Shown here: positions 1 through 64,000 of the stretch, in pieces
How the letters are laid out: every line of letters begins with the position of its first letter
Position numbering within the stretch: the first letter of the stretch is position 1
NCBI GenBank assembly: GCA_016795485.1
Contig: JAEUHM010000030.1
Location: 60,369 to 124,368 of the forward strand
DNA length: 64,000 bases
DNA from: Verrucomicrobiaceae bacterium
GTDB taxonomy: Bacteria > Verrucomicrobiota > Verrucomicrobiia > Verrucomicrobiales > Verrucomicrobiaceae
Direction: 5' to 3'
The notes under the pieces: model-generated
Database searches by the model: none
Told to the model about the DNA's origin: nothing
What the model saw: the letters and a program-made list of their open reading frames with translations, nothing else
Position numbers and translations under genes: made by a program

Positions 1-2078
1 GCATCGTTAAATGGTGCAATGGCTTCACTGGGACGAGAGGGGTCGTTTCAGCTACCGATGCCTTTGTTGGAGTTACGGCTGGTGATGCTGTCGGCACCGT
101 AGCGGCACTCCAGGATGGCAACTTCCTCGTTGGCGCTCCCTCTTTTGATCACACCGCGATTGGGGTTTTGGATGCAGGGGCTCTCACCTGGGGAAGCGGT
201 ACGAATGGCCTGATTGGCACCCCTTCCCTGTCCAACTCCGTCATTGGTAGCACTGCATCCGATCAAGTGGGGATTGCACTAAACAGTTTGGATACTCAAC
301 CCGATGGTAGCTACACGGTGGGCTGTGACTTCTGGGACAACCCTGTCGGGCCCCTATCCAACGCAGGCTGTATCATCTTTGGCCGCCCTGGCACCGCTGT
401 CACAGGCTTCGTCAATGAGTCCAACGCCATCATGGGCACGTCCAGTTTCACGGGTGGTGGCGCTGCTGCCAACCAAGCCAGGTACGACCAGAGCCGTCGG
501 CGCATTTATCACTCCAGACGCCAGTCGAATGTGGTGAAGGTAGCTACCATGGACGGCCTCACGTCACTAGGTCGCACGGGTGAGTCTGCTCCCGGCAGTG
601 CAGACATTGCTTTCCATTCTCCAGGCACCACCGCCATCACTGGTTCCGATCAGTCCCTCACGGACTGGACGCTCAGGGGCAGCGGCAGCAGCAAGGGCAG
701 AAACAAGGCCCTCTTTGGCCGCTCCGTTTGGGATGGCTCCACGGAACTCGTCTTACAAACCGGTTCCGTCCTCAGCGTTCTAGGCAGTAGCCTCCCAGCC
801 AATGCCACCACCAGCAGCACGGCAGGTCAGACCATCAATCAACCCTTCCGTGGCCTCTTCCAGGCCACCGTCACTGGCACCGGCCTCACCTCCGCTAACA
901 ATCGACTGCTGCTCCTGGATAATGGCGTCACCGTCAGCCTCCTCCGCCGCACCGGGCAGCCCCTTGGCATCGCGCCCATGACCAATGCCAAACCAAGCGC
1001 CTTCCTGGAGGTGCTGCAAAGTCACGACCAAGACCTCATCACCCTCACTTACAAACTCGCTGCCGACAAAACCCTGCCCGTGGACTCCGGCAACGACACC
1101 GGCCTGCTGCTCATGAATCACCAGGGCACCATCACCAACGTCATGGCCAGGGAAGGGGACGTCTCCTTCAGTGGCAGCGGCAACTTTGGGCAGTTCATCG
1201 GGCGCGCCACCGCCTCTGTTGGCAACTTCATCCACTTCCTCGCCTATCACGACCCTACGGGCAACACGCCGCCTGGGCAGTCCGTGTTTCGTCTCCGCTC
1301 AGACGGTGGCAGCGCTACAAGGCACACCCAGACAGGCGGACTGGCCCCAGGCACTGGAGACGCCAGTTACAGAACCTATCTCGGCATCTCCCAGATCGCC
1401 AGTCAGGCCATCGTCCGCATCACCCTTGGTAATTGCCCCGCCAACGTCAACGAGGGCCTCTTTGCCATCCCCTCTCAACTCCTCCTCACCCGCAAAGGCG
1501 ACCTCGTGGATAACACCAACCTCCCCGACGTGAAGATCGCCAAAATCATCCGCTTCTGGGGTTCAGGAGCGGATCAACTCCTCCTCCATGTCCAACTCAC
1601 AGGCACGAACGTGAACCGCAGCAACAACCAAGCCTTCCTTCTGCGCCAGGGCGACGGCATTTACCGCGTGCTACTCCGCACCGGCCAGACTGCACCCAGC
1701 ACCGGCACCGCCAAACTCTCCAGCATCAGCACTATCGAGGTAAATCCCGTCACAGGCCGCTATGCCGTGTTAGGCACCCTCAGTGGAACCACCTCCGCCA
1801 CCAATCAAGCCATCTGGACCGGTCATTCCCAGGCAGGAGACAACACCACCACCCTCAGCGCGCTGCGTTTCCCCACGCTAGCCCTCCGCAAAGGCTCCAC
1901 CTACCAAACCGGCACCACACCGCAGGGAATCATCCGCGGCTTAGCTCTGCGCCCAGCCCCTGATACCACCGGTGCCGGCGGCCGCGGCCTGGCCCAGACC
2001 ATCAACTCCACCGGCGAACTCGCCCTCATCATCACCGCCGACCTCGGCGTGCAGGAGCTTGTGGTGTTGGATAAGTAA
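1..2078 (+). CDS. FG-GAP/integrin-alpha-like repeat surface protein, 5'-truncated by the window edge. The frame is open from nt 3; the ORF-track start at 168 is TTG.
   Basis: No stop codon in this frame from nt 3. The N-terminal translation contains FVGV...LVGAP and FDH motifs typical of FG-GAP repeats. Internal repeats such as VLLRTGQ and LLDNGVTVSLLRRTGQ recur. The protein is rich in Thr/Gly/Ser. Confidence 0.5.
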   Translation, partial: IVKWCNGFTGTRGVVSATDAFVGVTAGDAVGTVAALQDGNFLVGAPSFDHTAIGVLDAGALTWGSGTNGLIGTPSLSNSVIGSTASDQVGIALNSLDTQPDGSYTVGCDFWDNPVGPLSNAGCIIFGRPGTAVTGFVNESNAIMGTSSFTGGGAAANQARYDQSRRRIYHSRRQSNVVKVATMDGLTSLGRTGESAPGSADIAFHSPGTTAITGSDQSLTDWTLRGSGSSKGRNKALFGRSVWDGSTELVLQTGSVLSVLGSSLPANATTSSTAGQTINQPFRGLFQATVTGTGLTSANNRLLLLDNGVTVSLLRRTGQPLGIAPMTNAKPSAFLEVLQSHDQDLITLTYKLAADKTLPVDSGNDTGLLLMNHQGTITNVMAREGDVSFSGSGNFGQFIGRATASVGNFIHFLAYHDPTGNTPPGQSVFRLRSDGGSATRHTQTGGLAPGTGDASYRTYLGISQIASQAIVRITLGNCPANVNEGLFAIPSQLLLTRKGDLVDNTNLPDVKIAKIIRFWGSGADQLLLHVQLTGTNVNRSNNQAFLLRQGDGIYRVLLRTGQTAPSTGTAKLSSISTIEVNPVTGRYAVLGTLSGTTSATNQAIWTGHSQAGDNTTTLSALRFPTLALRKGSTYQTGTTPQGIIRGLALRPAPDTTGAGGRGLAQTINSTGELALIITADLGVQELVVLDK

Positions 2079-2259
2079 CGCAGCCTACTCCCACACCGCC
2101 GCCTGTCGCATCTGATAGAAAGCGGTTCTTTAACTGCTTGGGCACATTTTCCGTCCTTCCGTGTCCGAAAACTCCGCCTACAAGCCACAGCCACTCAATG
2201 GTGTCCGCGAGAGCAGCAGCCTATTCTTGAGATGCCCATGAAAACTCAGTGTTTGGTAT

Positions 2260-3267
2260 GTGACAAAACATTTTGGCTGTGGAACCCATACCAATCACGA
2301 TCTTCTGCCGATTATGCGCCAATCCGATATTCTCCAGCAATTGTTATTCATTCGCAGCAAGGGCACGTTTGCCTCTCACCTCCACTCTACTGCCAATAGC
2401 AATCAGGAAGTGCTTGGATTGTCGTTGCTCCGCGAACGCCTTAGAATCGCACTTGATATCCCGGGCCTGGACAAAATCGCAAAACGAATAGCAGATTCGA
2501 AAGCACTCAGCATGGCTGCAGATTCCTGCAGTTTATCATACTCTGACTACACTAGATTGAAGAGCCAAGCCGAGGACCTTGATAAAATGTCTGAGGTGAT
2601 GTTCAATTACCTAAAGAGTGTCTACTCTGAATCACTTGCCGAGCCACACCTCATTACGATAAGGCTGCCGACTCAGGACCAACTCGGTTCAGTATCACAC
2701 TCGATTCAGGAACTGGACGACATTCTCAGCCAGTGCCTCTCAATCCTCGACGAACCTAGCACCGTAAGAGTTATAGGCTGGGAACGAGGTTCGCTGTGGA
2801 TCGATATCGCCTTGGGTGCGCCAATCGCAGTTACATGCATCGGCGCACTTGCTTGGTCAGCGGTGTGTGTATTAAAGAAATACCGAGAATCTCAACTCAT
2901 CGAAAAGCTCGTTGAGGCCCAGAATGTGAAAAATGAGATGCTGGAAGACCTGCGCAAGACGATGAGAGATTCGCTTAACACGCTCATCTCCGCAGAAGCT
3001 AGAAGGCTCGATGAGAACCACTCGAAAAAGAAAGGGGATCCTGAGACAATCCAGCGACTGACACATTGCGTGCGATCACTGTTTGAGATGATGCAGCAAG
3101 GTGCCGAGGTTCACCCCGCCTTGATGGCACCTCAAGAGGTCAAGGATGCCTTTCCCAAAATGGATGAGGTGCTTGGACTCCCTTCCACCACGAAGCTCCT
3201 CAAGGATCACAGAGATTCTGAGACCGATTCTGGTGAAGCCTCAGATCACCCGCCGAGTTCAATGTAG
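2260..3267 (+). CDS. Hypothetical membrane-anchored protein. One central TM helix (IALGAPIAVTCIGALAWSAVCVL) and coiled-coil-like flanks. GC is markedly lower than the surroundings.
   Basis: 335-aa ORF with no recognisable catalytic motifs. About 45% GC against about 57% around it. Sits next to a REP/minisatellite block. Confidence 0.4.
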   Translation: MTKHFGCGTHTNHDLLPIMRQSDILQQLLFIRSKGTFASHLHSTANSNQEVLGLSLLRERLRIALDIPGLDKIAKRIADSKALSMAADSCSLSYSDYTRLKSQAEDLDKMSEVMFNYLKSVYSESLAEPHLITIRLPTQDQLGSVSHSIQELDDILSQCLSILDEPSTVRVIGWERGSLWIDIALGAPIAVTCIGALAWSAVCVLKKYRESQLIEKLVEAQNVKNEMLEDLRKTMRDSLNTLISAEARRLDENHSKKKGDPETIQRLTHCVRSLFEMMQQGAEVHPALMAPQEVKDAFPKMDEVLGLPSTTKLLKDHRDSETDSGEASDHPPSSM

Positions 3268-3322
3268 GCAGAGGCAACGCTAGGAGGTGGAGCGCATAGC
3301 GACATTCCACCGCTCCGGGAGG

Positions 3323-3774
3323 CACGCTAAGCTAAGGGAGCGCGGGCACTCCTGCCCGCATGCCGGAGCGGTGAATGTGAGAAGGTCTATAGGCTCTCTG
3401 ACCGGCCTGTGCGCGTGTGTTAAGGCCCGGGGACGTGGGGCGGTCTGTTTGCTTGCAGGTTGGACGAGTCACTCACTCCGGCGGGCGGACAAGAGTGTCC
3501 GCGCTCCTGTTTCCGCCGCTCCGGGGAGCCGGAGGCTGGTGGAAGAGTTGCGGAGGAAGGTGGGGGCACGCTAAGCTAAGGGAGCGCGGGCACTCCTGCC
3601 CGCAAGTCGGAGCGGTGAATGTGAGAAGGTCTATAGGCTCTCTGACCGACCTGTGCGCGTGCGTTAAGGCCCGGCAACGTGGGGCGGTCTGTTTGCTTGC
3701 AGGTTGGACGAGTCACTCACTCCGGCGGGCGGACAAGAGTGTCCGCGCTCCTGTTTCCGCCGCTCCGGGGAGCC
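3323..3774. repeat. Two near-identical 208-bp direct repeats (3323-3530 and 3567-3774) separated by 36 bp. Each contains hairpin-forming palindromes (gcgggcactcctgcccgc; gcggacaagagtgtccgc).
   Basis: Direct comparison of the two copies shows a 244-bp period and about 97% identity. Confidence 0.85.
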
Positions 3775-4012
3775 GTGCCACCGCTCCGGTGAGCCGTGCC
3801 ACCGCTCCGGTGAGCCGTGCCACCAGCCACGGGGTCCACGCCACCAGCCACGGGGTCCACGCCACCAGCCACGGGGTCCAAGCCGCCAGCCACGGGGTCC
3901 AAGCCGCCAGCCACGGGGTCCGTGCCGCCAGCCCCGTGGTCCACGCCGCCAGCCCCGTGGTCCACGCCGCCAGCCACCGGGTCCGTGCCGCCAGCCCCGT
4001 GGTCCGGGCCAC
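3771..4012. repeat. 21-bp tandem minisatellite, about 11 units (agccgtgccaccgctccggtg drifting to ccaccagccacggggtccacg variants).
   Basis: Contiguous 21-bp units are visible in the sequence. They produce the spurious repetitive ORFs on both strands at 3417-4122. Confidence 0.85.
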
Positions 4013-4048
4013 CGCTGGTAGGGCGTCTTGGTCCTCCAAGCGCCGTCA
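4013..4048. repeat. Isolated REP-like palindrome (ggtagggcgtcttggtcctccaagcgcc). It is the same core as the REP units flanking the RAYT gene at 42.2-43.8 kb.
   Basis: Near-identical to ggtagggcgcttggtcccccaagcgcc at 42202, 42361, 42519, 43272 and 43431. Confidence 0.55.
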
Positions 4049-4388
4049 TCGCAGGCCGAGCGGCTTCGTTCATCCGGCGGGTTCATCATAGTCCACTGGC
4101 CTAACGCGACTCTGTGAGACACAGCGCCCTACCGCCCACGCGCCAATCCAAAATCCAAAATCCAAAAATAGTTCTTGTTCTTTGTCGTTCGGATTTGGTA
4201 AAACCGTCGGCGTATCGGTTTAAGCGACTTATGAAAGGTGTTTTCCGCGCAGTGTTATGGCAAACGGTATCATCAGACTTGATGAAGGCTGGAGGCTCGA
4301 TGAGGGCCACCATTTTGACCAGCCTCCCTTTGTGCCGTCTCCGTTGCCTGTGCTGACACCTCCACCAACCACAAAGAAAGGCAAAACC

Positions 4389-5000
4389 ATGGACTACATC
4401 CCCAGCAAACGCAGTGACCAGTATCTCTGGCTGAAGAACATCAGCACCAATGCCGTGACGACCGCGGCTGACCTGAGCGTGCCCGCCGCAGAGGGCACGG
4501 ACTTAAAAGGCCATGCGGACGCCGTAGTGGCCGCCATGGATGCCACCAACGCGGCCTCCACCGCGCTGGATGGAGCGCGCGCCACCGAGCGCACAGTCAC
4601 CGCCGCGAGACTGAAGTCCATACGAGACATCGTCAAGCGCTGGAAGACCCAGCCCGCCTACCCCGGCAGCGGTGCAGAAGGAGTGCTGCAACTCAAAGGC
4701 CCTGGAGATGGCTTTGATCCGTCCACCTTCAAGGCTGAAATCAGTGCGGTGGTAGAGGGCGGCGTCATCCGCATCGAGTTCAAGAAGAGCGGCCTGGATG
4801 GCGTCAATGTCTATTGCCGCCTGCGTGGTAGCCCAGGCTGGCAGAAGCTGGCGTTTGACTCCTCCTCCCCCTACATAGACAACGCTCCCCTGGCCAACCC
4901 TGCCGTCCCAGAAACCCGCGAATACAAAGCGCGTGGCGTTCTGGACGACGAAGAAGTAGGCCTGGAGAGTGACGTGGTGAGCGTAGTCTTCGGCGGCTGA
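4389..5000 (+). CDS. Hypothetical protein, 203 aa from the ATG at 4389. The ORF is open from 4257.
   Basis: AAAGAAAGG RBS-like purine run sits 6-8 nt upstream of the ATG at 4389. No recognisable domain. Sits in the accessory region upstream of a collagen-like gene. Confidence 0.4.
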   Translation: MDYIPSKRSDQYLWLKNISTNAVTTAADLSVPAAEGTDLKGHADAVVAAMDATNAASTALDGARATERTVTAARLKSIRDIVKRWKTQPAYPGSGAEGVLQLKGPGDGFDPSTFKAEISAVVEGGVIRIEFKKSGLDGVNVYCRLRGSPGWQKLAFDSSSPYIDNAPLANPAVPETREYKARGVLDDEEVGLESDVVSVVFGG

Positions 5001-5005
5001 GTTTG

Positions 5006-5125
5006 GGGTTTGCAGTTGTTGGCAATCGTTTGCAGTTGTTTGCAGTAGTTGACTGAACACGAATCGCTGCCCCAAAAAACCACCGTAAACTATCGCAAAC
5101 CATAGCAAACCACCGCCAACTCCCC
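5006..5125. repeat. Short direct repeats in an intergenic region: GTTTGCAGTTGTT x3 and CAAACCA/TCGCAAACC repeats.
   Basis: Visible in the sequence between the stop at 5000 and the ATG at 5135. Confidence 0.45.
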
Positions 5126-5134
5126 TCCCTCCCC

Positions 5135-5584
5135 ATGGCTTTCGACCCTAACATCCCTGAACCGAACGCTGAGCTGACCTCGGCGATGTTTCGCACGCAG
5201 TTGCAAGGTTTGAAGGCGCTGATAGATGCCATACCGGCGGGTCCAGAAGGCCCGCCGGGGCCACCCTTTGCCAATGCGGTGGTGGATAGCGTAGCTACGG
5301 TGGACCCAGGGCAGCCAGCGGTGGTGACGGTGACCTTTGACGGCACCAATGTGCGGTTTTCCTTTTCCATCCCTCGTGGGGCAGCAGGTACTACCGGCCC
5401 CCAGGGCAATGATGGAGCACAGGGAGTGCCCGGAGAGGTCACGGCCGCTCAACTGTCAGGTGCCATAGCCGGTACCAGCAATGTGACCAACAGTGTGGCA
5501 ACGTTGGACACGGCTTTTGCAGATGCCGACTTGGAGACCGTGCGTCAGAAGCTCAACGAGCTGATCCTGGCAGCCAGGAGGTGA
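5135..5584 (+). CDS. Small protein with collagen-like Gly-X-Y runs (GPEGPPGPP; GAAGTTGPQGNDGAQGVPGE). Phage-tail-fibre-like or collagen-triple-helix-like.
   Basis: 149-aa ORF with two short GXY triplet runs. C-terminal part predicted helical. Confidence 0.45.
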   Translation: MAFDPNIPEPNAELTSAMFRTQLQGLKALIDAIPAGPEGPPGPPFANAVVDSVATVDPGQPAVVTVTFDGTNVRFSFSIPRGAAGTTGPQGNDGAQGVPGEVTAAQLSGAIAGTSNVTNSVATLDTAFADADLETVRQKLNELILAARR

Positions 5585-5747
5585 GGAGACGTTCAGACTG
5601 CGTAAACGCATCACTCCAACTGGGGTATACCCTCCGTCATCTGGATTTGTGATTTTCGGGTGGCTGGAGTGGTGGAGGATTGGAGTGCTGGCCATCACTC
5701 CATCACTCCATCACTCCAAGTGAGTCAGCAGTCCAGCCTAGCCAGCC

Positions 5748-6251
5748 CTACTCCGCTGCTGCTCCAAAGAAGATCTCGCTGACCTTGCCGTCTTTGATGG
5801 TGAAGATGATGCCGCCGTAGATGGAACCTGCGACAAAGCTGGTGGGACTGGACATTTCTTTGTCTTCCACTTTGCCGTAAGCTTTCACCACCTCGGCCTT
5901 TTTGGAGCCCAGCTTGATGCCTTTGACCGTGGCGAGGGTGCATTTGCCATGGGCAGTGAAGGCGGAGACGGTCTTGGGGCCTTTCTTTTTCTCGCCGGAA
6001 CTCATGCGGAGAGTGAGGCCCTTTTCTTTGCACTCCCATGTCTGGATGTACTCGCCCGTAGCTCCTTCCAGAACGGACTCACTCTTGCTGACGGCTGCTT
6101 TTCCAAGAAAAGGAGCAAGGGCCTTCTCGCTCATGCCAAGCTGCAGGCCACCAAGGCTTTCTTTGGCAAGAAGGTCGTCCCCAGCCTCTTGTGCGGTGAC
6201 GGACGACATGGCGATGAGGAGGAGAGATAAAATGGAGACGATGTGTTTCAT
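5748..6251 (-). CDS. Secreted or periplasmic hypothetical protein with an N-terminal signal peptide. Lies 12 nt downstream of the di-heme peroxidase gene on the same strand.
   Basis: Signal peptide MKHIVSILSLLLIAMSSVTAQE. Lys-rich. The 12-nt gap to the CCP gene suggests co-transcription. Confidence 0.5.
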   Translation of the reverse strand: MKHIVSILSLLLIAMSSVTAQEAGDDLLAKESLGGLQLGMSEKALAPFLGKAAVSKSESVLEGATGEYIQTWECKEKGLTLRMSSGEKKKGPKTVSAFTAHGKCTLATVKGIKLGSKKAEVVKAYGKVEDKEMSSPTSFVAGSIYGGIIFTIKDGKVSEIFFGAAAE

Positions 6252-6262
6252 GGGATGGGTAT

Positions 6263-7909
6263 TTAGTCCGTGTGGCTGAGTGTCTTGAGGAACTCGATAA
6301 CGCAGCGTTTGTCTTCCTCACTGAGGTCGAGGCCGCCATCGGGGTGTTTGGCTAGGTTGGGATCAAGCGTGTCGGTGCGTTGGATGCCGTGACTGTAGTG
6401 ATTTAGCACTTCTTCCAGCGTCTTGAAGCGGCCATCGTGCATGTAGGGGGCCGTTAGGGCGATGTTGCGCAGAGTGGGGGTGACGAAGGTGCCTTTATCC
6501 AAGGCGGACTTGGTCACGCGATGTCTGCCGGTGTCTTTCTCGTCGATGGCCAGGCCATTGTTGCGAAACTGGTGATCGGTAAACAAGGCTCCTCCGTGGC
6601 AGTGGAAGCAATCGGCTCCCATGGTGCCAAGCCGTGGCTCGCGCTCGGTCATGAATAGCTCAAAGCCGCGCTGCTCATCTGCGCTGAGTTTGAGTTCGCC
6701 TCTTTGTGCGCGATCAAACTTGGAGTTGTGCGAGGTCAGAGTGAGCAAATAGGCCTCGATGGCCATACCAAGGCGCTCAGGAGTGATTTCAGGTGAACCG
6801 AAGGCCTCTTTGAACTCGCTCGAGTAAGCCCGAAGCTTCTGCATGACCCTTGGCAAAGATTCATCCATCTCGCGATGATCTTGAATGGGCACCAGAGCCT
6901 GCTCTCGCAGGGTAGTCGCCCTCCCATCCCAAAAAAACGTGTCCTTCCAGGCTAAATTGAAAAGGGGCATGGCATTCCGGTCTCCGAGGCGGCCCTCGAC
7001 TCCGGGACTGAGTCGCCTTGGGTCGCTCAGTGCGTTCTCTTTCATGTGGCAAGAACTGCAAGAGATCGTGTTGCCGCGTGAGAGGGCCGTTTCGTGGAAG
7101 AGCTTTTTGCCCAAAGCCACCCTGGCGGGCGTGAGAGGATTGTCTGCGGGCAGTCGAGGCTGTGGAAGAGTGCCTAACTTGAGTGTGAGAGGCATTTTTT
7201 CTGCCGAAGGTGCCACCGTCTCACCTTTGCCGACCTTCATCAGTCGAAAAGCCTGTTTGAGTTTGTCGCGGAGTTGATACGCCAAGGGATCGTCGTCTGC
7301 GGAATGCGTGGAGGCTCCATCTTTGATGAAGTCGATGCCTTTGAGGACGGTCGCCACATCCAACCGTACTTCTACTTCGGTCGTGCCGCTCTCATTCAAC
7401 GTAATCTCCGCTGGCAAAGAGATGCGTGTACGCATGAAGTCGTTGCCCAAATGATAGGCATAGCCACTGAGCGTGCCGTCTTTGCGTTTCCACTGGCCTT
7501 CGAGTGCCATGAAGATATACCCACCCTGCCAGGACCAGTGCAGGCCACAGACGCGAGGGTTGAGTGGATGATCCGGGCCCCACGTGGCAGGGTCGCGTTG
7601 ATTGTCCTTGGGGACGAGGCCGATTTCGAAGTTTAGCTTCTGGTAAGTTCCCGACGGAAGTCCGCTGATGAGTAAGCTTGGCCGATCCTTCGTCACCCAG
7701 CCTGCAAATCCCTCGTGACGTGCCGACTTGGTGCCGTCTGCGGACTCAAGGTTGACCTCGCTGACGAGGTAACTGAGCCTTGTCAAAGTCCAAGGTCCGG
7801 CGGCATCGTGCGTCATGATCAATTTCAAGTCCGCAGCTCCGACAGAGCAGGCGAGCGCTACCCAGCACAACAGTGTGCGCAGATGATGGGCGTTCCCTTT
7901 TGCTTGCAT
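6263..7909 (-). CDS. Di-heme cytochrome c peroxidase (CCP/MauG/MbnH family) with an N-terminal ~270-aa extension domain.
   Basis: Two CXXCH motifs (CSSCHMKEN and CFHCHGG) in the typical CCP arrangement, plus FWDGRA and PYMHDGRFKTLEEV motifs. I place the start at the internal Met (7909) that precedes a signal peptide. Confidence 0.8.
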   Translation of the reverse strand: MQAKGNAHHLRTLLCWVALACSVGAADLKLIMTHDAAGPWTLTRLSYLVSEVNLESADGTKSARHEGFAGWVTKDRPSLLISGLPSGTYQKLNFEIGLVPKDNQRDPATWGPDHPLNPRVCGLHWSWQGGYIFMALEGQWKRKDGTLSGYAYHLGNDFMRTRISLPAEITLNESGTTEVEVRLDVATVLKGIDFIKDGASTHSADDDPLAYQLRDKLKQAFRLMKVGKGETVAPSAEKMPLTLKLGTLPQPRLPADNPLTPARVALGKKLFHETALSRGNTISCSSCHMKENALSDPRRLSPGVEGRLGDRNAMPLFNLAWKDTFFWDGRATTLREQALVPIQDHREMDESLPRVMQKLRAYSSEFKEAFGSPEITPERLGMAIEAYLLTLTSHNSKFDRAQRGELKLSADEQRGFELFMTEREPRLGTMGADCFHCHGGALFTDHQFRNNGLAIDEKDTGRHRVTKSALDKGTFVTPTLRNIALTAPYMHDGRFKTLEEVLNHYSHGIQRTDTLDPNLAKHPDGGLDLSEEDKRCVIEFLKTLSHTD

Positions 7910-8004
7910 GGGGAGATGGTAGCCGAGTTCAGTGCGTTGCGCAAAGGCGAGCAAATGCCGGGCACCCCGCTTGCCTTTCGTCTCGTTCGCTGCCATTTGT
8001 GGTG

Positions 8005-9246
8005 ATGTTTCGCCAGCTTGTCGCCGCTGTTGTCTTTGCCACGAGCGTGGAGGCAGACGTGCCGCTACCGCCACAGGTGACCAATCCTCTCTCTGCGACT
8101 GAGGCTTGGAACGTGATCCGGCTCGCCACAGAGAACGTGGAGCGACTGGTCCGGGAGTCGCGACCGCTGGAGATCGCGTCCCAGGTGTCGTTACTCAGTC
8201 CGTCGTTGCGAGTGCTTGGCCGCAGTCCGGTGAAAGCTGGTTTTGAAGCCAGGGTGGCAGACGAATCCGCTGTGGCGTTCAAGTTGGTCAATGTCATGGC
8301 AAAGGAAAGCATGACGGAGAACGCAGCCGCAATGCCTGGTCTGCTGGGGCAGTTGAAAAAGAGCATCGGAAGTATCGCTGAAGCGTTTGAATCCGACATC
8401 ACGACGGCAGAAGTGTTTCATTGTCCTCTGCATACGGATTATCTCCTCACAACGCGAGATGGAGCGACTCAGAAGTGTGGACGCTGCCAGCACAAGCTTC
8501 AGGTCCGGCGCATTCCTTATAGCTTCATCTATGCGAGAGCCGAGCAGCCTGCTTTGAGCATGGCAACCAGCCGCCAAGGCGCGCAACTAACCATCAAGCT
8601 TGCGCATAAGGACGGGAGACCAGTGGTGACAGAGGATCTGTGGCCCGTGCATACGGAGACCGTCCAAGTAGTAGTGTTTGGGCCAGAGTATGGGCATTTC
8701 ACTGCCACGCCGTCAGCTTCGGCAGGGGATTACACTTGTGACTTGGCTGTGAGCGCTCCAGGAACTTATCGCTACTTTGTTGGATTAACACCTGCTGTGA
8801 CGGGACTCCCAGAGTATCACTCTGAGACGTTCGTGATTGATGGCTCAGCAGAAGCTTCGTCGTCTGAATCTACAGACGTGCTCACCGCTAAAGTCGACGG
8901 GTATGCGGTAAATATTGCGGTGGCGGGAAAGAGCGGGAATCGACTGCGCGCTGGTAGAACCCAGGCATTGCACGTGCAGTTTCAGGATGCTCAGGGACAG
9001 CCACTGGTACGCCTGGAGCCGCTCTTGCAAGCTTATGCGCACATTGATGCGTTCTATGAGGGCACCGAGACACTCCAGCAACTCCATCCAATGGGAGGAG
9101 ATATCTTGCGCGATGATCTCAGAGGTGGCCCAGGCCTCGCTTTCAAGATCTACTCGCCCGAGGCAGGCACCCTGAAGGCATATCTGCGCTTTAAGGTGGA
9201 TGGACGTGTCCTTGTGGCACCCCTTTGCCTTCAGGTTCTGCCGTGA
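8005..9246 (+). CDS. Secreted protein with a CusF/CusB-type heavy-metal-binding motif (HCPLHTDY...KCGRCQHKL) and a C-terminal beta-rich domain.
   Basis: Signal-peptide-like N-terminus from the Met at 8005. The C-P-x-H ... C-x-x-C arrangement resembles the metal-binding domain of copper/silver efflux adaptor proteins. Confidence 0.5.
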   Translation: MFRQLVAAVVFATSVEADVPLPPQVTNPLSATEAWNVIRLATENVERLVRESRPLEIASQVSLLSPSLRVLGRSPVKAGFEARVADESAVAFKLVNVMAKESMTENAAAMPGLLGQLKKSIGSIAEAFESDITTAEVFHCPLHTDYLLTTRDGATQKCGRCQHKLQVRRIPYSFIYARAEQPALSMATSRQGAQLTIKLAHKDGRPVVTEDLWPVHTETVQVVVFGPEYGHFTATPSASAGDYTCDLAVSAPGTYRYFVGLTPAVTGLPEYHSETFVIDGSAEASSSESTDVLTAKVDGYAVNIAVAGKSGNRLRAGRTQALHVQFQDAQGQPLVRLEPLLQAYAHIDAFYEGTETLQQLHPMGGDILRDDLRGGPGLAFKIYSPEAGTLKAYLRFKVDGRVLVAPLCLQVLP

Positions 9247-9250
9247 CGTA

Positions 9251-9625
9251 CTAGTCTGGCTGCTGGCTCCAGCGAATACTCCGCCGCACGCCAACGGAGT
9301 GGAAGTGCGCCTCATCACACTGAATAAAACCTGCCGCATTGATGCTCATGCCTTCGGCCTCAAGGCGAGCGCGTTGAGTTTCTGCCAGCAGGGGGTCCAT
9401 TTTTGGGCTGATGCGTGCATCCGCACTCACGACACGATGCCAAGGTAAAGTCGCCGACTCTTCTTCGGTGAGCCGGCTCATCACAAATGCCACGTGCCGC
9501 GCCATAACATTCATGTGCACGGCGATGGAGCCGTAAGTAGTGAACTTTCCTTCGGGAATGAGCGCCACCAAGCGAATGACCTCCGCTCGGATGCGTGCAA
9601 ACGCGGCAGACTTTGGTTTTGGCAT
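9251..9625 (-). CDS. Alkyltransferase-like protein (ATL; MGMT-family DNA-binding domain lacking the catalytic cysteine).
   Basis: TYGSIA helix-turn-helix region and PWHRVV motif. Trp replaces the active-site Cys of Ogt/Ada (PCHRV), which is the ATL hallmark. I chose the Met at 9625 to avoid overlap with the upstream gene. Confidence 0.75.
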   Translation of the reverse strand: MPKPKSAAFARIRAEVIRLVALIPEGKFTTYGSIAVHMNVMARHVAFVMSRLTEEESATLPWHRVVSADARISPKMDPLLAETQRARLEAEGMSINAAGFIQCDEAHFHSVGVRRSIRWSQQPD

Positions 9626-9633
9626 CAGGTGCC

Positions 9634-12633
9634 TTACTCCTCTTTCATCAGCCAAGCGAACAGATCGCGCAGATCCGCGTCTGACATGCCTGCGGTGAGC
9701 ATGGGAGGCATGAGCGACACCGGAGAAGCCTCCATTTTGTCGATCTCGGCTTGTTTTACTTGGGAGAGTTGATTGGCAGCATCGCGAATCTGCACGCCCG
9801 TGGCGTCTTGTTTGGCGATGATACCGCTCAGCACCTGTCCGCTCTTGAGTTTGATGACGTAGTTGCCAAATCCTTCACGAATCTCCAGGCTTGGAGTCAG
9901 GATGTTGTGCAACCAGAAGTCCATGCTGCTGCGGTCATAGCCTGTGAGTTCAGGCCCGACGTCGTTGCCTTCACCAAAGAGCTTGTGGCAGATGGCACAA
10001 CGGATGTTGAACTGAAGCTTGCCCATCATTGGGTCACCAACGCCTGACTTGAGCACCGACTTGATGCGCTCTGCCTCTTTCTCAACTTCTGCCGTCGGTG
10101 CTACGGCTAGCATGCCTGTCCAGTGTTTTTCGATCGTTGCGTTGATGTTCTCATCGTTCAATGCGGCTAGTTGCCTCACGATGTCGGGTGTGAAGTGTTT
10201 TGCAGGTATCTGCCAGGCATCGACTTTAGCCAGCACCATACCGGCCCACTCCTTGCGGCTGGCAAACATGCGCAACGCCGCTTCACGCAGAGCCTTATCG
10301 CCAGCCATTCGGCTCTCCCAGCCGTCAATCATGAGATTGATTAGCTTATGATCATCAAACTTGGCCACTGCCGGAAGGAGTGCACGCTTGAGTGACTCAT
10401 TGCCACCGGCTTGAAAGACCGGAGCGATCGCATCCAGCACCTTTTTGTTACCCAACTCAGCTAGCGTGACTGCTGTGGCTGCACGTTTAGCGCTTGGACG
10501 TGACTTGTTCGCCACGAGCTTGAGACCTTCTTCAATTGCCTTCTTGTCACCCGACCGCATGGCGAGGGTCAAGTCATCGCCTTGAGCTTTGAAGTAACCA
10601 GCAAGGGAGTCAGGAAGCTGCGGGATTTCGCCCCCTTCAAAGGCAGCGGCAATGCCTTCGACGACTTTCTTGCGTGCTTCGTCGTCAGGTGCAAGTGCAG
10701 CGAGCTTGGCGCATGATTCCAAGTTGAGGCTCCCTCCCGCCATGGCCCAACGCTTGCCCAGATAGCCAGGGAGCTTGTGTTTCCATGCTGCTTTGTTGGA
10801 AAACACAGCGAGCACTGCTTCACGATCATTTTCGCATCGTGCTTCCGTCAGCCACCAGAGCATGGTTTGCAGTCTGGAGTCATCATGATCCACCAGAGCG
10901 GCGAGGATGGCTAGGCCTGTGGTTGAAGGCAGACGCTTTGCTGCTGCGGCGAGCATGGTCTGGACTTCTGGATGGGTTTCGACCGCAGCCCGCTTTGGCA
11001 ACATCGCCATCGTCGCCTTCATCTCGGTCACGGTGTGTCTGACTGCCCAGCGGCGAACATAAGGATCAGCGTGACTAAGAAGTTGCGCGTTCGTTTCGTC
11101 GTCCAGAGCATTGAGTTGATGCAGGGCAAACATCGCATCGAGAGCACGATCGTTTTTTTGATCCAGAGCGAGCGCTTTGAGTTTAGGGGTCAGTTCAGTG
11201 AGCTTGCGCCAGCCGATCTCAAGCTGAGCTTGCTTGCGGAACCACTCGTTTTGATGACTGAGGTAGCCGATCAACTCGTCGGCACTTACTTTGCTCAGAT
11301 CAAACTTTTGGAGAACAGGCGCACCGCTGGCTGGGCGTATGCGGTAGATGCGACCGTCTTTCTTTGACCAGTCATCCACTGGCCTAACGTGACTCAGACG
11401 TGTGTCATACCAGTCTCCGATGTAGACGCAGCCATCTGGGGCCGCAGCGATGCAAACGGGGCGGAACCAGCGATCTGAAGTCTCCATGAGGTTCTCATGG
11501 TCTTTGGTTCTGAACGTAGAGCCGTCGGGGATCTGCTCGCTGACATACACTTTGTTCAACAGCGAGTTGGGCGCGATGATGTAGCCCTCGTAGTTGCTGC
11601 CCAGTAGACCGCCTTCATAGATAGTGAAAGCTTGGGGAAAGCGCTTGGTGTCGCCCTCATGCTTCATGTGCTCGAAGAACTCAAACGAGTATGGATTCAT
11701 CGGTGGGCCGTGTTTGCCCCAGCCCTTCACACCATAACTGCCTAGCTCGTAGTGCATGCCGCGTGTGCCGCCGTGGTTGGTGCCTGAGAAGACTCGTCCC
11801 TTGCTGTCTATGTCGAGGCTCATGGTGTTGCCGCCGCCTTCAGCGTAGATTTGAAAGGTCTTCTTCACTGGATGAAATCGCCAGATGTGCTGGCCTTCCC
11901 ACTTCACGTGCTTTGACGTGGCGCTGCTCACATCGCCCGTGGTGGTGCTGCCTGTGGCACCATAGAGCCAGCCATCTGGCCCCCACTGGAGGCTGGTGGC
12001 CACGCTGTGTGTGTCTTCCAGACCGAATCCGCTTAGTTCCACCACTGGATCAGCATCGGGCACATCGTCAGCATTCGCATCGGGATAGAACAGCAGATAA
12101 GGTGGATTCATCACATAGAAGCCGCCATTTCCTGTGATGGCTGCCGTGGCGATGTTGAGGCCTTCCAGCACGACTTTGGTTTTGTCATAAAGACCGTCTC
12201 CATTGGTGTCTTCATGCACGGTAACGATATCGGCTCCCTTGGGACCCTTTGGTGGCGGCTCGGGCACGCGATCAAACTTGGCACGCAGATGCTGGTCGTA
12301 GCTGACGATCTTCAAGCCCGCTGGGAACTGATACTGCCGATACTGCGTCACCCACATGCGACCACGGGAGTCAAAGCTGATGTAAAGCGGTTGAGTCACC
12401 TCCGGCTCATGAGCGATCAGGTCGATTGCCACATCCTTGCGGTGGCTGAAGCTCTTGTAGGCTTCGTCTGGTGATTTTGGAGGTGTATTGTCTGCCAGCG
12501 TTCCGCGGCCCGCATATGTCTCCATGATCTTTTTCACGGCCTCATTGCCAGCGATGTCATCTGGTTTGACGGGAGGCTCTGCGGATTGAGTCGAAGCAAC
12601 CGCCAGGAGGAAGAGAAATAGAGACGCACGCAT
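9634..12633 (-). CDS. Large secreted PVC-type heme-binding protein: N-terminal beta-propeller (membrane-bound dehydrogenase-like), HEAT/ARM repeats, and a C-terminal cytochrome c domain.
   Basis: Signal peptide from the Met at 12633. Single CXXCH (CAICHKLFGEGNDVGPEL) near the C-terminus. Long alpha-helical repeat region. This architecture is common in Verrucomicrobia and Planctomycetes. Confidence 0.75.
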   Translation of the reverse strand: MRASLFLFLLAVASTQSAEPPVKPDDIAGNEAVKKIMETYAGRGTLADNTPPKSPDEAYKSFSHRKDVAIDLIAHEPEVTQPLYISFDSRGRMWVTQYRQYQFPAGLKIVSYDQHLRAKFDRVPEPPPKGPKGADIVTVHEDTNGDGLYDKTKVVLEGLNIATAAITGNGGFYVMNPPYLLFYPDANADDVPDADPVVELSGFGLEDTHSVATSLQWGPDGWLYGATGSTTTGDVSSATSKHVKWEGQHIWRFHPVKKTFQIYAEGGGNTMSLDIDSKGRVFSGTNHGGTRGMHYELGSYGVKGWGKHGPPMNPYSFEFFEHMKHEGDTKRFPQAFTIYEGGLLGSNYEGYIIAPNSLLNKVYVSEQIPDGSTFRTKDHENLMETSDRWFRPVCIAAAPDGCVYIGDWYDTRLSHVRPVDDWSKKDGRIYRIRPASGAPVLQKFDLSKVSADELIGYLSHQNEWFRKQAQLEIGWRKLTELTPKLKALALDQKNDRALDAMFALHQLNALDDETNAQLLSHADPYVRRWAVRHTVTEMKATMAMLPKRAAVETHPEVQTMLAAAAKRLPSTTGLAILAALVDHDDSRLQTMLWWLTEARCENDREAVLAVFSNKAAWKHKLPGYLGKRWAMAGGSLNLESCAKLAALAPDDEARKKVVEGIAAAFEGGEIPQLPDSLAGYFKAQGDDLTLAMRSGDKKAIEEGLKLVANKSRPSAKRAATAVTLAELGNKKVLDAIAPVFQAGGNESLKRALLPAVAKFDDHKLINLMIDGWESRMAGDKALREAALRMFASRKEWAGMVLAKVDAWQIPAKHFTPDIVRQLAALNDENINATIEKHWTGMLAVAPTAEVEKEAERIKSVLKSGVGDPMMGKLQFNIRCAICHKLFGEGNDVGPELTGYDRSSMDFWLHNILTPSLEIREGFGNYVIKLKSGQVLSGIIAKQDATGVQIRDAANQLSQVKQAEIDKMEASPVSLMPPMLTAGMSDADLRDLFAWLMKEE

Positions 12634-12680
12634 TGGGAAAGTGAATGACCGAGTTGGGTTGAGAAGAAAACGACTTAGGC

Positions 12681-14681
12681 TCAGGGATTCATGCCATCCA
12701 AAGCGCCCCAGGGTTCTACTTGATCGAGGTGTTTGGGCTTTAGTGCATCGTAAATCGAAGGAAGATCGAAGCTCTTCACGATTCCGCGCGGAAGCAGTGC
12801 GTAGGGCCACTTGTAGTCTTCCTCCTTGATGACATCCGCATACGATGTGAGTGCGTTCTTGAGTTTTACCTGCTTCACGTCAGCGCAAAGCAGTGCTGCA
12901 AACGCTGCGGGAAGCGCGCCCCATCCTCTTCCTGCTAGAGTGATGTTTTCATGCCCTGCTTCTTTCAGAAGCGCGATCACGGCGAGCACATCGTGCGTTC
13001 GTTGGCCGAGAACAGGGCGGTCTAGCATCACTCCGTGCGCGGCGTAGAAGTAGTCGCTGCCATAGTGACCGAGATAGCTTCCTACCCCGCAGGTATTTGG
13101 TCGTGAGTCACCCACTCCCCGCACATCCATGGCGAAGAATGCCGCATCGGCGTGTTTTGAAACGAGATCCTTCACCCATGGGTCGAAACGCAGATCGTTG
13201 TCAGCGGATTGATGGGCCACGTAAAGCACTGCCGTCTTGTTTCCGAGCGGGAGTCGCGAGTAGAGCTGCTGATCGTTGAGCCGAGTGACGAGGGCAAAAA
13301 CTCCCGGCTCCGATTCTACAGCATAGTTGGCCACTCCTTTGGCCGGATAGCCTCGGCCACCAGCGGGTCTGAGAATGCGATAGTCAGGCACATTGATCTC
13401 GGTGGGCAATCTCAGCACATGCCGGACGTCTTTTTCTAAGTCCGTTGCGATCGCTGATTTGTGTTCACGCGTGAACGACATCACTGAGCGTGAACCAAGC
13501 TCACTCACTTGGCCCTTTGGTGCTGCTAGAAGGTCGGCTTCCTTTTCTAGCGTGAGAGTTGGCTCCGTCGTGGCGTCACTGACCTTTGTCACACGGTTAA
13601 AGAAGGAATACATCGCTTCCCGATTCGGTTGCGTGTAGCCATGAGGATCAGGGCCGACTTGAAGTTGAATATTCTCGGGCTTGCCCAGCAACGTGTAGAG
13701 TTTTTTGAGTCGCTCGAAGGCCACCTTTCCACCGCGGGCATCGAAGTAGTCCTTCTCCTGAGTGCAAATGATCACTGGCTTGGGTGCCATACATGCTAGG
13801 AAGTCACTGTGGTCCAAGCCCTCTGCGAGAGCTCCCGGTGGGCACTGCTCAGTGTCGGCGGGCAGCTCGTTTTCTGCATTTCGCCGGAAAGTCGTCACGA
13901 AACACGCTGGAGCAGCCATCGTCAGTCGTTCGTCCATGCCGCAGAGCCACGTGGTCTGCGTGCCGCCACCGCTGTTCCCTGTCACTCCGATGTGCTTGGG
14001 ATCCACTTCCTCGCGGGTGAGAAGGTAATCCACGCCCCTCATGCCATCCCAGACCATCCATGAGCCGATGAACTCGCCCATGAGATTCATTTGGTTGCCC
14101 ATGCGGATGTGTTCTCCAGTACCGCCGCCATAGCGCGACATGAGCCCCTTCTTCTCGTCCTGTTTGATGTACTGAAGTCTCTCGCCTTGGCCAATGGGAT
14201 CAATGATGAGCACCACGTAGCCCATGCGAGCCAGTCCCTGGGCGAAACTCTGGTAGGCGTCTTCCGCCTTGCCATTGTAGGAGTGCCCGCACACACCAAG
14301 AACCGCCGGGCATTTGCCATTATGCTTGGTTGGCACGTAGAGATTGGCACTCACCAGGAACTGCGGCCTACTTTCGTAGAGCACCTTCTCGATCTTGTAG
14401 CCGTCCCGCTCAAGAACACCGGTGATCTTCGCATTCAGCGGAGTGCGCTCCGGCATAGGTCCAAAGCAACGTGCCACCCGTGCCTTCACGTCCTTCACAT
14501 AAGCCAGAGCGTCCTCCTTCTTCTTCAAAGCAGCCCGCCGCTTGTCCCCGTGAGCTTCCGCAGCCTTCACCTGATCCACCAGCCACTCCTGCATCATCCG
14601 CGGGAAGCGATTCAGAGGTTCTGGCTCAACTGCGTTTGCCAGAAGTGTGGAACAAAACAAAGAACTTAGAACCAGCTTCAT
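12681..14681 (-). CDS. Secreted alpha/beta-hydrolase (acetylxylan-esterase or dienelactone-hydrolase-like), possibly with two hydrolase-like halves.
   Basis: GNSGGG nucleophile-elbow motif, a signal peptide, and a second AMDVRGVGDS region. The start ATG overlaps the stop of the upstream NHL gene (ATGA). Confidence 0.6.
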   Translation of the reverse strand: MKLVLSSLFCSTLLANAVEPEPLNRFPRMMQEWLVDQVKAAEAHGDKRRAALKKKEDALAYVKDVKARVARCFGPMPERTPLNAKITGVLERDGYKIEKVLYESRPQFLVSANLYVPTKHNGKCPAVLGVCGHSYNGKAEDAYQSFAQGLARMGYVVLIIDPIGQGERLQYIKQDEKKGLMSRYGGGTGEHIRMGNQMNLMGEFIGSWMVWDGMRGVDYLLTREEVDPKHIGVTGNSGGGTQTTWLCGMDERLTMAAPACFVTTFRRNAENELPADTEQCPPGALAEGLDHSDFLACMAPKPVIICTQEKDYFDARGGKVAFERLKKLYTLLGKPENIQLQVGPDPHGYTQPNREAMYSFFNRVTKVSDATTEPTLTLEKEADLLAAPKGQVSELGSRSVMSFTREHKSAIATDLEKDVRHVLRLPTEINVPDYRILRPAGGRGYPAKGVANYAVESEPGVFALVTRLNDQQLYSRLPLGNKTAVLYVAHQSADNDLRFDPWVKDLVSKHADAAFFAMDVRGVGDSRPNTCGVGSYLGHYGSDYFYAAHGVMLDRPVLGQRTHDVLAVIALLKEAGHENITLAGRGWGALPAAFAALLCADVKQVKLKNALTSYADVIKEEDYKWPYALLPRGIVKSFDLPSIYDALKPKHLDQVEPWGALDGMNP

Positions 14682-15751
14682 GAAAGTTTCTCCAGCTTGA
14701 TGGGATAGGTTTGGAAGGCGTTCCATTGGCAGACGATGAGGTCGCCGTTTTCTAGCACGCAGACGTCGTGGCCGTGCTCGAAGATGTTCTCTTTTCGCAA
14801 CAGCGGTTGGAGTTTGCCATCCGCGTAAGTGGGCTCTTCTCCTCCGGGTGCGGCGATGACTTTGCCTTTTTCATCCATCACGAGGATGAAGCCGGATTCC
14901 ATGGGCTTGAACTTGCCTTCTTTGTCCTTGGACCAGCAGACGCCTGCATAGATTTCCTTTCGTGCCACTACGGGGCGGCAAACGTAGGCTCCGGGTGTTG
15001 AGATGGTCTCGATATACTTTCCTGCTAACGTGAATCTGCGGAAGCAGTTGTCGGCTCGGGAAGTGACCAGGAGGGTGTCGCCTTGCACGGCGATGCCGTG
15101 GGCGTTGTTGAGGCGCTCGTTAGCAGGAACGCCGTCTTTGCCTCCGAAGCGTGAGATGAACTTGCCACGCGCATCGTAGCGGAGCACGTAGTTGGAACCG
15201 TAGCCGTCTACGATGTAAATGTCGCCATTGGGGCCGATGGCCACCTCGGTGGGATTGAAAAACATGTCGGGCTCGTAGGCACCGACCGTCATGGGGTGAC
15301 TGATGGAGAAGATTTCTTTGCCGCTGAGGTCGGTTTTGGTGACGCGGCCAGTTTGGCGATAGCCTGCACTGCCGGATTTCCAGAGTCCTGAGTCGGTGAC
15401 GAAGAGGAACTCCTCTCCGTTCTCGTTGGCCAGCGTCAATCCGTGTCCACCCGGCCAAGCACTTCCCCAAGACTCCAAAATGGTGCCGTCTGGCTTGTAG
15501 ACCAGCATTTGGTTGTCCCAGTGGTCACCCACCATGAACAGGCGGCCGTCTTTGGTCTGAACCATCTCATGGCAGTTGAGAATCGGGTGATGGCGGCCTT
15601 GGCCTGGCGCTACCCAGTCCTTGATTACGCGGTAGCGGTGACCTCCGTGGCCGATGATGGTGTCTTTTGGCTTTTCGGCTGCCCGAAGATGCTGTGTCCA
15701 TGTTGCAGCAACGGCCGTGCTGAGTCCGCCAAGAAAATGTCGTCGATCCAT
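14678..15751 (-). CDS. Tat-secreted NHL-repeat / six-bladed beta-propeller protein.
   Basis: Twin-arginine motif RRHFLGG at the N-terminus. Repeated NHL-like blades. Confidence 0.6.
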   Translation of the reverse strand: MDRRHFLGGLSTAVAATWTQHLRAAEKPKDTIIGHGGHRYRVIKDWVAPGQGRHHPILNCHEMVQTKDGRLFMVGDHWDNQMLVYKPDGTILESWGSAWPGGHGLTLANENGEEFLFVTDSGLWKSGSAGYRQTGRVTKTDLSGKEIFSISHPMTVGAYEPDMFFNPTEVAIGPNGDIYIVDGYGSNYVLRYDARGKFISRFGGKDGVPANERLNNAHGIAVQGDTLLVTSRADNCFRRFTLAGKYIETISTPGAYVCRPVVARKEIYAGVCWSKDKEGKFKPMESGFILVMDEKGKVIAAPGGEEPTYADGKLQPLLRKENIFEHGHDVCVLENGDLIVCQWNAFQTYPIKLEKLS

Positions 15752-15815
15752 TCAGAGTTTACGCGTCCCCTGCCTGAAATCTCGCTTCTGACGAGCAAGG
15801 GTCACCAGGATAGCT

Positions 15816-15831
15816 TGTGAAAACTTTCACA
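15816..15831. promoter_or_regulatory. Perfect CRP-type palindrome TGTGA-N6-TCACA (tgtgaaaactttcaca), 54 nt upstream of the nuoB start codon.
   Basis: Exact match to the CRP/FNR-family half-site consensus TGTGA(N6)TCACA. Lies in the divergent intergenic region between the NHL gene and nuoB. Confidence 0.45.
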
Positions 15832-15884
15832 AAGGGGTTGCCCTAGCATTTGCTGAGGCGTATCGCTTCCCTCAAACGCCCGCC

Positions 15885-16424
15885 ATGACTGCTCTGGAAC
15901 CCATTCAACGGACTGACGCCGCTTACGATTCAAAGATCGAAGGGAATGTCTTTTTCACCCGCCTGGATGCGGCGATCAACTGGATGCGTAAAAACTCGCT
16001 CTGGCCAATGCCGATGGGCTTGGCTTGTTGCGCGATTGAGCTGATGGCGACAGGTGCTAGCCGATTCGATATTTCGCGGTTCGGTGCAGAAGTGATGCGT
16101 TTTTCGCCTCGTCAGGCTGACGTGATGATCGTGAGTGGCACGGTCACCTACAAGATGGCTTTGGCGGTCAAGCGCATCTGGGACCAGATGCCTGAGCCGA
16201 AGTGGTGCATTGCCATGGGCGCATGTGCTTCCAGCGGTGGGATGTATCGCAGTTATGCCGTGCTTCAGGGGATTGATCGCTTGATCCCGGTGGACGTTTA
16301 CATTTCAGGTTGTCCTCCACGCCCGGAGGCTCTTCTTGAAGGCCTGATGCGCTTGCAGCGCAAGATTGATAAGGAGCACTCCTTGATCGAGCAGAAAAAG
16401 GAACTGCTTGAGGAACTGGCCTGA
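15885..16424 (+). CDS. nuoB: NADH-quinone oxidoreductase subunit B (NuoB/NDH-1 20-kDa subunit family).
   Basis: Conserved CCAIE...GxCxxxGG...GCPP cysteine pattern of the N2 Fe-S cluster. Confidence 0.9.
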
Positions 16425-16444
16425 TTTTTACCCAAACACGTCTC

Positions 16445-17011
16445 ATGACCGCAGCTGAAGTTGTCAAAGCCATCCAAGGCCATTTTGGAGATGCCGTGCT
16501 CGCTACCAAGGAGCATCTGGGGGAACACACGGTCGATGTGAACCTGGATCGACTGCACGCGGTCATGCGCTGGTGCCGCGATGAACTTCGGTTCGACTAC
16601 TTGGTCGATGTCTCTAGCCTAGATCACCTGGGCGAGGAACCAAGATTTGAGATGGTTTACGAGCTTTATGGCTACAGCCACGGCCAGCATTTGCGGATTA
16701 AGGCAAAGGTGAGCGAAGACCAAGGCGTGCCCACGGTTTCAGACCTCTGGCCGACAGCTGATTGGCATGAGCGTGAGGTCTACGACATGATGGGCATCAC
16801 GTTTGATGGTCATCCTGACCTTCGTCGTATTTTGATGTGGGATGGCTATCCGTTCTATCCGTTACGGAAAGATTTCCCTCTTGAAGGCAAGCCAAGCGAG
16901 ATGCCGGACGTGGCTTTCACGGGTGTGGCACCTCTTGAAGGTGGGCCGTTCGTGACCTGTGCTGGTGGGCAAGACACCATTGCACGTGAGCCGCGCGCTA
17001 AGCGGGTCTAA
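16445..17011 (+). CDS. nuoC: NADH-quinone oxidoreductase subunit C (NuoC, 30-kDa subunit).
   Basis: WHEREVYDMMGITFDGHPDLRRIL motif typical of NuoC. 20-nt gap after nuoB. Confidence 0.85.
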   Translation: MTAAEVVKAIQGHFGDAVLATKEHLGEHTVDVNLDRLHAVMRWCRDELRFDYLVDVSSLDHLGEEPRFEMVYELYGYSHGQHLRIKAKVSEDQGVPTVSDLWPTADWHEREVYDMMGITFDGHPDLRRILMWDGYPFYPLRKDFPLEGKPSEMPDVAFTGVAPLEGGPFVTCAGGQDTIAREPRAKRV

Positions 17012-17029
17012 TCTCCTACTGCCAGCCGA

Positions 17030-17788
17030 ATGAAACTGGCAGAACTGTCTTGGCCGCAGGTGGATGCGTTGAATCGTGACACCCCTGTGGTGTTCCCGGT
17101 GGCAGCATTGGAGCAACATGGGCACCACATGCCGGTGATGACGGACAGTCTTCTCACGGAGGAGCTTGTCCGGAGGCTGGAGACTCGATTTGAGAAACAA
17201 GTGCTGTTTGCTCCTCTCACGTGGTTGGGAAACTCGCATCACCACATGGATTTCCCTGGGACACTGAGTGCAGAGCCTCGCGTTTACATCGATCTCCTGT
17301 GCGGTTTGCTGGAGAACTTCATCGCTCACGGCTTCAAGCGGTTGTTCATCTTGAATGGCCATGGTGGGAACGATGTCCCGGGCAAACAGGCTGTGTTTGA
17401 AGTCCGCCAGCGTTACCGCGCACGGAAGGATCTTCTGTTGCTGTTTGCTACTTATTGGAACCTTGGCGCTGAGCCTTGGAAGGCAGATTCTAGCATTCAA
17501 CAGCGAGTGATGGGCCATGCCTGTGAATGGGAAACGTCGATGATGCTAAGGATCAGGCCGGATTTGGTCGGAGACTTGTCCAGGGTCGTTGATGTGCCCT
17601 TTGGCAATCCCTTTGAGCCTGCCTCGCGCGGCTGGATCATGAACGACCGAAGTATCCCAGGCCATGTGGGCGACCCGAGGGACGCTACCGCCGAAAAAGG
17701 GGAAGCTCTTTTCGCCTGTTTCACTGAAGCGGCGGCTCAGATGCTGGAGCGGGTGATTCGCTGGGATGGAGTTTCGTGGGAAGGCTGA
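17030..17788 (+). CDS. Creatininase-family amidohydrolase (creatinine amidohydrolase / MftE-like).
   Basis: EQHGHHMP, NGHGGN and HACEWETS motifs. 18 nt after nuoC. Confidence 0.8.
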   Translation: MKLAELSWPQVDALNRDTPVVFPVAALEQHGHHMPVMTDSLLTEELVRRLETRFEKQVLFAPLTWLGNSHHHMDFPGTLSAEPRVYIDLLCGLLENFIAHGFKRLFILNGHGGNDVPGKQAVFEVRQRYRARKDLLLLFATYWNLGAEPWKADSSIQQRVMGHACEWETSMMLRIRPDLVGDLSRVVDVPFGNPFEPASRGWIMNDRSIPGHVGDPRDATAEKGEALFACFTEAAAQMLERVIRWDGVSWEG

Positions 17789-17982
17789 TTTGGGGGCGGC
17801 TGGGGCCAAGAAAAGGCAACGGCCTGACTTGGGGTGATGTAATGACCCCGCAGAGCCGGTCTGAACGGTCCTTCCGGGCAAAATATTTAATTATTCATAA
17901 ATATTCAAATCCTTGATACCATTCATATTATGGTATTTATTATTGGCCGGGGTGTGGCACAATACGTGTTCGCGCCCCCGTC

Positions 17983-19200
17983 ATGACCAGCGCCGTTCCC
18001 ACAGACTTTCGTTCCACCACCCCACCGGGCTCCTCCGTTGCTTCAAAGAGCACGGTGCCACGGAAGGTGCTGCACGTGATTCCGGCATTGGCAGGTGGCG
18101 GAGCGGAGCGTGCCTTGAGGAACTTGGCACGGACGATGGCGGGCACTCACTGGCAGACGGTGATAGTGGTGTTTCGTGCCGCAGAGCACAAGGCACTGGC
18201 TGATGAACTTAGAGCTCTGGGATGCGTGATCCATGATTTAGACGAGCCAGCACTGATGAATCCGCGGGTTTGGTACAAGACTTGGCGGTTGATGATGAAG
18301 GAGCGCCCGGACGTGGTGCAAACGTGGATGCACCATGCAGACTTTATTGGTGGTGTGGCAGCCTGGATAGCTGGGATTACGCGCGTGGTGTGGGGAATCA
18401 GGGCCGGCGTGATTTGGAAGAACCCGGAGGACGGACTCTTCAAGACATCGCTCTTCCACGGGGCACTGCGGTTCGCGTCATGGTTCATGCCTTGCCGAAT
18501 CGTGGGAAACTCGGACACCGCCCTGAAACTGCATGAGCAGATGGGGTACCCCCCTCACAAGTTTACGTTCATTCCGAACGGGATCGATGCGGACCGGTTT
18601 TCGCCGAGTAAGGAACATCGCAAGAAGTTACGGACAACGCTTGGTATTCCTGAATCGGCGAGAGTGATCGGGTTCGTAGGCAGATTCCACCCGCTCAAAG
18701 AGCTCGAACGGGCTTTTGCCATTTGTGGTGCTCTCCAGCGCGAAGACTCTGACGTTCATCTTGTCTTGTGTGGTGGTGACGAGTCAAAACTCTATCCCGA
18801 AGCACGAGAAGCCTTCCAGGCCATGCCGATGCCCCATCAGGTGCACTTCATGCCATTCCAGGGAGAGATGGAAAAGGTCTATCCTGCGTTTGATCTTTTG
18901 CTGATGTGCAGCGGGAACGCTGAAGCGTTCCCCAATGTGCTGCTGGAGGCTATGGCATGCGGGGTGCCAGTGGTGGCGACTGCTGGAGGCGATGCACGTG
19001 CGATTGTCGCAGACGCTGGTCGAGTCGTTGAGATAGGAGACAACCAAGCATTGCTCCAAGCCTGTGTGGAGACATTGCAACTGAGTGATTCTGCCCGTGA
19101 ACAGCAACTACAGCGCGCACGTGAGCGTGCGGTAAACGAATACACGCTCCAAAAAGCGGCCGAACGATTTATCGAAGTCTACGAGGAGGTGGCTCGCTGA
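17983..19200 (+). CDS. Glycosyltransferase family 4 (GT-B fold).
   Basis: C-terminal EAFPNVLLEAMACGVPVVAT motif (E-X7-E region). Confidence 0.8.
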   Translation: MTSAVPTDFRSTTPPGSSVASKSTVPRKVLHVIPALAGGGAERALRNLARTMAGTHWQTVIVVFRAAEHKALADELRALGCVIHDLDEPALMNPRVWYKTWRLMMKERPDVVQTWMHHADFIGGVAAWIAGITRVVWGIRAGVIWKNPEDGLFKTSLFHGALRFASWFMPCRIVGNSDTALKLHEQMGYPPHKFTFIPNGIDADRFSPSKEHRKKLRTTLGIPESARVIGFVGRFHPLKELERAFAICGALQREDSDVHLVLCGGDESKLYPEAREAFQAMPMPHQVHFMPFQGEMEKVYPAFDLLLMCSGNAEAFPNVLLEAMACGVPVVATAGGDARAIVADAGRVVEIGDNQALLQACVETLQLSDSAREQQLQRARERAVNEYTLQKAAERFIEVYEEVAR

Positions 19201-20933
19201 TGAACCGGACGTTATTGCTACCTCTGTGGATGCTGTTTTCGACTGCATTGAGTGCTGCCGAGATACGCGTGTGGTCCACTCACGGGATGGATCGAGTGAA
19301 ACGCACGGATGAACCGCGTTCAGTGTTAGAGCCGATTCTGTACGCTGCGGGCGGAGAGTGGGAGCCGCTGCAGATCATTGTTCGGGGCATTGCGGCTGAT
19401 CTCGAAGTGATCAAAATCAACGCTGGGCCTCTTACGTCGACTTCTGGAGGTGTCATCCCCGCTCCTGTTGTGCTGCGAGAACATTACGTGGCGGTGACCA
19501 AACCCACCGAGTTGTCCCCTTACACACCAGCTGAGTATCCAGATGCGCTCGTGCCCCAAAACTTCCCCAGGCAGCCGATCACGGCCGACGGTGAAGTGAA
19601 TCAGCCTTACTGGATTGATGTTTATGTCCCACCTGGCACTCCTGCTGGTGATTATGAAGGGACCGTGACTGTCTCGGCAACTGATGATCGTGAATATGTT
19701 ACAAGTTATACCGTGCATGTTTGGGACTTTAGCTTGCCCAAGCTGCCTGCGTTTCGTTCTTCGATCTTCACCGTTTGGCGAAGACTCGCGGCGGTGCATG
19801 GCTTTGATAGCGATGCCTCCAAGGCTGATCCGAGGCTTCAAGTGGTGCTGGACGACTACTACGACATGCTCGTTGCGCATCGACTCAGCCCACATGAAGT
19901 CTGGGCGACCTACCCGGCTGCCGATGACCCAATTAGTGAGAGAAGCTACGAAGATATAGAGCACGGACTGAAGCACCACTTGCTGAGGCGAGGTGCTGGC
20001 ATGGTAGGGTTGCCGCTTTGGGAAAAATGGCCTTTTGATGACCCGCTAGGCGCGGATCGGAAAGCGGCGATGAGTTATGTGGCGCGGTATTATGCTATCT
20101 GCGAGAAGCTCAATTGCTCCGACAGACTCTACAAGATATTCGGCGAGCTAGATGAGCCTCACACACCTGAGGCCTATGCCAAGGTTCACGCCTGGAAACA
20201 GTACTTCACCGATGTGGATCGTATTCATGGGGTGCACATTCCTTTGCTCATCACCGTGCAACCCACGGATGGCAATGAGGCTCTGCGTGCCGTCCTCGGC
20301 CAAGCGGATATTCTTTCACCGCATGTGAGTGCGATCTGGGCAGACATCCACGGCAATGGAGCACCCGGCTTAACGAAGCAACACCTTGAGCGCGGTGGTC
20401 ATTTGTGGGCTTACACCGCACTGGTTCAACCACCTGAAGAGTGGAAGCTGGCTCAAGGTCGCCCTTCACGATTGAAGGAAGGCAACTCACCCGTGTGGCT
20501 GACGGACTTTCCTGCAATCCACCATCGCCTCCTCGCGTGGATGGCTCCGCGCTACGGCATCACTGGTTTCACCTATTGGGATACATCGCACTTCCCAGAT
20601 GGCTTCGATCCATGGACAAACGCTGGCACTTACCCCCATACCAACAACGAGGTTTACAATGGTGATGGCTTACTGATTTATCCCGCACACGAGAAAACCC
20701 ACGGCTACGAGGGGCCCGTTGCGTCCATTCGGCTCAAGTGGATTCGCGAGTGTGTCGATGATTATGATTATCTGGCGTTGATGAAAGAGGCTGGACAGGA
20801 AGAACTCGCGCTTCAGCGAGCAGCCGTTTTTGTCCGGGGTCTGTGCGACTGGGAAGATCGCATCGATGCTCTCTACAGCGCACGCTTGGACATTGCCCGC
20901 CATCTGGAACGCCTCAGCCGCTCGAAGTCATGA
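19200..20933 (+). CDS. Secreted hypothetical protein, possibly glycoside-hydrolase-like, embedded in a polysaccharide locus.
   Basis: Signal peptide. Start overlaps the previous stop. Lies between two GT4 genes. No motif I can assign confidently. Confidence 0.45.
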   Translation: MNRTLLLPLWMLFSTALSAAEIRVWSTHGMDRVKRTDEPRSVLEPILYAAGGEWEPLQIIVRGIAADLEVIKINAGPLTSTSGGVIPAPVVLREHYVAVTKPTELSPYTPAEYPDALVPQNFPRQPITADGEVNQPYWIDVYVPPGTPAGDYEGTVTVSATDDREYVTSYTVHVWDFSLPKLPAFRSSIFTVWRRLAAVHGFDSDASKADPRLQVVLDDYYDMLVAHRLSPHEVWATYPAADDPISERSYEDIEHGLKHHLLRRGAGMVGLPLWEKWPFDDPLGADRKAAMSYVARYYAICEKLNCSDRLYKIFGELDEPHTPEAYAKVHAWKQYFTDVDRIHGVHIPLLITVQPTDGNEALRAVLGQADILSPHVSAIWADIHGNGAPGLTKQHLERGGHLWAYTALVQPPEEWKLAQGRPSRLKEGNSPVWLTDFPAIHHRLLAWMAPRYGITGFTYWDTSHFPDGFDPWTNAGTYPHTNNEVYNGDGLLIYPAHEKTHGYEGPVASIRLKWIRECVDDYDYLALMKEAGQEELALQRAAVFVRGLCDWEDRIDALYSARLDIARHLERLSRSKS

Positions 20934-22129
20934 AGATCGTCGTACTAACCGCAGACGCAAACACGCTCATCTATCACCGTGGTGACTTGATCACGGACAT
21001 GGCGCGTGCGGGATGTGAAGTAGTGACCTCAGCTGCTGAAGATTACCCTCATGTTAGAGAATACATGAAGCGCATCGGCGTTAGACATCGGCCCATCCGC
21101 ATGGTCCGCAGTCGTGTTAATCCACTGAGCGATCTAGTCACGTGGTGGGATATGTGGAGGCTCTTCAGAACGGAGAAGCCAGACGCACTCTTCGCTTACA
21201 CGATCAAGAGTGTGGTCTATGGCTGTGTAGTTGCCGCCCTTGCTGGTGTGCCAAGAATCTATGCTCTACTTCCGGGCCTGGGCTTCACTTTTGTCAAACC
21301 TGTGACGCTCAAGCAAAAGATCGTCGCGTCGATCTCAGTGTGGTTGCATCAGTTCGCACTTAGACGTGCGCATGTGATCTTCATGCAGAACGAAGATGAC
21401 CGTCAACTTTTGGGCAATCTAGGAATCTTACCAGAGAGTATCCCCTGCCACGTCACCGCTGGTTCTGGGGTCAATGTGGAAGAGTTTCCGCACGTGCCGC
21501 TTAACGAAGATAAAGATCTTGCGGCTGGAACGGTAAGGTTCGTGCTCGTTTCGCGCTTGCTGATTAGCAAGGGGGTGGAGGTCTTCGCCGAAGCTGCACG
21601 CATCATCAAGCAGCGTTATCCTAACGCAGAGTTTCATCTTGTTGGGCCTTTCGATCCCAATCCAAATCGTGTCTCGGAAGAACAGGTGGAGAGCTGGGTG
21701 GCAGAGGGCATTCTGGAACACCATGGGATGGTCCGAGATGTCGCTGGCAATCTAAAAGATAAGCACGTGTTTGTTTTACCGACGTGGTACCGTGAGGGAG
21801 TTCCACATGCCACTCTCGAAGCCCTTTCGATGGGCCGAGCCATCATCACGACAGATTCAGTGGGAGCCCGTGAAACGGTGCGTGAGGGCAAAAACGGATT
21901 CCTCGTTCCACCGCACTCTGTGGATGCCGTTGTAGAAGCCATGGAGCGCTATCTAAAGGATCGGACGCTCATCGTTAAGCACGGCGAGCAGAGCAGGCGA
22001 CTCGCGGAAGACGTTTTTGATGTTCGCCTCGTGAACGGACTCATCTTACGTGAGATGGGTATCTCACAGGGCATGAACCGGGGTGCGGGAAGCGCACCGA
22101 CCGCCATGGAAGTGTGCACTGCAACCTGA
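20930..22129 (+). CDS. Glycosyltransferase family 4.
   Basis: GT4 C-terminal motifs (EGVPHATLEALSMGRAIITT). ATGA overlap with the upstream gene. Confidence 0.8.
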   Translation: MKIVVLTADANTLIYHRGDLITDMARAGCEVVTSAAEDYPHVREYMKRIGVRHRPIRMVRSRVNPLSDLVTWWDMWRLFRTEKPDALFAYTIKSVVYGCVVAALAGVPRIYALLPGLGFTFVKPVTLKQKIVASISVWLHQFALRRAHVIFMQNEDDRQLLGNLGILPESIPCHVTAGSGVNVEEFPHVPLNEDKDLAAGTVRFVLVSRLLISKGVEVFAEAARIIKQRYPNAEFHLVGPFDPNPNRVSEEQVESWVAEGILEHHGMVRDVAGNLKDKHVFVLPTWYREGVPHATLEALSMGRAIITTDSVGARETVREGKNGFLVPPHSVDAVVEAMERYLKDRTLIVKHGEQSRRLAEDVFDVRLVNGLILREMGISQGMNRGAGSAPTAMEVCTAT

Positions 22130-22144
22130 ACCTAACTACGAAAC

Positions 22145-24544
22145 ATGCAGCTCACTCAGCCACTAATTCCAGGTTCGCCAACGACAGCGCTCATCCCCGT
22201 GAGCGGCGGTCCGACGATGGCGCTTCAGCCTTATCAAGCGGCTGGCGTCACCACAGCACTTATTCCGGTGCAGATGATGCCGCAACCCCCGCATCCAACA
22301 ACTGGTGGTGAGACCATCATCAGCGTCCAGGATGTGATTGAGTACGTCCGCCAATACTGGAAGCGGGGGCTCATCTTGGCCCTTCCGGCGGCAGCGGTCG
22401 TTTTCCTCTATCTCGGCTTTGGTCAGCCCGTGTTTGAGGCGGAATCTAAGCTCAAGATCAACATTCAGGACCGCAGTGTGCTCGATGTGAATGGTCAGCC
22501 GCAGACTGGACTGTCAGAGTTAAGTGCGCCAATGATCATCAACAATCACCGCACTGGGTTGAAGTCCAGACGTTTCGTTGACTACCTGTTTACCAAACTT
22601 ACACCCAGTGAGCGCACGGCATTCATTGGTGAGACAGGAAAGCTTGGACTCAAGAGCCGCATCTTCATTGCGCTTGGTTTGTCAGATCCACCGAAGGCGA
22701 CTGCACCAGAAGAGTTGTTTGCCGTGAAGATGGACAAAGCCGTCCGGATCGAGCCCGTAAAGGAGTCTCACATTCTACGCATCCAATTGCGTGATGGTAG
22801 TGCGCAACGCGCTGCAGAGCTGGCTAATCAATACGTTAACTTCTATATCGAGTACGTGGCGGACGACAATCTTTCTGGCATGAGACGTGCCTTTGAGGTC
22901 TTACAGACCGAGAGCGAACAGCTAAAAGAGAGCCTTGAGCGGAAACAACGTGACCTCGCTGACTTCCGCAAGAGCGCCGACATTCTTGGGAGCAATCCCA
23001 AGGGTGAAGTCGACGAGCAACGTGTGGCTAGTCTTGTGAGTGCAGTTACCGAGACGGAGGTTGCCTTACTAAAGGCGCAGATCGATCTCAATGAAATGAG
23101 AAGAGTCCAGGCCGGCGGTGAAGTTGCTGCCGTCAAAGGAATGGGTACTGATTTGCAGATCATTGAGCTACGAAAAGTGCGTGACGAGGTGAGCACCAAG
23201 CGGAGTGCTCTTCTAGAATGGTGTGGTCCAAGGCATCCCAAGGTGTTGGCCTATGACGAAGATCTCCGCAGAATGGCCGAACAGGAACACCTCAGGGTGA
23301 AGGAACTGGTGGCGACCGCCGAGGCTGAGGAGGCACGCTTGAAGAGTCAGCATGACCAACTGAAGCAACAGCTCGCCGCAGCCCGCGGAGAGGTGTTTGA
23401 CCGCGATTCTAAGCACATGGAAAATGATTTCCTCACGGAGGACGCCAAAACGGACCGTGAGCTCTACAATCAGGTTCTCTTGCGCAAGAAGCAGACAGAA
23501 CTTGCTGCCGAGATGAAGGATAGCGCTCAGCTTTCAGTCGCTGATGTTGCCGTACCTCCTGATTCCGCCGTCTCACCTCGTAAATCGATCGCGTTTCTTG
23601 CTTCCTTGATGGTGTTGGGATTTTTAGGGCTCGCCGTTCCCGTTGGATCGGGCCTGTGGCGGGACCATGTCATGCCCTTGCTGAGTTCGATGAAGGGAAA
23701 GGGATCGAATGAAGTCGGGCAGCCTCCAGCACCACAAACTTCTCCATTTCAGCAAGTGGGTTCACCTTTTAGCCCCGCCCCGGAGCCGCAAGTCGTGCCC
23801 AACGCATCAGCTTGGGGGCAAACCTCATTCCAGCAGGCGGCAGCACCAGTCTCTCAGCCGTTACATCAGCCACAGCCAAACATCATCGCTACTATTCCGG
23901 AGCTCATGGCAGCCGAAGGCCCAATCCAGCTCGGCGAGTTGCTTCATTCGGGGACAGGAGGGTCGAGTTCAGGGATGGCACAGATTGCCGCAGTGCTCGA
24001 GAAACATCGTATGATGCGCGGTGGACAGGGCGCGGGCGTTATCCTTGTGACGAGTGCAAGCACATCAGAGGGCAAGAGTCTCCTGGCGTCTGCATTGGCG
24101 GCTTCTTTGTGCACCAGTGGGCGTCATGTTTTCCTAATGGAGTGCAATCCAGCTTCTCCAAGCATCCAGAACTGGTTTCCGCAGGCTGGCACTTATTCTT
24201 CATGGACGAATGACCTTGAGACACTGCGCTATGGGGCCAGTAACCTCTTTCTTCTTCCAGCTCATGACCTTCCTAGCTACGAAGTGAGTGACTTGCTTGA
24301 TGGTTATCGCGCTTGGATCAGCAAGGCAAGTCATGAGGTCGACTGGATTGTTCTGGATGGAGCTTCGTTGTTGCGCGGATTCGCGGATGTGGCGCAACTT
24401 GCACACTACGCTACGGATGTTCTGTTCATCCACGACGAGACTCGGACGACGAGTGATCAAGTCCGCGCTGCTCTTAACTTGATCCGGCCCCTCGTGCGCC
24501 CAGAAGCCATGCGAGGCATGGTCATCAACCGTCACGCCACCTAA
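22145..24544 (+). CDS. Polysaccharide chain-length determinant / BY-kinase-like protein (Wzc/GumC family) with long coiled coils and a degenerate C-terminal P-loop domain.
   Basis: Wzz-like N-terminal domain with a TM segment. Extended coiled-coil region. C-terminal VILVTSASTSEGKS Walker-A-like motif. No Tyr-rich tail. Confidence 0.6.
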   Translation: MQLTQPLIPGSPTTALIPVSGGPTMALQPYQAAGVTTALIPVQMMPQPPHPTTGGETIISVQDVIEYVRQYWKRGLILALPAAAVVFLYLGFGQPVFEAESKLKINIQDRSVLDVNGQPQTGLSELSAPMIINNHRTGLKSRRFVDYLFTKLTPSERTAFIGETGKLGLKSRIFIALGLSDPPKATAPEELFAVKMDKAVRIEPVKESHILRIQLRDGSAQRAAELANQYVNFYIEYVADDNLSGMRRAFEVLQTESEQLKESLERKQRDLADFRKSADILGSNPKGEVDEQRVASLVSAVTETEVALLKAQIDLNEMRRVQAGGEVAAVKGMGTDLQIIELRKVRDEVSTKRSALLEWCGPRHPKVLAYDEDLRRMAEQEHLRVKELVATAEAEEARLKSQHDQLKQQLAAARGEVFDRDSKHMENDFLTEDAKTDRELYNQVLLRKKQTELAAEMKDSAQLSVADVAVPPDSAVSPRKSIAFLASLMVLGFLGLAVPVGSGLWRDHVMPLLSSMKGKGSNEVGQPPAPQTSPFQQVGSPFSPAPEPQVVPNASAWGQTSFQQAAAPVSQPLHQPQPNIIATIPELMAAEGPIQLGELLHSGTGGSSSGMAQIAAVLEKHRMMRGGQGAGVILVTSASTSEGKSLLASALAASLCTSGRHVFLMECNPASPSIQNWFPQAGTYSSWTNDLETLRYGASNLFLLPAHDLPSYEVSDLLDGYRAWISKASHEVDWIVLDGASLLRGFADVAQLAHYATDVLFIHDETRTTSDQVRAALNLIRPLVRPEAMRGMVINRHAT

Positions 24545-24545
24545 T

Positions 24546-25529
24546 ATGTCGAGCCGCGATTCCATGCCTGCCTCTGCTACCCGCATGACCCCAGATGTTT
24601 TGGCGGCAATGCGATGCCCTGTGTGCCATTCAGCTCTTGCTCCCCACTCAGGTTCACTGGCGTGTAGTTCGTGCTCGGTTACCTTCCCAGTAGTTCACGG
24701 GGTTCCTGTGGTCATCAACGAGCCCAATAGCGTTTTCCGCTTGGATGAGTACACCAGTGGCGAGGAACAGCACATGACTGAGCCACCTCTGACGCTAAAG
24801 GCTCGCATTCGGAATCTGGTTCCCAAGCCCAGCTTAAACCTGAAGGGGCCGCAGAACTACGCCCGTTATGCCAATCTCATTACTCAGCAGAGTGAGAGGC
24901 CACGCGTTCTGGTTCTCGGTGGACGTATCTTGGGTCAGGGAATGGAACCCATTGCCGACAATCCGAACATCCAGTTGGTGGAGACGGATGTCTGCTTTGG
25001 ACCACGGACCTCGTTGATTTGTGACGCGCATGATGTGCCATTTACTGACCACTCGTTTGATGGGGTCATCATCCAGGCAGTGTTGGAGCATGTTTGTGAT
25101 CCATTCCGCGTAGTGGAGGAGATTCACCGAGTGTTGAAGCCGGGTGGGTTGATTTACGCAGAGACACCCTTCATGCAGCAAGTCCACGCGCGAGCCTGGG
25201 ACTTTACCCGCTTCACGGAGTTGGGGCACCGGAGGCTCTTTCGTAAGTTTGAGGAGATTGATCGCGGAGCGTGCTGTGGCACTGGCATGGCATTGGCTTG
25301 GGCGTGGCAGTATTTTCTGCTCAGCTTCACCTCGCGCAAAGTATTGAGAACTATACTTCGAGTTTTCAGCGAACTGAGTTCCTTTTGGCTCATCTACCTG
25401 GACAAGCTCACGATCAGTTCCAAAGGAACTCAGGATGCAGCCAGCGGCTTCTATTTCCTTGGACGGCGCTCTGAGAAGCAACTCAGTGACCGCGAGCTGA
25501 TCTCACAGTTTCGCGGAGAGTGGTGCTGA
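24546..25529 (+). CDS. Class I SAM-dependent methyltransferase with an N-terminal Trm112-like zinc-ribbon.
   Basis: CPVCH...CSSC zinc-ribbon. Methyltransferase-11-like core (VLVLGG..., DGVIIQAVLEHV). Confidence 0.7.
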   Translation: MSSRDSMPASATRMTPDVLAAMRCPVCHSALAPHSGSLACSSCSVTFPVVHGVPVVINEPNSVFRLDEYTSGEEQHMTEPPLTLKARIRNLVPKPSLNLKGPQNYARYANLITQQSERPRVLVLGGRILGQGMEPIADNPNIQLVETDVCFGPRTSLICDAHDVPFTDHSFDGVIIQAVLEHVCDPFRVVEEIHRVLKPGGLIYAETPFMQQVHARAWDFTRFTELGHRRLFRKFEEIDRGACCGTGMALAWAWQYFLLSFTSRKVLRTILRVFSELSSFWLIYLDKLTISSKGTQDAASGFYFLGRRSEKQLSDRELISQFRGEWC

Positions 25530-26562
25530 GTGCCGAAAGAGACTCCTCGTCTCCAACCGTGATGCGCAAACAGTTCTTGATCGGTCCACGATCATGAAAG
25601 TCCGCCACATGGACTCCTTTTGCTCGCAAAATAGGTGCCAGTGGTTCGTTGGTGATGCCACTGTAGTCGGCGAGCAATATATTGGCACGTGATGGAAACA
25701 CACGAAGGCCACATTCACGAATCGCCGCAGCATACAGTTCACGCAGGTGCACGGTCTTCTCAAACAATGGCCGATAATACCTCTTTAGCGAGGAGAGCGC
25801 TGCCATACCACAGTGGTGAGCGACTGTGTTCACCGCAAACGTCTGATCGGCTTTTGAAAGTTCCACTATAGTGGCAGGATGGGCCACAGCATAACCCACA
25901 CGCAAGCCAGCGAGCGCAAAGCTCTTCGACAAACTGCGCAATACGATGAGGTTAGGGTGTTGATCCAAGAGATGGATCGCACTCTCTCCCGAGAACTCAT
26001 AATAACACTCATCGATGACGACCATGCCGTTCCATTCAGATGCCAGTTTCGAGATCAATGAAGCGGGCACCAAATCGCCCGTGGGATTGTTCGGGCTGGC
26101 TAAGAACAGCACGCCCTGATCTGGAAGCGGGATGTCTTTAAATGAAAAGTCCTCGCTTTGGTCATTGCGGCCCGCCGAAATGAGAGGTGCCCGCCGAAGC
26201 GCTGCTGCATGGCCGTAGACGAAGAAAGTGGGTGCAGGTGCAATTACAGGCCTGTCAGGTCCGGCATAAGTAGTTATGATCAGGTCAATCAAGCCATCAG
26301 AGCCGTTTCCGGTAATGATTTGGGCAGGACTCACTCCGCAGTAACTCGCCAATGCTTCCCGTAGCCCAGTCGATAATGAATCTGGGTAGCGCCTGAGTAC
26401 CGAAAAACTTTGTTCTAGAGCTGCACGCACTTCTGGTGCGGGCGGATACCAAGCCTCGCCGAGGTGGAGTAAATGCTTGTCAGTGGAGTTGTGCGGCCCA
26501 GCAAGTGGCTTGGGTGCAGGTAATGCAGCGATCCACGAATGAGCGCTCGGTGGTAAGGTCAT
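25483..26562 (-). CDS. PLP-dependent class I/II aminotransferase (HisC / histidinol-phosphate aminotransferase-like).
   Basis: LSKSFALAGLRVGY Lys-containing PLP motif characteristic of the HisC/CobD family. Confidence 0.75.
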   Translation of the reverse strand: MTLPPSAHSWIAALPAPKPLAGPHNSTDKHLLHLGEAWYPPAPEVRAALEQSFSVLRRYPDSLSTGLREALASYCGVSPAQIITGNGSDGLIDLIITTYAGPDRPVIAPAPTFFVYGHAAALRRAPLISAGRNDQSEDFSFKDIPLPDQGVLFLASPNNPTGDLVPASLISKLASEWNGMVVIDECYYEFSGESAIHLLDQHPNLIVLRSLSKSFALAGLRVGYAVAHPATIVELSKADQTFAVNTVAHHCGMAALSSLKRYYRPLFEKTVHLRELYAAAIRECGLRVFPSRANILLADYSGITNEPLAPILRAKGVHVADFHDRGPIKNCLRITVGDEESLSALSTTLRETVRSARGH

Positions 26563-26607
26563 CTCTTGAAGTAGAACGACTCGGCTCGTGCCGCAACCTC
26601 GTCGCCT

Positions 26608-28725
26608 TTAGTGGGTGGACGATGTCGTGAGTTTTGAGAGCTCCTCGGTGGTCAGAGCTCGCGGAAAGATGGCCACTTCGTCAAGTCTGCCTTCCCAATT
26701 GGCGGAGTTATCCGATCGACCGCCAATGAACAATGGGACGGAGTTGTTGCGAGACAAAGTGAGGGTTGAAGCGATCTCAAGCTTTCCGTTGAGATAGACT
26801 TTGATGCTGTTCTTCATGCGGACAAGGGCCACGTGCTGCCATTGCCAACGTGGAATCTCAGTTTCGCCAGCAACGACTTTGGTTTTGTCATTGCCTTGAA
26901 GGAAAATGAGTCTCCCGGTATTGCCGCTTTTGCCTCCGATGCCGAGATGTTCCCCTACTTTACTCAAGCCATGCCCATGATCGGCTGAAACGAACCAGCC
27001 AGCTACATCTCGACCCTCGTTAGGCATTCCGTTCCAGATCCAGGCGGATACCGTGTAGTCCCCGGAGGTCAACTCGCTCACCAAGCGACCTCCCACAAAA
27101 TGAGCCGCGCGATTTTTCTCTGAGGCCTGACAGAAATCAGCGGACTTTGGCCCCTCAAGATAGAATGTGATTCCTGGTTCATAGCTCGCGTGACGTTCGT
27201 TATCTGAAGAGTCAGTGGCCGTTGGACCGTTGAACTCATTTAGCCTCCAATAGGCAGCCGGTTTCAACTGCTTGATGACTGCTGCTGCCTTCCCTTCAGA
27301 CAGAAGCCACGGTTTACGCTCCTTTCCGCTCACTTTCTCCAGGAGCGAAATGGCCGCCTGGGCAATGCGGGGTTCTGCACTAACTTCCAACCCTGCCGAG
27401 CGTGCGGGCCAAGTATTGTAGCCGCCAAACGGGTGTTGTTCCGGCGGTGGAATGTAACCATCTCCTCCGTTTGCCAACTCGATCACGATGTTGTGCTTTA
27501 ATGGGCTTGCCGCTTTGACTTTGAGGCCCGTGACGGCGTAAGTTTCACAGGGAGTGGTGGCAATGCCAATATCTCCCAGGCGGAGAGCCTGAACGACGAC
27601 ATCGGTCTCCTGGAGCTCGTGAAGGAGGATTTGCTCCTTTGCGTAGACTTCGGTTGGCGTCCTCTGTGGGCGATCTCCAGCTTCGGCCATTACTCTCTGA
27701 GCCCACTCAAGGGTCTGTTTGTTGGGCGTGCGGTATTTCATGTGAAGGCGTTGCTCTGCCATCACGACCGGCACGTCCGTTTCGTAGTGGACATCAGAGA
27801 TGGATTTCACAGCTAAATCCGCGAGTGCGTCTGCATACTGTTGAATCGTTAAACCGCCGGTCCCCGCTTTCCACTGCTCTTCGGTGATGGTGTAGTCGCG
27901 GCGATAAATGTCGCCACTACATCCGTGGGACATCAGTGCGACAAAGTTGGCGTCTTTAGCTAGGCGCTGCTTAACACCCTCACAAAACAACCCAAAATAG
28001 TCAGCGCTGATGTCTTTGTCGCCAAAGTAGTGCATTGAGAAGTTACCCAAGGCAGCGAGGGGCTTGCCGTCCACTGTTTGGATGGAGATCATTGCCAAAT
28101 CTGGATCTTCGGGACCTGCTTCGCCTGTGACATCATCCCAGACACGCCCTGCATGCATATTGGCTCTCACGCTAAGGTTTCCAAATGGGTCCTCGGCAAG
28201 TCTGTCTGGGCGTCTGATCCACTGTCGAAGTGCCGTGTATTCTGCCGCGTCGATTTTACCAAAGCCAATCCGCGCGGGTTTGAGCGCTGCCTTGGCCTCT
28301 GAGATGGCTTCCACCAATTTAGCTTTGAGAAATGGAACATAGGTGGGGTCAGCGTCTGTTCCGAGGCAACCCATGGATGATGGGGCAGAGTGGGCGTGAG
28401 TAGCCGAGATTAACATTTTGTCCGCAGGAATGCCGGTTTTTGATGCTGCTTCGGCCTTTGCTTCATCCAGCAATGCTCTTCCCATCATGCAACTGTCGAC
28501 CACTACAATCACCGCTGTCTCTTTATCGTCGGAAAGAGCGAGAGCCCTTGCGTTGACACGAGTGTTGATCTTCTCGACGTAACGACTGAGCATTCCGCCA
28601 TTCACTAGCACTGGCAACTTAGGAGGTGTGACATCTACGACGACTGCCCCGGCTTTGAACTCTGCTTTGGAGAAGCTGGCAATGAGAAAACTGGCGATCA
28701 GAAGGGCTGGGATACGTGTGATCAT
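26608..28725 (-). CDS. Secreted neutral/alkaline ceramidase-family protein with a C-terminal LamG / concanavalin-like domain.
   Basis: Signal peptide from the Met at 28725. ATHAHSAP and SHGCSGD motifs resemble the neutral ceramidase Zn site. C-terminal ~200 aa has a LamG-like pattern. Confidence 0.6.
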   Translation of the reverse strand: MITRIPALLIASFLIASFSKAEFKAGAVVVDVTPPKLPVLVNGGMLSRYVEKINTRVNARALALSDDKETAVIVVVDSCMMGRALLDEAKAEAASKTGIPADKMLISATHAHSAPSSMGCLGTDADPTYVPFLKAKLVEAISEAKAALKPARIGFGKIDAAEYTALRQWIRRPDRLAEDPFGNLSVRANMHAGRVWDDVTGEAGPEDPDLAMISIQTVDGKPLAALGNFSMHYFGDKDISADYFGLFCEGVKQRLAKDANFVALMSHGCSGDIYRRDYTITEEQWKAGTGGLTIQQYADALADLAVKSISDVHYETDVPVVMAEQRLHMKYRTPNKQTLEWAQRVMAEAGDRPQRTPTEVYAKEQILLHELQETDVVVQALRLGDIGIATTPCETYAVTGLKVKAASPLKHNIVIELANGGDGYIPPPEQHPFGGYNTWPARSAGLEVSAEPRIAQAAISLLEKVSGKERKPWLLSEGKAAAVIKQLKPAAYWRLNEFNGPTATDSSDNERHASYEPGITFYLEGPKSADFCQASEKNRAAHFVGGRLVSELTSGDYTVSAWIWNGMPNEGRDVAGWFVSADHGHGLSKVGEHLGIGGKSGNTGRLIFLQGNDKTKVVAGETEIPRWQWQHVALVRMKNSIKVYLNGKLEIASTLTLSRNNSVPLFIGGRSDNSANWEGRLDEVAIFPRALTTEELSKLTTSSTH

Positions 28726-28760
28726 GGCTGTCGGTCTTACGCTCGCCGAAGGCTCATCTT

Positions 28761-29087
28761 TTAGTGGATCGTTTCGTCGTGTACCCATTGTGCATAAGGC
28801 AGAGAGACCTCCGAGGGCGCAAATGCGACAATCTCTGGCACTTCGTACGGGTGCAGTTTCTTCATGTGGTCTTCGAACGCTGGCATCAGTTCCCTTGATG
28901 TTTTGAAGATCCCCAGGACCTCTTGGGTACGCTCAACGGCTCCCTTCCAGCGATAGATCGACTCAATGCTGGGTATGAGATTCACGCAGGCAGCGAGTTG
29001 CGACTCCACCATCTGCGTGCCAATCTCCCGTGCGATGGCGGCATCAGGAAAGGTGACCCATACGATTCGAATATCCATGTCCGGCAT
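28761..29087 (-). CDS. cutA: Divalent-cation tolerance protein CutA.
   Basis: IVWVTFPD...LAACVN...YRWKG...YEVPEI motifs. The ~108-aa length from the internal Met fits CutA1. Confidence 0.75.
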   Translation of the reverse strand: MPDMDIRIVWVTFPDAAIAREIGTQMVESQLAACVNLIPSIESIYRWKGAVERTQEVLGIFKTSRELMPAFEDHMKKLHPYEVPEIVAFAPSEVSLPYAQWVHDETIH

Positions 29088-29090
29088 TCT

Positions 29091-30233
29091 ATGAAGTCTG
29101 GTTTCTTCGACAAGCTTCTCAAGCGGGTAGACCGCCTTGAGCCGGGCGAGATTCAGCATTTTCTAGCGGAACTCCTCCACGAGAAGGGATTGCTTGAGAA
29201 GGTGTTTCAGGCACTCCAGGAAGGCGTTATCCTTTTGGACAATGAGGGAAAGGTAACCTACGTCAATCGTGCAGCCTGCGGGCTATTTGGCTTCGATCTG
29301 GATGCGGTTTTGGGTAAGTCATTGGGAGAAGGGATGCGAGGCATTGACTGGAAAGAGTTACGCAAGCCCGGCACGGTCATTAGTCGCGACCTTGAGATCA
29401 CTTATCCGGAGAATCGCTACCTTAACTTCTACATCACATCCATTGATGACACGCAGGAGCATGGGTTTGTGATGCTGATTCGGGACGTCACTCAAAGTCG
29501 CAAACTAACGCAGGAGAAGATCGAAAGTGAACGCATCAGTGCCTTTACGTTGTTGGCTGCTGGAGTTGCCCACGAGTTGGGCAATCCGCTGAATGGAATC
29601 ACCATTCACCTCCAACTGATGGAGCGGGCATTGAAGAAGATGGGCAAATCTGCAGAGAAAATGCAGAAGCATCTCGATGTGGCGAATGATGAGATCAGGC
29701 GTCTAGATCTCATTATCTCGCAGTTCTTAGCGGCTATTCGGCCCACTCAGCCGCAGCTACAGCGGGTGGATGTGAACGAGTTAATCTCTGAAAGCGCGCG
29801 GTTTTTGACCCCTGAACTCGAGAAGAATCACGTCAGACTGCGCCTTGAGTTACGCTCTGACACGCCGCACATGAACTTGGATGCCACCCAGATGAAACAG
29901 GCATTCTACAATCTGATACGCAATGCCTGCCAGGCCATGCCGGACGGAGGTGAACTTGTCGTAACAACGGCCCACAATGATTTTGAGGTCATTGTGAGCT
30001 TCCAGGATTCTGGAAAAGGCATCTCACCAGAGAACATGGGCAATCTTTTTCAGCCGTTCTTTAGCACACGCAAAACCGGAACGGGCCTTGGGCTGTTGAT
30101 TGTCAGGCGGATCGTGCGTGAGCACGGTGGTGAGATCAGCATCGGTAGCAGGGAAGGTAAAGGCACGAGTATCAGCATCATTTTGCCGCTAGTGGAGAAA
30201 AGAGTCCGTTTGTTAGGAGCTGGAGAAGTTTAG
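29091..30233 (+). CDS. PAS-domain sensor histidine kinase (orphan, no adjacent response regulator).
   Basis: PAS region, H-box HELGNPLNGI, and N, G1 and G2 boxes (GTGLGLLIVRRIVREHGG). I place the start at the first ATG at 29091 to avoid the cutA coding region on the opposite strand. Confidence 0.75.
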   Translation: MKSGFFDKLLKRVDRLEPGEIQHFLAELLHEKGLLEKVFQALQEGVILLDNEGKVTYVNRAACGLFGFDLDAVLGKSLGEGMRGIDWKELRKPGTVISRDLEITYPENRYLNFYITSIDDTQEHGFVMLIRDVTQSRKLTQEKIESERISAFTLLAAGVAHELGNPLNGITIHLQLMERALKKMGKSAEKMQKHLDVANDEIRRLDLIISQFLAAIRPTQPQLQRVDVNELISESARFLTPELEKNHVRLRLELRSDTPHMNLDATQMKQAFYNLIRNACQAMPDGGELVVTTAHNDFEVIVSFQDSGKGISPENMGNLFQPFFSTRKTGTGLGLLIVRRIVREHGGEISIGSREGKGTSISIILPLVEKRVRLLGAGEV

Positions 30234-30314
30234 GCAGCCAAGAAGGGTTATGAAGTGCCTTCCAAACGATTTGTATGTTTTATAATAGCCTTACGAGAGG
30301 TCAGTGCCTAGACT

Positions 30315-30977
30315 TTGGGCATTCTTCTCCCGATGCACGAACTCTTCCAGGAAGCCTTCTCCATTCACAACCTGCCTGTGACAGTGTTGTTGGGTTTGGT
30401 TCTTGGCTATTGGCTTTTGGTGGTGATCGGGTTCATTGATGCAGACGACAGCGGCATTGACATCAATGGCGATGGCCATGCGGACTTTGGCGATCATCAT
30501 TCCGCTGAAGGTGGCTTCTGGTTGTCTGCTGGTAAGTTTCTGCATCTTGGTGTAGTTCCATTCATGATCGTCGTCAGCGTGCTGGCGCTGCTGATGTTCC
30601 TCTTCTCCGTCCTGGCCAACTACTACTTCAATGGCCAGCCGGGAGCCCGAAGCGCAACGGTTGCATTGCTTTGGCTCATCCCCAATTTTCTGGTGAGCGT
30701 GATCATCACCCGCATCGTCATCACGCCCGTAAAGAAGCTGTTTGCTTCGTTTCAGGACCGAATCGAAGCGGAAACCAAGGTCATTGGCAAAGAAGGACTA
30801 GTCGCCTCCATGCAAGTCGACCGCACGTACGGCCAGGTTGAAATCACCACTGACGGTGCGCCTCTCCTTCTCAATGCACGTGTTTCGGAAGGCCACGACG
30901 CCATTCCAAAAGGCACAAGTGTCATTGTTTTCGACATCTCAGAAGATCACTCTCACTACCTCATCCGACCCTTATGA
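30315..30977 (+). CDS. NfeD-like / YqiJ-like membrane protein (flotillin partner) with a C-terminal OB-fold.
   Basis: N-terminal TM helices, C-terminal beta-rich domain. ATGA overlap with the flotillin gene, matching the conserved yqiJ-yqiK-type pairing. Confidence 0.6.
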   Translation: MGILLPMHELFQEAFSIHNLPVTVLLGLVLGYWLLVVIGFIDADDSGIDINGDGHADFGDHHSAEGGFWLSAGKFLHLGVVPFMIVVSVLALLMFLFSVLANYYFNGQPGARSATVALLWLIPNFLVSVIITRIVITPVKKLFASFQDRIEAETKVIGKEGLVASMQVDRTYGQVEITTDGAPLLLNARVSEGHDAIPKGTSVIVFDISEDHSHYLIRPL

Positions 30978-33028
30978 TAGACCAAGCACTACTCTTCACC
31001 ATTGGCGCAGGCATTTTTGTCGTTTTCGCCATCTTCATCATGCTCTCTCGGTTTTTCCGCAAGGTGCAGCAAGGCCAAGCGCTGGTGCGCACTGGGATGC
31101 GGGGAGAAGCCGTCACCTTTTCGGGAATGATGGTCTACCCCATCATCGATCAGGCCGAGTTGATGGACATCTCGGTCAAACGTCTTGAGATTGAGCGCAG
31201 TGGCGCAGAAGGCCTCATATGTAAAGACAACATGCGTGCTGACATTAAGGTGGCGTTCTTCGTTCGTGTGAACAAAACACCACAGGATGTGCTGCGAGTG
31301 GCGCAGTCCGTAGGTTGTCAGCGCGCCTCGAATGTAGACGCCATCCGCACTTTGTTTGACGCCAAGTTTTCAGAAGCACTGAAGACAGTGGGCAAGCAGT
31401 TCGACTTCGTGCAGCTCTATGATGAGCGAAATCGTTTCAAAGACGAAATCCTCAAAGTCATAGGCACGGATTTGAATGGATTCATTCTCGACGACTGCGC
31501 CATCGACTTCCTGGAGCAGACTGCCATCGAGCATCTTGATCCAGACAACATTTTGGATGCAGAGGGCATCAAAAAGATCCACGAACTGACGGCAGAGCAG
31601 GCTAAGCTCTCCAATCAGATCCAGCGCGACAAGGAAAAGGTGATGAAGCAGCAGGACGTGGTCGCTCGGGAGGCGGTGCTTGAGCTTGAGCGCCAGCTTG
31701 CCGAAACCGAAGCCAAGCAGAAGCGAGATGTGGAGTCCGTCAAGGCCCGTGAACAGGCAGAAACCATGAAGGTGCAGGAAGAGGAGCGCCTGAAAGCCGA
31801 GAAAGCACGCATTGCCGCTGAAGAGGAGATCAATGTAGCCACTCAGAACAAGGATCGTCAGATTCTCGTCGCTCAGCGTAACAAAGAGCGCACGGATGCT
31901 GTGGAGGTCGAGCGTGTGACACGTGATCGCGACCTGGAGATCATCGAACGCGAGCGTGTGACCACCTTGAAGGCCATCGAGAAAGAGAAGGCTGTCGAAG
32001 TGGAGAAGAAGAACATTCAGGACGTCATCAAAGATCGCGTCATGTTAGAGAAGACGGTTGTCGTTGAGCAGCAGAAGATGAAAGACACCGAGGCGTTTGC
32101 TACCGCCGACCGGGAGAAGCAGGTGGCACTCACCAACGCGGAGAAACTCGCCCAGGAGCAACTCATTCAAAAGATCAAAGAAGCCGAAGCGGCCAAGGAA
32201 GCAGCCAAACTGCTCGCCGAACAAGAAGCGCTGAAGGCGATCAAAGCTGCAGAGGCTGCAAAACAAGCTGCAGAGCTGCATGCTCAGGAGTTGATGACAC
32301 TCGCAGAGGCTCGCCAGGAAGCATCTTCCAAGGACGCAGCTGCGGAGAAAGCCCTTGCGGAAGCGATTGCGGCCAAGTCTGCCGCCGCAGGACTCGGGGA
32401 AGCCCAGGTGCTGCTGGCCAAGGCGGATGCCGCACGCAAGCAAGGCGAGGCCGAAGCCGAAGTCACTCGTTTGAAGCTCGCCGCCGATGCGGAAGGCATC
32501 ACCAAGAAAGCCGAGGCAATGAAGCTTCTGGAAAACGCCGGTCGTGAACATGAGGAGTTCAAGCTCAACCTGGAGAAGCAGAAGGCAGTGGAACTCGCCC
32601 AGATACACATTCAGAAAGACATCGCTGCCGCCCAGGCCGGTGTGCTGGGAGAGGCCATGAAGAGCGCCAAGATCGAGATTGTGGGTGGCGAAAGCCAGTT
32701 CTTCGACAAGATCACCAATGCGATTGGCAATGGTCGCGCCATCGACCGGATGGTGGAAGGCAGCCGCACGCTGACCGACGTGAAGGAGACATTCTTCAAT
32801 GGCGATCCTGAGTATTTCAAAGCTCAGCTGAAGGGCCTTGTGGATCAGTTTGGCCTCACTGCTGAGGACACAAAGAACCTGACGATCAGCGCTCTGCTCA
32901 TCAAGCTACTAGGCCTTAATGCCGACAGCGGTACACAAAGCAAGCTGACTGGAATGCTGGGCGCGATGGCGCGCTTTGGATTGGCCGAAGAAGCTGCAAG
33001 CGCTGTGTTGGGCGGGAAGAGGAAGTGA
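30974..33028 (+). CDS. Flotillin-like SPFH/band-7 protein (YqiK/FloT family) with a long Ala/Glu/Lys-rich coiled-coil tail.
   Basis: N-terminal TM, SPFH domain, extended EA-repeat coiled coil. Confidence 0.8.
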   Translation: MIDQALLFTIGAGIFVVFAIFIMLSRFFRKVQQGQALVRTGMRGEAVTFSGMMVYPIIDQAELMDISVKRLEIERSGAEGLICKDNMRADIKVAFFVRVNKTPQDVLRVAQSVGCQRASNVDAIRTLFDAKFSEALKTVGKQFDFVQLYDERNRFKDEILKVIGTDLNGFILDDCAIDFLEQTAIEHLDPDNILDAEGIKKIHELTAEQAKLSNQIQRDKEKVMKQQDVVAREAVLELERQLAETEAKQKRDVESVKAREQAETMKVQEEERLKAEKARIAAEEEINVATQNKDRQILVAQRNKERTDAVEVERVTRDRDLEIIERERVTTLKAIEKEKAVEVEKKNIQDVIKDRVMLEKTVVVEQQKMKDTEAFATADREKQVALTNAEKLAQEQLIQKIKEAEAAKEAAKLLAEQEALKAIKAAEAAKQAAELHAQELMTLAEARQEASSKDAAAEKALAEAIAAKSAAAGLGEAQVLLAKADAARKQGEAEAEVTRLKLAADAEGITKKAEAMKLLENAGREHEEFKLNLEKQKAVELAQIHIQKDIAAAQAGVLGEAMKSAKIEIVGGESQFFDKITNAIGNGRAIDRMVEGSRTLTDVKETFFNGDPEYFKAQLKGLVDQFGLTAEDTKNLTISALLIKLLGLNADSGTQSKLTGMLGAMARFGLAEEAASAVLGGKRK

Positions 33029-33054
33029 TGTTGAACCGCTAGTGGTTTAAGATC

Positions 33055-36000
33055 ATGTCCCAACCCGACTCCAAGCTCGAAGCTGGTGCCTACGAGGTCA
33101 TCCGGCAGCGTTTGTCGAAACACGCTGCCGAGTTGTCCACGCGATTGGAGCGTCTAAACACCGAACGTAAGGCGATCTTTGGCGGTATTGATCTGGCGCT
33201 GATCTCTACGTCTAGACTGACGACAGAGAACAACTGCGTGCCTCGCGACATGGTCGCGATCGGACCGTCACGTTTCTTGTTTGGCTACAACGTTCATCTT
33301 GGGCTCCGGTCCACGATGCGGATTGAGGATGTGTTCGCTGTGTATGACTATCAGAACAGCGATCACAGCTTCCATCATCACAAAAATGGACTGCTGGATG
33401 ATCCGGCGTTCGCGGAGGACTTTGCTTACATCTACAAGTTCTACAAGAACGCCTCATTCCTGAAGTTCCATCGCTTGGGGCCACACCTTTACATGGTGAT
33501 GCAGGCCGGTCGTGATGTATCCGAGGTGAAGACCTTTAAATGGCTGGTCAACGATGATGCCGGCACGCTGAAGTATCTGGGTAACCGCTTTGATCACGAG
33601 TTCGTCTTTCCGCCGCAGCATGAGCTCGAGTGGAAGCGTGCAAGACGCGAAATGTACCGTGAAGGTGAGCATTCGCATGTTAGCATTGATGATCGTGTCT
33701 TCGTAGAGACCATCGGTGGTGACCTCACGGTCAAAGTGGAAAACAACACAGACAGCGGCAAAGGCATCTACTCTGAGCCAGTGGAAAACAGAGATCAGAC
33801 TCTGGACGATGCCGAGTTTTGGTATGCAATCGCTGGAAGCCTCGTTCTCCTCCGCGTTCTACCTTATCAGGAAAAACAGTATCGCCATTTGCTCTTCAAT
33901 GAGCGCACTCAGGAAGTGCATCGGATTGATTCGCTCGGAGAGGCATGTCTTCTGCTGCCGGATGATCACGGCGTGCTATTCACGGATGGCTACGCTCTGC
34001 AAACTGGTGCCGTGAAGCGCTTGCCTACGGAGCGAAAGGGCATGAAGTTTGAGCGCCGGATTAGCTCGGCGAACGGCGAGGATACGCTGTTTGTCTTCCA
34101 CAATGTTGAGCAGGGCGAGTATCAGTTGCTTCACTACAACTTGATCGCTCAGGACCTTAGCACGCCGATGTTCGCGCATGGCTACAGCCTCTTTGCGAAC
34201 GGCGAGATGCTGCTGGTGAATGGAGATCCTGAACCGCGCAAGCACCACGTGGTGCAGTCATGGCGAACACCCATCGTCACGGAGAGCGTGGCAAATGAGG
34301 CGCACTCGAAGAGCTTCCTGGCTCAGATTGGCAATGCAGACCTCGTTCGCGCCATGGCGGAGTGCCGTGGAGTCCTCACTCTACTGGGCAAGGAGGACAG
34401 TTTCTCCGGCCTTTATGTCGATCTCGCACGGCGCACTACCGACATCGCGGATGCCTACTTCTGGATTGACCGGGAGGAGGCACATCGCATCAAGGAAGTG
34501 CTGCTAGAGATCAAGGGAGCCGCAGAGTCAGCCTTGGCCGAGTTTGAAAAAGTGCGCGCCATGCGCCGATCTGCTGCCGCGCAAACGGAGCAACTGAAAG
34601 CCAAGGTCGATGCGGCGATCAGCATGGCCCGGAGCACTCAGCCAGATGATATTCTAGGCTACGTGAAGCAACTGACGACTCTGAGAGAGTTGCGTGGTCA
34701 GGCGATTGCACTCAAGGACGTGCGCTATGTGGATCTCGATGCCGCAGGTGTCATGGACAAGACACTGTCCGAGACAGCAGACAAGGTCAGCGAGCAATGC
34801 ATCACGTTTCTGCTCAAACCGGAAGCACTTGAGCCTTACAAAGCACAGATTGGTGCGCAAAAGGCAAGGATTGGGTCTATTGGCAAGGTAACGGATGCTG
34901 ACGAACTGGCGTCAGAACTGGACAAGGCTGCGGGAGAGTTGGAGATGCTCACCAGCGTGGTCAGTGGACTGAAGATCAAGGACGCCACAGAGACCACGCG
35001 GATCGTTGAGAGCATCTCGGAGCTGTATGCCCAGCTCAACCAAGTCCGCTCGCTAGTGCGCAACAAACGGAGTGAGCTCGCACGCCAGGAAGGGGCTGCA
35101 GAGTTTCAGGCGCAGATGAGCCTCCTCAGCCAGAGCGTGCTGAACTACCTTGAGGCCTGCACATCACCGGAGAAGTGTGACGAAGCACTCACCCGCGTGA
35201 TGGTTCAGGTGGAAGAAGTAGAGGGCAAGTTCTCTGACTTCGATGAGTTCGTGTCGGAGATCGCCAACAAGCGCGAGGAGATCTATTCTGCTTTCCAAGG
35301 CAAGCGCACCAGCCTTGTGGAGGCACGTAACAAGCGCTGTGCCGCTCTGGGACAGAGCGCCGAGCGCATACTGTCCGGGCTGAGAAACAAAGCGGCTGGA
35401 TTTGCCAAGACCGAAGAGGTGCATGCTTATCTCGCCAGCGATGTCATGGCGGCCAAACTGCGTGATCTCATCGAAGAACTGCGTGGTTTGGGTGATGGCG
35501 TTCGCGCGGATGAACTCACCACTCGTCTCAAGACGTTGCGCGAAGACGCACTGAAGCAGATTCGTGACAAAGCAGAGTTGTTTGCCGATGGCGGTGACCT
35601 CATTCAGTTCGGTCGGCACAAGTTTACCGTCAATCGCCAGCCGCTGGAGCTTACTATGCTACTGCGTGATGGTGCTCTGTGGTTTCATCTGAGCGGGACC
35701 AGATACTTTGAGAAGGTCGAAAGCGCAGAACTGGAGCCGCTCAAGGCAGTGTGGGAGCAGAACGTCATCTCCGAGGATGCGAGCGTCTATCGCGCGGAGT
35801 ATTTGGCGTGGAAGTTTCTTCAAGCACACCCGGATAAACAACAGGTTGCGGTGGAAGAGGTCCGGGCGTTCATGCATGAGCGTTACCACGAGGGATATAC
35901 CAAGGGTGTGCATGATGCCGATGGTGCACTGATCTTAAATGCACTGCTCCCTATGCATCACAGCCTGGGATTGCTGCGGCATTCCTCCATGGCACGGGCT

Positions 36001-37974
36001 GAAGCGCTCGTGTTCTGGAAAGGCTGGGCGGACGGACCTGATAAAGTGGCCTTTGCGGCACGGATGCGGGCACGCGGGAAGATGAAGAGTGCGTTCGGTA
36101 CGGGGGTAGACGGTGTTCTGCCTTCACTTCCGGGAAACATTGCCACTGCGGCTTTGCGCTGTCTGTGTGATGAGTTGATGGCGTCCGCCACACTGCCGCA
36201 CACGCGTTCTGCGGCGGCCGTGGAGCTCGTGAAAGCATTCAAGAAGACGCTGGTCACGAAACGCAGCACTGCTGACTTCAATGAAGTTCTCTCTGCCCTC
36301 GCCGATCAGCCGCAGACCCAGTTTGAGATCGCTTATGAGTGGATCAAGGCCGCTCACCCTGAGGCGGAAGACAGTTTGGCACAAGAAGCCGCCGCTTTGT
36401 TGCTCTACGATGATGCAGGGGCGGGAGTCGCTTCCACATCGAAGACAGAGCTTGCTGGATTGACTGGAAGTCACTCACGAATCACGAACGGCATGTTGCC
36501 GCTCGACTACCACGAGTTCACGGAACGGCTCAGTCGCTATGAGAGCACGACAGCGGCTGCATTTGACCGCTTCAGCGCGTTGAAGCATGAACTCATCACG
36601 AAGAAACGAAACGCGCTTCGGCTTGAGCAGTTCAAGGCCGGAGTTTTGAGTTCATTTGTCCGCAACCGGCTGCTTGATCAAGTCTATCTGCCCATCATCG
36701 GTGCCAACCTGGCTAAGCAAATCGGCGCGGCGGGTGCTGATACGCGGACGGATCGCATGGGCTTGTTGCTGCTCATTTCACCACCCGGCTACGGCAAGAC
36801 CACATTGATGGAGTATGTGGCCAATCGCCTGGGAATCACCATGGTGAAGGTCAACGGACCTGCACTCGGTCATCAAGTGACGTCGTTGGATCCCGCCGAG
36901 GCTCCAAACGCCAGCGCGCGTGAAGAAGTGGAGAAACTGAATCTCGCTTTCGAGATGGGTGACAACGTGATGATCTATCTGGACGACATCCAGCATACCC
37001 ATCCAGAGTTTTTGCAGAAGTTCATCCCGTTGTGCGATGGCACGCGCAAAATTGAAGGCGTGTTCAAAGGACAGGCGCGGACGTATGATTTGCGAGGTCG
37101 AAAAGTTGCTGTGGTGATGGCCGGCAACCCCTACACCGAAATCGGTGGACGTTTCCAGGTGCCGGACATGCTGGCCAACCGCGCGGACACTTACAATCTC
37201 GGCGAGATCCTCGGTGGTCACCAGGAGGCGTTCAAAGACAGCTACATTGAGAACACCATGACCAGCAACCCTGTGCTGGCCCGCATTGCAGCCCGCAGTC
37301 ATGCGGATGCACTCAGTGTGCTGAAGATCGCCCAGACCGGCAGCCGAGAAGGCATTGAATATGAGGGCAACTACAGTGCAGAGGAAATCAACGATGCGGC
37401 GGAAGTCATGAAGCGCCTGCTGCAAGTCAGGGAGACCATTCTGCGAGTGAACGAGGAGTACATTCGCTCAGCGGCCCAAGAGGACGCCTATCGCACAGAA
37501 CCTCCGTTCAAACTGCAAGGCAGCTATCGGAACATGAACAAGATCGCGGAGAAGATTCAGCCGATCATGACCGAGGCTGAGGTGCAGCAACTCATCACCG
37601 ATCACTATCGCAGCGAATCCCAAACGCTTAGCAAGGCCGCTGAGGCCAACTTGCTCAAGTGGCGCGAGATCACAGGCCAACTCGACGAAGCCGGGGATGC
37701 CCGATGGAAGGAGATCCGGCGCACTTTTGGTCGGAACCTGCTTTTGGGTTCATCTGACGATCCGGTTGGCAAGATTAGCGGCCAGCTCAGTGCCCTGGTG
37801 GAAGCCGTGTCTAAGCCCACCCTCAGTGAGCAGACGGTGGAGCATCTGAAAAAGATCATCGAAGGCCTGCGAGCTGTGCCTGTGAACGTGGACATCAACG
37901 TGCTACCCGTAGAGCGAAGGGACGACGATGATGTGCCAGTGAGAACTGACACGACAGTTCGTCAGGATATTTGA
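33055..37974 (+). CDS. Giant (1639 aa) uncharacterised protein with a C-terminal AAA+ ATPase module (RuvB/Lon-like) and a long coiled-coil-rich N-terminal region.
   Basis: Walker A LLLISPPGYGKTTLMEYVANRLGITMVKVNGPAL at about nt 36780. Walker-B-like MIYLDDIQH. Sensor-1-like VAVVMAGNP. No N-terminal P-loop, which argues against SMC/RecN. Starts 27 nt after the flotillin gene. Confidence 0.6.
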   Translation: MSQPDSKLEAGAYEVIRQRLSKHAAELSTRLERLNTERKAIFGGIDLALISTSRLTTENNCVPRDMVAIGPSRFLFGYNVHLGLRSTMRIEDVFAVYDYQNSDHSFHHHKNGLLDDPAFAEDFAYIYKFYKNASFLKFHRLGPHLYMVMQAGRDVSEVKTFKWLVNDDAGTLKYLGNRFDHEFVFPPQHELEWKRARREMYREGEHSHVSIDDRVFVETIGGDLTVKVENNTDSGKGIYSEPVENRDQTLDDAEFWYAIAGSLVLLRVLPYQEKQYRHLLFNERTQEVHRIDSLGEACLLLPDDHGVLFTDGYALQTGAVKRLPTERKGMKFERRISSANGEDTLFVFHNVEQGEYQLLHYNLIAQDLSTPMFAHGYSLFANGEMLLVNGDPEPRKHHVVQSWRTPIVTESVANEAHSKSFLAQIGNADLVRAMAECRGVLTLLGKEDSFSGLYVDLARRTTDIADAYFWIDREEAHRIKEVLLEIKGAAESALAEFEKVRAMRRSAAAQTEQLKAKVDAAISMARSTQPDDILGYVKQLTTLRELRGQAIALKDVRYVDLDAAGVMDKTLSETADKVSEQCITFLLKPEALEPYKAQIGAQKARIGSIGKVTDADELASELDKAAGELEMLTSVVSGLKIKDATETTRIVESISELYAQLNQVRSLVRNKRSELARQEGAAEFQAQMSLLSQSVLNYLEACTSPEKCDEALTRVMVQVEEVEGKFSDFDEFVSEIANKREEIYSAFQGKRTSLVEARNKRCAALGQSAERILSGLRNKAAGFAKTEEVHAYLASDVMAAKLRDLIEELRGLGDGVRADELTTRLKTLREDALKQIRDKAELFADGGDLIQFGRHKFTVNRQPLELTMLLRDGALWFHLSGTRYFEKVESAELEPLKAVWEQNVISEDASVYRAEYLAWKFLQAHPDKQQVAVEEVRAFMHERYHEGYTKGVHDADGALILNALLPMHHSLGLLRHSSMARAEALVFWKGWADGPDKVAFAARMRARGKMKSAFGTGVDGVLPSLPGNIATAALRCLCDELMASATLPHTRSAAAVELVKAFKKTLVTKRSTADFNEVLSALADQPQTQFEIAYEWIKAAHPEAEDSLAQEAAALLLYDDAGAGVASTSKTELAGLTGSHSRITNGMLPLDYHEFTERLSRYESTTAAAFDRFSALKHELITKKRNALRLEQFKAGVLSSFVRNRLLDQVYLPIIGANLAKQIGAAGADTRTDRMGLLLLISPPGYGKTTLMEYVANRLGITMVKVNGPALGHQVTSLDPAEAPNASAREEVEKLNLAFEMGDNVMIYLDDIQHTHPEFLQKFIPLCDGTRKIEGVFKGQARTYDLRGRKVAVVMAGNPYTEIGGRFQVPDMLANRADTYNLGEILGGHQEAFKDSYIENTMTSNPVLARIAARSHADALSVLKIAQTGSREGIEYEGNYSAEEINDAAEVMKRLLQVRETILRVNEEYIRSAAQEDAYRTEPPFKLQGSYRNMNKIAEKIQPIMTEAEVQQLITDHYRSESQTLSKAAEANLLKWREITGQLDEAGDARWKEIRRTFGRNLLLGSSDDPVGKISGQLSALVEAVSKPTLSEQTVEHLKKIIEGLRAVPVNVDINVLPVERRDDDDVPVRTDTTVRQDI

Positions 37975-38037
37975 CATTCCTCAACGAGAAGATAACTCAC
38001 CTTTGCCCATTTCGGAGGTCGAAACCCGGGCGATTGA

Positions 38038-39447
38038 ATGAGTGCGATGTTGATTGTCCTACTCGTGTTGGTGGTTGCCGCCAGCATTGGCCTCGTTGTC
38101 TCTGTGCGACTAAACAAGGTGCGCGGTCGTGACCTGAGAGGACTCCAGGAGGAGCAGGAGGACATCGTTGGCACCGAGCGCCGCATGTTCGGCTATCTGC
38201 ACGACTTGAGCGTTGCCATTGCGGGAGAACAGCGAGAGGCCACTTTGTATCGGCTGATCGTCGAGGGAGCTGTGAAAGTGACCGCCAGTGCTGGCGGTGC
38301 GTTTTATGTGTTTGATGAAGCTGCAAATGCGATGGTTCCCCGTCATGTTTCTTCAGACTGCACACCGCTGATCACACTGCCAGGCTCTGCTTCGACTCAA
38401 CAGCCAGGTGGGCTTTTGAGTCAGTTGAGATTGCAGCGTGTCTCCGCAGATGATTCGATGCTGGGCGATGTGCTTGCGGATCAGACGGCGAGGATGGTAA
38501 AGAATCTGCCTGGGTATTCAGGTCATACCGCATTGGTGGGCCCAGTCACGTCTGGGAAGAAACGGCTGGGCGTGCTCGCAGTGACCCTCCCGCCTGGAGA
38601 GCAGCAATACGACGCCAATGACATGGAAATCTTTAGCGCTCTTGCTGAGCAGAGCGCTTTCGCTCTGGCGAGTGCTGCGGCTCACGTCGAGATGGCGCAG
38701 AAGCGAAAGCTGGAACAGGAGCTCAGCTATGCGAGCGAGGTGCAGCGCGTGCTGCTTCCAGACTCTCAGCCTAAGTTGAATGGCTTCTCGATCTTTGGCA
38801 GAAACCGTGCTGCAAAGATCCTCAGCGGCGACTTCTTTGATTACGTGGTGCCAGACCCTAATCGATTTGGCGTGATCATCGCCGATGTCTCCGGCAAGGG
38901 CTTCCCCGCAGCATTGATCGCGGCGACTTGCCGTAGCTCCGTGCGCGCGCACGCCATTGCCCAATCCTCGCCATCCTCAGTGCTTAGTGCGGTGAATCGG
39001 CAAATCTTCGACGACATCAATGAGGACATGTTCGTGAGCGCGATCTACCTGATTTTGGAGGAGGGTGGCGATATGATCCGACTGGCGAGAGCGGGTCACC
39101 CCAATCCTTTCCTTTGGAGGAAAGCCACTGGGGAGGTGGAAGAAATCACTGCTGGGGGATTGGGGCTCGGGATTGACGAAGGCGAGGTGTTTGATCGTGT
39201 GAGCAAAGATGCCGTGATCCAACTTCAGCCGGGAGACTGCCTTTTGACTTACACGGACGGCGTCACCGAAGCTGAAAACGCGGAGGGTGAGGAGTTTGGA
39301 GAGGACCGGCTCCGGCAGATGTTGGCCAAGCTAGCTGGAGATGGCCCTGCAACTCTGGTGAACGCTATAGTTGCTGCTGTCGACGAGTTCTGCGGCAGGA
39401 TTTCCCCGGCCGATGACATCACGCTGGTAGCTATCCAGCGCCAGTGA
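38038..39447 (+). CDS. Membrane-anchored GAF-domain PP2C/SpoIIE-type serine phosphatase (RsbU-like).
   Basis: N-terminal TM, central GAF-like region, and C-terminal PPM motifs (GDFFDY, IADVSGKG, TDGVTEAEN). Confidence 0.75.
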   Translation: MSAMLIVLLVLVVAASIGLVVSVRLNKVRGRDLRGLQEEQEDIVGTERRMFGYLHDLSVAIAGEQREATLYRLIVEGAVKVTASAGGAFYVFDEAANAMVPRHVSSDCTPLITLPGSASTQQPGGLLSQLRLQRVSADDSMLGDVLADQTARMVKNLPGYSGHTALVGPVTSGKKRLGVLAVTLPPGEQQYDANDMEIFSALAEQSAFALASAAAHVEMAQKRKLEQELSYASEVQRVLLPDSQPKLNGFSIFGRNRAAKILSGDFFDYVVPDPNRFGVIIADVSGKGFPAALIAATCRSSVRAHAIAQSSPSSVLSAVNRQIFDDINEDMFVSAIYLILEEGGDMIRLARAGHPNPFLWRKATGEVEEITAGGLGLGIDEGEVFDRVSKDAVIQLQPGDCLLTYTDGVTEAENAEGEEFGEDRLRQMLAKLAGDGPATLVNAIVAAVDEFCGRISPADDITLVAIQRQ

Positions 39448-39529
39448 GGAAAAATGTGGCGAGACAGCCCTGGAAAAGGCGCTAACATGCCTCAAACCGT
39501 TTCAACCACACGACTCCTCTCCGTCTCCA

Positions 39530-40381
39530 ATGTACGCTCTTCCCTCACCGATGCTCGCGTTCGGTCTGGACTTCGCCCTTAGCCATTCGTCTCCATCCGG
39601 TTGGTTGGTTGGAGGGCTGATCCTGATACTTTCATTGGCGAGTTGGCTGGTTATCTCCCTCAAGCTTCACCTGTTGAATGTATCCCGGACAGCCAACGCG
39701 GACTTTTTGCACGTGTTTAGGCATAGCCATCATCCGCTGTCCATTTTTCAGACCGGGGAGCGATTTGATGAATCACCGCTGTTTCACATCTATCATGCCA
39801 TGGCCCGTGAGTTGGCATACCACCTGGTCGGTGTAGACACTCCGGACAAGACGTTTCAGCAAAGACTTGCGGGTGCTGGCCGCATTACCTCATCGCAATC
39901 GAATGCCATCCGCCGGAGCATGGAGCGGGCGATGAATGAAGCCTGTGCGAAAGTGGAGTCGAGGCTGGGCCTAGTGGCACTGGCAGTTAGTGCTGCTCCG
40001 GTTCTGGGCTTATTTGGCACCATCTGGGGCATCATGGACAGTTTCAGTGAAGTCGCTGGGGCAAAGGGAGCTATCCCGGTTCAGGCGGTCGCACCTGGAG
40101 TGGCTGCAGCGCTACTCACCACCCTGCTGGGCCTGCTCGTTGTCCTACCGAGCTTGGTGGGGTACAACTTTCTGGTCGGTAAAATCCGGGCCATGACCAT
40201 GCGTTTGGAAAACTTCGTTGGAGAGATCGGTACGGTGCTGGACCGTCACTATGTGGACCATCGCGCACCGGCTGACGAGATTCCAAGCCTCGAAGCCTTT
40301 GGTGCTCCTGGCGTGGTTTCGTATCCGTCGGCTACGTCAGCACCATTCCCTCATACTGGAGCAAACCCGATAGACTCCTGA
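39530..40381 (+). CDS. MotA/TolQ/ExbB-family proton channel protein with no adjacent ExbD/TolR/MotB partner.
   Basis: Three TM helices with the GLFGTIWGIM and LLTTLLGLLVVLP signature of the family. The next gene is a small 4-TM protein, not ExbD. Confidence 0.7.
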   Translation: MYALPSPMLAFGLDFALSHSSPSGWLVGGLILILSLASWLVISLKLHLLNVSRTANADFLHVFRHSHHPLSIFQTGERFDESPLFHIYHAMARELAYHLVGVDTPDKTFQQRLAGAGRITSSQSNAIRRSMERAMNEACAKVESRLGLVALAVSAAPVLGLFGTIWGIMDSFSEVAGAKGAIPVQAVAPGVAAALLTTLLGLLVVLPSLVGYNFLVGKIRAMTMRLENFVGEIGTVLDRHYVDHRAPADEIPSLEAFGAPGVVSYPSATSAPFPHTGANPIDS

Positions 40382-40389
40382 GCGTAACT

Positions 40390-40746
40390 GTGGGCATGGC
40401 CCACTATTTACTGAAGCTTTTCATTTCTGCGGGAGTCATCGTTGCCGTCACTGAGCTGGCTAAGCGCAACAATCTCGCTGCCAGCATCATCCACTCCCTG
40501 CCACTCACCTCGTTGCTCGCCTTCATTTGGCTGTACGCAGAGACGGGTGATGCCAAACTCATTGGAAATCATGCGTTCGGCACGGTCTGGTTCGTCTTGC
40601 CGACTCTCCCGATGTTTTTGGTCATGCCGTGGCTCATTCAGAAGGGAATGGGCTTCTGGCCCAGCTTGCTCTCATGCATCGTGGGCACAGTTGGGCTCTA
40701 CTATGTCACGATGAAGCTGCTCGCGGTGGCTGGGGTCAAACTCTGA
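40390..40746 (+). CDS. Small 4-TM membrane protein (DUF3147-like).
   Basis: 118 aa, four predicted TM helices. 9-nt gap after the MotA-like gene. Confidence 0.45.
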   Translation: MGMAHYLLKLFISAGVIVAVTELAKRNNLAASIIHSLPLTSLLAFIWLYAETGDAKLIGNHAFGTVWFVLPTLPMFLVMPWLIQKGMGFWPSLLSCIVGTVGLYYVTMKLLAVAGVKL

Positions 40747-40757
40747 GCCTCAGGCGG

Positions 40758-41768
40758 CTAACACTTGACCACAATCTTTCCGACGTGCTGACCTGACTCG
40801 ATCCTTTTGAAGGCGTCTACGGCCTCTGAGAGGGTAAACGTTGAGTCAATCACTGGGCGCATCTCGTGCGCCGACATGCACTTCAGGAGATCCATAAACA
40901 TCGCCCTGGAGCCTACATAGACCCCATCTAGCCGGATGTTCTTCCGCAAGATCTGCACGGTCTGAATCTCGCCAGACGTACCGGTAAGCACACCGATCAG
41001 CGCTACATGACCGCCAAAGCGGACAGAGCGCAAAGACTTGTTAAGCGTGTCAGGCCCGCCCACTTCGACGACTTTATCCACTCCGACGCCATCCGTTTGG
41101 CTCAGGACCCAATCATCCCAGGCTGGATCTTGGCGATAGTTGTGAACCTGCTCCGCGCCAAGAGCTTTCAATTGAGCCGCCTTCTCCTCACTACTGGTAA
41201 TGGCGAGCACACGCGCACCCGCGATCTTGGCCAACTGAAGCGCGAATACTGAAACGCCACCTGTTCCAAGAAGCAGCAACGTCTCACCGGCCTTGAGTTG
41301 ACCACGCACCATCAGCGCATGCCAAGCGGTGACCGCCGCACAGGGAAGCGTAGAGGCTTCTTCCAGCGTCAGGTAGTCAGGCACATGGACCAAACACGAA
41401 GCTGGCACCACAGCATACTCCCGCATCATGCCATCCACATGCGCGCCCAGTGCCGCTCCTTGGTGAGATGGCAGCATCTCCCCATCTAGCCATTGCGGCA
41501 TGAACGGAACGACGACTCGCTCGCCGATTCGCCAGTTTGCAACACCTTCACCGAGGGCAGCAATCTCGCCCGCACCGTCTGAGCATGGAACACGCGGGAT
41601 CGGCCCCGTGATGCCGCGGATGCCCACCACATTCATGTAGTCGCGAAAGTTCAGACACGTTGCCCTGACGCGAATCAACACCTCGCCATGCCCAGGCTCC
41701 GGCGTGGGAATGTCGTTGAGCTTCAGTGAATCAAAACCGTCTGTCCCGGTGATCTGGATGGCCTTCAT
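40758..41768 (-). CDS. Zinc-type alcohol dehydrogenase / quinone oxidoreductase (MDR superfamily).
   Basis: GxGxxG Rossmann motif (LLLGTGGVSVFALQLAKIAGARV) and an MDR fold pattern. Confidence 0.8.
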   Translation of the reverse strand: MKAIQITGTDGFDSLKLNDIPTPEPGHGEVLIRVRATCLNFRDYMNVVGIRGITGPIPRVPCSDGAGEIAALGEGVANWRIGERVVVPFMPQWLDGEMLPSHQGAALGAHVDGMMREYAVVPASCLVHVPDYLTLEEASTLPCAAVTAWHALMVRGQLKAGETLLLLGTGGVSVFALQLAKIAGARVLAITSSEEKAAQLKALGAEQVHNYRQDPAWDDWVLSQTDGVGVDKVVEVGGPDTLNKSLRSVRFGGHVALIGVLTGTSGEIQTVQILRKNIRLDGVYVGSRAMFMDLLKCMSAHEMRPVIDSTFTLSEAVDAFKRIESGQHVGKIVVKC

Positions 41769-41919
41769 GAGTCAGCCAGTGTGCGAGCATCTCCACTCCT
41801 GTGCAAGGGAGAGCCTTGGGACGCGCGCAGTTCTTGGTTGAACTGCATCCGCTTTCGTCCCGCTGCCCACTTTTGCTCAATCAAACTCAGAGTGCAGGCA
41901 AGGACTGGCACCCTCCCTA

Positions 41920-42096
41920 CTTTGAGTCGGAGTAGCGCTACTCTGAGCTGGAGTAGCGCTACTTTGAGCCGGAGTAGCGCTACTTTGAGCTGGAGTAGCG
42001 CTACTTTGAGCTGGAGTAGCGCTACTTTGAGTTGGAGTAGCGCTACTTTGGGTTGGAGTAGCGCTACTTTGGGTTGGAGGAGTGCTACTTTGAGTC
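41920..42096. repeat. About eight tandem 21-bp units (gagtagcgctactttgagcyg), each containing the palindrome agtagcgctact.
   Basis: Contiguous repeats visible in the sequence. They translate as SSATLSW repeats in spurious ORFs. Confidence 0.85.
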
Positions 42097-42201
42097 AAAG
42101 GAGGCCCGCATTGAGCCAAAGGAGGAGCCCGCCGCTGAGAATCTGGCTTGGACTCAACCAAGTCTACGTCACTGCCGAATCCTTGAAGCCTGCCAAAGAC
42201 T

Positions 42202-43785
42202 GGTAGGGCGCTTGGTCCCCCAAGCGCCGCGCGAGAGGAACGCGAAAGTCCAGCCAATGACCCGTGCATTGCACCTCCCATTGGCTATCCCCGCCCCACG
42301 CCTTCACCGGCTCACTGAGGACAGTTCGCCCTACCTCCGCCCAGGAAGAGCCGCACGCCGGTAGGGCGCTTGGTCCCCCAAGCGCCGCGCGAGAGGAACG
42401 CGAAAGCCCAGCCAATGACCCGCGCATTGCACGTCCCATTGGCTATCCCCGCCCCACGCCATCACCGGCTCACTGAGGACAGTTCGCCCTACCCTCCGCC
42501 CAGGAAGAGCCGCACGCTGGTAGGGCGCTTGGTCCCCCAAGCGCCGCGCGAGAGGAACGCGAAAGCCCAGCCAATGAACCGCGCATTGCACCATCCATTG
42601 GCTATCCCCGCCCCACGCCATCACCGGCTCACTGAGGACAGTTCATCCTACCTCCGCCCATGCAATGCCACCGACTGGCCTCTTCATCTCACCCGCAACC
42701 CATCTTCCACCCATCCACGGTCGCTTGAAGCTTGAATGGCCACTCTTCGGCGGTCTGGCAAAGGCCCTTTACCACTGGATTGTTCACCACGTATCTCAAC
42801 TTTGCCGTGACTTCGTCATCAGACCTTAGGCGATGATCAAAGAAGCCCTCCTGCCATTGGATGCCCAGAAAGCGGGCGGTGTACCTCTTCCAATCACGGA
42901 CCACCGCTGGCATTGGCGAGCTAGTCCGAGGAAAAGCGAACACCCCATGCAAGTGATCTGGCATTAACAGGGCAAGAAGCACGTGCCACTTGCCCTGCTC
43001 CGAATACTTTCGCAAAGAACCTAACAGGCCATCGGCAACGGCTGGACTGGTGAGTTGATCCACCCCACGGTGAGCACAATTGATCGTGACAAAGAACCAC
43101 GCCCCATCATCTACCCAATGGGGCGTATCGTGTCTGAGACGAGTTCGTTGAGGAAGTGCATCCGATGATTCATTCATCGCAGATTAGGTCACCGCATCGT
43201 GATCAAAAAGTGAAGAACGAATGATGAAGTGTGTGAAGAAATTTCCTTTCGCCCAGGAAGAGCCGTACGCTGGTAGGGCGCTTGGTCCCCCAAGCGCCGC
43301 GCGAGAGGAACGCGAATGCCCGGCCAATGACCCGCGCATTGCACCTCCCATTGGCTATCCCCGCCCCACGCCATCACCGGCTCACTGAGGACAGTTCACC
43401 CTACCTCCGCCCAGGAAGAGCCGCACGCTGGTAGGGCGCTTGGTCCCCCAAGCGCCGCGCGAGAGGAACGCGAATGCCCAGCCAATGACCCGTGCATTGC
43501 ACCACCCATTGGCCATCCCCGCCCCACGCCTTCACCGGCTCACTGAGGACAGTTCACCCTACCTCCGCCCATGCAAAGTCGCGTGAGAGGAACGCGAAAG
43601 CCCAGCCAATGACCCGTGCATTGCACCATCCATTGGCTATTCCCGCCCCACGCCTTCACCGGCTCACTGAGGACAGTTCGCCCTACCTCCGCCCATGCAA
43701 AGCCGCGCGAGAGGAACGCGAATGCCTGGCCAATGAACCACGCCATCACCGGCTCACTGGGGACAGTTCGCCTTACCTTCCGCCT
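42202..43785. mobile_element. REPtron-like locus: a RAYT (IS200-like Y1 transposase) gene flanked by arrays of a ~158-bp REP unit with two internal hairpins.
   Basis: Three REP copies upstream (42202-42670) and about four downstream (43251-43785) of the RAYT CDS. The units carry stems gggcgcttgg/ccaagcgccc and agccaatg/cattggct. Confidence 0.8.
42689..43177 (-). CDS. REP-associated tyrosine transposase (RAYT; IS200/IS605-like Y1 transposase).
   Basis: HxH motif (DHLHGVF) and a C-terminal catalytic-Tyr region (RYVVNNPV) in a ~160-aa protein flanked by REP arrays. Confidence 0.8.
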   Translation of the reverse strand: MNESSDALPQRTRLRHDTPHWVDDGAWFFVTINCAHRGVDQLTSPAVADGLLGSLRKYSEQGKWHVLLALLMPDHLHGVFAFPRTSSPMPAVVRDWKRYTARFLGIQWQEGFFDHRLRSDDEVTAKLRYVVNNPVVKGLCQTAEEWPFKLQATVDGWKMGCG

Positions 43786-43818
43786 GAGCAGCGCGGTGGG
43801 GGGAACGACCCGACGGTG

Positions 43819-45495
43819 CTAACCTACTCCAATGATGGTCCCGTCCTCGCTGACGTCCACGCGTTCGGCTGCTGGAACGCGGGGAAGGGCGGGCATTCTC
43901 ATCATTTGGCCGGTGAGGGCGACGAGGAAGCCTGCACCAGCTGCAATCTCGAAGTCGCGGACGGTGATGCGGAATCCACTTGGGCGTCCTTGCAAATCTG
44001 AGTTGTCGGACAGTGAGTTCTGCGTTTTTGCCATGCAGAGTGGCAGGTGTGAGTAGCCTGCGGCTGTTAGGGCAGCGAGTTTCTCCACGGCTGCTTCTGT
44101 GAGGTCCACGCCATCAGCCCCGTAGATGCTGGTGGCGACTGCGTTGAGCTTTTCGGGCACTGACTGATCGACTTCGTAAAGCATGGGGAGGCTTGGAGCG
44201 GTGGCGGATGCGTTTTTGACAACCTTCTCGGCGAGTTCGACCGCGCCCGGACCTCCTTGGCCAAACACATCGGCTGTAGCGCTGTCCACACTGCGTTTTT
44301 GGCAGAAGCCGTGCACGGTTGCGATCTCCTCGTCTGTGTCTTGCGTGAACTTGTTAATCGCGACAACGATGGGACGCTTGAAATGAGCCGCAGCATCCAA
44401 GTGCGCTGCAAGGTTCTGCAAACCGCGCTCCACCGCTGCGACATCGGGCTTGGTGAGGTCGTCTAGTGCTACTCCGCCGTGCATTTTTAGCGCGCGGATG
44501 GTGGCTACGATCACAATTGCCGCCGGTGCTAGTCCTGACTGGCGGCACTTGATGTGCATGAACTTCTCCCCACCGAGATCAAAGGCAAAGCCGGCTTCAG
44601 TGACGGCATAGTCCGCGTGAGAAAGGGCCATGCGAGTAGCGAGCACGCTGTTGCAGCCGTGCGCGATGTTTGCAAACGGTCCACCATGAACAAAAGCAGG
44701 CACGCCTTCGAGTGACTGCACCAAGTTGGGGTGCAGCGCATCACGAAGGAGCGCCACCATCGCTCCAATGCAGCGAAACTCCTCTGCCTTGACCGCACTT
44801 CCCTCGCTGTCGAAACCAACAACGATGCGCTTGAGCCGCGCACGCAAGTCAGCGGCTGATTCGGCAAGGCAGAGCGCTGCCATCACTTCAGAAGCGGCGG
44901 TGATATCGAATCCTGTAATCCGCTCGACACCATTCTTTCCTGAGGTGATCTTGATCACACGAAGCGCACGATCATTGCAATCGAGCACCCGTTTCCAGAG
45001 AACGCGGGAAGGATCGAGCCGAGTGGTTTTGTAAAAGAGTGCGTTGTCGACGACACTGGCGAGCAAGTTGTGCGCGCTGGTGATGGCGTGGAAGTCGCCG
45101 TTGAAATGGAGGTTGATGGATTCACCCGGAACGATGCGGCTGAGGCCGCCGCCCGTGGCTCCTCCTTTGCGCCCGAACACTGGGCCCATGGATGGCTGCC
45201 TGAGTGCGAGGGCCACACTTTGCCCGATCTTTTTGAGCCCTTGAGCGAGTCCAATCGAAACCGTGGTTTTGCCCTCACCAGCTGGAGTAGGCGTGATGGC
45301 AGAGACAAGAATCAAGCGGCCCTTCTTGGGGCCAGAATCGATAGCATCGATGCTGACCTTGGCTTTGTCATGGCCGAAGGGCATGAGATGGCTGGAGGAG
45401 ATGCCAAGAGAGTTGGCTACTTCTGCAATGGGTGCCAGGGAAGACATGGTCACGAGCATTGCGAGGACGGCGATAGACGCTAGCGTAATGTACAT
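43819..45495 (-). CDS. fhs: Formate--tetrahydrofolate ligase.
   Basis: Hallmark TPTPAGEGKTT P-loop and length of about 558 aa. Confidence 0.9.
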   Translation of the reverse strand: MYITLASIAVLAMLVTMSSLAPIAEVANSLGISSSHLMPFGHDKAKVSIDAIDSGPKKGRLILVSAITPTPAGEGKTTVSIGLAQGLKKIGQSVALALRQPSMGPVFGRKGGATGGGLSRIVPGESINLHFNGDFHAITSAHNLLASVVDNALFYKTTRLDPSRVLWKRVLDCNDRALRVIKITSGKNGVERITGFDITAASEVMAALCLAESAADLRARLKRIVVGFDSEGSAVKAEEFRCIGAMVALLRDALHPNLVQSLEGVPAFVHGGPFANIAHGCNSVLATRMALSHADYAVTEAGFAFDLGGEKFMHIKCRQSGLAPAAIVIVATIRALKMHGGVALDDLTKPDVAAVERGLQNLAAHLDAAAHFKRPIVVAINKFTQDTDEEIATVHGFCQKRSVDSATADVFGQGGPGAVELAEKVVKNASATAPSLPMLYEVDQSVPEKLNAVATSIYGADGVDLTEAAVEKLAALTAAGYSHLPLCMAKTQNSLSDNSDLQGRPSGFRITVRDFEIAAGAGFLVALTGQMMRMPALPRVPAAERVDVSEDGTIIGVG

Positions 45496-46660
45496 GAGTC
45501 AATTGGCCAGCCGCGCAAGCTTGGTGTGCTTACTGGGTTTCACGGCAGGATTCATGATCCTGCCAAGTGAGTGGCACTATCTCGGGCTCGTTGCGATTTC
45601 TGGGGTTCTGGCAGTGTCGAACGGGGTGCCATTACCCCAAGGCAAAGCGTGGGTCGTGTTTTGCGCTTTCCTTGTGTGGATGGTGGGGCGCTCTTGCTTT
45701 GGCACTTATCCCTCTGGCCCCGGAGAGCCTGAGCGCGGCGTTTTGGGTGCTCTACTGCTTCTTCTGCTCGGATGCGTCGTGCGGAAGAGCGCAGAGGACG
45801 AACAGATTTGGAAATGGGTTGCGGTCGGCATGGGCGTGGTCGGCGCGAGCACTGCCGCAGTCAGTGCTTTCATGAGCTGCATCGTCCTGCCGCCTGGAAC
45901 GGTGGGGGAGCGCCTGACGAATCTCTTTGTTCACGGTGGTCTGAATGCGGTTTGCACCGGTGTGTCATACGGTTGTGCGGCGTTGTGGTTGATCACGAAT
46001 CACGAAAAGACGAAATCGGCAAAGTGGGTCTGGATCGCAACATGGATGCTTCAGTATGCCGTGTTGCTGACACGCAGCCGAGGCGCACTGCTGGCGTTGG
46101 CAGCAGGTCTCGTTGTGTGGGTGCTCTACAAGCGTGACTGGAAGCCCGTGAAGCTGCTTTTGTTGGCCGCAGTGATCTGGGTGATGCCGCAGTGGTTACC
46201 GCAATCTCGTGAAGAGATCCGCCCAGCTGTGGAGATGGCCCAGAGAGCGGATGCAGGAAGGTTTTTGCTCTACGAGACTGCGTGGGCTACCCGAGGAAGC
46301 GTTTGGATCGGCACGGGCCAATGGGGTGTGACGGAGGCTTGGATGAAGAAGCTTCCGCCTGACCCGAATCGGCTCACGACGCACTTTCACAGCGGTTACC
46401 TCGCCACGTTCATTCACGGTGGAGTGCTTGGTTTGGGATTGCTGCTCAGTCTCATGGCCATAGCGGCACTGCGGGCGTGGAAACTGGCTCGTGAGGGCCA
46501 AGCTCAGTACTTGGCGTTGCTGGTCTATGGGTGGACGGCCGTTTTGTTTGATGGCCAGTCACTGGCGTCACTCACGACATCGCCACGCTATGAGGGCTTG
46601 GTGTTTTGGCTGCCGATGTTGATGTCGTTGGCGAAAAGAACCAAGCAAGAAACAGTATAG
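45488..46660 (+). CDS. O-antigen-ligase-like (Wzy_C domain) polytopic membrane protein.
   Basis: About 10 TM helices. LTRSRGALLALAAGLVV motif typical of O-antigen ligase / WaaL-like proteins. Start codon overlaps the divergent fhs start by 8 nt. Confidence 0.55.
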   Translation: MYMSQLASRASLVCLLGFTAGFMILPSEWHYLGLVAISGVLAVSNGVPLPQGKAWVVFCAFLVWMVGRSCFGTYPSGPGEPERGVLGALLLLLLGCVVRKSAEDEQIWKWVAVGMGVVGASTAAVSAFMSCIVLPPGTVGERLTNLFVHGGLNAVCTGVSYGCAALWLITNHEKTKSAKWVWIATWMLQYAVLLTRSRGALLALAAGLVVWVLYKRDWKPVKLLLLAAVIWVMPQWLPQSREEIRPAVEMAQRADAGRFLLYETAWATRGSVWIGTGQWGVTEAWMKKLPPDPNRLTTHFHSGYLATFIHGGVLGLGLLLSLMAIAALRAWKLAREGQAQYLALLVYGWTAVLFDGQSLASLTTSPRYEGLVFWLPMLMSLAKRTKQETV

Positions 46661-47417
46661 CGGCCTGCATGAGGACAATGCAGGCACCCGGCGCACCGTC
46701 GACGTAGAAGGCGACTGCTAGGCCCGCCCAGACTGCCAGCACGGCCGACATCGCTGCGGTGACCAACATGGCATCGAGGCGCTTGGTCAGAAGGCGTCCG
46801 GTTGCTCCGGGCATCACCATCATGGCCACAGCAAGGATGAGTCCGGCGGCCTTCATAGCGGTGACGATGGTCAGTGCGAGCAGCGTAAGCATGATGAAGT
46901 GCGAACTTCTCGTTGAGAGCCCAATCACTCGTGCATGAGCCCCGTCAAAGCCCAGAAGAAGGAAGTCTTTTCTTTTTGCGATGGCTAACAAAAGCACAAT
47001 GGATCCGAGAGCCACAGACTCAATGATCTGAGCTCGTGTAAGCCCGAGGATATTTCCATACAGAATGTGGTCCAAATGAATGTCACTTGGTGTTTTGCTG
47101 ATCATCACGAGTCCGATGGCAAACAATCCGGTGAAGATGACACCCATGACGGTGTCTTCCTTGACACGTGTGGTGGATTTTACGAAGCCGCTCGCCACCG
47201 CACAGAACAGACCAGACACAAAGGCACCGAGACTGAGCGGAATCCCTAACCAATAGGCTCCAACGATGCCGGGGAGGACTGCATGAGATATCGCATCGCC
47301 CATGAGTGACCAACCGCGGAGGACAAGAAAACAGGAAAGCACTCCACAGACGCCCGCGATCAAGCTCCCCGTGAGAGCTGCATGCCACATGAAATCAAAC
47401 TGGAATGGATTGATCAT
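46572..47417 (-). CDS. Metal (Mn/Zn) ABC transporter permease (ABC-3 family).
   Basis: ABC-3 permease TM pattern. ATGA overlap with the upstream permease. Confidence 0.8.
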   Translation of the reverse strand: MINPFQFDFMWHAALTGSLIAGVCGVLSCFLVLRGWSLMGDAISHAVLPGIVGAYWLGIPLSLGAFVSGLFCAVASGFVKSTTRVKEDTVMGVIFTGLFAIGLVMISKTPSDIHLDHILYGNILGLTRAQIIESVALGSIVLLLAIAKRKDFLLLGFDGAHARVIGLSTRSSHFIMLTLLALTIVTAMKAAGLILAVAMMVMPGATGRLLTKRLDAMLVTAAMSAVLAVWAGLAVAFYVDGAPGACIVLMQAAILFLAWFFSPTTSTSAAKTPSPHSVAMS

Positions 47418-48253
47418 CGCCGCATCAGAATGCCGTGTTTTGGAGCAAAGAGCCACACCATGACGAAGGCGATGGTCTGAAGCGTGACAATACAGCCACC
47501 AGTCGCTCCGTTGAAAAACCAACTCGCATAAGCACCGATCACGCCGGTGCTGCCTCCTATGGCTGTGGAAATGGCGATCATCTTTCCAAACCTGTCAGTC
47601 AGCAAATAGGCAGTTGCACCGGGCGTGACCAAAACTCCGACCACGAGTAGAGCTCCAACCGTTTGCAGCGCTGCAACGGCGGTCGCCGAAAGCAAAATCA
47701 TGAGCAAGAACTGCAATCGTCTCGCTGGGAGGCCAATTGCCATCGCTTGACGTTCGTCGAACGTGACCAGCATGAGGTCGCGCCACTTCATGAACAGAAA
47801 TCCGAGAGCTACAGCGCTAACGGCCATCAACTGCCAAAGATCAGAAGGTGCTATCCCAAGAATGTTGCCCAACACGATTGTCTTGAGGTCAACTCTAGCG
47901 GGATACAATGAGGCCAGCAGCAGCCCTGCGGCGAAGAAGGTGGTGAACACAACGCCGATCACGACATCCTCGCGCAGTTTCGTTCGTTGCTTTACCAAAA
48001 CCATCGCTCCAGATGCAAGAAGACCTGAAAAGAATGCACCAATGCTGAACGGAAGATTTAGCAGGTAGGCCACTGCGACTCCGGGCACGATAGCGTGAGA
48101 CAGCGCGTCTCCCATGAGCGACCAGCCTCTCAGCGTGATAAAACAGGAGAGAAAACCCCCAACGGCACCAACCAGTAGACTCGCCACCAGCGCACGAACC
48201 ATATAGTCATAGTGCAGTGGCTCCAAAAGTGTGGCCAGGGAGGCAAGCATCAC
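47414..48253 (-). CDS. Metal (Mn/Zn) ABC transporter permease (ABC-3 family).
   Basis: Paralogous to the adjacent permease. 4-nt overlap with the ATPase gene. Confidence 0.8.
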
Positions 48254-49146
48254 GGACCGACCTCCTCGGCACGTTTTTTCACCAACTCCTCGCGGCCAGA
48301 ACGATCTTTGTACTCAAGGTGCCCATCTTTGCCGAACACAAGCGGGCGTTCGTCATCGGTGAGCAGTTGAACGTTACGGCCGTCATGGGATTGAACGGTA
48401 GAAGACTCAAAGTGGAAGTGCCGAAGCACACCGCCGAAAGCTTCTGAGAGGTTTTCTAAAGTGAAAACGCCTTCCGTGGCTCCGTAGGCGAGCACCGTGC
48501 GATTGATCAGAACCACTTCATCGCAAAACTCCGGGACTGAACCCAAGTTGTGTGTGGAAACCAAAAGCAGAGCACCGTCATCTCGTAGCTGGCGCATGAG
48601 ATCAATGATGGATTCCTCGGTTTTGACATCCACACCCGTGAAGGGTTCGTCCAGAAGGATCAGTTGGCCTCCTTGAGCAAGTGCACGGGCCAGGAAAACA
48701 CGCTTCTTTTGCCCACCAGAAAGTTCGCCAATCTGCCGGTCACGGTAGTCCCACATAGCGACACGGTTCAAAGCTTCTTCAACTGCGCGCTTGTCTGCTT
48801 CACGTGGAATCCGCAGGAAGTTCATGTGACCATAGCGGCCCATCATGACGACATCCCAAACGCTGACGGGGTAGTCCCAGTCGACTTCTTCGGCCTGCGG
48901 AACATAGGCTACCAACCCGGCTTTTTGGGCTGTGGTCACCGGTTGGCCATTGATCAACACTGAGCCCGAGGTGGGCTTCAGAAAGCCCATGATCGCCTTG
49001 AACAGCGTGCTTTTGCCACTGCCATTTACGCCCACAAGACCTGCTATGGTGCCGCCCCTCAACTCAAACGACGCATCCCGCAAGGCTTGGTGTCCACCTG
49101 GGTAGCGGACGCTCACGTTTTTTACCTCAAGCGATGTGCGATTCAT
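48250..49146 (-). CDS. Metal ABC transporter ATP-binding protein.
   Basis: Walker [10 protein letters not shown], signature LSGGQKKR, Walker B ILLDEP. Confidence 0.85.
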
Positions 49147-49148
49147 TG

Positions 49149-49919
49149 TTAATAACGCAAGGTGATGCCAACAAACGGCTGAAAATCGGGGGCGGATCGT
49201 GTTATTCCAAAATTGCAGCCTAGGTCGAGTTGAACATTATCTTTCAACGCATAGGTCAGCCCTCCGTCTACTGTGCCTTGCCAAGGATCGCCGTTGTCGA
49301 ATACCGTGGCAGTGAACTCGGCATAGCAAGCCAGCTTGGAGGTGATATCCGCGCCTAGCGTGATCGTGTTGAACCACGCGTTCTTGTGGCCACCGTTTTC
49401 GTCGTTCAACCAATCCCACTCGGTCATGAGGCCAAGATAGAAGCCGTTTGGCAAGTTCCAACCGAATGGAACGATGAGTCCAGCTTCAGCTTGGTCTCGG
49501 CCGAGATCACTTGCGTTGAGTGGAACAGTCACAAACGGCATCACAGCGAGCGCCGTGCTGCCGGAATCGTTGCCCCACAGGTTCTGTTTGAGTCTCACGG
49601 TGAGATCTCCCATGCCCTGAGTTACGATTTTCGTTCTGCCGATGCGTTGAGTTTCTTGTGACCAGTTGTCGAACACGAACTGAAGGTCCGTGTGCTCACC
49701 CAGGCCATATTTGAGGTTAAACGGCGCTAGGTTGATGGTCTCAGTCACAACGTTACCGTCCGTATCGCGGGTGAGCGTCCCGAAGTCCATCTCAAGCTGA
49801 AACATGCCTTTTGGGACTGAGTAAGGACTCTCCGTTTGGTCGGGGCGATCCGTGCTGAGTTCTCGCACCTCAGCGAGGGCGATTCCGCTATGACAGAGTG
49901 CAACCAGAAATGTTCTCAC
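49149..49919 (-). CDS. Outer-membrane beta-barrel protein (MetA-pathway / transporter-like family) inside the metal-uptake operon.
   Basis: Signal peptide, alternating beta-strand pattern, C-terminal aromatic residue (ITLRY). 4-nt overlap with the upstream SBP gene. Confidence 0.5.
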
Positions 49920-50815
49920 GGCGAAAATCCTTTCACAATCGTTTCAGCGTTGTGTTCAAGTAGCTTCAAGAAGGTGGGTGCAGGGCCATCTACATCGGTG
50001 AGTGAGTCAACATACAGCACGCCACCGTATTTGGCACCCGTCTCGGAGGCGACTTGGCGAGCAGGTTTGTCGCTCACGGTGCTCTCACTAAACACAACAG
50101 GTACTTTGCTTGCGATGACACCGTCGATCACCGTTTTCACTTGCTGAGGCGTGCCCTGTGCGTCGGCGTTCGTCGGCCACAGATACATCGGCCTGAGGTC
50201 ATAGCTGGCGCATAGGTAAGCAAAGGCACCTTCACTGGTGACTAGCACGCGCCGATCTGATGGAATCGCACTGAGTTTGTCCCGCAGAGGTTGGTCGATA
50301 GCCTTTAGCTTTTCGGTGTAGGCTGAAGCGTTCGCGTTGTAAGTAGCTTCATTCGCTGGGTCGAGCTGCACCAATGCTTTGCGGATGTTTTTCACATAAA
50401 CCATGGCGTTCTTGGGGGACATCCAAGCGTGTGGGTTTGGCTTTCCGCTGTAAGGCCCCTCAGTGATGCTCATGGGTGTGATCCCATCGGTCAGCAAGAC
50501 GCCGGGTACTCCTTTGAGGTTCTCGAAGAACTTCTGAAACCACACTTCAAGGTTCAATCCATTCCACAGGATCAGGTCAGCCCCTTGCGCACGGACGAGG
50601 TCTTGCGGCGTGGGTTCGTAGCCGTGAATCTCAGCGCCCGGCTTGATGATGCTCTCCACATCCGCCGCCTCGCCAGCTACGTTTTTGGCAATGTCAGCGA
50701 GAATGGTGAAAGTGGTGAGAACTTTCTTCTTCCCAGAGCTTCTTGGGGCAGCACTGGGGCCGCAGCCTACCAGGGTGGCGGCAAACAAGAGGCAAATGGC
50801 AAATGTTTGTTTCAT
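49916..50815 (-). CDS. Metal ABC transporter substrate-binding lipoprotein (TroA/ZnuA/MntC family).
   Basis: Lipoprotein-like signal (LVGC). TroA-family conserved His/Asp pattern. Confidence 0.8.
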   Translation of the reverse strand: MKQTFAICLLFAATLVGCGPSAAPRSSGKKKVLTTFTILADIAKNVAGEAADVESIIKPGAEIHGYEPTPQDLVRAQGADLILWNGLNLEVWFQKFFENLKGVPGVLLTDGITPMSITEGPYSGKPNPHAWMSPKNAMVYVKNIRKALVQLDPANEATYNANASAYTEKLKAIDQPLRDKLSAIPSDRRVLVTSEGAFAYLCASYDLRPMYLWPTNADAQGTPQQVKTVIDGVIASKVPVVFSESTVSDKPARQVASETGAKYGGVLYVDSLTDVDGPAPTFLKLLEHNAETIVKGFSP

Positions 50816-50858
50816 AGAAGAGTTTTAGTTGAGCCTAACTTGCAAATGTCATGTTTAG

Positions 50859-51299
50859 ATGCAACTAACTTTTTCGCCCGTGCCAAAACTCACCACCAGT
50901 TCTACTGCTGCCCAAGATTACCTGGAGCAAATCCATCGCCTGATCGGCTCCAAAGGTTATGCGCGCGTGGCCGACATTGCCGCAGCGCTTGAGATAGCGC
51001 CTGCTAGCGTCACGGCAATGATTCAGCGCCTCGATGCCGAGGGACTGGTCGTCTACGAGAAGTATCGGGGAGTGGTTTTGACCAAAGACGGGCGGGAAAT
51101 CGCGGAAGAAGTGGTGAAGCGGCACGAAGTGCTGGCTAGCTTGCTGAGAAGTTTTGGACTAGACGAAGCTACGATCTACCAGGACGTGGAAGGCATGGAG
51201 CATCACATCAGCAAGGCTACATTGCGTGTCTTGACGACGATTGTGGAAGAGCTTGAAGCCAACCCAAAGCTGCTCGCGAGGCTCAGAGAGAGGCTTTAG
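50859..51299 (+). CDS. mntR: DtxR/MntR-family metal-dependent transcriptional repressor.
   Basis: Winged HTH (ARVADIAAALEIAPASVTAMIQRL) plus a metal-binding helix domain. Divergent from the transporter operon. Confidence 0.75.
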   Translation: MQLTFSPVPKLTTSSTAAQDYLEQIHRLIGSKGYARVADIAAALEIAPASVTAMIQRLDAEGLVVYEKYRGVVLTKDGREIAEEVVKRHEVLASLLRSFGLDEATIYQDVEGMEHHISKATLRVLTTIVEELEANPKLLARLRERL

Positions 51300-51308
51300 T
51301 ACTGTCAG

Positions 51309-52628
51309 CTACTTATGGCTTAGCTTATAGAAAAGCGTGCCGCCGAGTGCTAGGAACACAATGTTGGGCACCCACATGAGGAGGTGCGGAAACACCGATG
51401 TGTTTGAGTTTAGCGTCTCAGCCACCATGATGAACACAAAGTAAGCTGTGGCGGTCATGAGGCTCAATACGAAGCCTGCGGTCGTCTCCCGCCGCTGAGC
51501 CGTGATTCCCAAGGGTATCCCAACGAGCGCGAATGTGATGCAGGCGAGTGAGAATGAGTAGCGCTTGCTCAACTCTGTCTTCGAAACCGACATGTTCTCG
51601 CGGTCGAGAGGTTGCTTGCTGTAAGTGTCGATTCCTGTAGAAACCTCAGTCCACAGTTCGGAGGTCGACTTCATGCTGGCATTTACACGCTCTGTTTTCT
51701 CTTTGAGTTCCGAGAGCGGGAAAGTGATTTGAGTCTCGCCAAGATGAACTGGATCAACACCAGAGCCGTCTTCTTTGACGAGTTCAATGTTCGCGTCTTT
51801 AAGTTTCAGAACGAAGTCCAGGGTTCCTGGCTGGTGGTGCAACGTAGCGGATTTGGCTCGGATGAACTGCTTCACGCGGGTGCCGTCAACTTCGATGATT
51901 TGCAGATTCCGCAGTTCATCGTCCTCGGTCCGCTTCTCAGTGTAGATGCGGTAAGCGTCAAACTTATCGAGAACTCGGCCCGGCTGGAAGAGGGTGATTG
52001 GGTTGTCAGTAGCGACATCATAAAACAACCGCTTCATTCTGTTTTTGGCAGCTGGTGCCATATGCACATTGACCCAGAAGCACACCCCAGAGAGACCGAC
52101 TGCCATGACGAATACCGGAAGGCAAATGCGCCACATGGGCGTGCCTGTCATGCGGAGCGCCACCATTTCGTTATCCGCAGATAACCTGCCAAAGACGAGC
52201 AAGATGGCGGTGAGGAATGCCCAAGGAATGGTAAAAATCAGCGAGAAGGGCACGACGAGCCCTACGAACTCGAGAATGAACGTTACTGGTAGTTTGGCAT
52301 CCCCGAGCAACTGATCGAGTTTCTTGTAGACATTGCCGAGCACCATCACTCCGCTCAAAACCATCACGCCTGTGGCAGCTGCAGACCAAACTTGCCCCCA
52401 AATATAGCGGTCAAAGATGCGGAGAAATCCCAGCAAACACCAGATGAGGCAGCCAACGGTGCCTATCAGCAAGATAGTCGCCACCCAATAGGCTGCTCCA
52501 TTCTCAGAGGACATTCCGGACCACCACCAGCCGTCGAGCCCTGCGAGCAGCGCGAGTGCGGTGCATAGCCCTAGGGGTGTTGATAGTCGTTGGAAAACTG
52601 CCTGCATGAAGGTTTTGGAGCCCGTCAT
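51309..52628 (-). CDS. LptF/LptG-family permease (YjgP/YjgQ).
   Basis: RIFDRYIW N-terminal motif and six-TM pattern with a periplasmic beta-jellyroll. The true start may be downstream of the ORF-track start. Confidence 0.65.
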   Translation of the reverse strand: MTGSKTFMQAVFQRLSTPLGLCTALALLAGLDGWWWSGMSSENGAAYWVATILLIGTVGCLIWCLLGFLRIFDRYIWGQVWSAAATGVMVLSGVMVLGNVYKKLDQLLGDAKLPVTFILEFVGLVVPFSLIFTIPWAFLTAILLVFGRLSADNEMVALRMTGTPMWRICLPVFVMAVGLSGVCFWVNVHMAPAAKNRMKRLFYDVATDNPITLFQPGRVLDKFDAYRIYTEKRTEDDELRNLQIIEVDGTRVKQFIRAKSATLHHQPGTLDFVLKLKDANIELVKEDGSGVDPVHLGETQITFPLSELKEKTERVNASMKSTSELWTEVSTGIDTYSKQPLDRENMSVSKTELSKRYSFSLACITFALVGIPLGITAQRRETTAGFVLSLMTATAYFVFIMVAETLNSNTSVFPHLLMWVPNIVFLALGGTLFYKLSHK

Positions 52629-52670
52629 GCTAGCGGTGGTCGCCGTTTTGTCTACGCGGGAAAGGAGGGG

Positions 52671-53102
52671 TCAGTTCACCGCATTTTGTTCCCATGCGGG
52701 CCAGCCGCCAGTTAGGACCCAAACGTCAGGCAAACCCGCACTCTCGGAGAGGTACTCGCGCATCTTGTGACTTGCCTCGCACTTTTGGCCATCGCAATAG
52801 ATGACGATAGGTTTGCCTGCAGTTTGAAGTTTTTCGAGGTTCTCGAAGAGAGCGTTGTCGCGGTTGAACTCATTGAGCAACAGAGCTCCGGGCACATGAC
52901 CCTGGTCGTAGCGTTCTTGAGTTCGAGCGTCGATCCACAGGACATCGTTCCTCCAGCGGGTTTGGATGTCCTCCATCGTCACCTCGTTTACCCCGGCTTC
53001 CAGTTGAGCGAGGTACCAAACTGGAGCAGATGGGTGCCAGACATGAGTCGCGATTGCGGCGAGTGCTGACAGGATCAGCAAGATGGTTGCACCTTTGATC
53101 AT
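52671..53102 (-). CDS. Rhodanese-domain sulfurtransferase (secreted).
   Basis: Active-site loop YCDGQKC. Signal peptide. Confidence 0.7.
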   Translation of the reverse strand: MIKGATILLILSALAAIATHVWHPSAPVWYLAQLEAGVNEVTMEDIQTRWRNDVLWIDARTQERYDQGHVPGALLLNEFNRDNALFENLEKLQTAGKPIVIYCDGQKCEASHKMREYLSESAGLPDVWVLTGGWPAWEQNAVN

Positions 53103-53119
53103 GCCACCAGTTTTCTGTG

Positions 53120-53830
53120 CTACTTACCCTTCACCGCACCTGCAACCGGTTCGTCTTTTCGACTTTCAGGCTGCTTGACGATGCTGAAGAAGCCGAGTTG
53201 CCGGGCATATTTGGGAATCTTGCTATCTGTTTCGATCTTGAGGGCGCCGATCACGATGTCAGCGGTGGATTTTGGAGTGACGGTGATGTTGTACTCCCGA
53301 CCTTCGGTTACGGGCTTCCATTCAAAGGTCACCGTCTCCCGAGTAGAGGTGATATTGAGGATCTTCATTGGATTGGGACCGTTCACCTTGACGTTCATGA
53401 CCTTGGGTGATGCGGCTTCACCGACCCACCACTGAACATTTTTAGGTTCGATGGAGACAACTTCGGGAACGGTCAGCAGAAAGGGGATAGTCCACTCCTC
53501 TTGAGCTGGATTGTTGGTGGTCACCGTGATCACCTTTTCATGTTCGCCGACAAAGCTCCCCACTTTGAACTCTGCCTTCCCCTTTCCCGTCTCTCCCGCG
53601 AGATACTCAGGTTTGTCTAGGGAGGCGTTGAGGCAGTGACAGCCACTTTCGAGGCTGAGGATCTTCACTGGTTTGTCACCGTGATTCTTGAACGTGAACT
53701 CAACGGTGATGGACTCATCCTCGGGCTTTGGGTTCACTGGAATGCGCCCGCCGTCTACCTTCATCTCTGCTTTTGCGGGGATGATTACAAATACTGCTAA
53801 GCAGATGGCAAGACGGACGAGCGCTTTCAT
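53120..53830 (-). CDS. DUF1573-domain secreted protein (tandem Ig-like domains).
   Basis: Signal peptide. GCHC motif and beta-sandwich pattern typical of DUF1573, which is frequent in PVC and Bacteroidetes genomes. Confidence 0.55.
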   Translation of the reverse strand: MKALVRLAICLAVFVIIPAKAEMKVDGGRIPVNPKPEDESITVEFTFKNHGDKPVKILSLESGCHCLNASLDKPEYLAGETGKGKAEFKVGSFVGEHEKVITVTTNNPAQEEWTIPFLLTVPEVVSIEPKNVQWWVGEAASPKVMNVKVNGPNPMKILNITSTRETVTFEWKPVTEGREYNITVTPKSTADIVIGALKIETDSKIPKYARQLGFFSIVKQPESRKDEPVAGAVKGK

Positions 53831-53851
53831 GGTTCCCGAGCGAGATTCGAG

Positions 53852-54715
53852 TTATTTCTGACGCGGGCCGTATCCAGGCATTGGCTTGCCATTGTCGTCG
53901 AGTTTACCCACAGCCCAGAGCAGGCCATTGGTCACCATGTCCAAATAGCGGGCGTCACTCACGGTATCGTTATTGTGGCCAATCGTAGTGCTCCAGATAC
54001 GGGTCTTATTTGGTCCAAACTCGTTAGTCCAGACAATGACCGTCTCAGCAGTCTTCTGCTCACCGGTCTTTTTATCTTTGAACGATTGCTTACCTTTGGC
54101 CACAGGCTTGGCAGTGAGCACCTGAATGTTGTTATAAAGTTCCTCTTTGATGGTGGTCCAGTCAGAGAGGTTCTTGTTCAGCGGATTGGTTTTGTCGACA
54201 AACGAGATATCGATAGGCTCCTGTGGTCCGTGGCCTGTGGATTGGAGGCCTAGCATTTCATACCAGCCTGCGTTGTCAGCGCCAGCCGCCACAGGTTCTT
54301 TGAAGTTGCCCCAGCGATAGCTGTGCATGGCGCAGTGCAGATTGACCGCTGGCTTACCCGCCTTGTGGGCGTTGAGAATGTTGCCGACATAAGTTGGATC
54401 AGTGACGTCGGCTGAGCATTCGTCGTGCAGGATCACATCAAAGTTTTTTGCCCAATCTGGGTTCTTGTAGATTTCAAACGCAGCCTTGGTGCTCTTGTCT
54501 GGGTTGTGTTCGATGGTGAACTCAACATTGGCGCGAGCACTGATGCCCTCAGCGAGCAGCATCTTTTGGGTTGCGTAGTCATGGCAGCAGCCACCGCAGA
54601 CGAGTAGCACCTTCAGGGGTTTGACTGGCGCTGAGTCTTCAGCTTGCGCGACCCAGGCGGCAGCACCGGCCAGAGCCAAGGGTGCTAGGAGAGTGAGAAA
54701 TGAGCGGAACTTCAT
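53852..54715 (-). CDS. ThuA-like (trehalose-utilisation / type-1 glutamine amidotransferase-like) secreted protein.
   Basis: ThuA motifs (LLVCGGCCHDY...HDE...NLHCAMHS). Signal peptide from the Met at 54715. Confidence 0.65.
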   Translation of the reverse strand: MKFRSFLTLLAPLALAGAAAWVAQAEDSAPVKPLKVLLVCGGCCHDYATQKMLLAEGISARANVEFTIEHNPDKSTKAAFEIYKNPDWAKNFDVILHDECSADVTDPTYVGNILNAHKAGKPAVNLHCAMHSYRWGNFKEPVAAGADNAGWYEMLGLQSTGHGPQEPIDISFVDKTNPLNKNLSDWTTIKEELYNNIQVLTAKPVAKGKQSFKDKKTGEQKTAETVIVWTNEFGPNKTRIWSTTIGHNNDTVSDARYLDMVTNGLLWAVGKLDDNGKPMPGYGPRQK

Positions 54716-54806
54716 GGGATTGGAATCAACCCTCGAAGAACGGCCCGCGCGAGAGGAAACTAGCCGGGATTTGTTCTCATCGGTGAGTCCCAGACTCGCC
54801 GGTGTG

Positions 54807-55670
54807 TCACTTCCGCCACAACCAGCGCATTGTGTCTGGGAAAATGGCTGCTCCGTGCTTGCCGTTGTGAGTTCCTTCACCCATGACGAGCTTGAAGTCG
54901 TAGCCTGCGAACTGAAGAGAGGCCGCCATGTCCTGATTGGCTAACGGCCAGTTGCCAAACTGATTGTCGAGGTCGTTTTTGCCCTCTTGGAGGAAAACTC
55001 GCAGGGGCTTCTTCTCTGCTTTCCTCACCAGAGCTGGGTAGACGTGCCCGCCGCGAATGTTAGTGAACGAACCGATGTGGCTGACGACTTTTCTGAAGGA
55101 ATCCGGGCGTTCCCACGCAACGGTGAAGGCACAAATGCCGCCAGAGCTGTTTCCGCAGATGGCTCTACCTTCCGGATCATCGGTAATCTTCACGGTTTTG
55201 GCGACTTCGGGCAGGATCTCCTCCAAAAGAAACCGTGCATACAAGTCGCCAAGCGAATCATATTCAAAACTCCGGTTACTCCGAGGCTTTTGCCCTTTCG
55301 GAGCTTCCCCGAAGACGCCTGGGTTGATGAAGACGCCAACGGTGACCGGCATTTCGCCAGCAGCGATGAGATTATCGAACACCACTGGCACTCGGAACTG
55401 CCCATCCTCCTTCACAAATCCACCGCCGTCACAAAACACCATCAGATTGGCAGGCTTAGAGCCATCGTATTGAGTCGGAACGTAGATCCACCAGTCGCGG
55501 GTTGTTCCTGGATAGATCTTGCTGCTATTCCAGACATGCTGGGTGACTTTCCCCTGTGGGACGCCGGGCTTGCGCTGTGAGTCGGGACCCAGCACATACT
55601 GGTCATCCTGAGGAGCCGCGTGGCTGAGAGTGGCGAAAAGGGCAAGAGTGAGGAGGCAGAGTCGATTCAT
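54807..55670 (-). CDS. Secreted esterase (esterase-D / enterochelin-esterase-like alpha/beta hydrolase).
   Basis: GNSSGG nucleophile elbow. Signal peptide from the ATG at 55670; the ORF-track start at 55688 is GTG. Confidence 0.6.
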   Translation of the reverse strand: MNRLCLLTLALFATLSHAAPQDDQYVLGPDSQRKPGVPQGKVTQHVWNSSKIYPGTTRDWWIYVPTQYDGSKPANLMVFCDGGGFVKEDGQFRVPVVFDNLIAAGEMPVTVGVFINPGVFGEAPKGQKPRSNRSFEYDSLGDLYARFLLEEILPEVAKTVKITDDPEGRAICGNSSGGICAFTVAWERPDSFRKVVSHIGSFTNIRGGHVYPALVRKAEKKPLRVFLQEGKNDLDNQFGNWPLANQDMAASLQFAGYDFKLVMGEGTHNGKHGAAIFPDTMRWLWRK

Positions 55671-55723
55671 CGGATGCGCAAAACGCACCCAAGCCCGCTC
55701 ATCTTTTTCTCAAAATAGGTGCT

Positions 55724-56418
55724 TCAAAAACGAACACGCAATCCGAGGCCAAACGAGTTGGCTGACAGGTCAGAAGCACTGAACATCATCCTTCGATAGT
55801 GGAGTAAGACGTCCGCGTGCTGACCGAGTGCATAACTGATGCCGAGCATACCTTGAAATCCCGTCTCCCAAGCACTTTCGGATGCTGAGAAGTCTCCTAA
55901 ATCAGAAAATGCTTCGGCCTTGGCCGTAGCATACGCACCACCGGCTCCAGCACCGATTTCGATACCTAGCGACTCGGTCAACCCAAGTTGGAAACGCACG
56001 TTGACGAACAATGGGACGACCGTCAGTTCGGCGTTCACATCACCATCGAGCGACTCAAGCGCTTCGAACGAGCCCGTGTAGTCTGCTTTGTAATAGCCAG
56101 CGGCCAGTTCCATGCCAAGTCCACGGCGACCGATGGAGCCGATGGTTCCCATGAAGCCATAGCTCGTATCGGCACTCAAAAATGCTGCCGCTTCATTTGA
56201 GGATGCTTCAATGTCCCCTAGAGCGAATGAAGTTCCCTCAAATTGAAGAAAAAACCATCGCGCACCGTGAGGAAGCCTGACCGGTGACTCAGTGTCTCTG
56301 CCTGATCCACCATTGGGGCTGCTAATGAGGGATCGGGTCCATAGCCGAACTGAGCGAGGGCGGATGAACTCGTGATGGCGAGAGCCACGGTCGCCAAAAA
56401 GGTGGACATTTTTTTCAT
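55724..56418 (-). pseudogene. Outer-membrane beta-barrel (OmpW/OmpA-like) gene apparently split by a frameshift: signal-peptide ORF at 56218-56418, barrel ORF at 55724-56179.
   Basis: The upstream 66-aa ORF carries a typical signal peptide (MKKMSTFLATVALAITSSSALAQ). The downstream 151-aa ORF ends in the OMP terminus LGLRVRF. They are adjacent but in different frames. Confidence 0.35.
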
Positions 56419-56496
56419 ATTACTAAAATATTAATATAAATTAATAAAAAGTTCAATAAACCTTTCATCCCAGCCGATGCTCGCAAGAGGGGCTCC

Positions 56497-58323
56497 ATGA
56501 ATGCCAAGGCGACTGGCAGCGTTTGTGCTTATTGTTCAGCGATGACTCAAAACCTTAAACTTCTGCGGTGGATTGATGAAATGCGGACCTTGTGTGAGCC
56601 CAGCGAGCTACGTTGGTGCGATGGCTCCCAAGCGGAGTATGACGCATTGTGCCAGCAGCTTGTGGACGCCGGGACTTTTACCAAATTGAACCCAGAAAAG
56701 CGCCCTGGTAGCTTTTTGGCCCGGTCTGACCCTGGGGATGTGGCTCGTGTCGAAGACAGGACCTTTATTTGCAGTCGGCGGCAAGTAAACGCTGGTCCCA
56801 CGAATCATTGGCGGCCTCCCCAGGAGATGAAAGCAGAGTTACGCGGCCTTTTTGCTGGCTGCATGAAGGGACGGACGATGTATGTCGTGCCTTTCTGCAT
56901 GGGTCCGCTTGGGTCGCCGTTTAGTGTCATGGGCGTCGAGCTCACTGACTCGCCGTACGTGGTCGTCAGCATGAAGATCATGACCCGGATGGGAACTAAA
57001 GTGCTGGAGATGCTTGGCGAAGAAGGGAACTTCGTTCCGTGTCTGCACAGTGTGGGCCGCCCCCTTGCTGCTGGTGAGAAGGATGTTCCTTGGCCGTGCA
57101 ATGACACAAAATACATCGTCCATTTTCCCGAGGAGCGGTCCATTTGGAGCTTTGGCAGCGGTTACGGCGGTAATGCCCTGTTAGGCAAAAAGTGCTTGGC
57201 ATTGCGCATCGCTTCCGTCATGGGGCGTGACGAAGGCTGGATGGCAGAGCACATGCTGATCAGCGGAGTGCAGTCACCCGATGGCCGCAAAACCTACGTA
57301 GCAGCCGCTTTTCCGAGCGCGTGTGGCAAAACCAACTTTGCTATGCTCGTGCCACCCCCGGCGTACGAGGGTTGGAAAGTGACCACTGTCGGAGATGACA
57401 TCGCGTGGCTGCGGCCGGGAAAAGACGGCAGATTGTGGGCTACCAATCCCGAGTATGGCTACTTTGGTGTTGCACCTGGAACGTCGGAACAGAGCAATCC
57501 CAATGCGATGGCCGCCTGTGCCAAAAACAGCATCTTTACCAACGTGGCGCTCACGGATGATGGCGATGTCTGGTGGGAAGGCATGACAAAAGAGCCGCCA
57601 GCCCATTTGATTGACTGGCAAGGCAAGGATTGGACGCCTGATTGTGGACGCCCTTCATCCCACGCCAACAGTCGATTTACTTGTCCAGCCTCCCAGTGTC
57701 CGACAATCGATCCTGAATGGGAAAATCCAGATGGCGTGCCGATTGATGCAATCATCTTTGGTGGCCGTCGGGCAACGACGATGCCGCTTGTGTTCCAGGC
57801 GTTCAACTGGGTGCACGGAGTATTCCTCGGTGCGAACATGGGCAGTGAGACCACTGCTGCTGCTGCTGGCGCTGTGGGCAAGGTTCGGCGAGACCCGATG
57901 GCGATGCTGCCATTCTGTGGTTACAACATGGGGCACTACTTTGCTCACTGGCTGAGTATGCGGAAGACTGTCCGTGATCTTCCCCGGGTGTTTCATGTGA
58001 ACTGGTTCCGCAAAAGCGCCGATGGCAAGTTTTTGTGGCCTGGATTTGGCGAGAACATGCGTGTGTTGGAGTGGATCGTGAAGCGTTGCCGAGGTGAAGG
58101 TCGCGGCCACGAAACTGAGCTTGGCTGGATGCCACGCTATGGCGAGATGACATGGCGTGGGCTCGAGTCTTTCACGCGAGCGGACTTCGATGCAGTGATG
58201 AACGTGGATGTGATGGAGTTCCGCCAGGAGGCTCTCAGTGCTGAAGAGTTGGCGATTCAACTCTACGACCACTTGCCCAAAGAGCTCATTTTCCAGCGAG
58301 AGCTATTGCTCGGGCGCTGGTAA
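56497..58323 (+). CDS. pckG: Phosphoenolpyruvate carboxykinase (GTP).
   Basis: GTP-PEPCK kinase-1a motif FPSACGKTN. Full length about 600 aa. An alternative start exists at 56542. Confidence 0.9.
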
Positions 58324-58329
58324 GGAAAG

Positions 58330-59244
58330 ATGCTTGGCAAGAGGCTGAGCCAGTGCGTTGATCTCTTCATGGATCAACCGCTGGCAGGCCAGAAAACAGG
58401 ATTTGCAGGACTCGGCAACATGGGCCGAGCCAATGCGCGTCATTTGCATTTGGCAGGAGCCGAGCTGTGGGTTTGGAATCGCTCTCCGGGTCCTGTTGAA
58501 GCCGCTGTGGCGATGGGTATGAAGAGTGCAGCCTCTTTGCCAAAACTAGCCTCGGAGATTGGGCCTGGAGTGATCTTCATCAATCTCACGACGACCGAAG
58601 TGGTAGAGCAGGTGGTATTCGGTCCCGGTGGATTGCATGAAGGGCTTCACCCAGACGCAATGATCGTGGACATGGGCACCACAAGTGTGGCGAAAACACG
58701 TGAGTTCGCTCAAAAAGTGGCATGGGTGGATGCTCCTGTTTCTGGAGGGCAAGTTGGGGCCGAAGCCGGCAATCTGACGATCATGGCAGGCGGCACAGAA
58801 GAGAACTTCAAGCGCGCTCTGCCTTTCTTGAGCGCCATGGGAGCCCGAGTCACCCACATGGGTTCTTCTGGTGCGGGGCAGGTGACCAAACTAGCCAATC
58901 AACTCATCGTGGCACAGACGATCGACGCTGTGGCTCAAGCACTGCGCCTTTCCGAGTTGAGCGGAGTTGATCCCGCTCGTGTGCGTGAAGCCTTGTTGGG
59001 TGGATTCGCTGAAAGTCGTATTTTGCAACTGCATGGGGATCGCATGGTGCGGCGTGATTTTGCACCTGGAGGTCGTTCGGTGCTTCAACTCAAAGATGTG
59101 AGGCTGATTTGCGAGTTGGCAGCCGACGTAGGCCTACATTCCGACACTTTGGCTAACTGCCGTAGCCAGTGGGAGCGTTTTGTGCACGAGCTTGGCAATG
59201 GCGAACTGGATCACTCGGGACTGTTCAAGATCTATGAAACTTGA
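58330..59244 (+). CDS. NAD(P)-dependent 3-hydroxyisobutyrate dehydrogenase-family oxidoreductase (GarR/HIBADH-like).
   Basis: N-terminal GFAGLGNMG dinucleotide-binding motif. HIBADH-family catalytic region. Confidence 0.8.
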   Translation: MLGKRLSQCVDLFMDQPLAGQKTGFAGLGNMGRANARHLHLAGAELWVWNRSPGPVEAAVAMGMKSAASLPKLASEIGPGVIFINLTTTEVVEQVVFGPGGLHEGLHPDAMIVDMGTTSVAKTREFAQKVAWVDAPVSGGQVGAEAGNLTIMAGGTEENFKRALPFLSAMGARVTHMGSSGAGQVTKLANQLIVAQTIDAVAQALRLSELSGVDPARVREALLGGFAESRILQLHGDRMVRRDFAPGGRSVLQLKDVRLICELAADVGLHSDTLANCRSQWERFVHELGNGELDHSGLFKIYET

Positions 59245-59779
59245 AGCGCATCGTTTTATTCACGCACTTGTGCGTCAGGGTGGTGAGATTCTCATCATCG
59301 TGGTGCTAGCTCTGTTGGTGCGTTTTTTGTCCACATGGGGCATACTAGGAGCAAACGCTGCGTGCTGGATTGTGGTAGCGTTAGCGGCTGCCAAGGCCGT
59401 TTGGTTTGTGATGGAGAATCTCTATCAGCTTCTCCAGGCAGTGGCCTCTAACATGCCTTATCACAAATTTATGGTGCTGATGATGGTCAACACAGCACAG
59501 GTCATGATGTCCTTTGCTCTGGACTACTGGGTGCTGCAAACCGCCAATCCAGAGAGCCTTGGGGGCATTGATCCTGCGTTCACACAGGCAGAACTCATGT
59601 TTGAGTGTCTCTACTATAGTGTATTGGACTTCTCCTTTTTTGGTTACGGAGACATTACGCCGCAAACCATCCCAGCAAAGTTAGTGACGATGATGGAAGT
59701 GGTTCTAGCCTTCTTTACCATGATCTTCCTGCTTTCGGACTTTGTTAGCCTGAAGGAGTCTTTGGCAAAATCGAAGTGA
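59234..59779 (+). CDS. Small two-TM potassium-channel-family protein.
   Basis: Selectivity filter FFGYGDITP. I place the start at the ATG at 59234, overlapping the upstream stop by 11 nt. Confidence 0.65.
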   Translation: MKLEAHRFIHALVRQGGEILIIVVLALLVRFLSTWGILGANAACWIVVALAAAKAVWFVMENLYQLLQAVASNMPYHKFMVLMMVNTAQVMMSFALDYWVLQTANPESLGGIDPAFTQAELMFECLYYSVLDFSFFGYGDITPQTIPAKLVTMMEVVLAFFTMIFLLSDFVSLKESLAKSK

Positions 59780-59786
59780 TTGAGAC

Positions 59787-60944
59787 TTAACTGAAGAATC
59801 TCTTTGCCTTGTCGAGGAAGCTTTCTTCTTGGGGCGAACTGTGGTCACCGATTGACTCTTTGAAGGCCATCAGCTTTTCACGTTGCTCAGGGTTCAGTTT
59901 CGTTGGCACTGCGATCGTGACGTGCACATAAAGATCGCCGTGATTGTCGCGGCCCATGACTTTCACGCCTTTTCCGCGAATGCGGAATGTCGTCCCGTTC
60001 TGCGTGCCAGCTGGAATCTTCACGATTGCTTTGCCAGACAGAGTTGGAACCTCCAATTCTCCGCCCAGGGCAGCCGTCGTGAATGCAAGAGGCATGTCAC
60101 AGTGCAGGTCATCGCCTTCTCGCTCAAAAATGTCATGCTGCTTGAGCCGAATGAGAACGTAGAGGTCTCCAGGAGGGCCTCCTCGCTGTCCCTGGTCGCC
60201 GTTTCCGGTGGACCGGAGTTGGGTGCCTTCCTCAATACCGGCGGGAATACGCAAACGGATTTTGGTGCGCTCCTTTTGACGTCCAATGCCATGGCAGGCC
60301 TTGCATGGATCTGAGACTACTTCCCCCGAGCCATCACAGTCAGGACACGTCTGCTGAATCTGGAAAAATCCGCGAGAAGTGATGACTTGGCCTGCACCAC
60401 CGCACGTTTTGCAGGTCTTACGGCCACCACCACTGGTGGAGCCGCTGCCAGAACAGGATTTACACGGCACGAGTTTTTCGACCTCGATCTCCTTCTCCAA
60501 ACCGGCGGCGGCTTCCTCTAACGTCAGGTCCAGCGTGTAACGAAGATCGCTGCCTCGCTGCGGACCGCTGGATGAACGGCGGCTGCCGCGGCCTCCACCA
60601 CCAAAAAAGTGCTCAAAGATACCACCACCAGCACCGCCAAATACCTCACGGAAGAGGTCCATGGGGTCATGGAAACCTCCGCCACCGCCGCCAGCCCCGG
60701 CACCGGGCATTCCACCCTGGAAAGCGGCATGCCCATAGCGGTCATACGCAGCTCGTTTTTCTGGGTCGTTGAGCACATCGTACGCCTCACCCACTTCTTT
60801 GAACTTCTCTTCAGCCGATTTGTCCCCAGGATTCTTGTCTGGGTGATACTGCACAGCCAGCTTGCGGTAGGCTTTCTTTAAATCCTCGGGGGTAGAGGTC
60901 TTGGCGACCCCGAGAACTTCATAGTAGTCACGTTTTGCGGCCAT
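59787..60944 (-). CDS. dnaJ: Molecular chaperone DnaJ.
   Basis: J-domain with HPD, G/F-rich region, four CxxCxGxG zinc-finger repeats. Confidence 0.9.
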
Positions 60945-60975
60945 GTGGATGGATTAGTGGATTGGGAAACTCGGG

Positions 60976-61536
60976 TTACGATGCGGCAGGACCGCTGGAG
61001 ACGACGACCGTGGCCGGGCGCAAGAGTCTATCTTTCAACATGAAGCCTTTCCTCATCACGCGGATGACTGAGCCTTCTGCGACATCAGTGCTGGGTTCCT
61101 GGGAGACTGCGTCATGTAAGTTCGGGTCAAAACCCTGGCCGACAGGACAGATATCCTGCACTCCGAAGTCTTTGAGGAAGTCCTGAAGTTGTTTTTGCAC
61201 CATGTTCATGCCCATGAAGATCATGGACTTCTCCGACTCGGCGCGTGCTGCCTCCAGTCCCATCTCGAAGCTGTCCAGAATGGGGAACAGGCTGCGGAGA
61301 AGGTCGGCATTGGCATAAGTCCTGGCTTCTTGGGTCTCGCGAGACATGCGTTTACGGAAGTTGTCCAACTCCGCTGCATTCCGGTAGGCGAGGTCCTTCC
61401 AGCGACTTGCCTCTGCTTGTGCCTCAGTAAGGGGATCAGCGGGAGGTGTCTCCGCTTCTGGAGTCTCAACCGCAGCAGGAATGTCGGGATTGGGTGCTGG
61501 CTCGACGTCTGGCGTCTGGGTGTTGTTTGAATCCAT
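60976..61536 (-). CDS. grpE: Nucleotide exchange factor GrpE.
   Basis: GrpE C-terminal motifs (DNFRKR...GMNMVQKQL...GFMLKDRLLRPATV). Confidence 0.85.
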   Translation of the reverse strand: MDSNNTQTPDVEPAPNPDIPAAVETPEAETPPADPLTEAQAEASRWKDLAYRNAAELDNFRKRMSRETQEARTYANADLLRSLFPILDSFEMGLEAARAESEKSMIFMGMNMVQKQLQDFLKDFGVQDICPVGQGFDPNLHDAVSQEPSTDVAEGSVIRVMRKGFMLKDRLLRPATVVVSSGPAAS

Positions 61537-61590
61537 GGCTTTTTCGATTTTTGGGGAGGCTGACTATGCACAGTCCCTCAAAGGATTCAA

Positions 61591-62874
61591 ATGATGACGA
61601 AAATGGCTGCCGATGACGCAACTTCAATGCATAGGCTGCGTTTCAAATGCTCCCCAATGATCTCTAGCGCTTCCACTTTCCTGATTCCCGCCGCCGATGC
61701 CACGTGGCGAGTGTGGCGCGCAAGGGCGAGCGCCCCTTCTGAAGCGCTGGACGCTCCGGCGCACTATGGTGACAAAAGCAAGCCGGTGGTTGTTGGCTTG
61801 CCGGCGACTGCGTGCCGCTCGATAAGCCTGATTTTGCCACATGCTGACCACCAACTCATGGGTGAGATGGTGGCCTCTCAATTGGAAAGGCGCGGCCTAA
61901 AGGGGCCTGGTGGCGGCCCTCCAGCGTTTCGTTGGCATTTGCTTGGGAACTCAGGACCCCACGCCATTGTGGCTGTGGATGTGCTGGCAGAGCCATTTCC
62001 TGATGAGTTGGCCGTCACTCACGCAGCGAGTTATACCTCGGCTCTGCGGCTCGTGCATCTTCCTCCGGGACAGTTGATTATTGTTGAGGAGCAGGGCGAC
62101 TTAGTGATTGCGGCAAACCATCAAGGCAAACTTCAGCACAGCCATGTCTTCGCACAGAGTCCGGCGGACCTCGAAACCATCGCTCAGGAAGTAGCACTGA
62201 CCAAGCTTGCATTGGAGGGGCAGCCAGGGACCACGCCAGTGACGGGTGTGACTTTGATTGGCGAATGGGATGCAGATTTGGTGGCCGGGCTGCGGAAGCA
62301 ATTGGGACTGACCGTGCAAGAAGTGGAGCGGCTTGCTCCATCGGCCACCTTGGACACCAAACACTGGACTGAACTCCTGCCGCCGAGCGTGGCAGAGGCT
62401 CGTGCTGCTGCGGCAAGAAGGTCGAAGTGGCTGCGTCTCGGTTTTCTTGGTGCCATGCTTTACGCCTCACTCATTTTCCTTGGCGTGGTCTATCTTCGCT
62501 CACGCCAGGAGGTGGCGGATGCGCTCGCAGCGGATGTCTCAAAGACTTCGGCCCCGGCTGCGGAACTGCGCCAGACTGCGGAGCGGTGGAAGGCAATGCT
62601 CCCTGCGATTGAGTCGAAGCGGTTTCCGTTGGTGATTCTCGATCAAATCACAGCGCTGCTTCCGCCATCAGGCATTGTTTTTCGTGATTTTGAAATGTCT
62701 CTGGCCGAAGTCGAAGTGCGTGGCGAAGCACGTGATGCACAAACAGCCTTCCAACTCTTGGAAGACTTGAAGAAGCACAAGGAACTCAGCCGATACGACT
62801 GGACGATGCCACAACCGCAGATCCGGGATAACAAGACGGCATCTTTCCGTCTACAGGGCAAACTAAAGCCATGA
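61591..62874 (+). CDS. GspL- or PilM/PilN-like assembly-platform protein of a type II secretion / type IV pilus system. Assignment is tentative.
   Basis: Cytoplasmic domain, one TM helix (LGFLGAMLYASLIFLGVVYL), periplasmic C-terminal domain. Followed by a GspM/PilO-like gene with a 4-nt overlap. Confidence 0.35.
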   Translation: MMTKMAADDATSMHRLRFKCSPMISSASTFLIPAADATWRVWRARASAPSEALDAPAHYGDKSKPVVVGLPATACRSISLILPHADHQLMGEMVASQLERRGLKGPGGGPPAFRWHLLGNSGPHAIVAVDVLAEPFPDELAVTHAASYTSALRLVHLPPGQLIIVEEQGDLVIAANHQGKLQHSHVFAQSPADLETIAQEVALTKLALEGQPGTTPVTGVTLIGEWDADLVAGLRKQLGLTVQEVERLAPSATLDTKHWTELLPPSVAEARAAAARRSKWLRLGFLGAMLYASLIFLGVVYLRSRQEVADALAADVSKTSAPAAELRQTAERWKAMLPAIESKRFPLVILDQITALLPPSGIVFRDFEMSLAEVEVRGEARDAQTAFQLLEDLKKHKELSRYDWTMPQPQIRDNKTASFRLQGKLKP

Positions 62875-63440
62875 CCAAGGGACTTTCAGCAAGAGAACGG
62901 CGACTGCTCGCGGCATGCGGAGCAGTCCTTTTGATTTCTGCATCGACTCTTCTAGCCAAAGAGTTTCTAGACCGCCGGGTTAACCTAGAAAAGACGATTG
63001 CTGGACTGGAGGGCGAGAAGCTGGAGAACGATGCGTGGCTCAAGGATCGTGATTTCCTGGACAGAAGGAAAGCGTGGCTGGAGAAGAACCTGCCGACGAC
63101 TGAGTCGTTAGGCCGCGCGCAAGGCCAGCTACTAGAGGAGTTCCAGAACGGAGCGCTGGATCGCGGAATCAAGATACTGAACAGCCAACTCCCAGCGGCT
63201 CATTCCACGGCAAACTATCGTGAGGTGGGAGTGACTCTGAAATTGTATGGCGAGCAGGCAAAGATCCTCGCTTGGCTGGCGACCTTGCAAAGTCCTGAGA
63301 AGTTTTATGTCATCAAGGCACTGGAACTTGACCCAGACAGTCGCAGTCGTGAGCCTCTGCCACAGATCGAGTGCGATGTAACCGTGGCACGCTGGTTCAA
63401 GCCAGATGTAGACGCCGCAGAGGTTGAATCTGAGGATTAA
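62871..63440 (+). CDS. GspM/PilO-like bitopic membrane protein (tentative).
   Basis: N-terminal TM, coiled coil, C-terminal alpha/beta domain. Overlapping start. Confidence 0.3.
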   Translation: MTKGLSARERRLLAACGAVLLISASTLLAKEFLDRRVNLEKTIAGLEGEKLENDAWLKDRDFLDRRKAWLEKNLPTTESLGRAQGQLLEEFQNGALDRGIKILNSQLPAAHSTANYREVGVTLKLYGEQAKILAWLATLQSPEKFYVIKALELDPDSRSREPLPQIECDVTVARWFKPDVDAAEVESED

Positions 63441-63455
63441 CATCATGAAACGCTG

Positions 63456-64000
63456 TTTTGCCCTGCTTCTGAGCTTTCTAGTCATTTCTGCATTTGCAGC
63501 GGAGGATGATTCGGATTTACCCCAGCCATTTGATCCGACAACGCTCACCAACTTGATGAGTGCTTCGCCATTCAATCGGGCGATCAATCCTTCTGATACG
63601 CTAGTCTTGACGGGACTTGCCTATGTTGGTGGCAAGCCAATTGCTCATTTGCTGGATACCGAGACCAAAAAGACTCATGTGCTGTCGGAGAAGCCCGCTA
63701 GCAATGGTTGGATGCTTGTAAGCGCAGTGCCCGCACGTGACTTCAATCAAGCTCAGGTGAAGATTCAGATCGGCGGTGAGACCGTCACCATTCGAAGCAA
63801 CTCTGCAGCGGTCGCTGCTTCCAGGAAAACCAGTTCCGGTGGAGCGCCTCCCCCACCACCCTCGGGAGACCGAGGTCGTGGACCAAGTGAGGGAGATCGC
63901 GGTTATTCGAGAGGCAATAGAGGCCCGTCAAAAGAGGACATGGATAAGTTTCAACGGATGTCGCCAGAAGCTCAGGAGAAGATGCGCAACTTCTTTCGCG
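63456..64000 (+). CDS. Secreted hypothetical protein, 3'-truncated by the window end (possibly PilP/GspC-like).
   Basis: ATG at 63456 with a signal peptide MKRCFALLLSFLVISAFA. Open to the end of the window. Gly/Arg/Pro-rich tail. Confidence 0.3.

Follow-up and report, generated by a model that had tools for sequence, protein, structure and literature searches.

A YqiJ-like membrane protein, a YqiK-type flotillin and a giant AAA+ protein form an evolutionarily stable three-gene unit in many phyla. We analysed a locus carrying this triad within 64,000 nt of Verrucomicrobiaceae DNA (the window), and its sequence identifies it as an 'abbreviated' operon of an already described kind. Ravi et al. 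2024 (PMC11237479) reported the triad earlier, within PspA-linked operons and as 'abbreviated' operons, by comparative genomics only; structure, motif analysis and experiment are absent from that work, and we found no experimental study of the triad in the literature. The original prediction had presented the locus as a possible six-gene signalling or defence module unlike any system it recognised. The triad had in fact been described, and of the module idea the linkage between giant and flotillin stood while the six-gene membership did not. The predicted functional unit is the first three genes only; the PP2C phosphatase, TolQ, 4-TM and PAS kinase genes are its neighbours.

Organization of the locus

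An ORF check of the window placed all six ORFs and the upstream histidine kinase on the + strand, as originally predicted:

28923..30233, + strand: PAS histidine kinase, 436 aa, neighbour (Pfam)
30315..30977 (probable start 30333), + strand: gene 1, YqiJ/DUF1449-like inner-membrane protein (ORF, hydrophobic segments, hhalign, conserved position)
30974..33028, + strand: gene 2, YqiK-type flotillin, 684 aa (hhalign, TM and composition analysis)
33055..37974, + strand: gene 3, DUF3686/DUF7902/AAA+ giant, 1,639 aa, soluble (Pfam; no TM segment)
38038..39447, + strand: membrane-anchored GAF and SpoIIE/PP2C phosphatase, 469 aa, neighbour (Pfam; one TM helix)
39530..40381, + strand: TolQ orthologue of the MotA/ExbB family, 283 aa, neighbour (Pfam, NCBIfam)
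40390..40746, + strand: 4-TM protein, 118 aa, neighbour (NCBIfam PRK09272; four hydrophobic segments)

The gaps first given (-4, 27, 64, 83, 9 and 82) are start-minus-end differences. Measured as lengths, genes 1 to 6 are separated by a 4-nt overlap and by 26, 63, 82 and 8 nt, and the kinase lies 81 nt from gene 1; the triad is thus closely packed, gene 1 overlapping gene 2 and gene 3 starting 26 nt past gene 2. Promoter and terminator scans of the locus gave scores not above those of shuffled sequence.

We lean, with modest confidence, towards a locus of three unrelated units side by side, in the first of which the giant would remodel a flotillin scaffold. Unit 1 (30315-37974) would be a three-gene operon of the 3-TM YqiJ-like protein, the flotillin and the soluble 1,639-residue AAA+ protein. 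Unit 2 (38038-39447) would be an independent membrane-anchored GAF-PP2C phosphatase, and unit 3 (39530-40746), tolQ plus the 4-TM gene, the head of a tol-pal operon split in this lineage from tolR-tolA-tolB-pal.

Conservation of the triad

The giant is consistently linked to the two membrane proteins. Among 70 related loci with at least 3.2 kb of upstream sequence, a flotillin gene lies immediately 5' of the giant on the same strand in 67, and a YqiJ-like gene is present too in 63, which bears out the predicted association with an NfeD-like/flotillin pair. Three of the 70 have no flotillin within 10 kb. In most cases the triad ends with the giant, and the gene 3' of it is on the opposite strand at 44 of 76 loci.

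The triad is widespread. The giant family comprises 5,364 homologues in 415 clusters (50% identity, E<=1e-30), and at least 594 of 185,579 species in roughly ten phyla carry a giant. Gene order and strand are kept in Verrucomicrobiota, Planctomycetota, Bacteroidota, Desulfobacterota and Clostridia. Annotated plasmid-collection records with the triad come from Hymenobacter, P. fluorescens (pQBR103) and Streptomyces (Actinomycetota), with Pseudomonadota included, and an ORF search recovered it from an unannotated Proteus mirabilis record. Closer to the window, a Verrucomicrobiaceae MAG (P0001) holds a 100% identical giant, and five Verrucomicrobial relatives carry the triad with giants 53-80% identical. 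The genes upstream of the triad are different in each close relative. The gene-order check therefore held for the first three genes, in several phyla; the remaining genes and the downstream families are not conserved.

The membrane pair

Genes 1 and 2 matched no Pfam model at E<=0.01 and were identified by comparing their profiles with those of E. coli proteins. The gene 1 profile (A2) matches YqiJ (DUF1449) with hhalign probability 94.9% and E 4.8e-8. Three hydrophobic segments (residues 23-41, 83-101 and 118-136) correspond to three TM helices, followed by a C-terminal β-rich domain of NfeD type. The earlier label 'NfeD-like' fits that domain, but the profile match makes 'YqiJ/DUF1449-like' the more exact name. 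Every homologue opens with 'M-ELxxEA', so translation probably starts at ATG 30333 (214 aa) rather than TTG 30315.

The predicted flotillin was upheld: the gene 2 profile (A1) matches E. coli YqiK, a flotillin, with probability 99.95% and E 3.7e-38 (hhalign), and its pQBR103 orthologue, 40% identical to gene 2, matches Pfam Band_7 at E 9e-11. The protein runs from a single N-terminal TM helix (residues 6-24) through an SPFH domain and an E/K/A-rich coiled-coil region (E/K/R/Q/A make up 62% of residues 200-560) to a conserved, family-specific C-terminal region. Residues 500-684 have no similarity to YqiK. Over positions 461-620, triad flotillins (n=65) average 57-60% identity to the window protein.

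The giant AAA+ protein

The giant has no TM segment. Its family, DUF3686, is uncharacterised and is not one of the well-studied ones without ties to flotillin. Pfam assigns it DUF3686 (residues 26-469, E 4e-174), DUF7902 (590-674) and, as predicted, a single C-terminal AAA module (1238-1358), a region that also matches RuvB_N and AAA_5. NCBI names the protein 'DNA repair ATPase'; we found no evidence supporting the name. An AlphaFold model and column conservation divide the chain as follows:

33196..34266, + strand: predicted β-propeller, residues 48-404 (AlphaFold model, mean pLDDT 84; Foldseek)
34312..35565, + strand: predicted stacked long-helix bundles resembling spectrin repeats, residues 420-837, including DUF7902 at 590-674 (model)
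35587..36507, + strand: middle β plus helical domain, residues 845-1151 (column conservation)
36652..37344, + strand: AAA+ module, residues about 1200-1430 (invariant columns; model pLDDT 85; Foldseek; Pfam)
37378..37869, + strand: conserved C-terminal helical extension, residues 1442-1605, motif RTEPPFKLQGSYRNMN (model, invariant columns)

The modelled propeller follows a long N-terminal helix (residues 12-42) and has about 28 strands, in keeping with seven blades. Foldseek, which the original prediction had proposed for the giant, matched it to Sec12, the DCAF1 WD40 domain, the clathrin terminal domain and IFT-A propellers (E 8e-6 to 1e-3). For the AAA+ module the matches, at E about 1e-7, were RuvB, MoxR (CbbQ/NorQ, TM-score by target 0.5-0.62), ClpA/B D2 and MCM. 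Beyond the C-terminal extension, the tail is disordered by model secondary structure and pLDDT.

The ATPase motifs are intact. Walker A (SPPGYGKT) spans residues 1242-1249 and nt 36778-36801, Walker B (YLDDIQH) residues 1308-1314 and nt 36976-36996, and sensor-1 is N1358, with a pre-sensor-1 β-hairpin at 1332-1345 and lid helices following. Walker B carries Asp-Asp instead of Asp-Glu throughout the family (invariant columns), which may make ATP turnover slow or regulatory.

Outside the ATPase, the family's invariant polar residues fall in the middle domain only (44 sequences, down to 25% identity): E907, H953, D954, D956, R981, E1111 and H1140, with the motif EGYxKGVHDxDA. The middle-domain profile (A7) found no match among PDB sequences or Pfam. 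This polar cluster goes beyond what pure remodelling explains and may mark a second activity.

A proposed role at the membrane

The giant is most likely, we infer, an ATP-driven remodeller acting at a flotillin scaffold. Topology prediction anchors the flotillin and the YqiJ-like protein in the membrane and leaves the giant without a TM segment. Cages built by SPFH proteins include QmcA-YbbJ and the HflK/C assembly that encloses the AAA+ protease FtsH, and the match to PDB 8z5g provides a cage precedent. By analogy with these solved complexes, the flotillin, aided by its YqiJ-like partner, would oligomerise into a ring or cage attached to the cytoplasmic side of the membrane, and the giant would dock on it, the likeliest contact being its β-propeller or helical arm with the family-specific C-terminal region of the flotillin. 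The AAA+ modules would then oligomerise, and ATP would drive assembly, disassembly or reshaping of the scaffold or of proteins held there.

Gene neighbourhoods point to membrane stress. PspA occurs in 18, and CesT in 16, of the 68 loci that have 6 kb or more of upstream sequence (checked with Pfam). A CesT/Tir(YjfI)-PspA/IM30 pair precedes the triad in one gene string in Bacteroidota and on Pseudomonas plasmid pQBR103; neither PspA nor CesT occurs anywhere in the 64-kb window. The activity of the giant would serve a membrane-stress or maintenance response, in co-operation with PspA where the two are co-encoded. Ravi et al. 2024 (PMC11237479) reached the membrane-stress reading from independent data.

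Alternative readings

It is possible, but in our judgement unlikely, that the triad is a conflict system (anti-phage or abortive-infection) in which the flotillin/YqiJ assembly senses the disturbance of the membrane by an invader and the giant executes or licenses the response. Its patchy spread over many phyla is consistent with horizontal transfer, and it is also found on plasmids. About a third of related loci carry small variable genes between flotillin and giant, typical of mobile or defence contexts; these inserts include an AbiEii toxin, DMP19, a PDDEXK_3 protein and an IS200 transposase. Bacteroidota versions have a divergently transcribed HTH and S24-peptidase regulator resembling LexA and phage repressors, and the middle domain, with its invariant H/D/D/E, could be an effector. 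However, PADLOC defence models matched only at the level of P-loop or coiled-coil noise, none of the Pfam domains is recognisable as an effector (nuclease, protease, NADase or pore), and phage records held no relatives. The recurrent partners, PspA and CesT, are membrane-stress proteins rather than defence genes, and housekeeping genes surround the window locus.

A single module of all six genes plus the kinase, with the PP2C phosphatase and MotA/ExbB motor cooperating with the AAA+ protein, is already largely refuted and very improbable. The domain calls behind it stood: the phosphatase has GAF and SpoIIE/PP2C domains, the channel is a TolQ-like MotA_ExbB protein, and the small protein has four hydrophobic segments. 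The genes share a strand and short gaps, yet homologues of the three downstream genes occur within 10 kb at none of 88 related loci, and kinase homologues at three, distant and never adjacent. No conserved gene family lies 3' of the giant, and two relatives (L004, L007) have unrelated genes downstream although their giants are 78-80% identical. One related metagenomic contig (L094) does retain the order giant, PP2C, tolQ, 4-TM, with proteins 72-80% identical, and is the only relative in which a PP2C gene lies 3' of the giant. ADH, FTHFS, Wzy and ABC-3 genes continue the shared order beyond these, which points to lineage-level synteny of the whole neighbourhood rather than functional linkage.

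The last two genes, encoding the MotA/ExbB and 4-TM proteins, correspond by orthology to the leading pair of Verrucomicrobial tol-pal operons: TolQ orthologues 49-77% identical head tolQ-(4TM)-tolR-tolA-tolB-pal operons, in which the 4-TM gene is second, and the protein between tolQ and tolR in one relative (L090) is 84% identical to the window 4-TM protein. Relatives of this protein carry PF28289 BV97_02767. An alcohol dehydrogenase gene, convergent with the pair, comes next after tolQ and the 4-TM gene in the window and two related contigs. Across the whole window tolR, tolA, tolB and pal are absent, and the channel has no MotB/ExbD/TolR partner there.

Least probable of all is a DNA repair ATPase, as the giant is named, next to a flotillin by accident. 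In its favour are the NCBI name, the Pfam description of DUF3686 ('ATPase involved in DNA repair'), RuvB among the best sequence and fold matches of the AAA+ module, weak matches to JetC/MukB-like, LmuB and Ppl models, and the uvrB gene that one relative has upstream of its triad. Against it, the RuvB likeness covers only residues 1202-1299, the generic P-loop region (E about 1e-4), and the fit to MoxR and Clp D2 modules is equally good. The SMC-like matches lie in the helical-bundle region (E 4e-4 to 0.03), Pfam detected no DNA-binding or nuclease domain, and about 95% of loci link the giant to two membrane proteins. We found no paper mentioning the DUF3686 family, and the name therefore appears to have no experimental basis.

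Comparison with known systems

Parts of the locus resemble several known systems. Tol-Pal resembles genes 5 and 6 only, and the window has its tolQ and 4-TM genes without the rest of the operon. The NfeD-type and flotillin pairs E. coli YqiJ-YqiK and B. subtilis YuaF-FloT match genes 1 and 2 in order and families, the E. coli pair being annotated as a DUF1449 protein and a flotillin. In E. coli, however, small-RNA and toxin genes follow the pair instead of an AAA+ gene. The window flotillin is also about 130 residues longer than YqiK, and its C-terminal 185 residues are unrelated to YqiK though conserved among triad flotillins.

HflK/C-FtsH, an SPFH scaffold coupled to an inner-membrane AAA+ ATPase, is the nearest characterised 'SPFH + AAA+' precedent. 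FtsH is membrane-anchored, of the classic AAA clade, and has a protease domain, whereas the giant is soluble, shows no detected protease domain, and has a pre-sensor-1 hairpin AAA+ module nearer RuvB, MoxR and Clp D2; its linked SPFH protein is of flotillin type, not HflK/C type. Vps4 with ESCRT-III or PspA-family polymers shares the concept of an AAA+ ATPase encoded beside a membrane-remodelling scaffold, and PspA (ESCRT-III superfamily) stands in the triad gene string at about a quarter of loci. Vps4 itself, small and of the classic AAA clade, carries an MIT domain and is unrelated to the giant in sequence and architecture.

The closest counterparts are the CesT/Tir-PspA-flotillin-AAA+-YqiJ operons of PMC11237479. 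The window form is without PspA or CesT, as in the PspA-free abbreviated forms that are widely distributed, and models of the window giant support the propeller, helical region and AAA+ module.

Conservation of the gene neighbourhood

The window carries six plus-strand ORFs preceded by a histidine kinase gene, exactly where the original prediction had placed them. The last column of the genes listed here says what each encodes.

Genes of the candidate cluster and its upstream neighbour (window coordinates, strand, product)
28923-30233, +, PAS histidine kinase, upstream of the six ORFs
30315-30977, +, gene 1, YqiJ-like membrane protein; homologue alignment suggests a start at ATG 30333
30974-33028, +, gene 2, flotillin
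33055-37974, +, gene 3, 1,639-aa AAA+ protein (the giant)
38038-39447, +, 469-aa protein with GAF and SpoIIE/PP2C domains (Pfam)
39530-40381, +, 283-aa MotA_ExbB protein (Pfam)
40390-40746, +, 118-aa protein with four hydrophobic segments (NCBIfam PRK09272)

The spacing runs from a 4-nt overlap to gaps of 26, 63, 82 and 8 nt; the gaps first reported were start-minus-end differences. Most of the domain calls made for the giant, the GAF-PP2C protein and the MotA/ExbB protein are borne out by Pfam. A promoter and terminator scan of 28.5-41.5 kb returned counts no higher than in shuffled sequence and is thus uninformative on transcription units.

Comparison across genomes puts the module boundary, with near certainty, at three genes rather than six: genes 1 to 3 form a stable unit, hereafter the triad. 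The giant occurs in at least 594 species of many phyla (scan of one genome per species). We fetched 80 loci, comprising 33 from Bacteroidota, 24 from Verrucomicrobiota, 11 from Planctomycetota, 5 from Clostridia, 4 from Desulfobacterota and one each from Omnitrophota, Kiritimatiellota and an unassigned lineage, and used the window's proteins to search every ORF of 88 loci. The predicted giant-flotillin linkage proved strong, with a flotillin gene directly upstream on the same strand in 67 of the 70 loci that have at least 3.2 kb of upstream sequence; 63 of the 70 have the YqiJ-like gene in addition. PspA and CesT genes accompany the giant in 18 and 16, respectively, of the 68 loci with at least 6 kb upstream. 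On the 3' side, the next gene lies on the opposite strand in 44 of 76 loci, and all-against-all clustering of neighbours revealed no conserved gene family downstream of the giant. Gene order is therefore conserved for the three-gene string and not for the predicted six.

Close relatives and plasmids tell the same story. A string of roughly 220-aa, roughly 690-aa and giant proteins is kept in all five Verrucomicrobial relatives compared (giants 53-80% identical), while the flanks vary: uvrB, an M64 peptidase gene or gcvP upstream, convergent genes or corA downstream. Annotated plasmids of Hymenobacter sp. DG25B (DUF1449 protein, a hypothetical protein that alignment identifies as the flotillin orthologue, 'DNA repair ATPase'), P. 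fluorescens (pQBR103; hypothetical protein, SPFH protein, 'DNA repair ATPase') and Streptomyces (hypothetical protein, flotillin, 'DNA repair ATPase') also carry the string. None of these three plasmid-collection records, from three phyla, has a phosphatase or MotA-type gene after the giant.

Three of the 70 loci (L039, L064, L072) depart from this pattern and encode a giant with no flotillin homologue within 10 kb. A 4.09-Mb Proteus mirabilis record (L093, NZ_OL790812.1) filed as a 'plasmid' is evidently a mislabelled chromosome, unannotated over the triad stretch. It encodes an abbreviated triad of 209, 731 and 1,644 aa, which places the system in a tractable model organism.

About a third of the related loci (L015, L018, L032, L045, L076 and about 20 others) have small heterogeneous same-strand genes in the flotillin-giant interval, which in the window is a 26-nt gap. 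They encode, among others, a PDDEXK_3 protein, an IS200 transposase, DMP19, an AbiEii toxin and an esterase. The interval looks like an insertion hotspot, and we rejected the inserted genes as conserved accessory components because their identities are heterogeneous. A divergent regulator with HTH_3 and Peptidase_S24 domains, LexA/phage-repressor-like, sits upstream of a CesT-PspA-YqiJ-flotillin-giant string in L001 (2583-3368, minus strand) and 15 other Bacteroidota loci, which suggests control by an autocleaving repressor there.

Patchy distribution, plasmid carriage, the mobile and toxin-antitoxin genes in the interval and the S24-type regulators of Bacteroidota would all suit a role of the triad in conflict or defence. 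Against this stand the lack of a recognisable effector and of a defence-model match. The best PADLOC-DB 2.0 match to the giant is IetA, at E 0.002 over 29 P-loop residues only, and the other five proteins match nothing in that database; PHROGs yield only generic P-loop or clamp-loader matches, and tblastn found no relative in 50,697 phage records. The literature on SPFH proteins in phage defence yielded only a general paper on conflict systems. We consider a conflict role unlikely.

Neighbours outside the triad

The phosphatase, channel and four-TM genes, predicted to be module members, have no homologue (E<1e-5) within ±10 kb of the giant in any of the 88 loci. The kinase has one in three of the 88, never adjacent. 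The original interpretation is supported in part, and these four genes are bystanders; the most unusual feature claimed for the cluster, its connection with a phosphatase and an ion-driven channel, comes down to chance in the gene order. One metagenomic contig (L094) does share the window order of giant (80% identical), GAF-PP2C (72%), tolQ (80%) and four-TM genes. The common order extends through ADH, FTHFS, Wzy-type ligase and ABC-3 genes, and because it runs on past the four-TM gene it reflects whole-neighbourhood conservation in a close lineage and gives no evidence of a functional tie between these genes and the triad. That all six genes make up one system is very improbable.

Two of the bystanders belong elsewhere. 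Genes for orthologues of the MotA/ExbB protein (49-77% identity) stand first in operons of tolQ, a gene for a 116-aa four-TM protein (PF28289), tolR (ExbD), tolA, tolB and pal, and the window's four-TM protein is 84% identical to one encoded between tolQ and tolR in the related contig L090. These matches support assigning the genes at 39530-40746 as orthologues of tolQ and its four-TM companion, with a score for the former of 122.8 against the TolQ NCBIfam model, below the cut-off of 221. The 64-kb window contains no tolR (ExbD), tolA, tolB or pal; in their place, a convergent Zn-alcohol dehydrogenase gene (40758-41768, minus strand) follows the four-TM gene.

The same separation of tolQ and the four-TM gene from tolR-tolA-tolB-pal occurs in two independent metagenome contigs, L094 and L095. 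Common to three assemblies, the arrangement is real and not a misassembly; it reflects either a tol-pal operon that has been split in this lineage or a partial extra copy. Just past the break of synteny with tol-pal operons lies a 162-aa ORF (42689-43177, minus strand) that weakly matches an IS200-type Y1 transposase, at E 0.005 and under the Pfam cut-off. On the far side of the kinase, a gene at 26608-28788 (minus strand) encodes a 726-aa protein whose N-terminal region weakly matches neutral/alkaline ceramidase (E 6e-8) and whose C-terminal domain is Laminin_G_3/concanavalin-like.

The two membrane proteins

Genes 1 and 2 of the window have no Pfam match, so their identity was sought with profiles built from the neighbours' orthologues. 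The gene 2 profile aligned with E. coli YqiK over about 400 columns (hhalign probability 99.95%, E 3.7e-38). A TM helix spans residues 6-24 and a stretch rich in E/K/A spans 200-560, and the protein has the layout expected of an SPFH/flotillin of the YqiK type: N-terminal TM helix, SPFH domain and coiled-coil 'flotillin' region. The window protein gives no match to Pfam Band_7; its pQBR103 orthologue (40% identical) reaches 42.5 bits, above the cut-off of 23.6, and a fragment in L007 matches weakly. Searches of the PDB with the single sequence or the profile returned only a marginal coiled-coil match, to QmcA.

Triad flotillins have a conserved C-terminal region of their own, an addition of the present analysis. 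The last 185 residues (500-684) have no similarity to E. coli YqiK, and in a set of 65 triad flotillins positions 461-620 share on average 57-60% identity with the window protein. The region is a candidate docking site for the giant.

Gene 1, which overlaps the flotillin gene, encodes three TM segments. Its profile aligned with E. coli YqiJ (DUF1449) over 177 columns spanning the TM region and the C-terminal domain (hhalign probability 94.9%, E 4.8e-8). Pfam models for YqiJ_N, DUF1449 and NfeD matched nothing in the window protein at E<=0.01, and their sole signal was a weak one for YqiJ_N (E 0.028) in one of eight homologues. Judged by the profile alignment, the gene 1 product is a divergent member of the YqiJ/DUF1449 family, the NfeD-type partner of flotillin.

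The giant ATPase

The window derives from a Verrucomicrobiaceae MAG, and its giant is identical to an NCBI protein named 'DNA repair ATPase'. Pfam finds DUF3686 (PF12458; residues 26-469, E 4e-174, 579.6 bits) and DUF7902 (PF25472; residues 590-674, 92.6 bits), both above gathering score, and one C-terminal AAA module (33.9 bits); two N-terminal regions are thus already modelled, as DUFs. AAA and DUF7902 occur in all 120 homologues among the matches listed, and DUF3686 in all but one truncated entry. The protein has no TM segment. Two AlphaFold models built from a 44-sequence alignment reached a mean pLDDT of 84 (residues 1-1200) and 85 (residues 1150-1639) and yielded the following map.

Predicted architecture of the giant (residues, feature, source)
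12-42, long N-terminal helix, AlphaFold model
48-404, about 28 strands, Foldseek matches to seven-bladed propellers (Sec12, DCAF1, clathrin terminal domain)
845-1151 (window 35587-36507), small β unit and helical domain, AlphaFold model
about 1200-1430, AAA+ module, model and Foldseek
1442-1605, conserved helical extension, then a disordered tail, AlphaFold model

The AAA+ module has a Walker A motif (SPPGYGKT), a Walker B motif (YLDDIQH) whose Asp-Asp pair is present in every member, and a sensor-1 residue, N1358. Strands 1332-1337 and 1340-1345 of the model form a hairpin before β4 and N1358, and together with the fold matches this places the module in the pre-sensor-1 β-hairpin superclade (RuvB/HCLR/MoxR/MCM). 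Its best Foldseek matches are RuvB, MoxR-type CbbQ/NorQ, ClpA/B D2 and MCM (E about 1e-7), with no close relative among solved structures; by sequence, the giant matches the PDB through its P-loop only.

Outside the ATPase, residues invariant among the 44 sequences, down to 25% identity, cluster only in the middle domain (845-1151): E907; H953, D954 and D956, which lie in the motif EGYxKGVHDxDA; R981; E1111; and H1140. A profile of this domain found no relative in the PDB or Pfam. The invariant polar site could form a second active site, or else a fixed interface.

Helices of 40-58 residues, packed in spectrin-like bundles, make up the helical part of the model. Matches to clathrin and IFT-A had raised the idea of a protocoatomer-like membrane coat of β-propeller and α-solenoid, membrane coats being a theme of PVC bacteria. 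These matches are driven by the propeller and have very low TM-scores. We rejected the idea because the helical part consists of long-helix bundles instead of short helical hairpins and because the family is not PVC-specific.

The database name has no visible support. It appears to derive from P-loop and coiled-coil resemblance only, and our literature search found no paper mentioning the giant's family; a DNA-repair role is hardly credible.

Function and comparison with known systems

Bacterial flotillins are much studied and their molecular function is debated. A 1,600-residue ATPase that is encoded almost always beside a single subfamily of flotillins, and that occurs in at least 594 species of many phyla, offers a strong clue to the role of these scaffolds. 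Genes 1 and 2 of the triad encode membrane-anchored products and the giant is soluble; its ATPase motifs are intact, and PspA and CesT are recurrent partners. On balance we lean, by a small margin over even chances, towards a three-gene unit whose giant remodels the flotillin assembly in a membrane-stress or maintenance response. The giant would dock on the flotillin/YqiJ assembly and, powered by ATP, would build, open or recycle this assembly or act on proteins contained in it. Its biochemical role within this explanation is speculative.

A bolder version, which we advance tentatively and think rather improbable, casts the giant as an ATP-driven factor dedicated to the assembly or 'uncoating' of bacterial flotillin cages. 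The propeller or a spectrin-like arm would bind the family-specific C-terminal region of the flotillin, after which the AAA+ ring would open the cage, close it or recycle it; a second, enzymatic step might come from the invariant His/Asp/Glu site of the middle domain. If true, this would mean an energy-controlled cycle for bacterial membrane microdomains or membrane repair, and the first defined biochemical partner of bacterial flotillins.

The triad, unrecognised as a system in the original prediction, is already known from comparative genomics (Ravi et al. 2024, PMC11237479) and is not a discovery of this window. That study describes abbreviated operons without PspA as widely distributed. 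The full CesT-PspA-flotillin-AAA+ operon includes a CesT/Tir-PspA dyad in the gene string, and tblastn found neither gene in the 64-kb window, which thus fits the abbreviated form. The literature found on the triad amounts to one paragraph of comparative genomics and no experiments; we found no papers on DUF3686/PF12458 or on flotillin with 'DNA repair ATPase', and a P. aeruginosa SPFH survey makes no mention of this ATPase. The present analysis adds the three-gene boundary, a map of the giant's domains based on good-confidence models, and the invariant polar site. Widespread and uncharacterised, the triad is worth experiments, for which Proteus mirabilis, P. fluorescens SBW25 pQBR103 and Streptomyces offer tractable hosts.

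Several known systems share single features with the window. Zorya and other MotAB-type motors keep a MotA-like protein and an adjacent MotB/ZorB/ExbD partner with their effectors, whereas the window has no ExbD/TolR homologue; none of the 88 related loci has the MotA-family gene, and its orthologues are tolQ genes. Tol-Pal operons continue from tolQ to tolR, tolA, tolB and pal, whereas the window has tolQ and the four-TM gene alone. The giant's helical region weakly matches JetC, LmuB and Ppl (E 4e-4 to 0.03). In SMC, SbcC and RecN, a long coiled coil interrupts an ABC-type ATPase head, and the partners are DNA or nucleases; the giant, in contrast, has a single C-terminal AAA+ module and membrane proteins as neighbours.

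Closer parallels to the favoured remodelling role come from SPFH biology. SPFH proteins build membrane-attached rings or cages, some with NfeD partners (QmcA-YbbJ, PDB 8z5g), and HflK/C forms an SPFH cage around the AAA+ machine FtsH. The energy-controlled flotillin-cage cycle proposed here would be comparable in logic to Vps4/ESCRT-III and to clathrin uncoating.

Follow-up and report, generated by a model that had tools for sequence, protein, structure and literature searches.

What a protein of 1639 residues with one ATPase module near its C-terminal end does is the question raised by the locus analysed here, which lies in a window of 64,000 nucleotides (the whole stretch of DNA). Its gene (gene 3 in Table 1) reads as a single ATG-to-stop frame, confirming the giant product reported in a preliminary description of this DNA, and the product is 100% identical to MBL9115626.1, a "DNA repair ATPase" of a Verrucomicrobiaceae MAG. 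This study points to another role: given its near-constant place beside a flotillin gene, the protein, rather than the "DNA repair ATPase" it is called, is probably a motor that remodels membrane scaffolds. To our knowledge, the building, movement and dismantling of bacterial flotillin/PspA assemblies are not understood, and we know of no dedicated ATPase tied experimentally to bacterial flotillins.

Family membership and distribution

By its profile matches, the open reading frame is assigned to the DUF3686-DUF7902-AAA+ family. The Pfam match to PF12458 (DUF3686) reaches 579.6 bits against a gathering score of 25 and covers profile positions 1-448 of 448; PF25472 (DUF7902) scores 92.6 bits against a cut-off of 26 in the helical region, and Pfam AAA 33.9 bits against a gathering score of 21.2 (E 5e-8) at the C-terminal end. 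The preliminary description had allowed that a profile might place the whole protein in a known family of assigned function. A full-length DUF3686 match was indeed obtained, while the function attached to it, 'DNA repair ATPase', is a name that comes without evidence. Hydropathy analysis revealed no TM segment in the giant protein (maximum KD19 1.16), which is predicted to be soluble and cytoplasmic, whereas both of its cassette partners are membrane proteins by the same measure.

Homologues detected at E <= 1e-30 fall into at least 415 representative clusters (50% identity) and, at identities as low as 27%, still align colinearly along residues 1-1200. The family spans at least seven bacterial lineages, with loci from Verrucomicrobiota, Planctomycetota, Bacteroidota, Desulfobacterota, Clostridia, Myxococcota and Chitinispirillaceae. 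All of the 120 homologues listed share one Pfam set, except a truncated entry (P0112) without DUF3686; in one homologue cluster (P0158) an NfeD1b_N domain is fused ahead of DUF3686. Identity follows taxonomy within Verrucomicrobiota, from 68% down to 50%, and across phyla it lies at 43-49%, with a patchy distribution. Verrucomicrobial members carry an additional C-terminal tail of ~50 aa, and matches from other phyla mostly stop at residues 1560-1610. Two homologues are named PspA/ESCRT-III by JGI; a PspA-like segment in the giant protein was rejected, as no PspA_IM30 match was found and hhalign of the family profile against a bona fide operon PspA gave a probability of 0.6%.

The family is already catalogued, and so it is not new as a discovery from the window. 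Its operon and the "novel AAA+ ATPase" encoded there were described by Ravi et al. (2024, mSystems, PMC11237479), with abbreviated operons (flotillin, YqiJ/YuaF and AAA+ ATPase) found to be widespread and ATP-dependent sub-membrane dynamics proposed for the operon. This was the only paper found in the literature to describe the family; none was found to mention DUF3686 or PF12458, and no experiments on any DUF3686-DUF7902-AAA+ family member were found in the searchable literature. Both the flotillin operon link and the catalogued status of the family had been missed in the preliminary description.

Table 1. Features of the three-gene cassette and of the giant protein (coordinates are those of the window).
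Feature	Coordinates	Strand	Residues and basis
Gene 1, YqiJ/YuaF-type (NfeD-like) small membrane protein	30333..30977	+	214 aa
Gene 2, YqiK-type flotillin	30974..33028	+	684 aa
Gene 3, giant AAA+ gene	33055..37974	+	1639 aa; single ATG-to-stop frame
N-terminal long helix		+	10-42; AlphaFold2 model
DUF3686 (PF12458)	33130..34461	+	26-469; Pfam E 4.4e-174
About 29 beta strands		+	48-404; AlphaFold2 model of residues 1-700
Helical region	34315..35154	+	421-700; on to ~850 by sequence
DUF7902	34822..35076	+	590-674; inside helical region
Conserved middle region	35602..36624	+	~850-1190; invariant columns, 29-sequence alignment
AAA+ module	36667..37338	+	~1205-1428; Pfam AAA, AAA_5, AAA_22, RuvB_N; AlphaFold2
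Walker A, ISPPGYGKTTL	36775..36807	+	1241-1251; K1248 is the P-loop lysine
Walker B, IYLDDIQH	36973..36996	+	1307-1314
Predicted pre-sensor-1 beta-hairpin	37048..37089	+	1332-1345; AlphaFold2
Sensor-1 VVMAGNP and PDMLANRAD	37111..37188	+	1353-1359 (N1358) and 1370-1378
Motif R-x-E-P-P-F-K-L-Q-G-S-Y-R-N-M	37492..37536	+	1480-1494; C-terminal helical extension

Regions preceding the ATPase module

AlphaFold2 models cover residues 1-700 (mean pLDDT 84) and 1101-1639 (pLDDT 73), with values mostly of 80-93 within the DUF3686 region. The protein had been characterised as coiled-coil-rich, which agrees with its helical character from residue 421 on but not with residues 48-404, modelled as beta strands (Table 1). 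The best Foldseek matches of the N-terminal domain in the PDB are beta-propellers throughout (Elp1, Sec12, DCAF1, IFT-A, Ycf48, Vps11 and PON1), at E 2e-7 to 1e-4 and probability 1.0 with TM scores of just 0.3-0.46. For the N-terminal ~400 aa, the prediction is a divergent beta-propeller of approximately seven blades rather than a coiled coil, with an invariant face (E273, R277, R290, D292, N340-G-E-D343 and H398). Residues 421-700 are modelled as long helices arranged in spectrin-repeat-like bundles. The predicted N-terminal propeller had been overlooked in the earlier account of this DNA.

The middle region, residues ~850-1190, has no PDB or Pfam match, and PDB sequence searches likewise returned nothing for the propeller and helical regions. 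In the 29-sequence alignment it contains the invariant residues G853, E907, G951-x-H953-D954-x-D956 and E1111, which sit in motifs such as GxHRFxVN and EGYxxGVHDxDA. A degenerate or second AAA+ domain in this region was excluded (hhalign probability of 0.2% against an AAA+ profile). These ~340 residues, with their invariant His, Asp and Glu, could hold a different activity.

The AAA+ module

A lone AAA+ domain had been placed at residues ~1250-1400. The module is C-terminal, single and intact as claimed, with a core that proved to be wider (~1205-1428). No second [AG]xxxxGK[ST] or GxxGxGK motif occurs anywhere in the 1639-aa protein, and the absence of an AAA+ match in the middle region agrees with this. 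The Walker A, Walker B and sensor-1 motifs quoted in the preliminary description were all located (Table 1), and GITMVKVNGPAL lies downstream of Walker A at residues 1260-1271. The model comprises alpha0, a five-stranded core, the predicted pre-sensor-1 beta-hairpin and a helical lid, with pLDDT of 77-90 in the core; sensor-1 is placed on beta4 and PDMLANRAD on the next helix. SPPGYGKTTL, D1310-D1311-I-Q-H, G1357-N-P-Y and R1376 are invariant among 29 sequences of 30-48% identity. These motifs are not due to chance, because Pfam AAA exceeds its gathering score and the motifs are invariant across the alignment. With K1248, D1310/D1311, N1358 and R1376 all invariant, and with a core and a lid in the model, the module has the features of the AAA+ superfamily, and R1376 is a candidate arginine finger.

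Walker A begins with Ser (SPPGYGKT) instead of Gly. Walker B carries an invariant Asp-Asp pair, where the usual acidic pair is Asp-Glu, and D1310, D1311, I1312, Q1313 and H1314 are all invariant in the 29-sequence alignment. The loop that aligns with the classical AAA pore-loop 1 reads NGPALGH-x-VTSLDP, with a variable residue in the place of the aromatic. Together, the Asp-Asp Walker B and a pore loop without a conserved aromatic argue against a classical substrate-threading unfoldase; a slow ATPase and a nucleotide switch are equally compatible with them. Further downstream, the near-invariant, family-specific motif at residues 1480-1494, among the two most conserved peptides of the family, possibly represents sensor-2 or an inter-subunit contact.

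The preliminary description had favoured a RuvB/Lon/Cdc6-type clade. By sequence, RuvB is indeed the best single match (phmmer E 7e-5), and by fold it ranks with the best (Foldseek E 4e-6), Foldseek of the AAA+ model also returning Ycf2/FtsHi, ClpA/B, MCM and CbbQ/NorQ at E ~1e-5. However, Pfam AAA, AAA_5 (dynein-related), AAA_22 and RuvB_N each match 16/16 family members at similar E-values, so the clade cannot be assigned from Pfam voting across these 16 members, nor from Foldseek. The phmmer/hmmsearch match to RuvB is confined to the Walker A-beta2 stretch of about 50-70 residues, and searches of the PDB with the single sequence, the full-length 29-sequence profile and an AAA+-only profile recovered the P-loop region of RuvB, Rix7, p97 and Rpt3 alone. 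The giant protein shares with RuvB a GPPG-type P-loop context, 'NGPAL' in beta2 and, by prediction, a hairpin ahead of sensor-1, but the alignment extends over ~70 residues and the protein falls far below the RuvB family models; a RuvB identity was rejected on the NCBIfam equivalog models, which scored 25.3 and 23.4 bits where 282 and 299, respectively, are required. Neither the neighbours that were profiled nor the gene clusters conserved around 80 related loci include ruv genes (ruvA/ruvC).

Members of the classical AAA clade (Vps4, FtsH, p97 and katanin) have an aromatic-hydrophobic-Gly pore loop 1, a second region of homology with two arginines and no pre-sensor-1 hairpin. Similarity to the classical proteins Rix7/NVL and p97 (profile E 4e-7) is seen in the first part of the AAA+ domain; membership of this clade was rejected on the non-aromatic pore loop, the predicted hairpin and the ending of the Rix7/p97 similarity after beta2. 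SMC, RecN and Rad50 proteins combine an N-terminal Walker A head with a C-terminal Walker B/signature motif and an antiparallel coiled coil between them. The earlier rejection of an SMC/RecN-like identity is upheld, given that no P-loop lies outside residues 1241-1251, no SMC profile matches and the N-terminus is a predicted beta-propeller. The analogy with midasin or dynein did not hold: what speaks for it is a generic AAA_5 match, and those proteins are six concatenated AAA modules in one chain against one module here. The AAA_5 profile does span Walker A to sensor-1 in 16/16 members, as in the MoxR/midasin/dynein group, and the segment 'GNPY...G..F.IPDML.NR' presumably resembles the MoxR-type NP motif; on the other side, there is no VWA/MIDAS partner and the AAA_5 E-values are no better than those of the other three Pfam models.

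The flotillin cassette

The giant gene is the last of three co-directional genes at 30333..37974, in the order yqiJ/yuaF-like, yqiK-like flotillin and giant AAA+, with a 4-nt overlap (ATGA) between the first two and then a 26-nt gap. The gene 1 product has three TM-like hydrophobic segments by hydropathy and an OB-like soluble domain at its C-terminus (residues ~145-214), and its start (ATG at 30333) agrees with the family N-terminus MxELLxxAF. A profile of 23 orthologues aligned with E. coli YqiJ over 185 columns (hhalign probability 97.4%, E 1.5e-11) and with the soluble domain of B. subtilis YuaF (PDB 2k14) at E 0.017.

The gene 2 product consists of one N-terminal TM, an SPFH/band-7 domain, a long E/K/A-rich coiled coil and a family-specific C-terminal region of ~220 aa. 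No Pfam or NCBIfam model matched it even at E <= 10, so its identity was shown through BLAST against E. coli YqiK (31% identity over 465 aa, E 2e-49). Its C-terminal 219 aa do not resemble the C-terminus of YqiK (E 0.59) and are kept in orthologues across phyla, alignments extending to residue ~678.

Of the 63 loci that extend more than 3 kb upstream of the giant gene, 61 have a flotillin gene there on the same strand, with 37-82% identity; the two exceptions (L023 and L052) have none within 8 kb. A gene 1 homologue was likewise found upstream by tblastn in 48 of the 61 loci having more than 5 kb. The giant gene is almost always linked to flotillin, and this holds for at least seven bacterial lineages. 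In Bacteroidota, the operon is headed by PspA in 16 loci (Pfam E 4e-42) and by CesT_Tir_1 in 14 (E 7e-56); PspA is missing from most family loci. The window holds the abbreviated form of the cassette, with no PspA or CesT within 64 kb, and its gene order agrees with the published neighbourhood string (PMC11237479).

The surroundings are those of an ordinary chromosome (FTHFS, PEPCK and LptF/G), with no tRNA genes in the window and no mobile functions among the profiled ORFs. A PAS-HisKA kinase and a GAF-SpoIIE (PP2C) phosphatase flank the cassette and were ruled out as members of the system, being absent from all related loci. Promoter and terminator counts in a scan of the cassette were not above shuffled expectation.

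Proposed role and alternatives

On balance, and with moderate confidence, the giant protein appears to use ATP to remodel or regulate assemblies of flotillin (and PspA) at the inner membrane. We infer flotillin contact, oligomerisation, a remodelling activity and a stress context, in the following form. The flotillin, held by its N-terminal TM helix, would form with its NfeD-like 3TM partner an oligomeric SPFH scaffold at the inner membrane, on its cytoplasmic side. To this scaffold the soluble giant protein would be recruited, the likely contacts being of its beta-propeller and spectrin-like arm against the family-specific C-terminal region of the flotillin, and it would oligomerise through its AAA+ module. 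ATP binding and hydrolysis would then build up, take apart or reshape this scaffold together with its clients, which in Bacteroidota would include PspA, as part of a membrane/envelope stress response. It is tempting, though doubtful, to go further and to see here the missing energy-consuming part of bacterial flotillin biology, a particle of ~1 MDa if hexameric, docked on YqiK-type flotillin by way of its propeller and spectrin-like arm and driving assembly, turnover or membrane repair, in Bacteroidota by PspA as well, as a functional Vps4/NSF counterpart for SPFH/ESCRT-III-type scaffolds. The His/Asp-rich middle domain might add a second activity.

Alternatively, though we think it unlikely, the protein may be a nucleotide-dependent switch or scaffold and not a motor, its propeller and arm building a sub-membrane lattice or tether on flotillin domains, comparable to a coat or a cytoskeletal element, and ATP binding alone gating assembly. 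The invariant Asp-Asp Walker B and the pore-loop-1 position without an aromatic are consistent with this, as is the predicted scaffold-type nature (beta-propeller and spectrin-like bundles) of the non-ATPase part, ~1200 of the 1639 residues. Coat and tether propellers (IFT-A, Vps11, clathrin heavy chain and Sec12) also occur among the Foldseek matches, but these are generic (TM 0.1-0.46), and K1248, N1358 and R1376, all the catalytic positions apart from the Walker B glutamate, show an invariance of the kind typically seen in enzymes that hydrolyse ATP.

It is improbable that the cassette acts as a membrane-protein quality-control extractor, a protease-less FtsH-HflK/C counterpart in which a flotillin cage corrals clients and an AAA+ hexamer pulls them. 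An SPFH-AAA+ precedent exists (PMC13220708), one homologue carries the fused NfeD1b_N domain, and the resemblance to Rix7/NVL and p97 would fit. However, that classical AAA similarity ends after beta2; the giant protein has no protease domain, TM anchor or aromatic pore loop, and the conserved operon genes do not include a protease.

It is very improbable that the cassette serves in anti-phage defence or abortive infection at the membrane, with the giant ATPase acting as its sensor or effector. Giant coiled-coil ATPases are common in defence systems, the patchy distribution combined with the identity retained across phyla suggests horizontal transfer, and weak matches were seen to IetA, LmuB and Ppl models (E 4e-4 to 5e-3). 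These PADLOC/NCBIfam matches, however, involve only P-loop or coiled-coil stretches far under the cut-offs (Ppl 18 bits against 1000); with PADLOC-DB 2.0 and the NCBIfam defence models, IetA gave E 0.002 over 29 residues at the P-loop and LmuB E 0.005, none of them significant, and the products of genes 1 and 2 matched no such model. Pfam gave no match to an effector profile, whether nuclease, protease, TIR, pore-forming or other; no homologue was found in 2.9 million viral contigs, and identity tracks taxonomy within Verrucomicrobiota. The window is of housekeeping character, none of the ORFs tested in it matching a defence or mobile-element profile, and the operon partners PspA and CesT are envelope-stress genes.

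That the protein is a DNA-repair ATPase is hardly credible, since only the Pfam DUF3686 description, the NCBI product name and the weak RuvB similarity at the P-loop speak for it, against RuvB equivalog scores of 23-25 bits (cut-offs 282-299), no DNA-binding or nuclease domain found in the protein, no repair gene conserved nearby in 80 loci where the conserved partners are membrane proteins, and no literature found on DUF3686 or PF12458.

Returning to the remodeller, the DUF3686-DUF7902-AAA+ family is the obvious candidate for a flotillin ATPase and has been flagged as such in silico. The present re-analysis mends a misleading product name, sets the domain boundaries and points out K1248, D1310/D1311, N1358 and R1376 as catalytic residues open to mutation. 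With a flotillin linkage that is near-obligatory, a simple genetic test would be worth its effort in tractable hosts, among them Flavobacterium, Myxococcus and Hymenobacter.

Comparison with known systems

The proposed remodelling would be analogous to the action of Vps4 on ESCRT-III or of FtsH within HflK/C cages. The closest counterpart of the cassette is the operon of Ravi et al., with which it has in common the domain order, the family profiles, and the operon partners and their order. Its first two genes are homologues of E. coli yqiJ-yqiK and B. subtilis yuaF-floT. In E. coli, however, yqiK is followed by sibD/ibsD and there is no third gene; as yqiJK occurs there without the giant gene, flotillin does not need the giant protein. 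The flotillin of the window also differs from YqiK in being 131 aa longer, with an unrelated C-terminal region.

For the pairing of an SPFH-family scaffold with an AAA+ machine at the inner membrane, FtsH-HflK/C provides the precedent (PMC13220708), with mitochondrial m-AAA-prohibitin as a further case, and an SPFH protein joining PspA to the membrane is known in B. subtilis YdjI (PMC8581546). Unlike FtsH, the giant protein has neither an M41 protease domain nor TM helices, belongs to another AAA+ lineage, and carries a predicted propeller and ~800 helical residues that are absent from FtsH. With Vps4/CdvC it shares the genetic tie of an AAA+ ATPase to a membrane-remodelling polymer, PspA being present in the Bacteroidota operon. 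It differs from them in having no MIT match in Pfam, no conserved aromatic in its pore loop and no PspA-like segment, and in the pre-sensor-1 hairpin predicted for its AAA+ module.

Family membership and AAA+ motifs

The giant protein belongs to an already catalogued family (DUF3686-DUF7902-AAA+), its sequence is already in GenBank and its operon has been published. It is 100% identical to MBL9115626.1 ('MAG: DNA repair ATPase [Verrucomicrobiaceae bacterium]'), and more than 5000 proteins match it at E <= 1e-5. All 120 homologues among the matches listed have the same set of Pfam domains, except the truncated entry P0112, which is without DUF3686. Among representatives clustered at 50% identity, at least 415 clusters align with residues 1-1200 (E <= 1e-30); these homologues are colinear proteins of about 1600-1900 aa, with identity as low as 27%. 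When one genome per species was scanned, at least 584 loci with the giant gene turned up, in Verrucomicrobiota, Planctomycetota, Bacteroidota, Desulfobacterota, Clostridia, Myxococcota and Chitinispirillaceae. The literature was found to hold no mention of DUF3686 (PF12458) and no experimental work on the ATPase of this family. The preliminary description had allowed that the whole protein might match a known family with an assigned function; a catalogued family was indeed found, with DUF3686 matched over its full length, but the 'DNA repair' function attached to it is unsupported.

The ORF is real and was correctly located in that description, and all of the motifs quoted there are present at the residues indicated. 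The protein matches Pfam AAA over the gathering score (E 5e-8), and the P-loop SPPGYGKTTL, the Walker B D1310-D1311-I-Q-H, the sensor-1 G-N1358-P-Y and R1376 within PDMLxNR are invariant in an alignment of 29 homologues (30-48% identity); the AAA+ motifs are therefore not chance matches. The Walker A motif opens with Ser, not Gly, and Walker B has Asp-Asp as its acidic pair in place of Asp-Glu. Since a motif scan of the whole protein found no further P-loop and an AAA+ profile has no counterpart in residues 850-1190 (hhalign probability 0.2%), the AAA+ domain is, as proposed, a lone C-terminal one. An SMC/RecN identity had rightly been rejected and is excluded by the lack of a second P-loop. 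No transmembrane-like segment was seen in the hydropathy profile.

Features of the window and motifs of the giant protein
Feature	Position	Strand	Remarks
MbnP + di-haem cytochrome c peroxidase/MauG-like ORF, 602 aa	6263..8074	-	single ORF
PAS-HisKA histidine kinase	28923..30233	+	just upstream of the cassette
Small YqiJ/YuaF-like gene, 214 aa	30333..30977	+	overlaps flotillin start by ATGA
Flotillin gene, 684 aa	30974..33028	+	directly upstream of giant gene, 26-nt gap
Giant gene, 1639 aa	33055..37974	+	uninterrupted ATG-to-stop ORF
GAF + SpoIIE/PP2C phosphatase	38038..39447	+	starts 63 nt past giant-gene stop
Walker A, ISPPGYGKTTL	residues 1241-1251		giant protein
Motif GITMVKVNGPAL	residues 1260-1271		giant protein
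Walker B, IYLDDIQH	residues 1307-1314		giant protein
Sensor-1, VVMAGNP	residues 1353-1359		giant protein

Domain architecture

DUF3686 (PF12458, which Pfam describes as 'ATPase involved in DNA repair') is matched in full at residues 26-469 (E 4.4e-174), and DUF7902 (also Pfam) is matched at residues 590-674 (E 1.7e-26). In the AlphaFold2 model of residues 1-700 (30 homologues as input, mean pLDDT 84), residues 10-42 form a long helix and residues 48-404 about 29 beta strands, with long helices from residue 421 onward. In a Foldseek search of the PDB the strand-rich part matched only beta-propellers, namely Elp1, Sec12, DCAF1, IFT-A subunits, Ycf48, Vps11 and paraoxonase (E 2e-7 to 1e-4, probability 1.0, with low TM-scores of 0.3-0.46). 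Given the strand-rich model and these propeller-only matches, the first ~400 residues are predicted to be a divergent propeller, not coiled coil, and the description of the protein as coiled-coil-rich holds for about residues 420-850 only.

The middle region (residues ~850-1190) comprises about 340 conserved residues that matched nothing in profile searches of Pfam and the PDB; its family-invariant polar residues are G853, E907, G951-x-H953-D954-x-D956 and E1111. In the C-terminal model (residues 1101-1639), with a pLDDT of 77-90 in the core and 73 for the whole, the AAA+ core is of the standard five-stranded type, with a beta-hairpin (residues 1332-1345) immediately before the sensor-1 strand, followed by a helical lid and an additional helical extension carrying the near-invariant RxEPPFKLQGSYRNM (residues 1480-1494). 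Matches from other phyla mostly stop at residues 1560-1610, and the C-terminal tail has a pLDDT below 50. It was also observed that conservation of the last ~50 residues (~1590-1639, window 37822..37974), including RAVPVNVDINVLPVERRDDDDVPV, is restricted to Verrucomicrobiota.

Two full-length homologues (P0018 and P0041) carry the JGI name 'phage shock protein A'. A PspA-like segment is excluded, as comparison of the family with a genuine PspA from one of the operons gave a profile probability of 0.6%, and the label is for this reason best read as a coiled-coil artefact.

AAA+ lineage

The best PDB sequence matches were RuvB (E 7e-5) and classical AAA proteins, all limited to ~70 residues around the P-loop. 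Fold matches of the C-terminal model in Foldseek included RuvB, Ycf2/FtsHi, ClpA/ClpB, MCM and CbbQ/NorQ with comparable E-values, and Pfam AAA, AAA_5, AAA_22 and RuvB_N each matched all 16 family members tested. Against the NCBIfam RuvB equivalogs the protein scored 23-25 bits, where the cut-offs are near 290. On account of these P-loop-only, mixed and far sub-threshold matches, the ATPase is treated here as a separate AAA+ lineage. The suggested RuvB/Lon/Cdc6-type resemblance stands insofar as RuvB is the best sequence match, but it is confined to the P-loop region and other AAA+ profiles match equally. The predicted pre-sensor-1 hairpin, in a model of medium confidence, and the non-aromatic loop aligned with pore loop 1 (GH-x-VTSLDP) would both separate the protein from the classical Vps4/FtsH/p97 clade. 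Midasin and dynein are defined by a six-module ring, and the loose likeness to them fails on this point, there being one AAA+ module.

Gene neighbourhood

The flotillin has a single N-terminal transmembrane helix and shares 31% identity with E. coli YqiK across 465 residues (E 2e-49). Pfam and NCBIfam gave no match for it, even at E <= 10, nor for two orthologues from other phyla. This clade apparently escapes the Band_7/Flot models, or is lost to HMMER's composition filter through its E/K/A-rich coiled coil, and automated annotation will therefore leave the gene 'hypothetical'. The small protein has three hydrophobic segments; its profile (23 orthologues) matches E. coli YqiJ (hhalign probability 97.4%, E 1.5e-11) and its C-terminal part matches the soluble domain of B. 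subtilis YuaF (PDB 2k14, E 0.017).

Among 80 related genome loci, a flotillin gene lies upstream of the giant gene on the same strand in 61 of the 63 with >3 kb upstream (median gap 221 nt), and the small protein was found by tblastn in 48 of the 61 with >5 kb upstream. Two loci (L023 and L052) have an intact giant gene but neither a flotillin nor a YqiJ-like gene in the roughly 8 kb on either side; the partner genes may lie elsewhere, or the giant genes may have been orphaned. A PspA gene (PspA_IM30, E 4e-42) extends the operon upstream in 16 Bacteroidota loci, 14 of which also have a CesT_Tir_1 gene (E 7e-56), and a divergent HTH regulator is frequent at these extended operons. The published operon consists of CesT/Tir-PspA and three further genes, including a YqiJ/YuaF 3TM protein, and abbreviated operons without PspA have a wider distribution (Ravi et al., 2024; mSystems, PMC11237479). 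As gene order in the window and related loci agrees with that report, the cassette is an instance of the abbreviated form.

In four Bacteroidota loci (L018, L021, L046 and L066), inserts of 1.5-2.4 kb separate flotillin from giant gene, each with two to four small lineage-specific genes showing no similarity across genera; many of these encode a hydrophobic N-terminal segment, as a secreted or membrane protein might have. In one homologue cluster (P0158, 1345 aa), DUF3686 and DUF7902 are both complete and follow an NfeD1b_N domain (residues 74-215). Either the fusion is real or two adjacent genes were called as one; a real fusion would tie the family independently to SPFH/NfeD systems.

No terminator-like site was seen between the giant gene and the phosphatase gene. 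Neither phosphatase nor kinase adjoins the cassette in any related locus, close relatives included, so these neighbours look like local regulation at most. Elsewhere in the window, the ORF at 6263..8074 looks like an MbnP-MbnH pair joined in a single polypeptide: residues 91-251 match MbnP (E 7.5e-24), and residues 316-459 match a di-haem cytochrome c peroxidase/MauG-like domain (E 1.5e-51).

Proposed role

The giant protein is soluble, its ATPase site is intact and invariant, and its genetic linkage to a membrane-anchored flotillin and an NfeD-like partner is near-obligatory; linkage to PspA envelope-stress genes recurs in one phylum, the Bacteroidota. It very probably acts at the membrane together with the flotillin pair. 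It would be recruited to flotillin assemblies at the cytoplasmic face, oligomerise via its AAA+ module and draw on ATP in assembling, dismantling or reshaping the flotillin scaffold and its clients. A plausible candidate docking site is the flotillin C-terminal ~220 residues, which are conserved among giant-linked flotillins and bear no relation to the C-terminus of YqiK (E 0.59). ATP-driven remodelling of the scaffold is itself a tentative suggestion, and the mechanism as a whole, partnership and remodelling together, is held with moderate confidence. A slow ATPase or nucleotide switch in place of a motor fits as well, given the Asp-Asp Walker B and the non-aromatic pore loop. Should remodelling prove true, the giant protein could be the energy source of bacterial flotillin/PspA dynamics.

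Beyond the weak P-loop similarity to RuvB, nothing supports the database name 'DNA repair ATPase', which is misleading and should not be propagated: profile searches found neither a nuclease nor a DNA-binding domain, and repair genes are absent from the conserved neighbours in the 80 loci. Phage defence, considered as giant coiled-coil ATPases are common in such systems, is made unlikely by PADLOC and NCBIfam matches that are sub-threshold noise, a housekeeping setting (FTHFS, PEPCK, LptF/G) with no tRNA genes in the window and nothing mobile among the profiled ORFs, the absence of relatives from 2.9 million viral contigs, and identity that tracks taxonomy within Verrucomicrobiota.

Unlike the cassette, E. 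coli yqiJ-yqiK has no third gene. For an ATP-driven partner of a flotillin scaffold, Vps4 with ESCRT-III offers a precedent in remodelling logic. FtsH with HflK/C is a precedent for pairing SPFH and AAA+ proteins (PMC13220708), and a B. subtilis SPFH protein that tethers PspA is one for linking an SPFH protein to PspA (PMC8581546).

Follow-up and report, generated by a model that had tools for sequence, protein, structure and literature searches.

In the window, the whole 64-kb stretch of DNA analysed here, a transposase gene lies between two arrays of tandem repeats, and we consider it highly probable that this locus is a REPtron, namely a Y1/HuH-type RAYT gene with its cognate REP in BIME-like tandem arrays around it. 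We regard the locus as an ordinary example of the REP-RAYT system, in which the gene for a domesticated transposase of single-stranded DNA lies amid tandem copies of the short GTAG-tagged hairpin repeat bound by such enzymes. The system has been studied in detail in E. coli and Pseudomonas, and we do not regard the locus as a new kind of system. An earlier reading of the DNA, made from the sequence only, had already recognized a Y1 transposase flanked by cognate REPs; this is borne out by the presence of GTAG hairpins on both sides of the gene and by the same arrangement at seven related RAYT loci. The RAYT gene is neighbored by the genes for formate-tetrahydrofolate ligase and a zinc-binding dehydrogenase, and all three genes are on the minus strand. 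No TnpB gene was found beside the RAYT gene, and no second RAYT copy was found within the 64-kb window. The main parts of the locus are as follows.

42200-42660, plus strand: left array, downstream of the RAYT stop codon, with 2.9 BIME-like units, each of 158/159 bp (TRF, repeat families, and unit alignment)
42653-42660, plus strand: linker 8-mer TCCGCCCA, left edge of the RAYT cassette
42689-43177, minus strand: RAYT/TnpA_REP gene, 162 aa, with the HuH motif H75-L76-H77, the catalytic tyrosine Y129, and N133, the equivalent of E. coli N119
43248-43786, plus strand: right array, two full and two shortened units, upstream of the RAYT start codon (TRF and unit alignment)

The product of the 162-aa open reading frame is a RAYT (TnpA_REP) of the HuH/Y1 type, in agreement with the initial assignment. 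When aligned to profiles, the protein passed the curated RAYT model (NCBIfam NF047646, REP_Tyr_transpos; 89.3 bits against a cut-off of 80) and failed the IS200 equivalog (NF033573; 13.4 bits against a cut-off of 55), and its match to Pfam Y1_Tnp was weak (17.5 against 23). A phmmer search gave E. coli TnpA_REP (4ER8) as the best sequence match in the PDB (E = 1.2e-9), pairing the motifs PDHLHGVF and RYVVNNPV with PEHMHCIW and DYIYINPV of 4ER8, respectively. H75-L76-H77 is thereby paired with H59-M60-H61, and Y129 and N133 with Y115 and N119. In the E. coli enzyme, H59 and H61 constitute the HuH motif, Y115 in helix alpha-D is the single catalytic tyrosine, and N119 is a conserved asparagine (PMC3479197). 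Both the HuH motif and the catalytic tyrosine are thus present on alignment, and H75, H77, Y129, N133, and P134 are invariant in 35 of 35 homologues. The position of the E. coli metal ligand H123 is occupied by K137. The AlphaFold model of the protein (pLDDT 91.3) also has a 4ER8-like fold: the top Foldseek match was 4er8_A (E = 8.7e-10, TM 0.69), followed by the TnpAs of ISDra2 and IS608 (TM about 0.5). The identical NCBI entry (P0001) is titled "MAG: transposase [Verrucomicrobiaceae bacterium]", which confirms the assignment to Verrucomicrobia, and homologues in JGI and NCBI are already named "RayT" or "REP-associated tyrosine transposase [Prosthecobacter sp.]".

TRF delineated tandem arrays at 42200-42660 (period 159, 2.9 copies, 95% matches), 43250-43571 (period 158, 2.0 copies, 96%), and 43454-43736 (period 124, 2.3 copies, 92%). 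Within each unit, the order is REP-A, spacer, inverted REP-B', and linker. Alignment of the seven units showed that the third unit of the right array (R3), with the 124-bp period, is devoid of the first hairpin (REP-A) and that the fourth (R4) is devoid of REP-A and also carries an internal deletion. The elements of the units are located at the following positions.

42202-42228, plus strand: REP-A copy 1, exact core
42360-42386, plus strand: REP-A copy 2, exact core
42519-42545, plus strand: REP-A copy 3, exact core
43272-43298, plus strand: REP-A copy 4, exact core, the REP closest to the RAYT start
43430-43456, plus strand: REP-A copy 5, exact core
42253-42285, plus strand: spacer hairpin GCCAATG..CATTGGC with a 19-nt loop, one per unit (also at 42411, 42570, 43323, 43481, and 43605)
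42309-42335, minus strand: inverted REP-B' copy 1, read on the minus strand as GGTAGGGCGAACTGTCCTCAGTGAGCC, with 7/9 stem pairs and the loop TCCT
42467-42493, 42626-42652, 43379-43405, 43537-43563, 43661-43687, and 43751-43777, minus strand: further inverted REP-B' copies found by regex, of which copy 3 (42626-42652) is the REP closest to the RAYT stop

REP-A is a perfect 27-nt GTAG REP, GGTAGGGCGCTTGG-TCCC-CCAAGCGCC, in which GGTAG is followed by a perfect 9-bp stem (GGCGCTTGG/CCAAGCGCC) with the loop TCCC. It has the usual form of GTAG REPs, whose palindromes span 20-40 nt and carry GTAG 5' at the base of the stem. The core GGTAGGGCGCTTGGTCCCCCAAGCGCC is present in five exact copies, all on the plus strand, and none was expected from 100 shuffles. 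Folding as single-stranded DNA showed that the REP-A hairpin is stable (-13.4 kcal/mol, z = -2.56, for the copy at 42355-42392), whereas the REP-B' hairpin is weak and behaves like shuffled sequence (only -5.4 kcal/mol, z = -0.22). REP-B' is recognized by homology only, being identical at 24 of 27 positions to the perfect REP GGTAGGGCGGACTGTCCTCAGTCCGCC of four related loci (L001, L049, L073, and L093), and can be regarded as decayed because only 7 of its 9 stem pairs are retained. Among the five full copies, none of the 27 columns of REP-A was variable versus 12 of 107 elsewhere, a difference that is not significant (Fisher p = 0.12).

The repeat had been described as an unusually long, 158-bp REP unit with two hairpins. 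The 158/159-bp unit and its tandem arrangement on both sides of the gene hold, whereas the number of stems exceeds two (the 9-bp REP stem, a 4-bp CGCG stem, an 8-bp AGCCAATG/CATTGGCT stem, and the weak inverted GTAG hairpin at the 3' end), and the REP proper comprises 27 nt. It is more aptly regarded as a BIME-like composite unit consisting of REP-A, a locus-specific spacer of ~80 nt, the decayed inverted REP, and a 24-nt linker. The feature of BIMEs and REPINs, two inverted REPs with a linker between them, is present in each unit with one partner decayed, and the second hairpin of biological relevance is the inverted GTAG element at the 3' end of the unit rather than the AGCCAATG stem. The spacer of the composite was found nowhere else, so the unusual length attributed to the REP is an artefact of framing.

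The RAYT gene is bracketed tail-to-tail by its nearest REPs (CCTACC - RAYT - GGTAGG), 42626-42652 on the minus strand at the stop side and 43272-43298 on the plus strand at the start side. The RAYT cassette (42661-43247) sits exactly within the linker between the inverted REP and the REP. At the right cassette edge, 43248-43255, the linker 8-mer is repeated as TTCGCCCA, and both edges fit T[CT]CGCCCA. We infer that this repetition may be meaningful.

REPs were also found outside the arrays, and the earlier reading had placed a second occurrence of the same core 38 kb away, at 4013-4048. A REP-A-like copy does exist there, on the plus strand at 4017-4044; it is a variant and not the exact core.

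4017-4134, plus strand: REPIN-like doublet, in which a spacer of ~62 nt separates the REP-A variant (4017-4044, plus strand) from a decayed inverted REP at about 4107-4134 with GTAG on the minus strand

The variant, GGTAGGGCGtCTTGGTCCtCCAAGCGCC, has one extra base and one loop substitution; it was invisible to an ungapped search allowing up to 3 mismatches and was recovered by BLAST and regex. The GTAG ends are outermost in the doublet, which aligns along its length with doublets of about 120 nt in six related loci (L035, L089, L054, L059, L016, and L073). As a separate observation, unrelated tandem arrays with a 21-bp period (TRF) adjoin both REP sites of the window, i.e. the RAYT arrays and 4017-4134.

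When the loop bases were allowed to vary, REP-A matched 90 stretches among 185,579 species genomes. These belong to 39 MAG assemblies of Verrucomicrobiaceae species, with no match in any other lineage, indicating that the REP core extends beyond the window to related species. All but one of the 39 are labelled Verrucomicrobia, Verrucomicrobiaceae, Prosthecobacter, or Brevifollis, or, in two cases, Akkermansia muciniphila; the exception, JANOAS01, is labelled only as "bacterium". Exact REP-A is present at 1-7 loci per related MAG, and the density of GGTAGG hairpins away from the seeds is ~20 per Mb, a rough value obtained from only 8 sites. REPs are also dispersed independently of the RAYT gene. 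Dispersal of doublets was seen for the type of about 120 nt; the 158-bp composite showed none, and its spacer was absent from the 90 related loci. A BLAST search with the 160-nt unit against the 90 loci matched only positions 1-40 (REP-A) and, in three loci, also 110-137 (the inverted REP); because the matches were limited in this way, the composite was rejected as a conserved element. Megablast of the window against the same loci gave no long matches, so the window does not stem from any of the 39 MAGs. The only metagenome match to the private spacer, GCCAATGAMCCGYGCATTGCAC, lay inside an unrelated coding sequence and was dismissed as chance. The disseminated part of the unit is the 27-nt REP only.

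RAYT homologues with 51-57% identity adjoin the REP core in L006, L016, and L064, and all seven related RAYT genes examined (those of these three loci and of L091, L092, L093, and L097) lie amid alternately oriented GGTAGGG hairpins. The stems of the hairpins around the seven genes differ by compensatory changes, and the spacers and neighboring genes differ from locus to locus. The geometry of the hairpin, GGTAG followed by 9 bp and a 4-nt loop, is the same in 51 distinct variants. Of 130 distinct non-seed 27-mers beginning with GGTAGGG, 44 form at least 8 of the 9 pairs, versus 6.0 in the arm-shuffle control. The order iREP-A - RAYT - REP-B also occurs in three other species (L006, L016, and L092); their RAYTs have an identity of only about 51-53%, and each lies in a different neighborhood. 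For the more distant, Opitutae-like homologues L095 and L096, synteny is preserved from genome to genome, a pattern suggestive of vertical inheritance.

With E. coli TnpA_REP as the model, we regard the RAYT as a putative endonuclease-ligase of single-stranded DNA and infer binding, cleavage, mobilization, and a route of array amplification as its activities. The recognized element would be the 27-nt REP, in which a 9-bp stem closed by a TCCY loop carries GTAG at its 5' base. The RAYT may bind the REP hairpin extruded from single-stranded DNA and use GTAG as a guide. It would then cleave nearby, forming a 5'-phosphotyrosine via Y129 with the metal held by H75 and H77, and rejoin the strands. 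Over time, such activity would disperse REP doublets like that at 4017-4134 and would also amplify doublets in tandem beside the gene, with or without a contribution from host recombination or replication. There are precedents for this scheme: E. coli TnpA_REP recombines BIMEs in vitro, tandem BIME-2 arrays are well conserved at each locus, and amplification models based on TnpA_REP have been put forward (PMC3333891). Tandem repetition of REP dimers along with the DNA next to them has also been described (PMC3733652).

The arrays may, however, owe their length to the host. Since the 158-bp composite shows no dispersal, its tandem amplification may be due not to RAYT chemistry but to commonplace slippage or unequal recombination. 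The RAYT would then recognize, or have recognized, only the 27-nt REP, and the units would have been multiplied by slippage or unequal RecA recombination, which we think possible but rather unlikely. The occurrence of the composite with its spacer at one locus only, the 92-97% likeness of the units, and the shortened variants, typical of inter-repeat recombination, are consistent with it. So is the recurrent junction CCGCCCA/TGCAA[AT]G[CT]C (at 42660, 43571, and 43695; the slash marks the junction), which is not at a CT dinucleotide, the cleavage site in E. coli. The 21-bp arrays beside both REP sites further suggest that the intergenic regions there are generally prone to tandem expansion. 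On the other hand, all seven related RAYT genes lie in REP arrays despite their differing spacers and neighbors, which favors a process linked to the RAYT/REP pair, and the in vitro activity of the E. coli enzyme on BIMEs points the same way. It is improbable, in our view, that the repeats are elements maintained by the host, such as mRNA-stabilizing or terminating hairpins or protein-binding sites, to which the transposase is incidental. The three minus-strand genes would allow co-transcription of the arrays by read-through from the ligase gene, such roles are known for E. coli REPs (PMC3733652), and the essentially identical 27-nt REP in 39 species suggests strong constraint. Recognition by the RAYT explains the constraint equally well, however, and no Rfam family reached its gathering score and no intrinsic-terminator-like site was found within the arrays. 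Host roles of this kind would also be compatible with a REPtron. The sub-threshold Rfam matches, to microRNA families, were artefacts of the self-complementarity of the 21-bp palindromic array. A sigma-70 promoter scan gave no promoter-like site, and a terminator scan gave one terminator-like hairpin, located inside the RAYT open reading frame and within chance expectation. A CRISPR-like reading was ruled out by the lack of unique spacers, and a coding role of the arrays by the finding that their open reading frames start inside repeat units and overlap each other on both strands.

The exact fit of the cassette into the linker, with T[CT]CGCCCA on both sides, the differing neighborhoods of the related RAYTs, and the weak Y1_Tnp match would also accord with an autonomous IS200/IS605-like insertion sequence, in which the gene and its flanking hairpins move, or recently moved, as a unit, in place of a domesticated RAYT in single copy. 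We judge this to be very improbable, given the scores for the IS200 and RAYT models, the lack of TnpB between the ligase and dehydrogenase neighbors, the single copy per 64 kb, the dispersal of REPs without the gene, and the synteny of L095 and L096 between genomes. A related proposal, that the RAYT gene is cargo of a REP doublet and that its enzyme still moves the entire REPtron as a unit, by transposition or by capture and re-insertion, seems unlikely as well. Its basis is the position of the cassette in the linker of a tail-to-tail dimer, bounded by the T[CT]CGCCCA motif, together with the iREP-A - RAYT - REP-B order in the three other species. If true, the REPtron of Verrucomicrobiaceae would stand midway between elements of the IS200 type and a RAYT that is fully domesticated. 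The locus shares the HuH/Y1 fold, sub-terminal hairpins, and a putative guide tetranucleotide 5' of the hairpin with IS200/IS605 elements (IS608 and ISDra2), and presumably also the single-strand chemistry. It differs from these elements in failing the IS200 equivalog, in having no TnpB and one gene copy in the window, and in its hairpins, which are dispersed without the gene.

The locus can be compared with described systems. In E. coli K-12, there is likewise one HuH/Y1 gene, tnpA_REP (yafM), which encodes about 160 aa and lies amid BIMEs (Ton-Hoang et al. 2012, PMC3333891; Messing et al. 2012, PMC3479197). Both systems have REPs that are imperfect palindromes with GTAG 5' at the base, two REP types that alternate in orientation with linkers between them, and tandem copies that are well conserved per locus. 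TnpA_REP is the best match of our RAYT in both sequence and fold, yet the identity is only about 22% over the structural alignment, and K137 replaces the metal ligand H123. The E. coli REP has a longer stem with conserved mismatches, whereas REP-A has a perfect G+C-rich 9-bp helix and a 4-nt loop. The 158-bp unit is much longer than that of E. coli because its private spacer takes up ~80 nt, one of the two REPs is decayed here, and the activity of the RAYT is predicted. With the REPIN-RAYT systems of Pseudomonas fluorescens SBW25 and its relatives (Bertels & Rainey 2011, PMC3116915; Bertels et al. 2017, PMC5581495), the locus shares inverted REP doublets as the apparent unit of dispersal (4017-4134 and the doublets of about 120 nt in many related MAGs), doublets flanking the RAYT, and a lineage-wide REP type; it differs in that the RAYT neighborhoods vary between the species examined.

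REP/RAYT systems had been thought poorly described in Verrucomicrobia. This does not hold, as GTAG REPs, some of them intragenic, and REPtrons were reported in 2013 for Opitutus terrae, a member of the phylum (Di Nocera et al. 2013, PMC3733652), and homologues already carry "RayT" labels in JGI and NCBI. Compared by description only, the O. terrae REPs resemble those found here in their GTAG-tagged stems of 6-9 bp, in their HH, TT, and HT dimers, in clusters formed by dimers reiterated in tandem with flanking DNA, and in in-frame intragenic insertions; O. terrae belongs to another order and family than the Verrucomicrobiaceae of the Prosthecobacter-Brevifollis group. Our results extend the REP/BIME-RAYT system to this group and provide a defined REP, GGTAGGGCG-N5-TCCY-N5'-CGCC, with its putative cognate enzyme, as predicted from sequence. 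The occurrence of one almost unchanged 27-nt REP in 39 or more species may be of use in comparative studies of how REPIN-RAYT systems persist. Arrayed REPs can break contigs in MAG assembly. In annotation, intergenic tandem arrays and in-frame protein insertions of the "GRALGPPSA" type become recognizable as REPs; an in-frame intragenic REP insertion was observed in a kinase gene of L010.

The RAYT gene of the window, together with its surroundings, is a REPtron (a RAYT flanked by its cognate REPs) with BIME-like arrays; all of the defining features tested were found, copy number and activity aside. The genes at the locus, formate-tetrahydrofolate ligase, RAYT, and zinc-binding dehydrogenase in this order, are all encoded on the minus strand, and Tandem Repeats Finder detected arrays on both sides of the RAYT gene:

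40758-41768, minus strand, zinc-binding dehydrogenase gene, neighbour of the RAYT ORF
42200-42660, left tandem array, period 159, 2.9 copies, 95% matches
42689-43177, minus strand, RAYT ORF, 162 aa, between the left and right arrays
43250-43571, right tandem array, period 158, 2.0 copies, 96% matches
43454-43736, further right-hand array, period 124, 2.3 copies, 92% matches
43819-45495, minus strand, formate-tetrahydrofolate ligase gene, neighbour of the RAYT ORF

Alignment of the seven units identified three full ones in the left array and two in the right; of the incomplete right-hand units, one is devoid of the first hairpin, and the last is likewise devoid of it and has an internal deletion. 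The 27-mer core named by the sequence-only reading was indeed present in five exact copies, all on the plus strand, with none expected from shuffles (the G+C content of the window is 55.7%).

REP-A, the first hairpin of the unit, has the anatomy of a canonical GTAG-class REP: GTAG at the 5' foot, a perfect 9-bp stem (GGCGCTTGG/CCAAGCGCC), and a TCCC loop. Folding as single-stranded DNA gave -13.4 kcal/mol (z = -2.6). A search for the pattern GGTAGGGCG[N]CTTGGNNNNCCAAGCGCC in one genome per species (185,579 species) found 90 stretches containing 104 instances. These belong to 39 assemblies (counted by accession prefix), MAGs throughout, and the source genome is not among them. The assemblies bear the labels Verrucomicrobia, Verrucomicrobiaceae, Prosthecobacter, or Brevifollis or, in two cases, Akkermansia muciniphila; the sole exception is JANOAS01 ("bacterium"). 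The two Akkermansia-labelled MAGs (loci L016, CAMAZK010000127.1, and L039, CAMCXS010000001.1) are both lake-derived and carry the Prosthecobacter-type REP-A, and L016 additionally holds a RAYT with 53% identity to that of the window; their label is probably wrong.

The flanks of the 104 instances showed that REP-A is regularly accompanied by a second, inverted REP, which reads ...CGGCGGCTGGAGGACCAGCCGCCCTACC or ...GGCTGAGGACAGCCAGCCCTACC, and GGTAGGGCGGCTGG-TCCT-CCAGCCGCC on the opposite strand. The 3' portion of the window unit, GGCTCACTGAGGACAGTTCGCCCTACC (REP-B', seven copies), is identical at 24 of 27 positions to the intact GGTAGGGCGGACTGTCCTCAGTCCGCC of four related loci (L001, L049, L073, and L093) and, judging from this match, is an inverted REP of the partner type. 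Its hairpin is weak (-5.4 kcal/mol, z = -0.2) because of two mismatches in mid-stem. The unit is therefore composed of four parts: REP-A on the plus strand, a spacer of about 80 nt containing the stem AGCCAATG/CATTGGCT, the inverted REP-B', and a 24-nt linker, TCCGCCCAGGAAGAGCCGCACGCT. The 158-bp stretch that had been read as one long two-hairpin REP unit is thus a pair of REPs with a spacer and a linker. BIMEs are tandem repeats in which REPs of two types alternate in orientation, and the copies at any one locus are well conserved (PMC3333891); the window unit has this architecture. The spacer is private to the RAYT locus of the window: sequence comparison found it in none of the 90 related loci, and a metagenome scan gave a single chance match within a gene.

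The protein encoded between the arrays is a member of the RAYT family. It scored 89.3 bits against NF047646, the NCBI curated equivalog for REP-associated tyrosine transposases (cut-off 80), as opposed to 13.4 bits against the IS200 model (cut-off 55), and its match to Pfam Y1_Tnp was below threshold. The closest solved structure is E. coli TnpA_REP (4ER8, E = 1.2e-9), and the alignment pairs PDHLHGVF with PEHMHCIW and RYVVNNPV with DYIYINPV. The active site of the E. coli enzyme is formed by H59-M60-H61, Y115, and N119 (Messing et al., PMC3479197); the counterparts in the window protein are H75-L76-H77, Y129, and N133, so that both the HuH motif and the catalytic tyrosine are present, whereas H123 of the E. 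coli enzyme is replaced with K137. Across 35 aligned homologues (42-58% identity), no substitution occurs at H75, H77, Y129, N133, or P134. A confident AlphaFold model built from this alignment (pLDDT 91.3) again retrieved 4ER8 as the top structural match (TM 0.69), with IS200/IS605 transposases ranking lower. An identical protein in NCBI is named "MAG: transposase [Verrucomicrobiaceae bacterium]", and many homologues already bear the names "REP element-mobilizing transposase RayT" or "REP-associated tyrosine transposase [Prosthecobacter sp.]".

The association of RAYT with these REPs extends to related species. A tblastn search of the 90 loci with the window RAYT found homologues adjoining REP-A in three species, at L064 (57% identity), L016 (53%), and L006 (51%), and exact-protein look-up provided four more (L091, L092, L093, and L097). 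All seven genes are surrounded by alternately oriented GGTAGGG hairpins. Between species, the stems vary by paired changes (among them GGCGCTTGG/CCAAGCGCC, GGCGCTGTG/CACAGCGCC, GGCGGTTGG/CCAACCGCC, GGCGGGTTG/CAACCCGCC, GGCGGCTGG/CCAGCCGCC, and GGAGGGCTG/CAGCCCTCC), while GGTAGGGCG and the TCCY loop are constant, and 51 distinct variants from all loci have a fixed hairpin geometry in common. Among 130 distinct GGTAGGG 27-mers, taken without selection for pairing and excluding the search seeds, 44 formed at least eight of nine pairs, compared to 6.0 when the 3' arms were dealt out among the sequences. In the window, L006, L016, and L092, the nearest REPs give the coding-strand order inverted A-type REP, RAYT, B-type REP, with their GTAG ends pointing towards RAYT. 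More distant, Opitutae-like homologues (49-51% identity) are found in two genomes, L095 (3001-3483) and L096 (3001-3522). In both, the neighbours are genes for a Mur ligase and a MiaB-like radical-SAM protein, one on either side, so that the position is conserved. The homologues have short intergenic spacers and no obvious GGTAGG hairpins beside them; they look like a domesticated, vertically inherited copy.

REP-A is also dispersed outside the RAYT locus. The core copy reported 38 kb away at 4013-4048 exists, but is a variant (4017-4044) that carries a single-base insertion and a substitution in the loop. It lies in the single REP doublet of the window away from the RAYT locus (4017-4134, GTAG ends outermost). 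The alignment of this doublet with doublets of about 120 nt in many related MAGs runs along its length and takes in a portion of the spacer (GTCATCGCAGGCCGA.GGC.TCGTTCA). Exact REP-A matches occur at 1-7 loci per MAG. The core is thus not confined to the window, and it may have the genome-wide spread that the sequence-only reading proposed. Within the fetched 8-kb tiles of related loci, the sequence lying over 1.5 kb away from every seed (397 kb) contained 8 GGTAGG hairpins. This corresponds to about 20 per Mb, or some 100 per genome, a rough estimate given the small number of sites.

Other GTAG-tagged arrangements were observed in the related loci. Many species (L009, L011, L019, L021, L023, L044, L047, L049, L056, L084, and others) have several genomic copies of a MITE-like element about 235 bp long. 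It has terminal inverted repeats (TATAGCGGTTCGCAAAAC... and ...GTTTTGGAAAACGCTATA), and in its centre a 29-nt palindromic linker joins an inverted REP-B' and a REP-A, arranged tail to tail; the flanks beyond its TATAGC ends are unrelated from copy to copy. In L010, the ORF of a 688-aa Ser/Thr protein kinase (3718-5784) runs in frame across a REP-A/inverted REP-B doublet (about 4100-4240, ...GRALGPPSAVPAEQRRLEDKPPYQ...) inserted immediately ahead of the LYFVMEFIDG strand, an intragenic REP of the kind described for Opitutus terrae. A third GTAG-tagged repeat type with several variants (L050, L011, and other loci; e.g., GGTAGGGAACCGCTGCGCCGGGTCCGT and GGTAGGGATGCGCTGTGCGCGTCCCTA) has a stem geometry unlike those of REP-A and REP-B.

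By homology with E. coli TnpA_REP (PMC3333891, PMC3479197), the window RAYT would bind the REP hairpin in single-stranded DNA, read GTAG, cut near the REP to leave a 5'-phosphotyrosine, and rejoin the strands. Such activity would spread doublets and might add units to the arrays. The analysis demonstrates family membership, REP anatomy, association, and dispersal, while catalysis, mobilisation, and the way in which the arrays arose are inferences. Of the five REP copies in the arrays, four have a CT dinucleotide, at which the E. coli enzyme cleaves, immediately 5' of GGTAGG. The junctions in the arrays are placed differently. The linker 8-mer T[CT]CGCCCA (42653-42660, 43248-43255, 43564-43571, and 43688-43695) edges the RAYT cassette on either side and is followed either by GGAAGAGCC..., leading to REP-A, or by TGCAA[AT]G[CT]C, leading to the RAYT 3' flank or directly to the spacer with REP-A skipped. 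These alternative continuations define one breakpoint, CCGCCCA|TGCAA[AT]G[CT]C, common to three independent-looking junctions (42660, 43571, and 43695). As this recurrent breakpoint is not at CT, production of the arrays and truncated units by host recombination is a live alternative to their formation by RAYT.

The view that REP/RAYT systems are poorly described in Verrucomicrobia did not hold. GTAG REPs have been reported in the PVC superphylum, with Opitutus terrae "highly enriched" in them, intragenic insertions included (Di Nocera et al. 2013, PMC3733652), and annotation pipelines already name the proteins; REP/RAYT is not new for the phylum. Modestly new are this REP sequence and its near-identity in 39 species belonging to a single family, the long private spacer and hence the local unit of 158 bp, and the consistent placement of RAYT within a tail-to-tail A/B dimer.

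Further repeats lie near the REP sites. A 21-bp tandem array (41917-42095, 8.5 copies of CTACTTTGAGTTGGAGTAGCG), found in none of the related loci, precedes the left array by about 100 bp. It carries the palindrome GTAGCGCTAC in every unit and therefore GTAG on both strands; the hairpin formed by adjacent units is very stable (-14.6 kcal/mol, z = -6). The intergenic region of the dispersed doublet contains a 244-bp unit repeated 1.9 times (3318-3775, 97% identity). A piece of 24-34 nt with the hairpin GCGGGCA-CTCC-TGCCCGC is found again in other species (L004, L054, L074, and L091), suggesting a second small palindromic repeat family without GTAG. At 3757-4013, 21-bp tandem arrays, three copies of CCGCTCCGGTGAGCCGTGCCA followed by nine of GCCGCCAGCCACGGGGTCCAC, the latter with a core that is CCACGGGG in some copies and the reverse complement, CCCCGTGG, in others, abut the doublet at 4017. 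Thus, 21-bp arrays, unrelated in sequence, adjoin both REP sites of the window.
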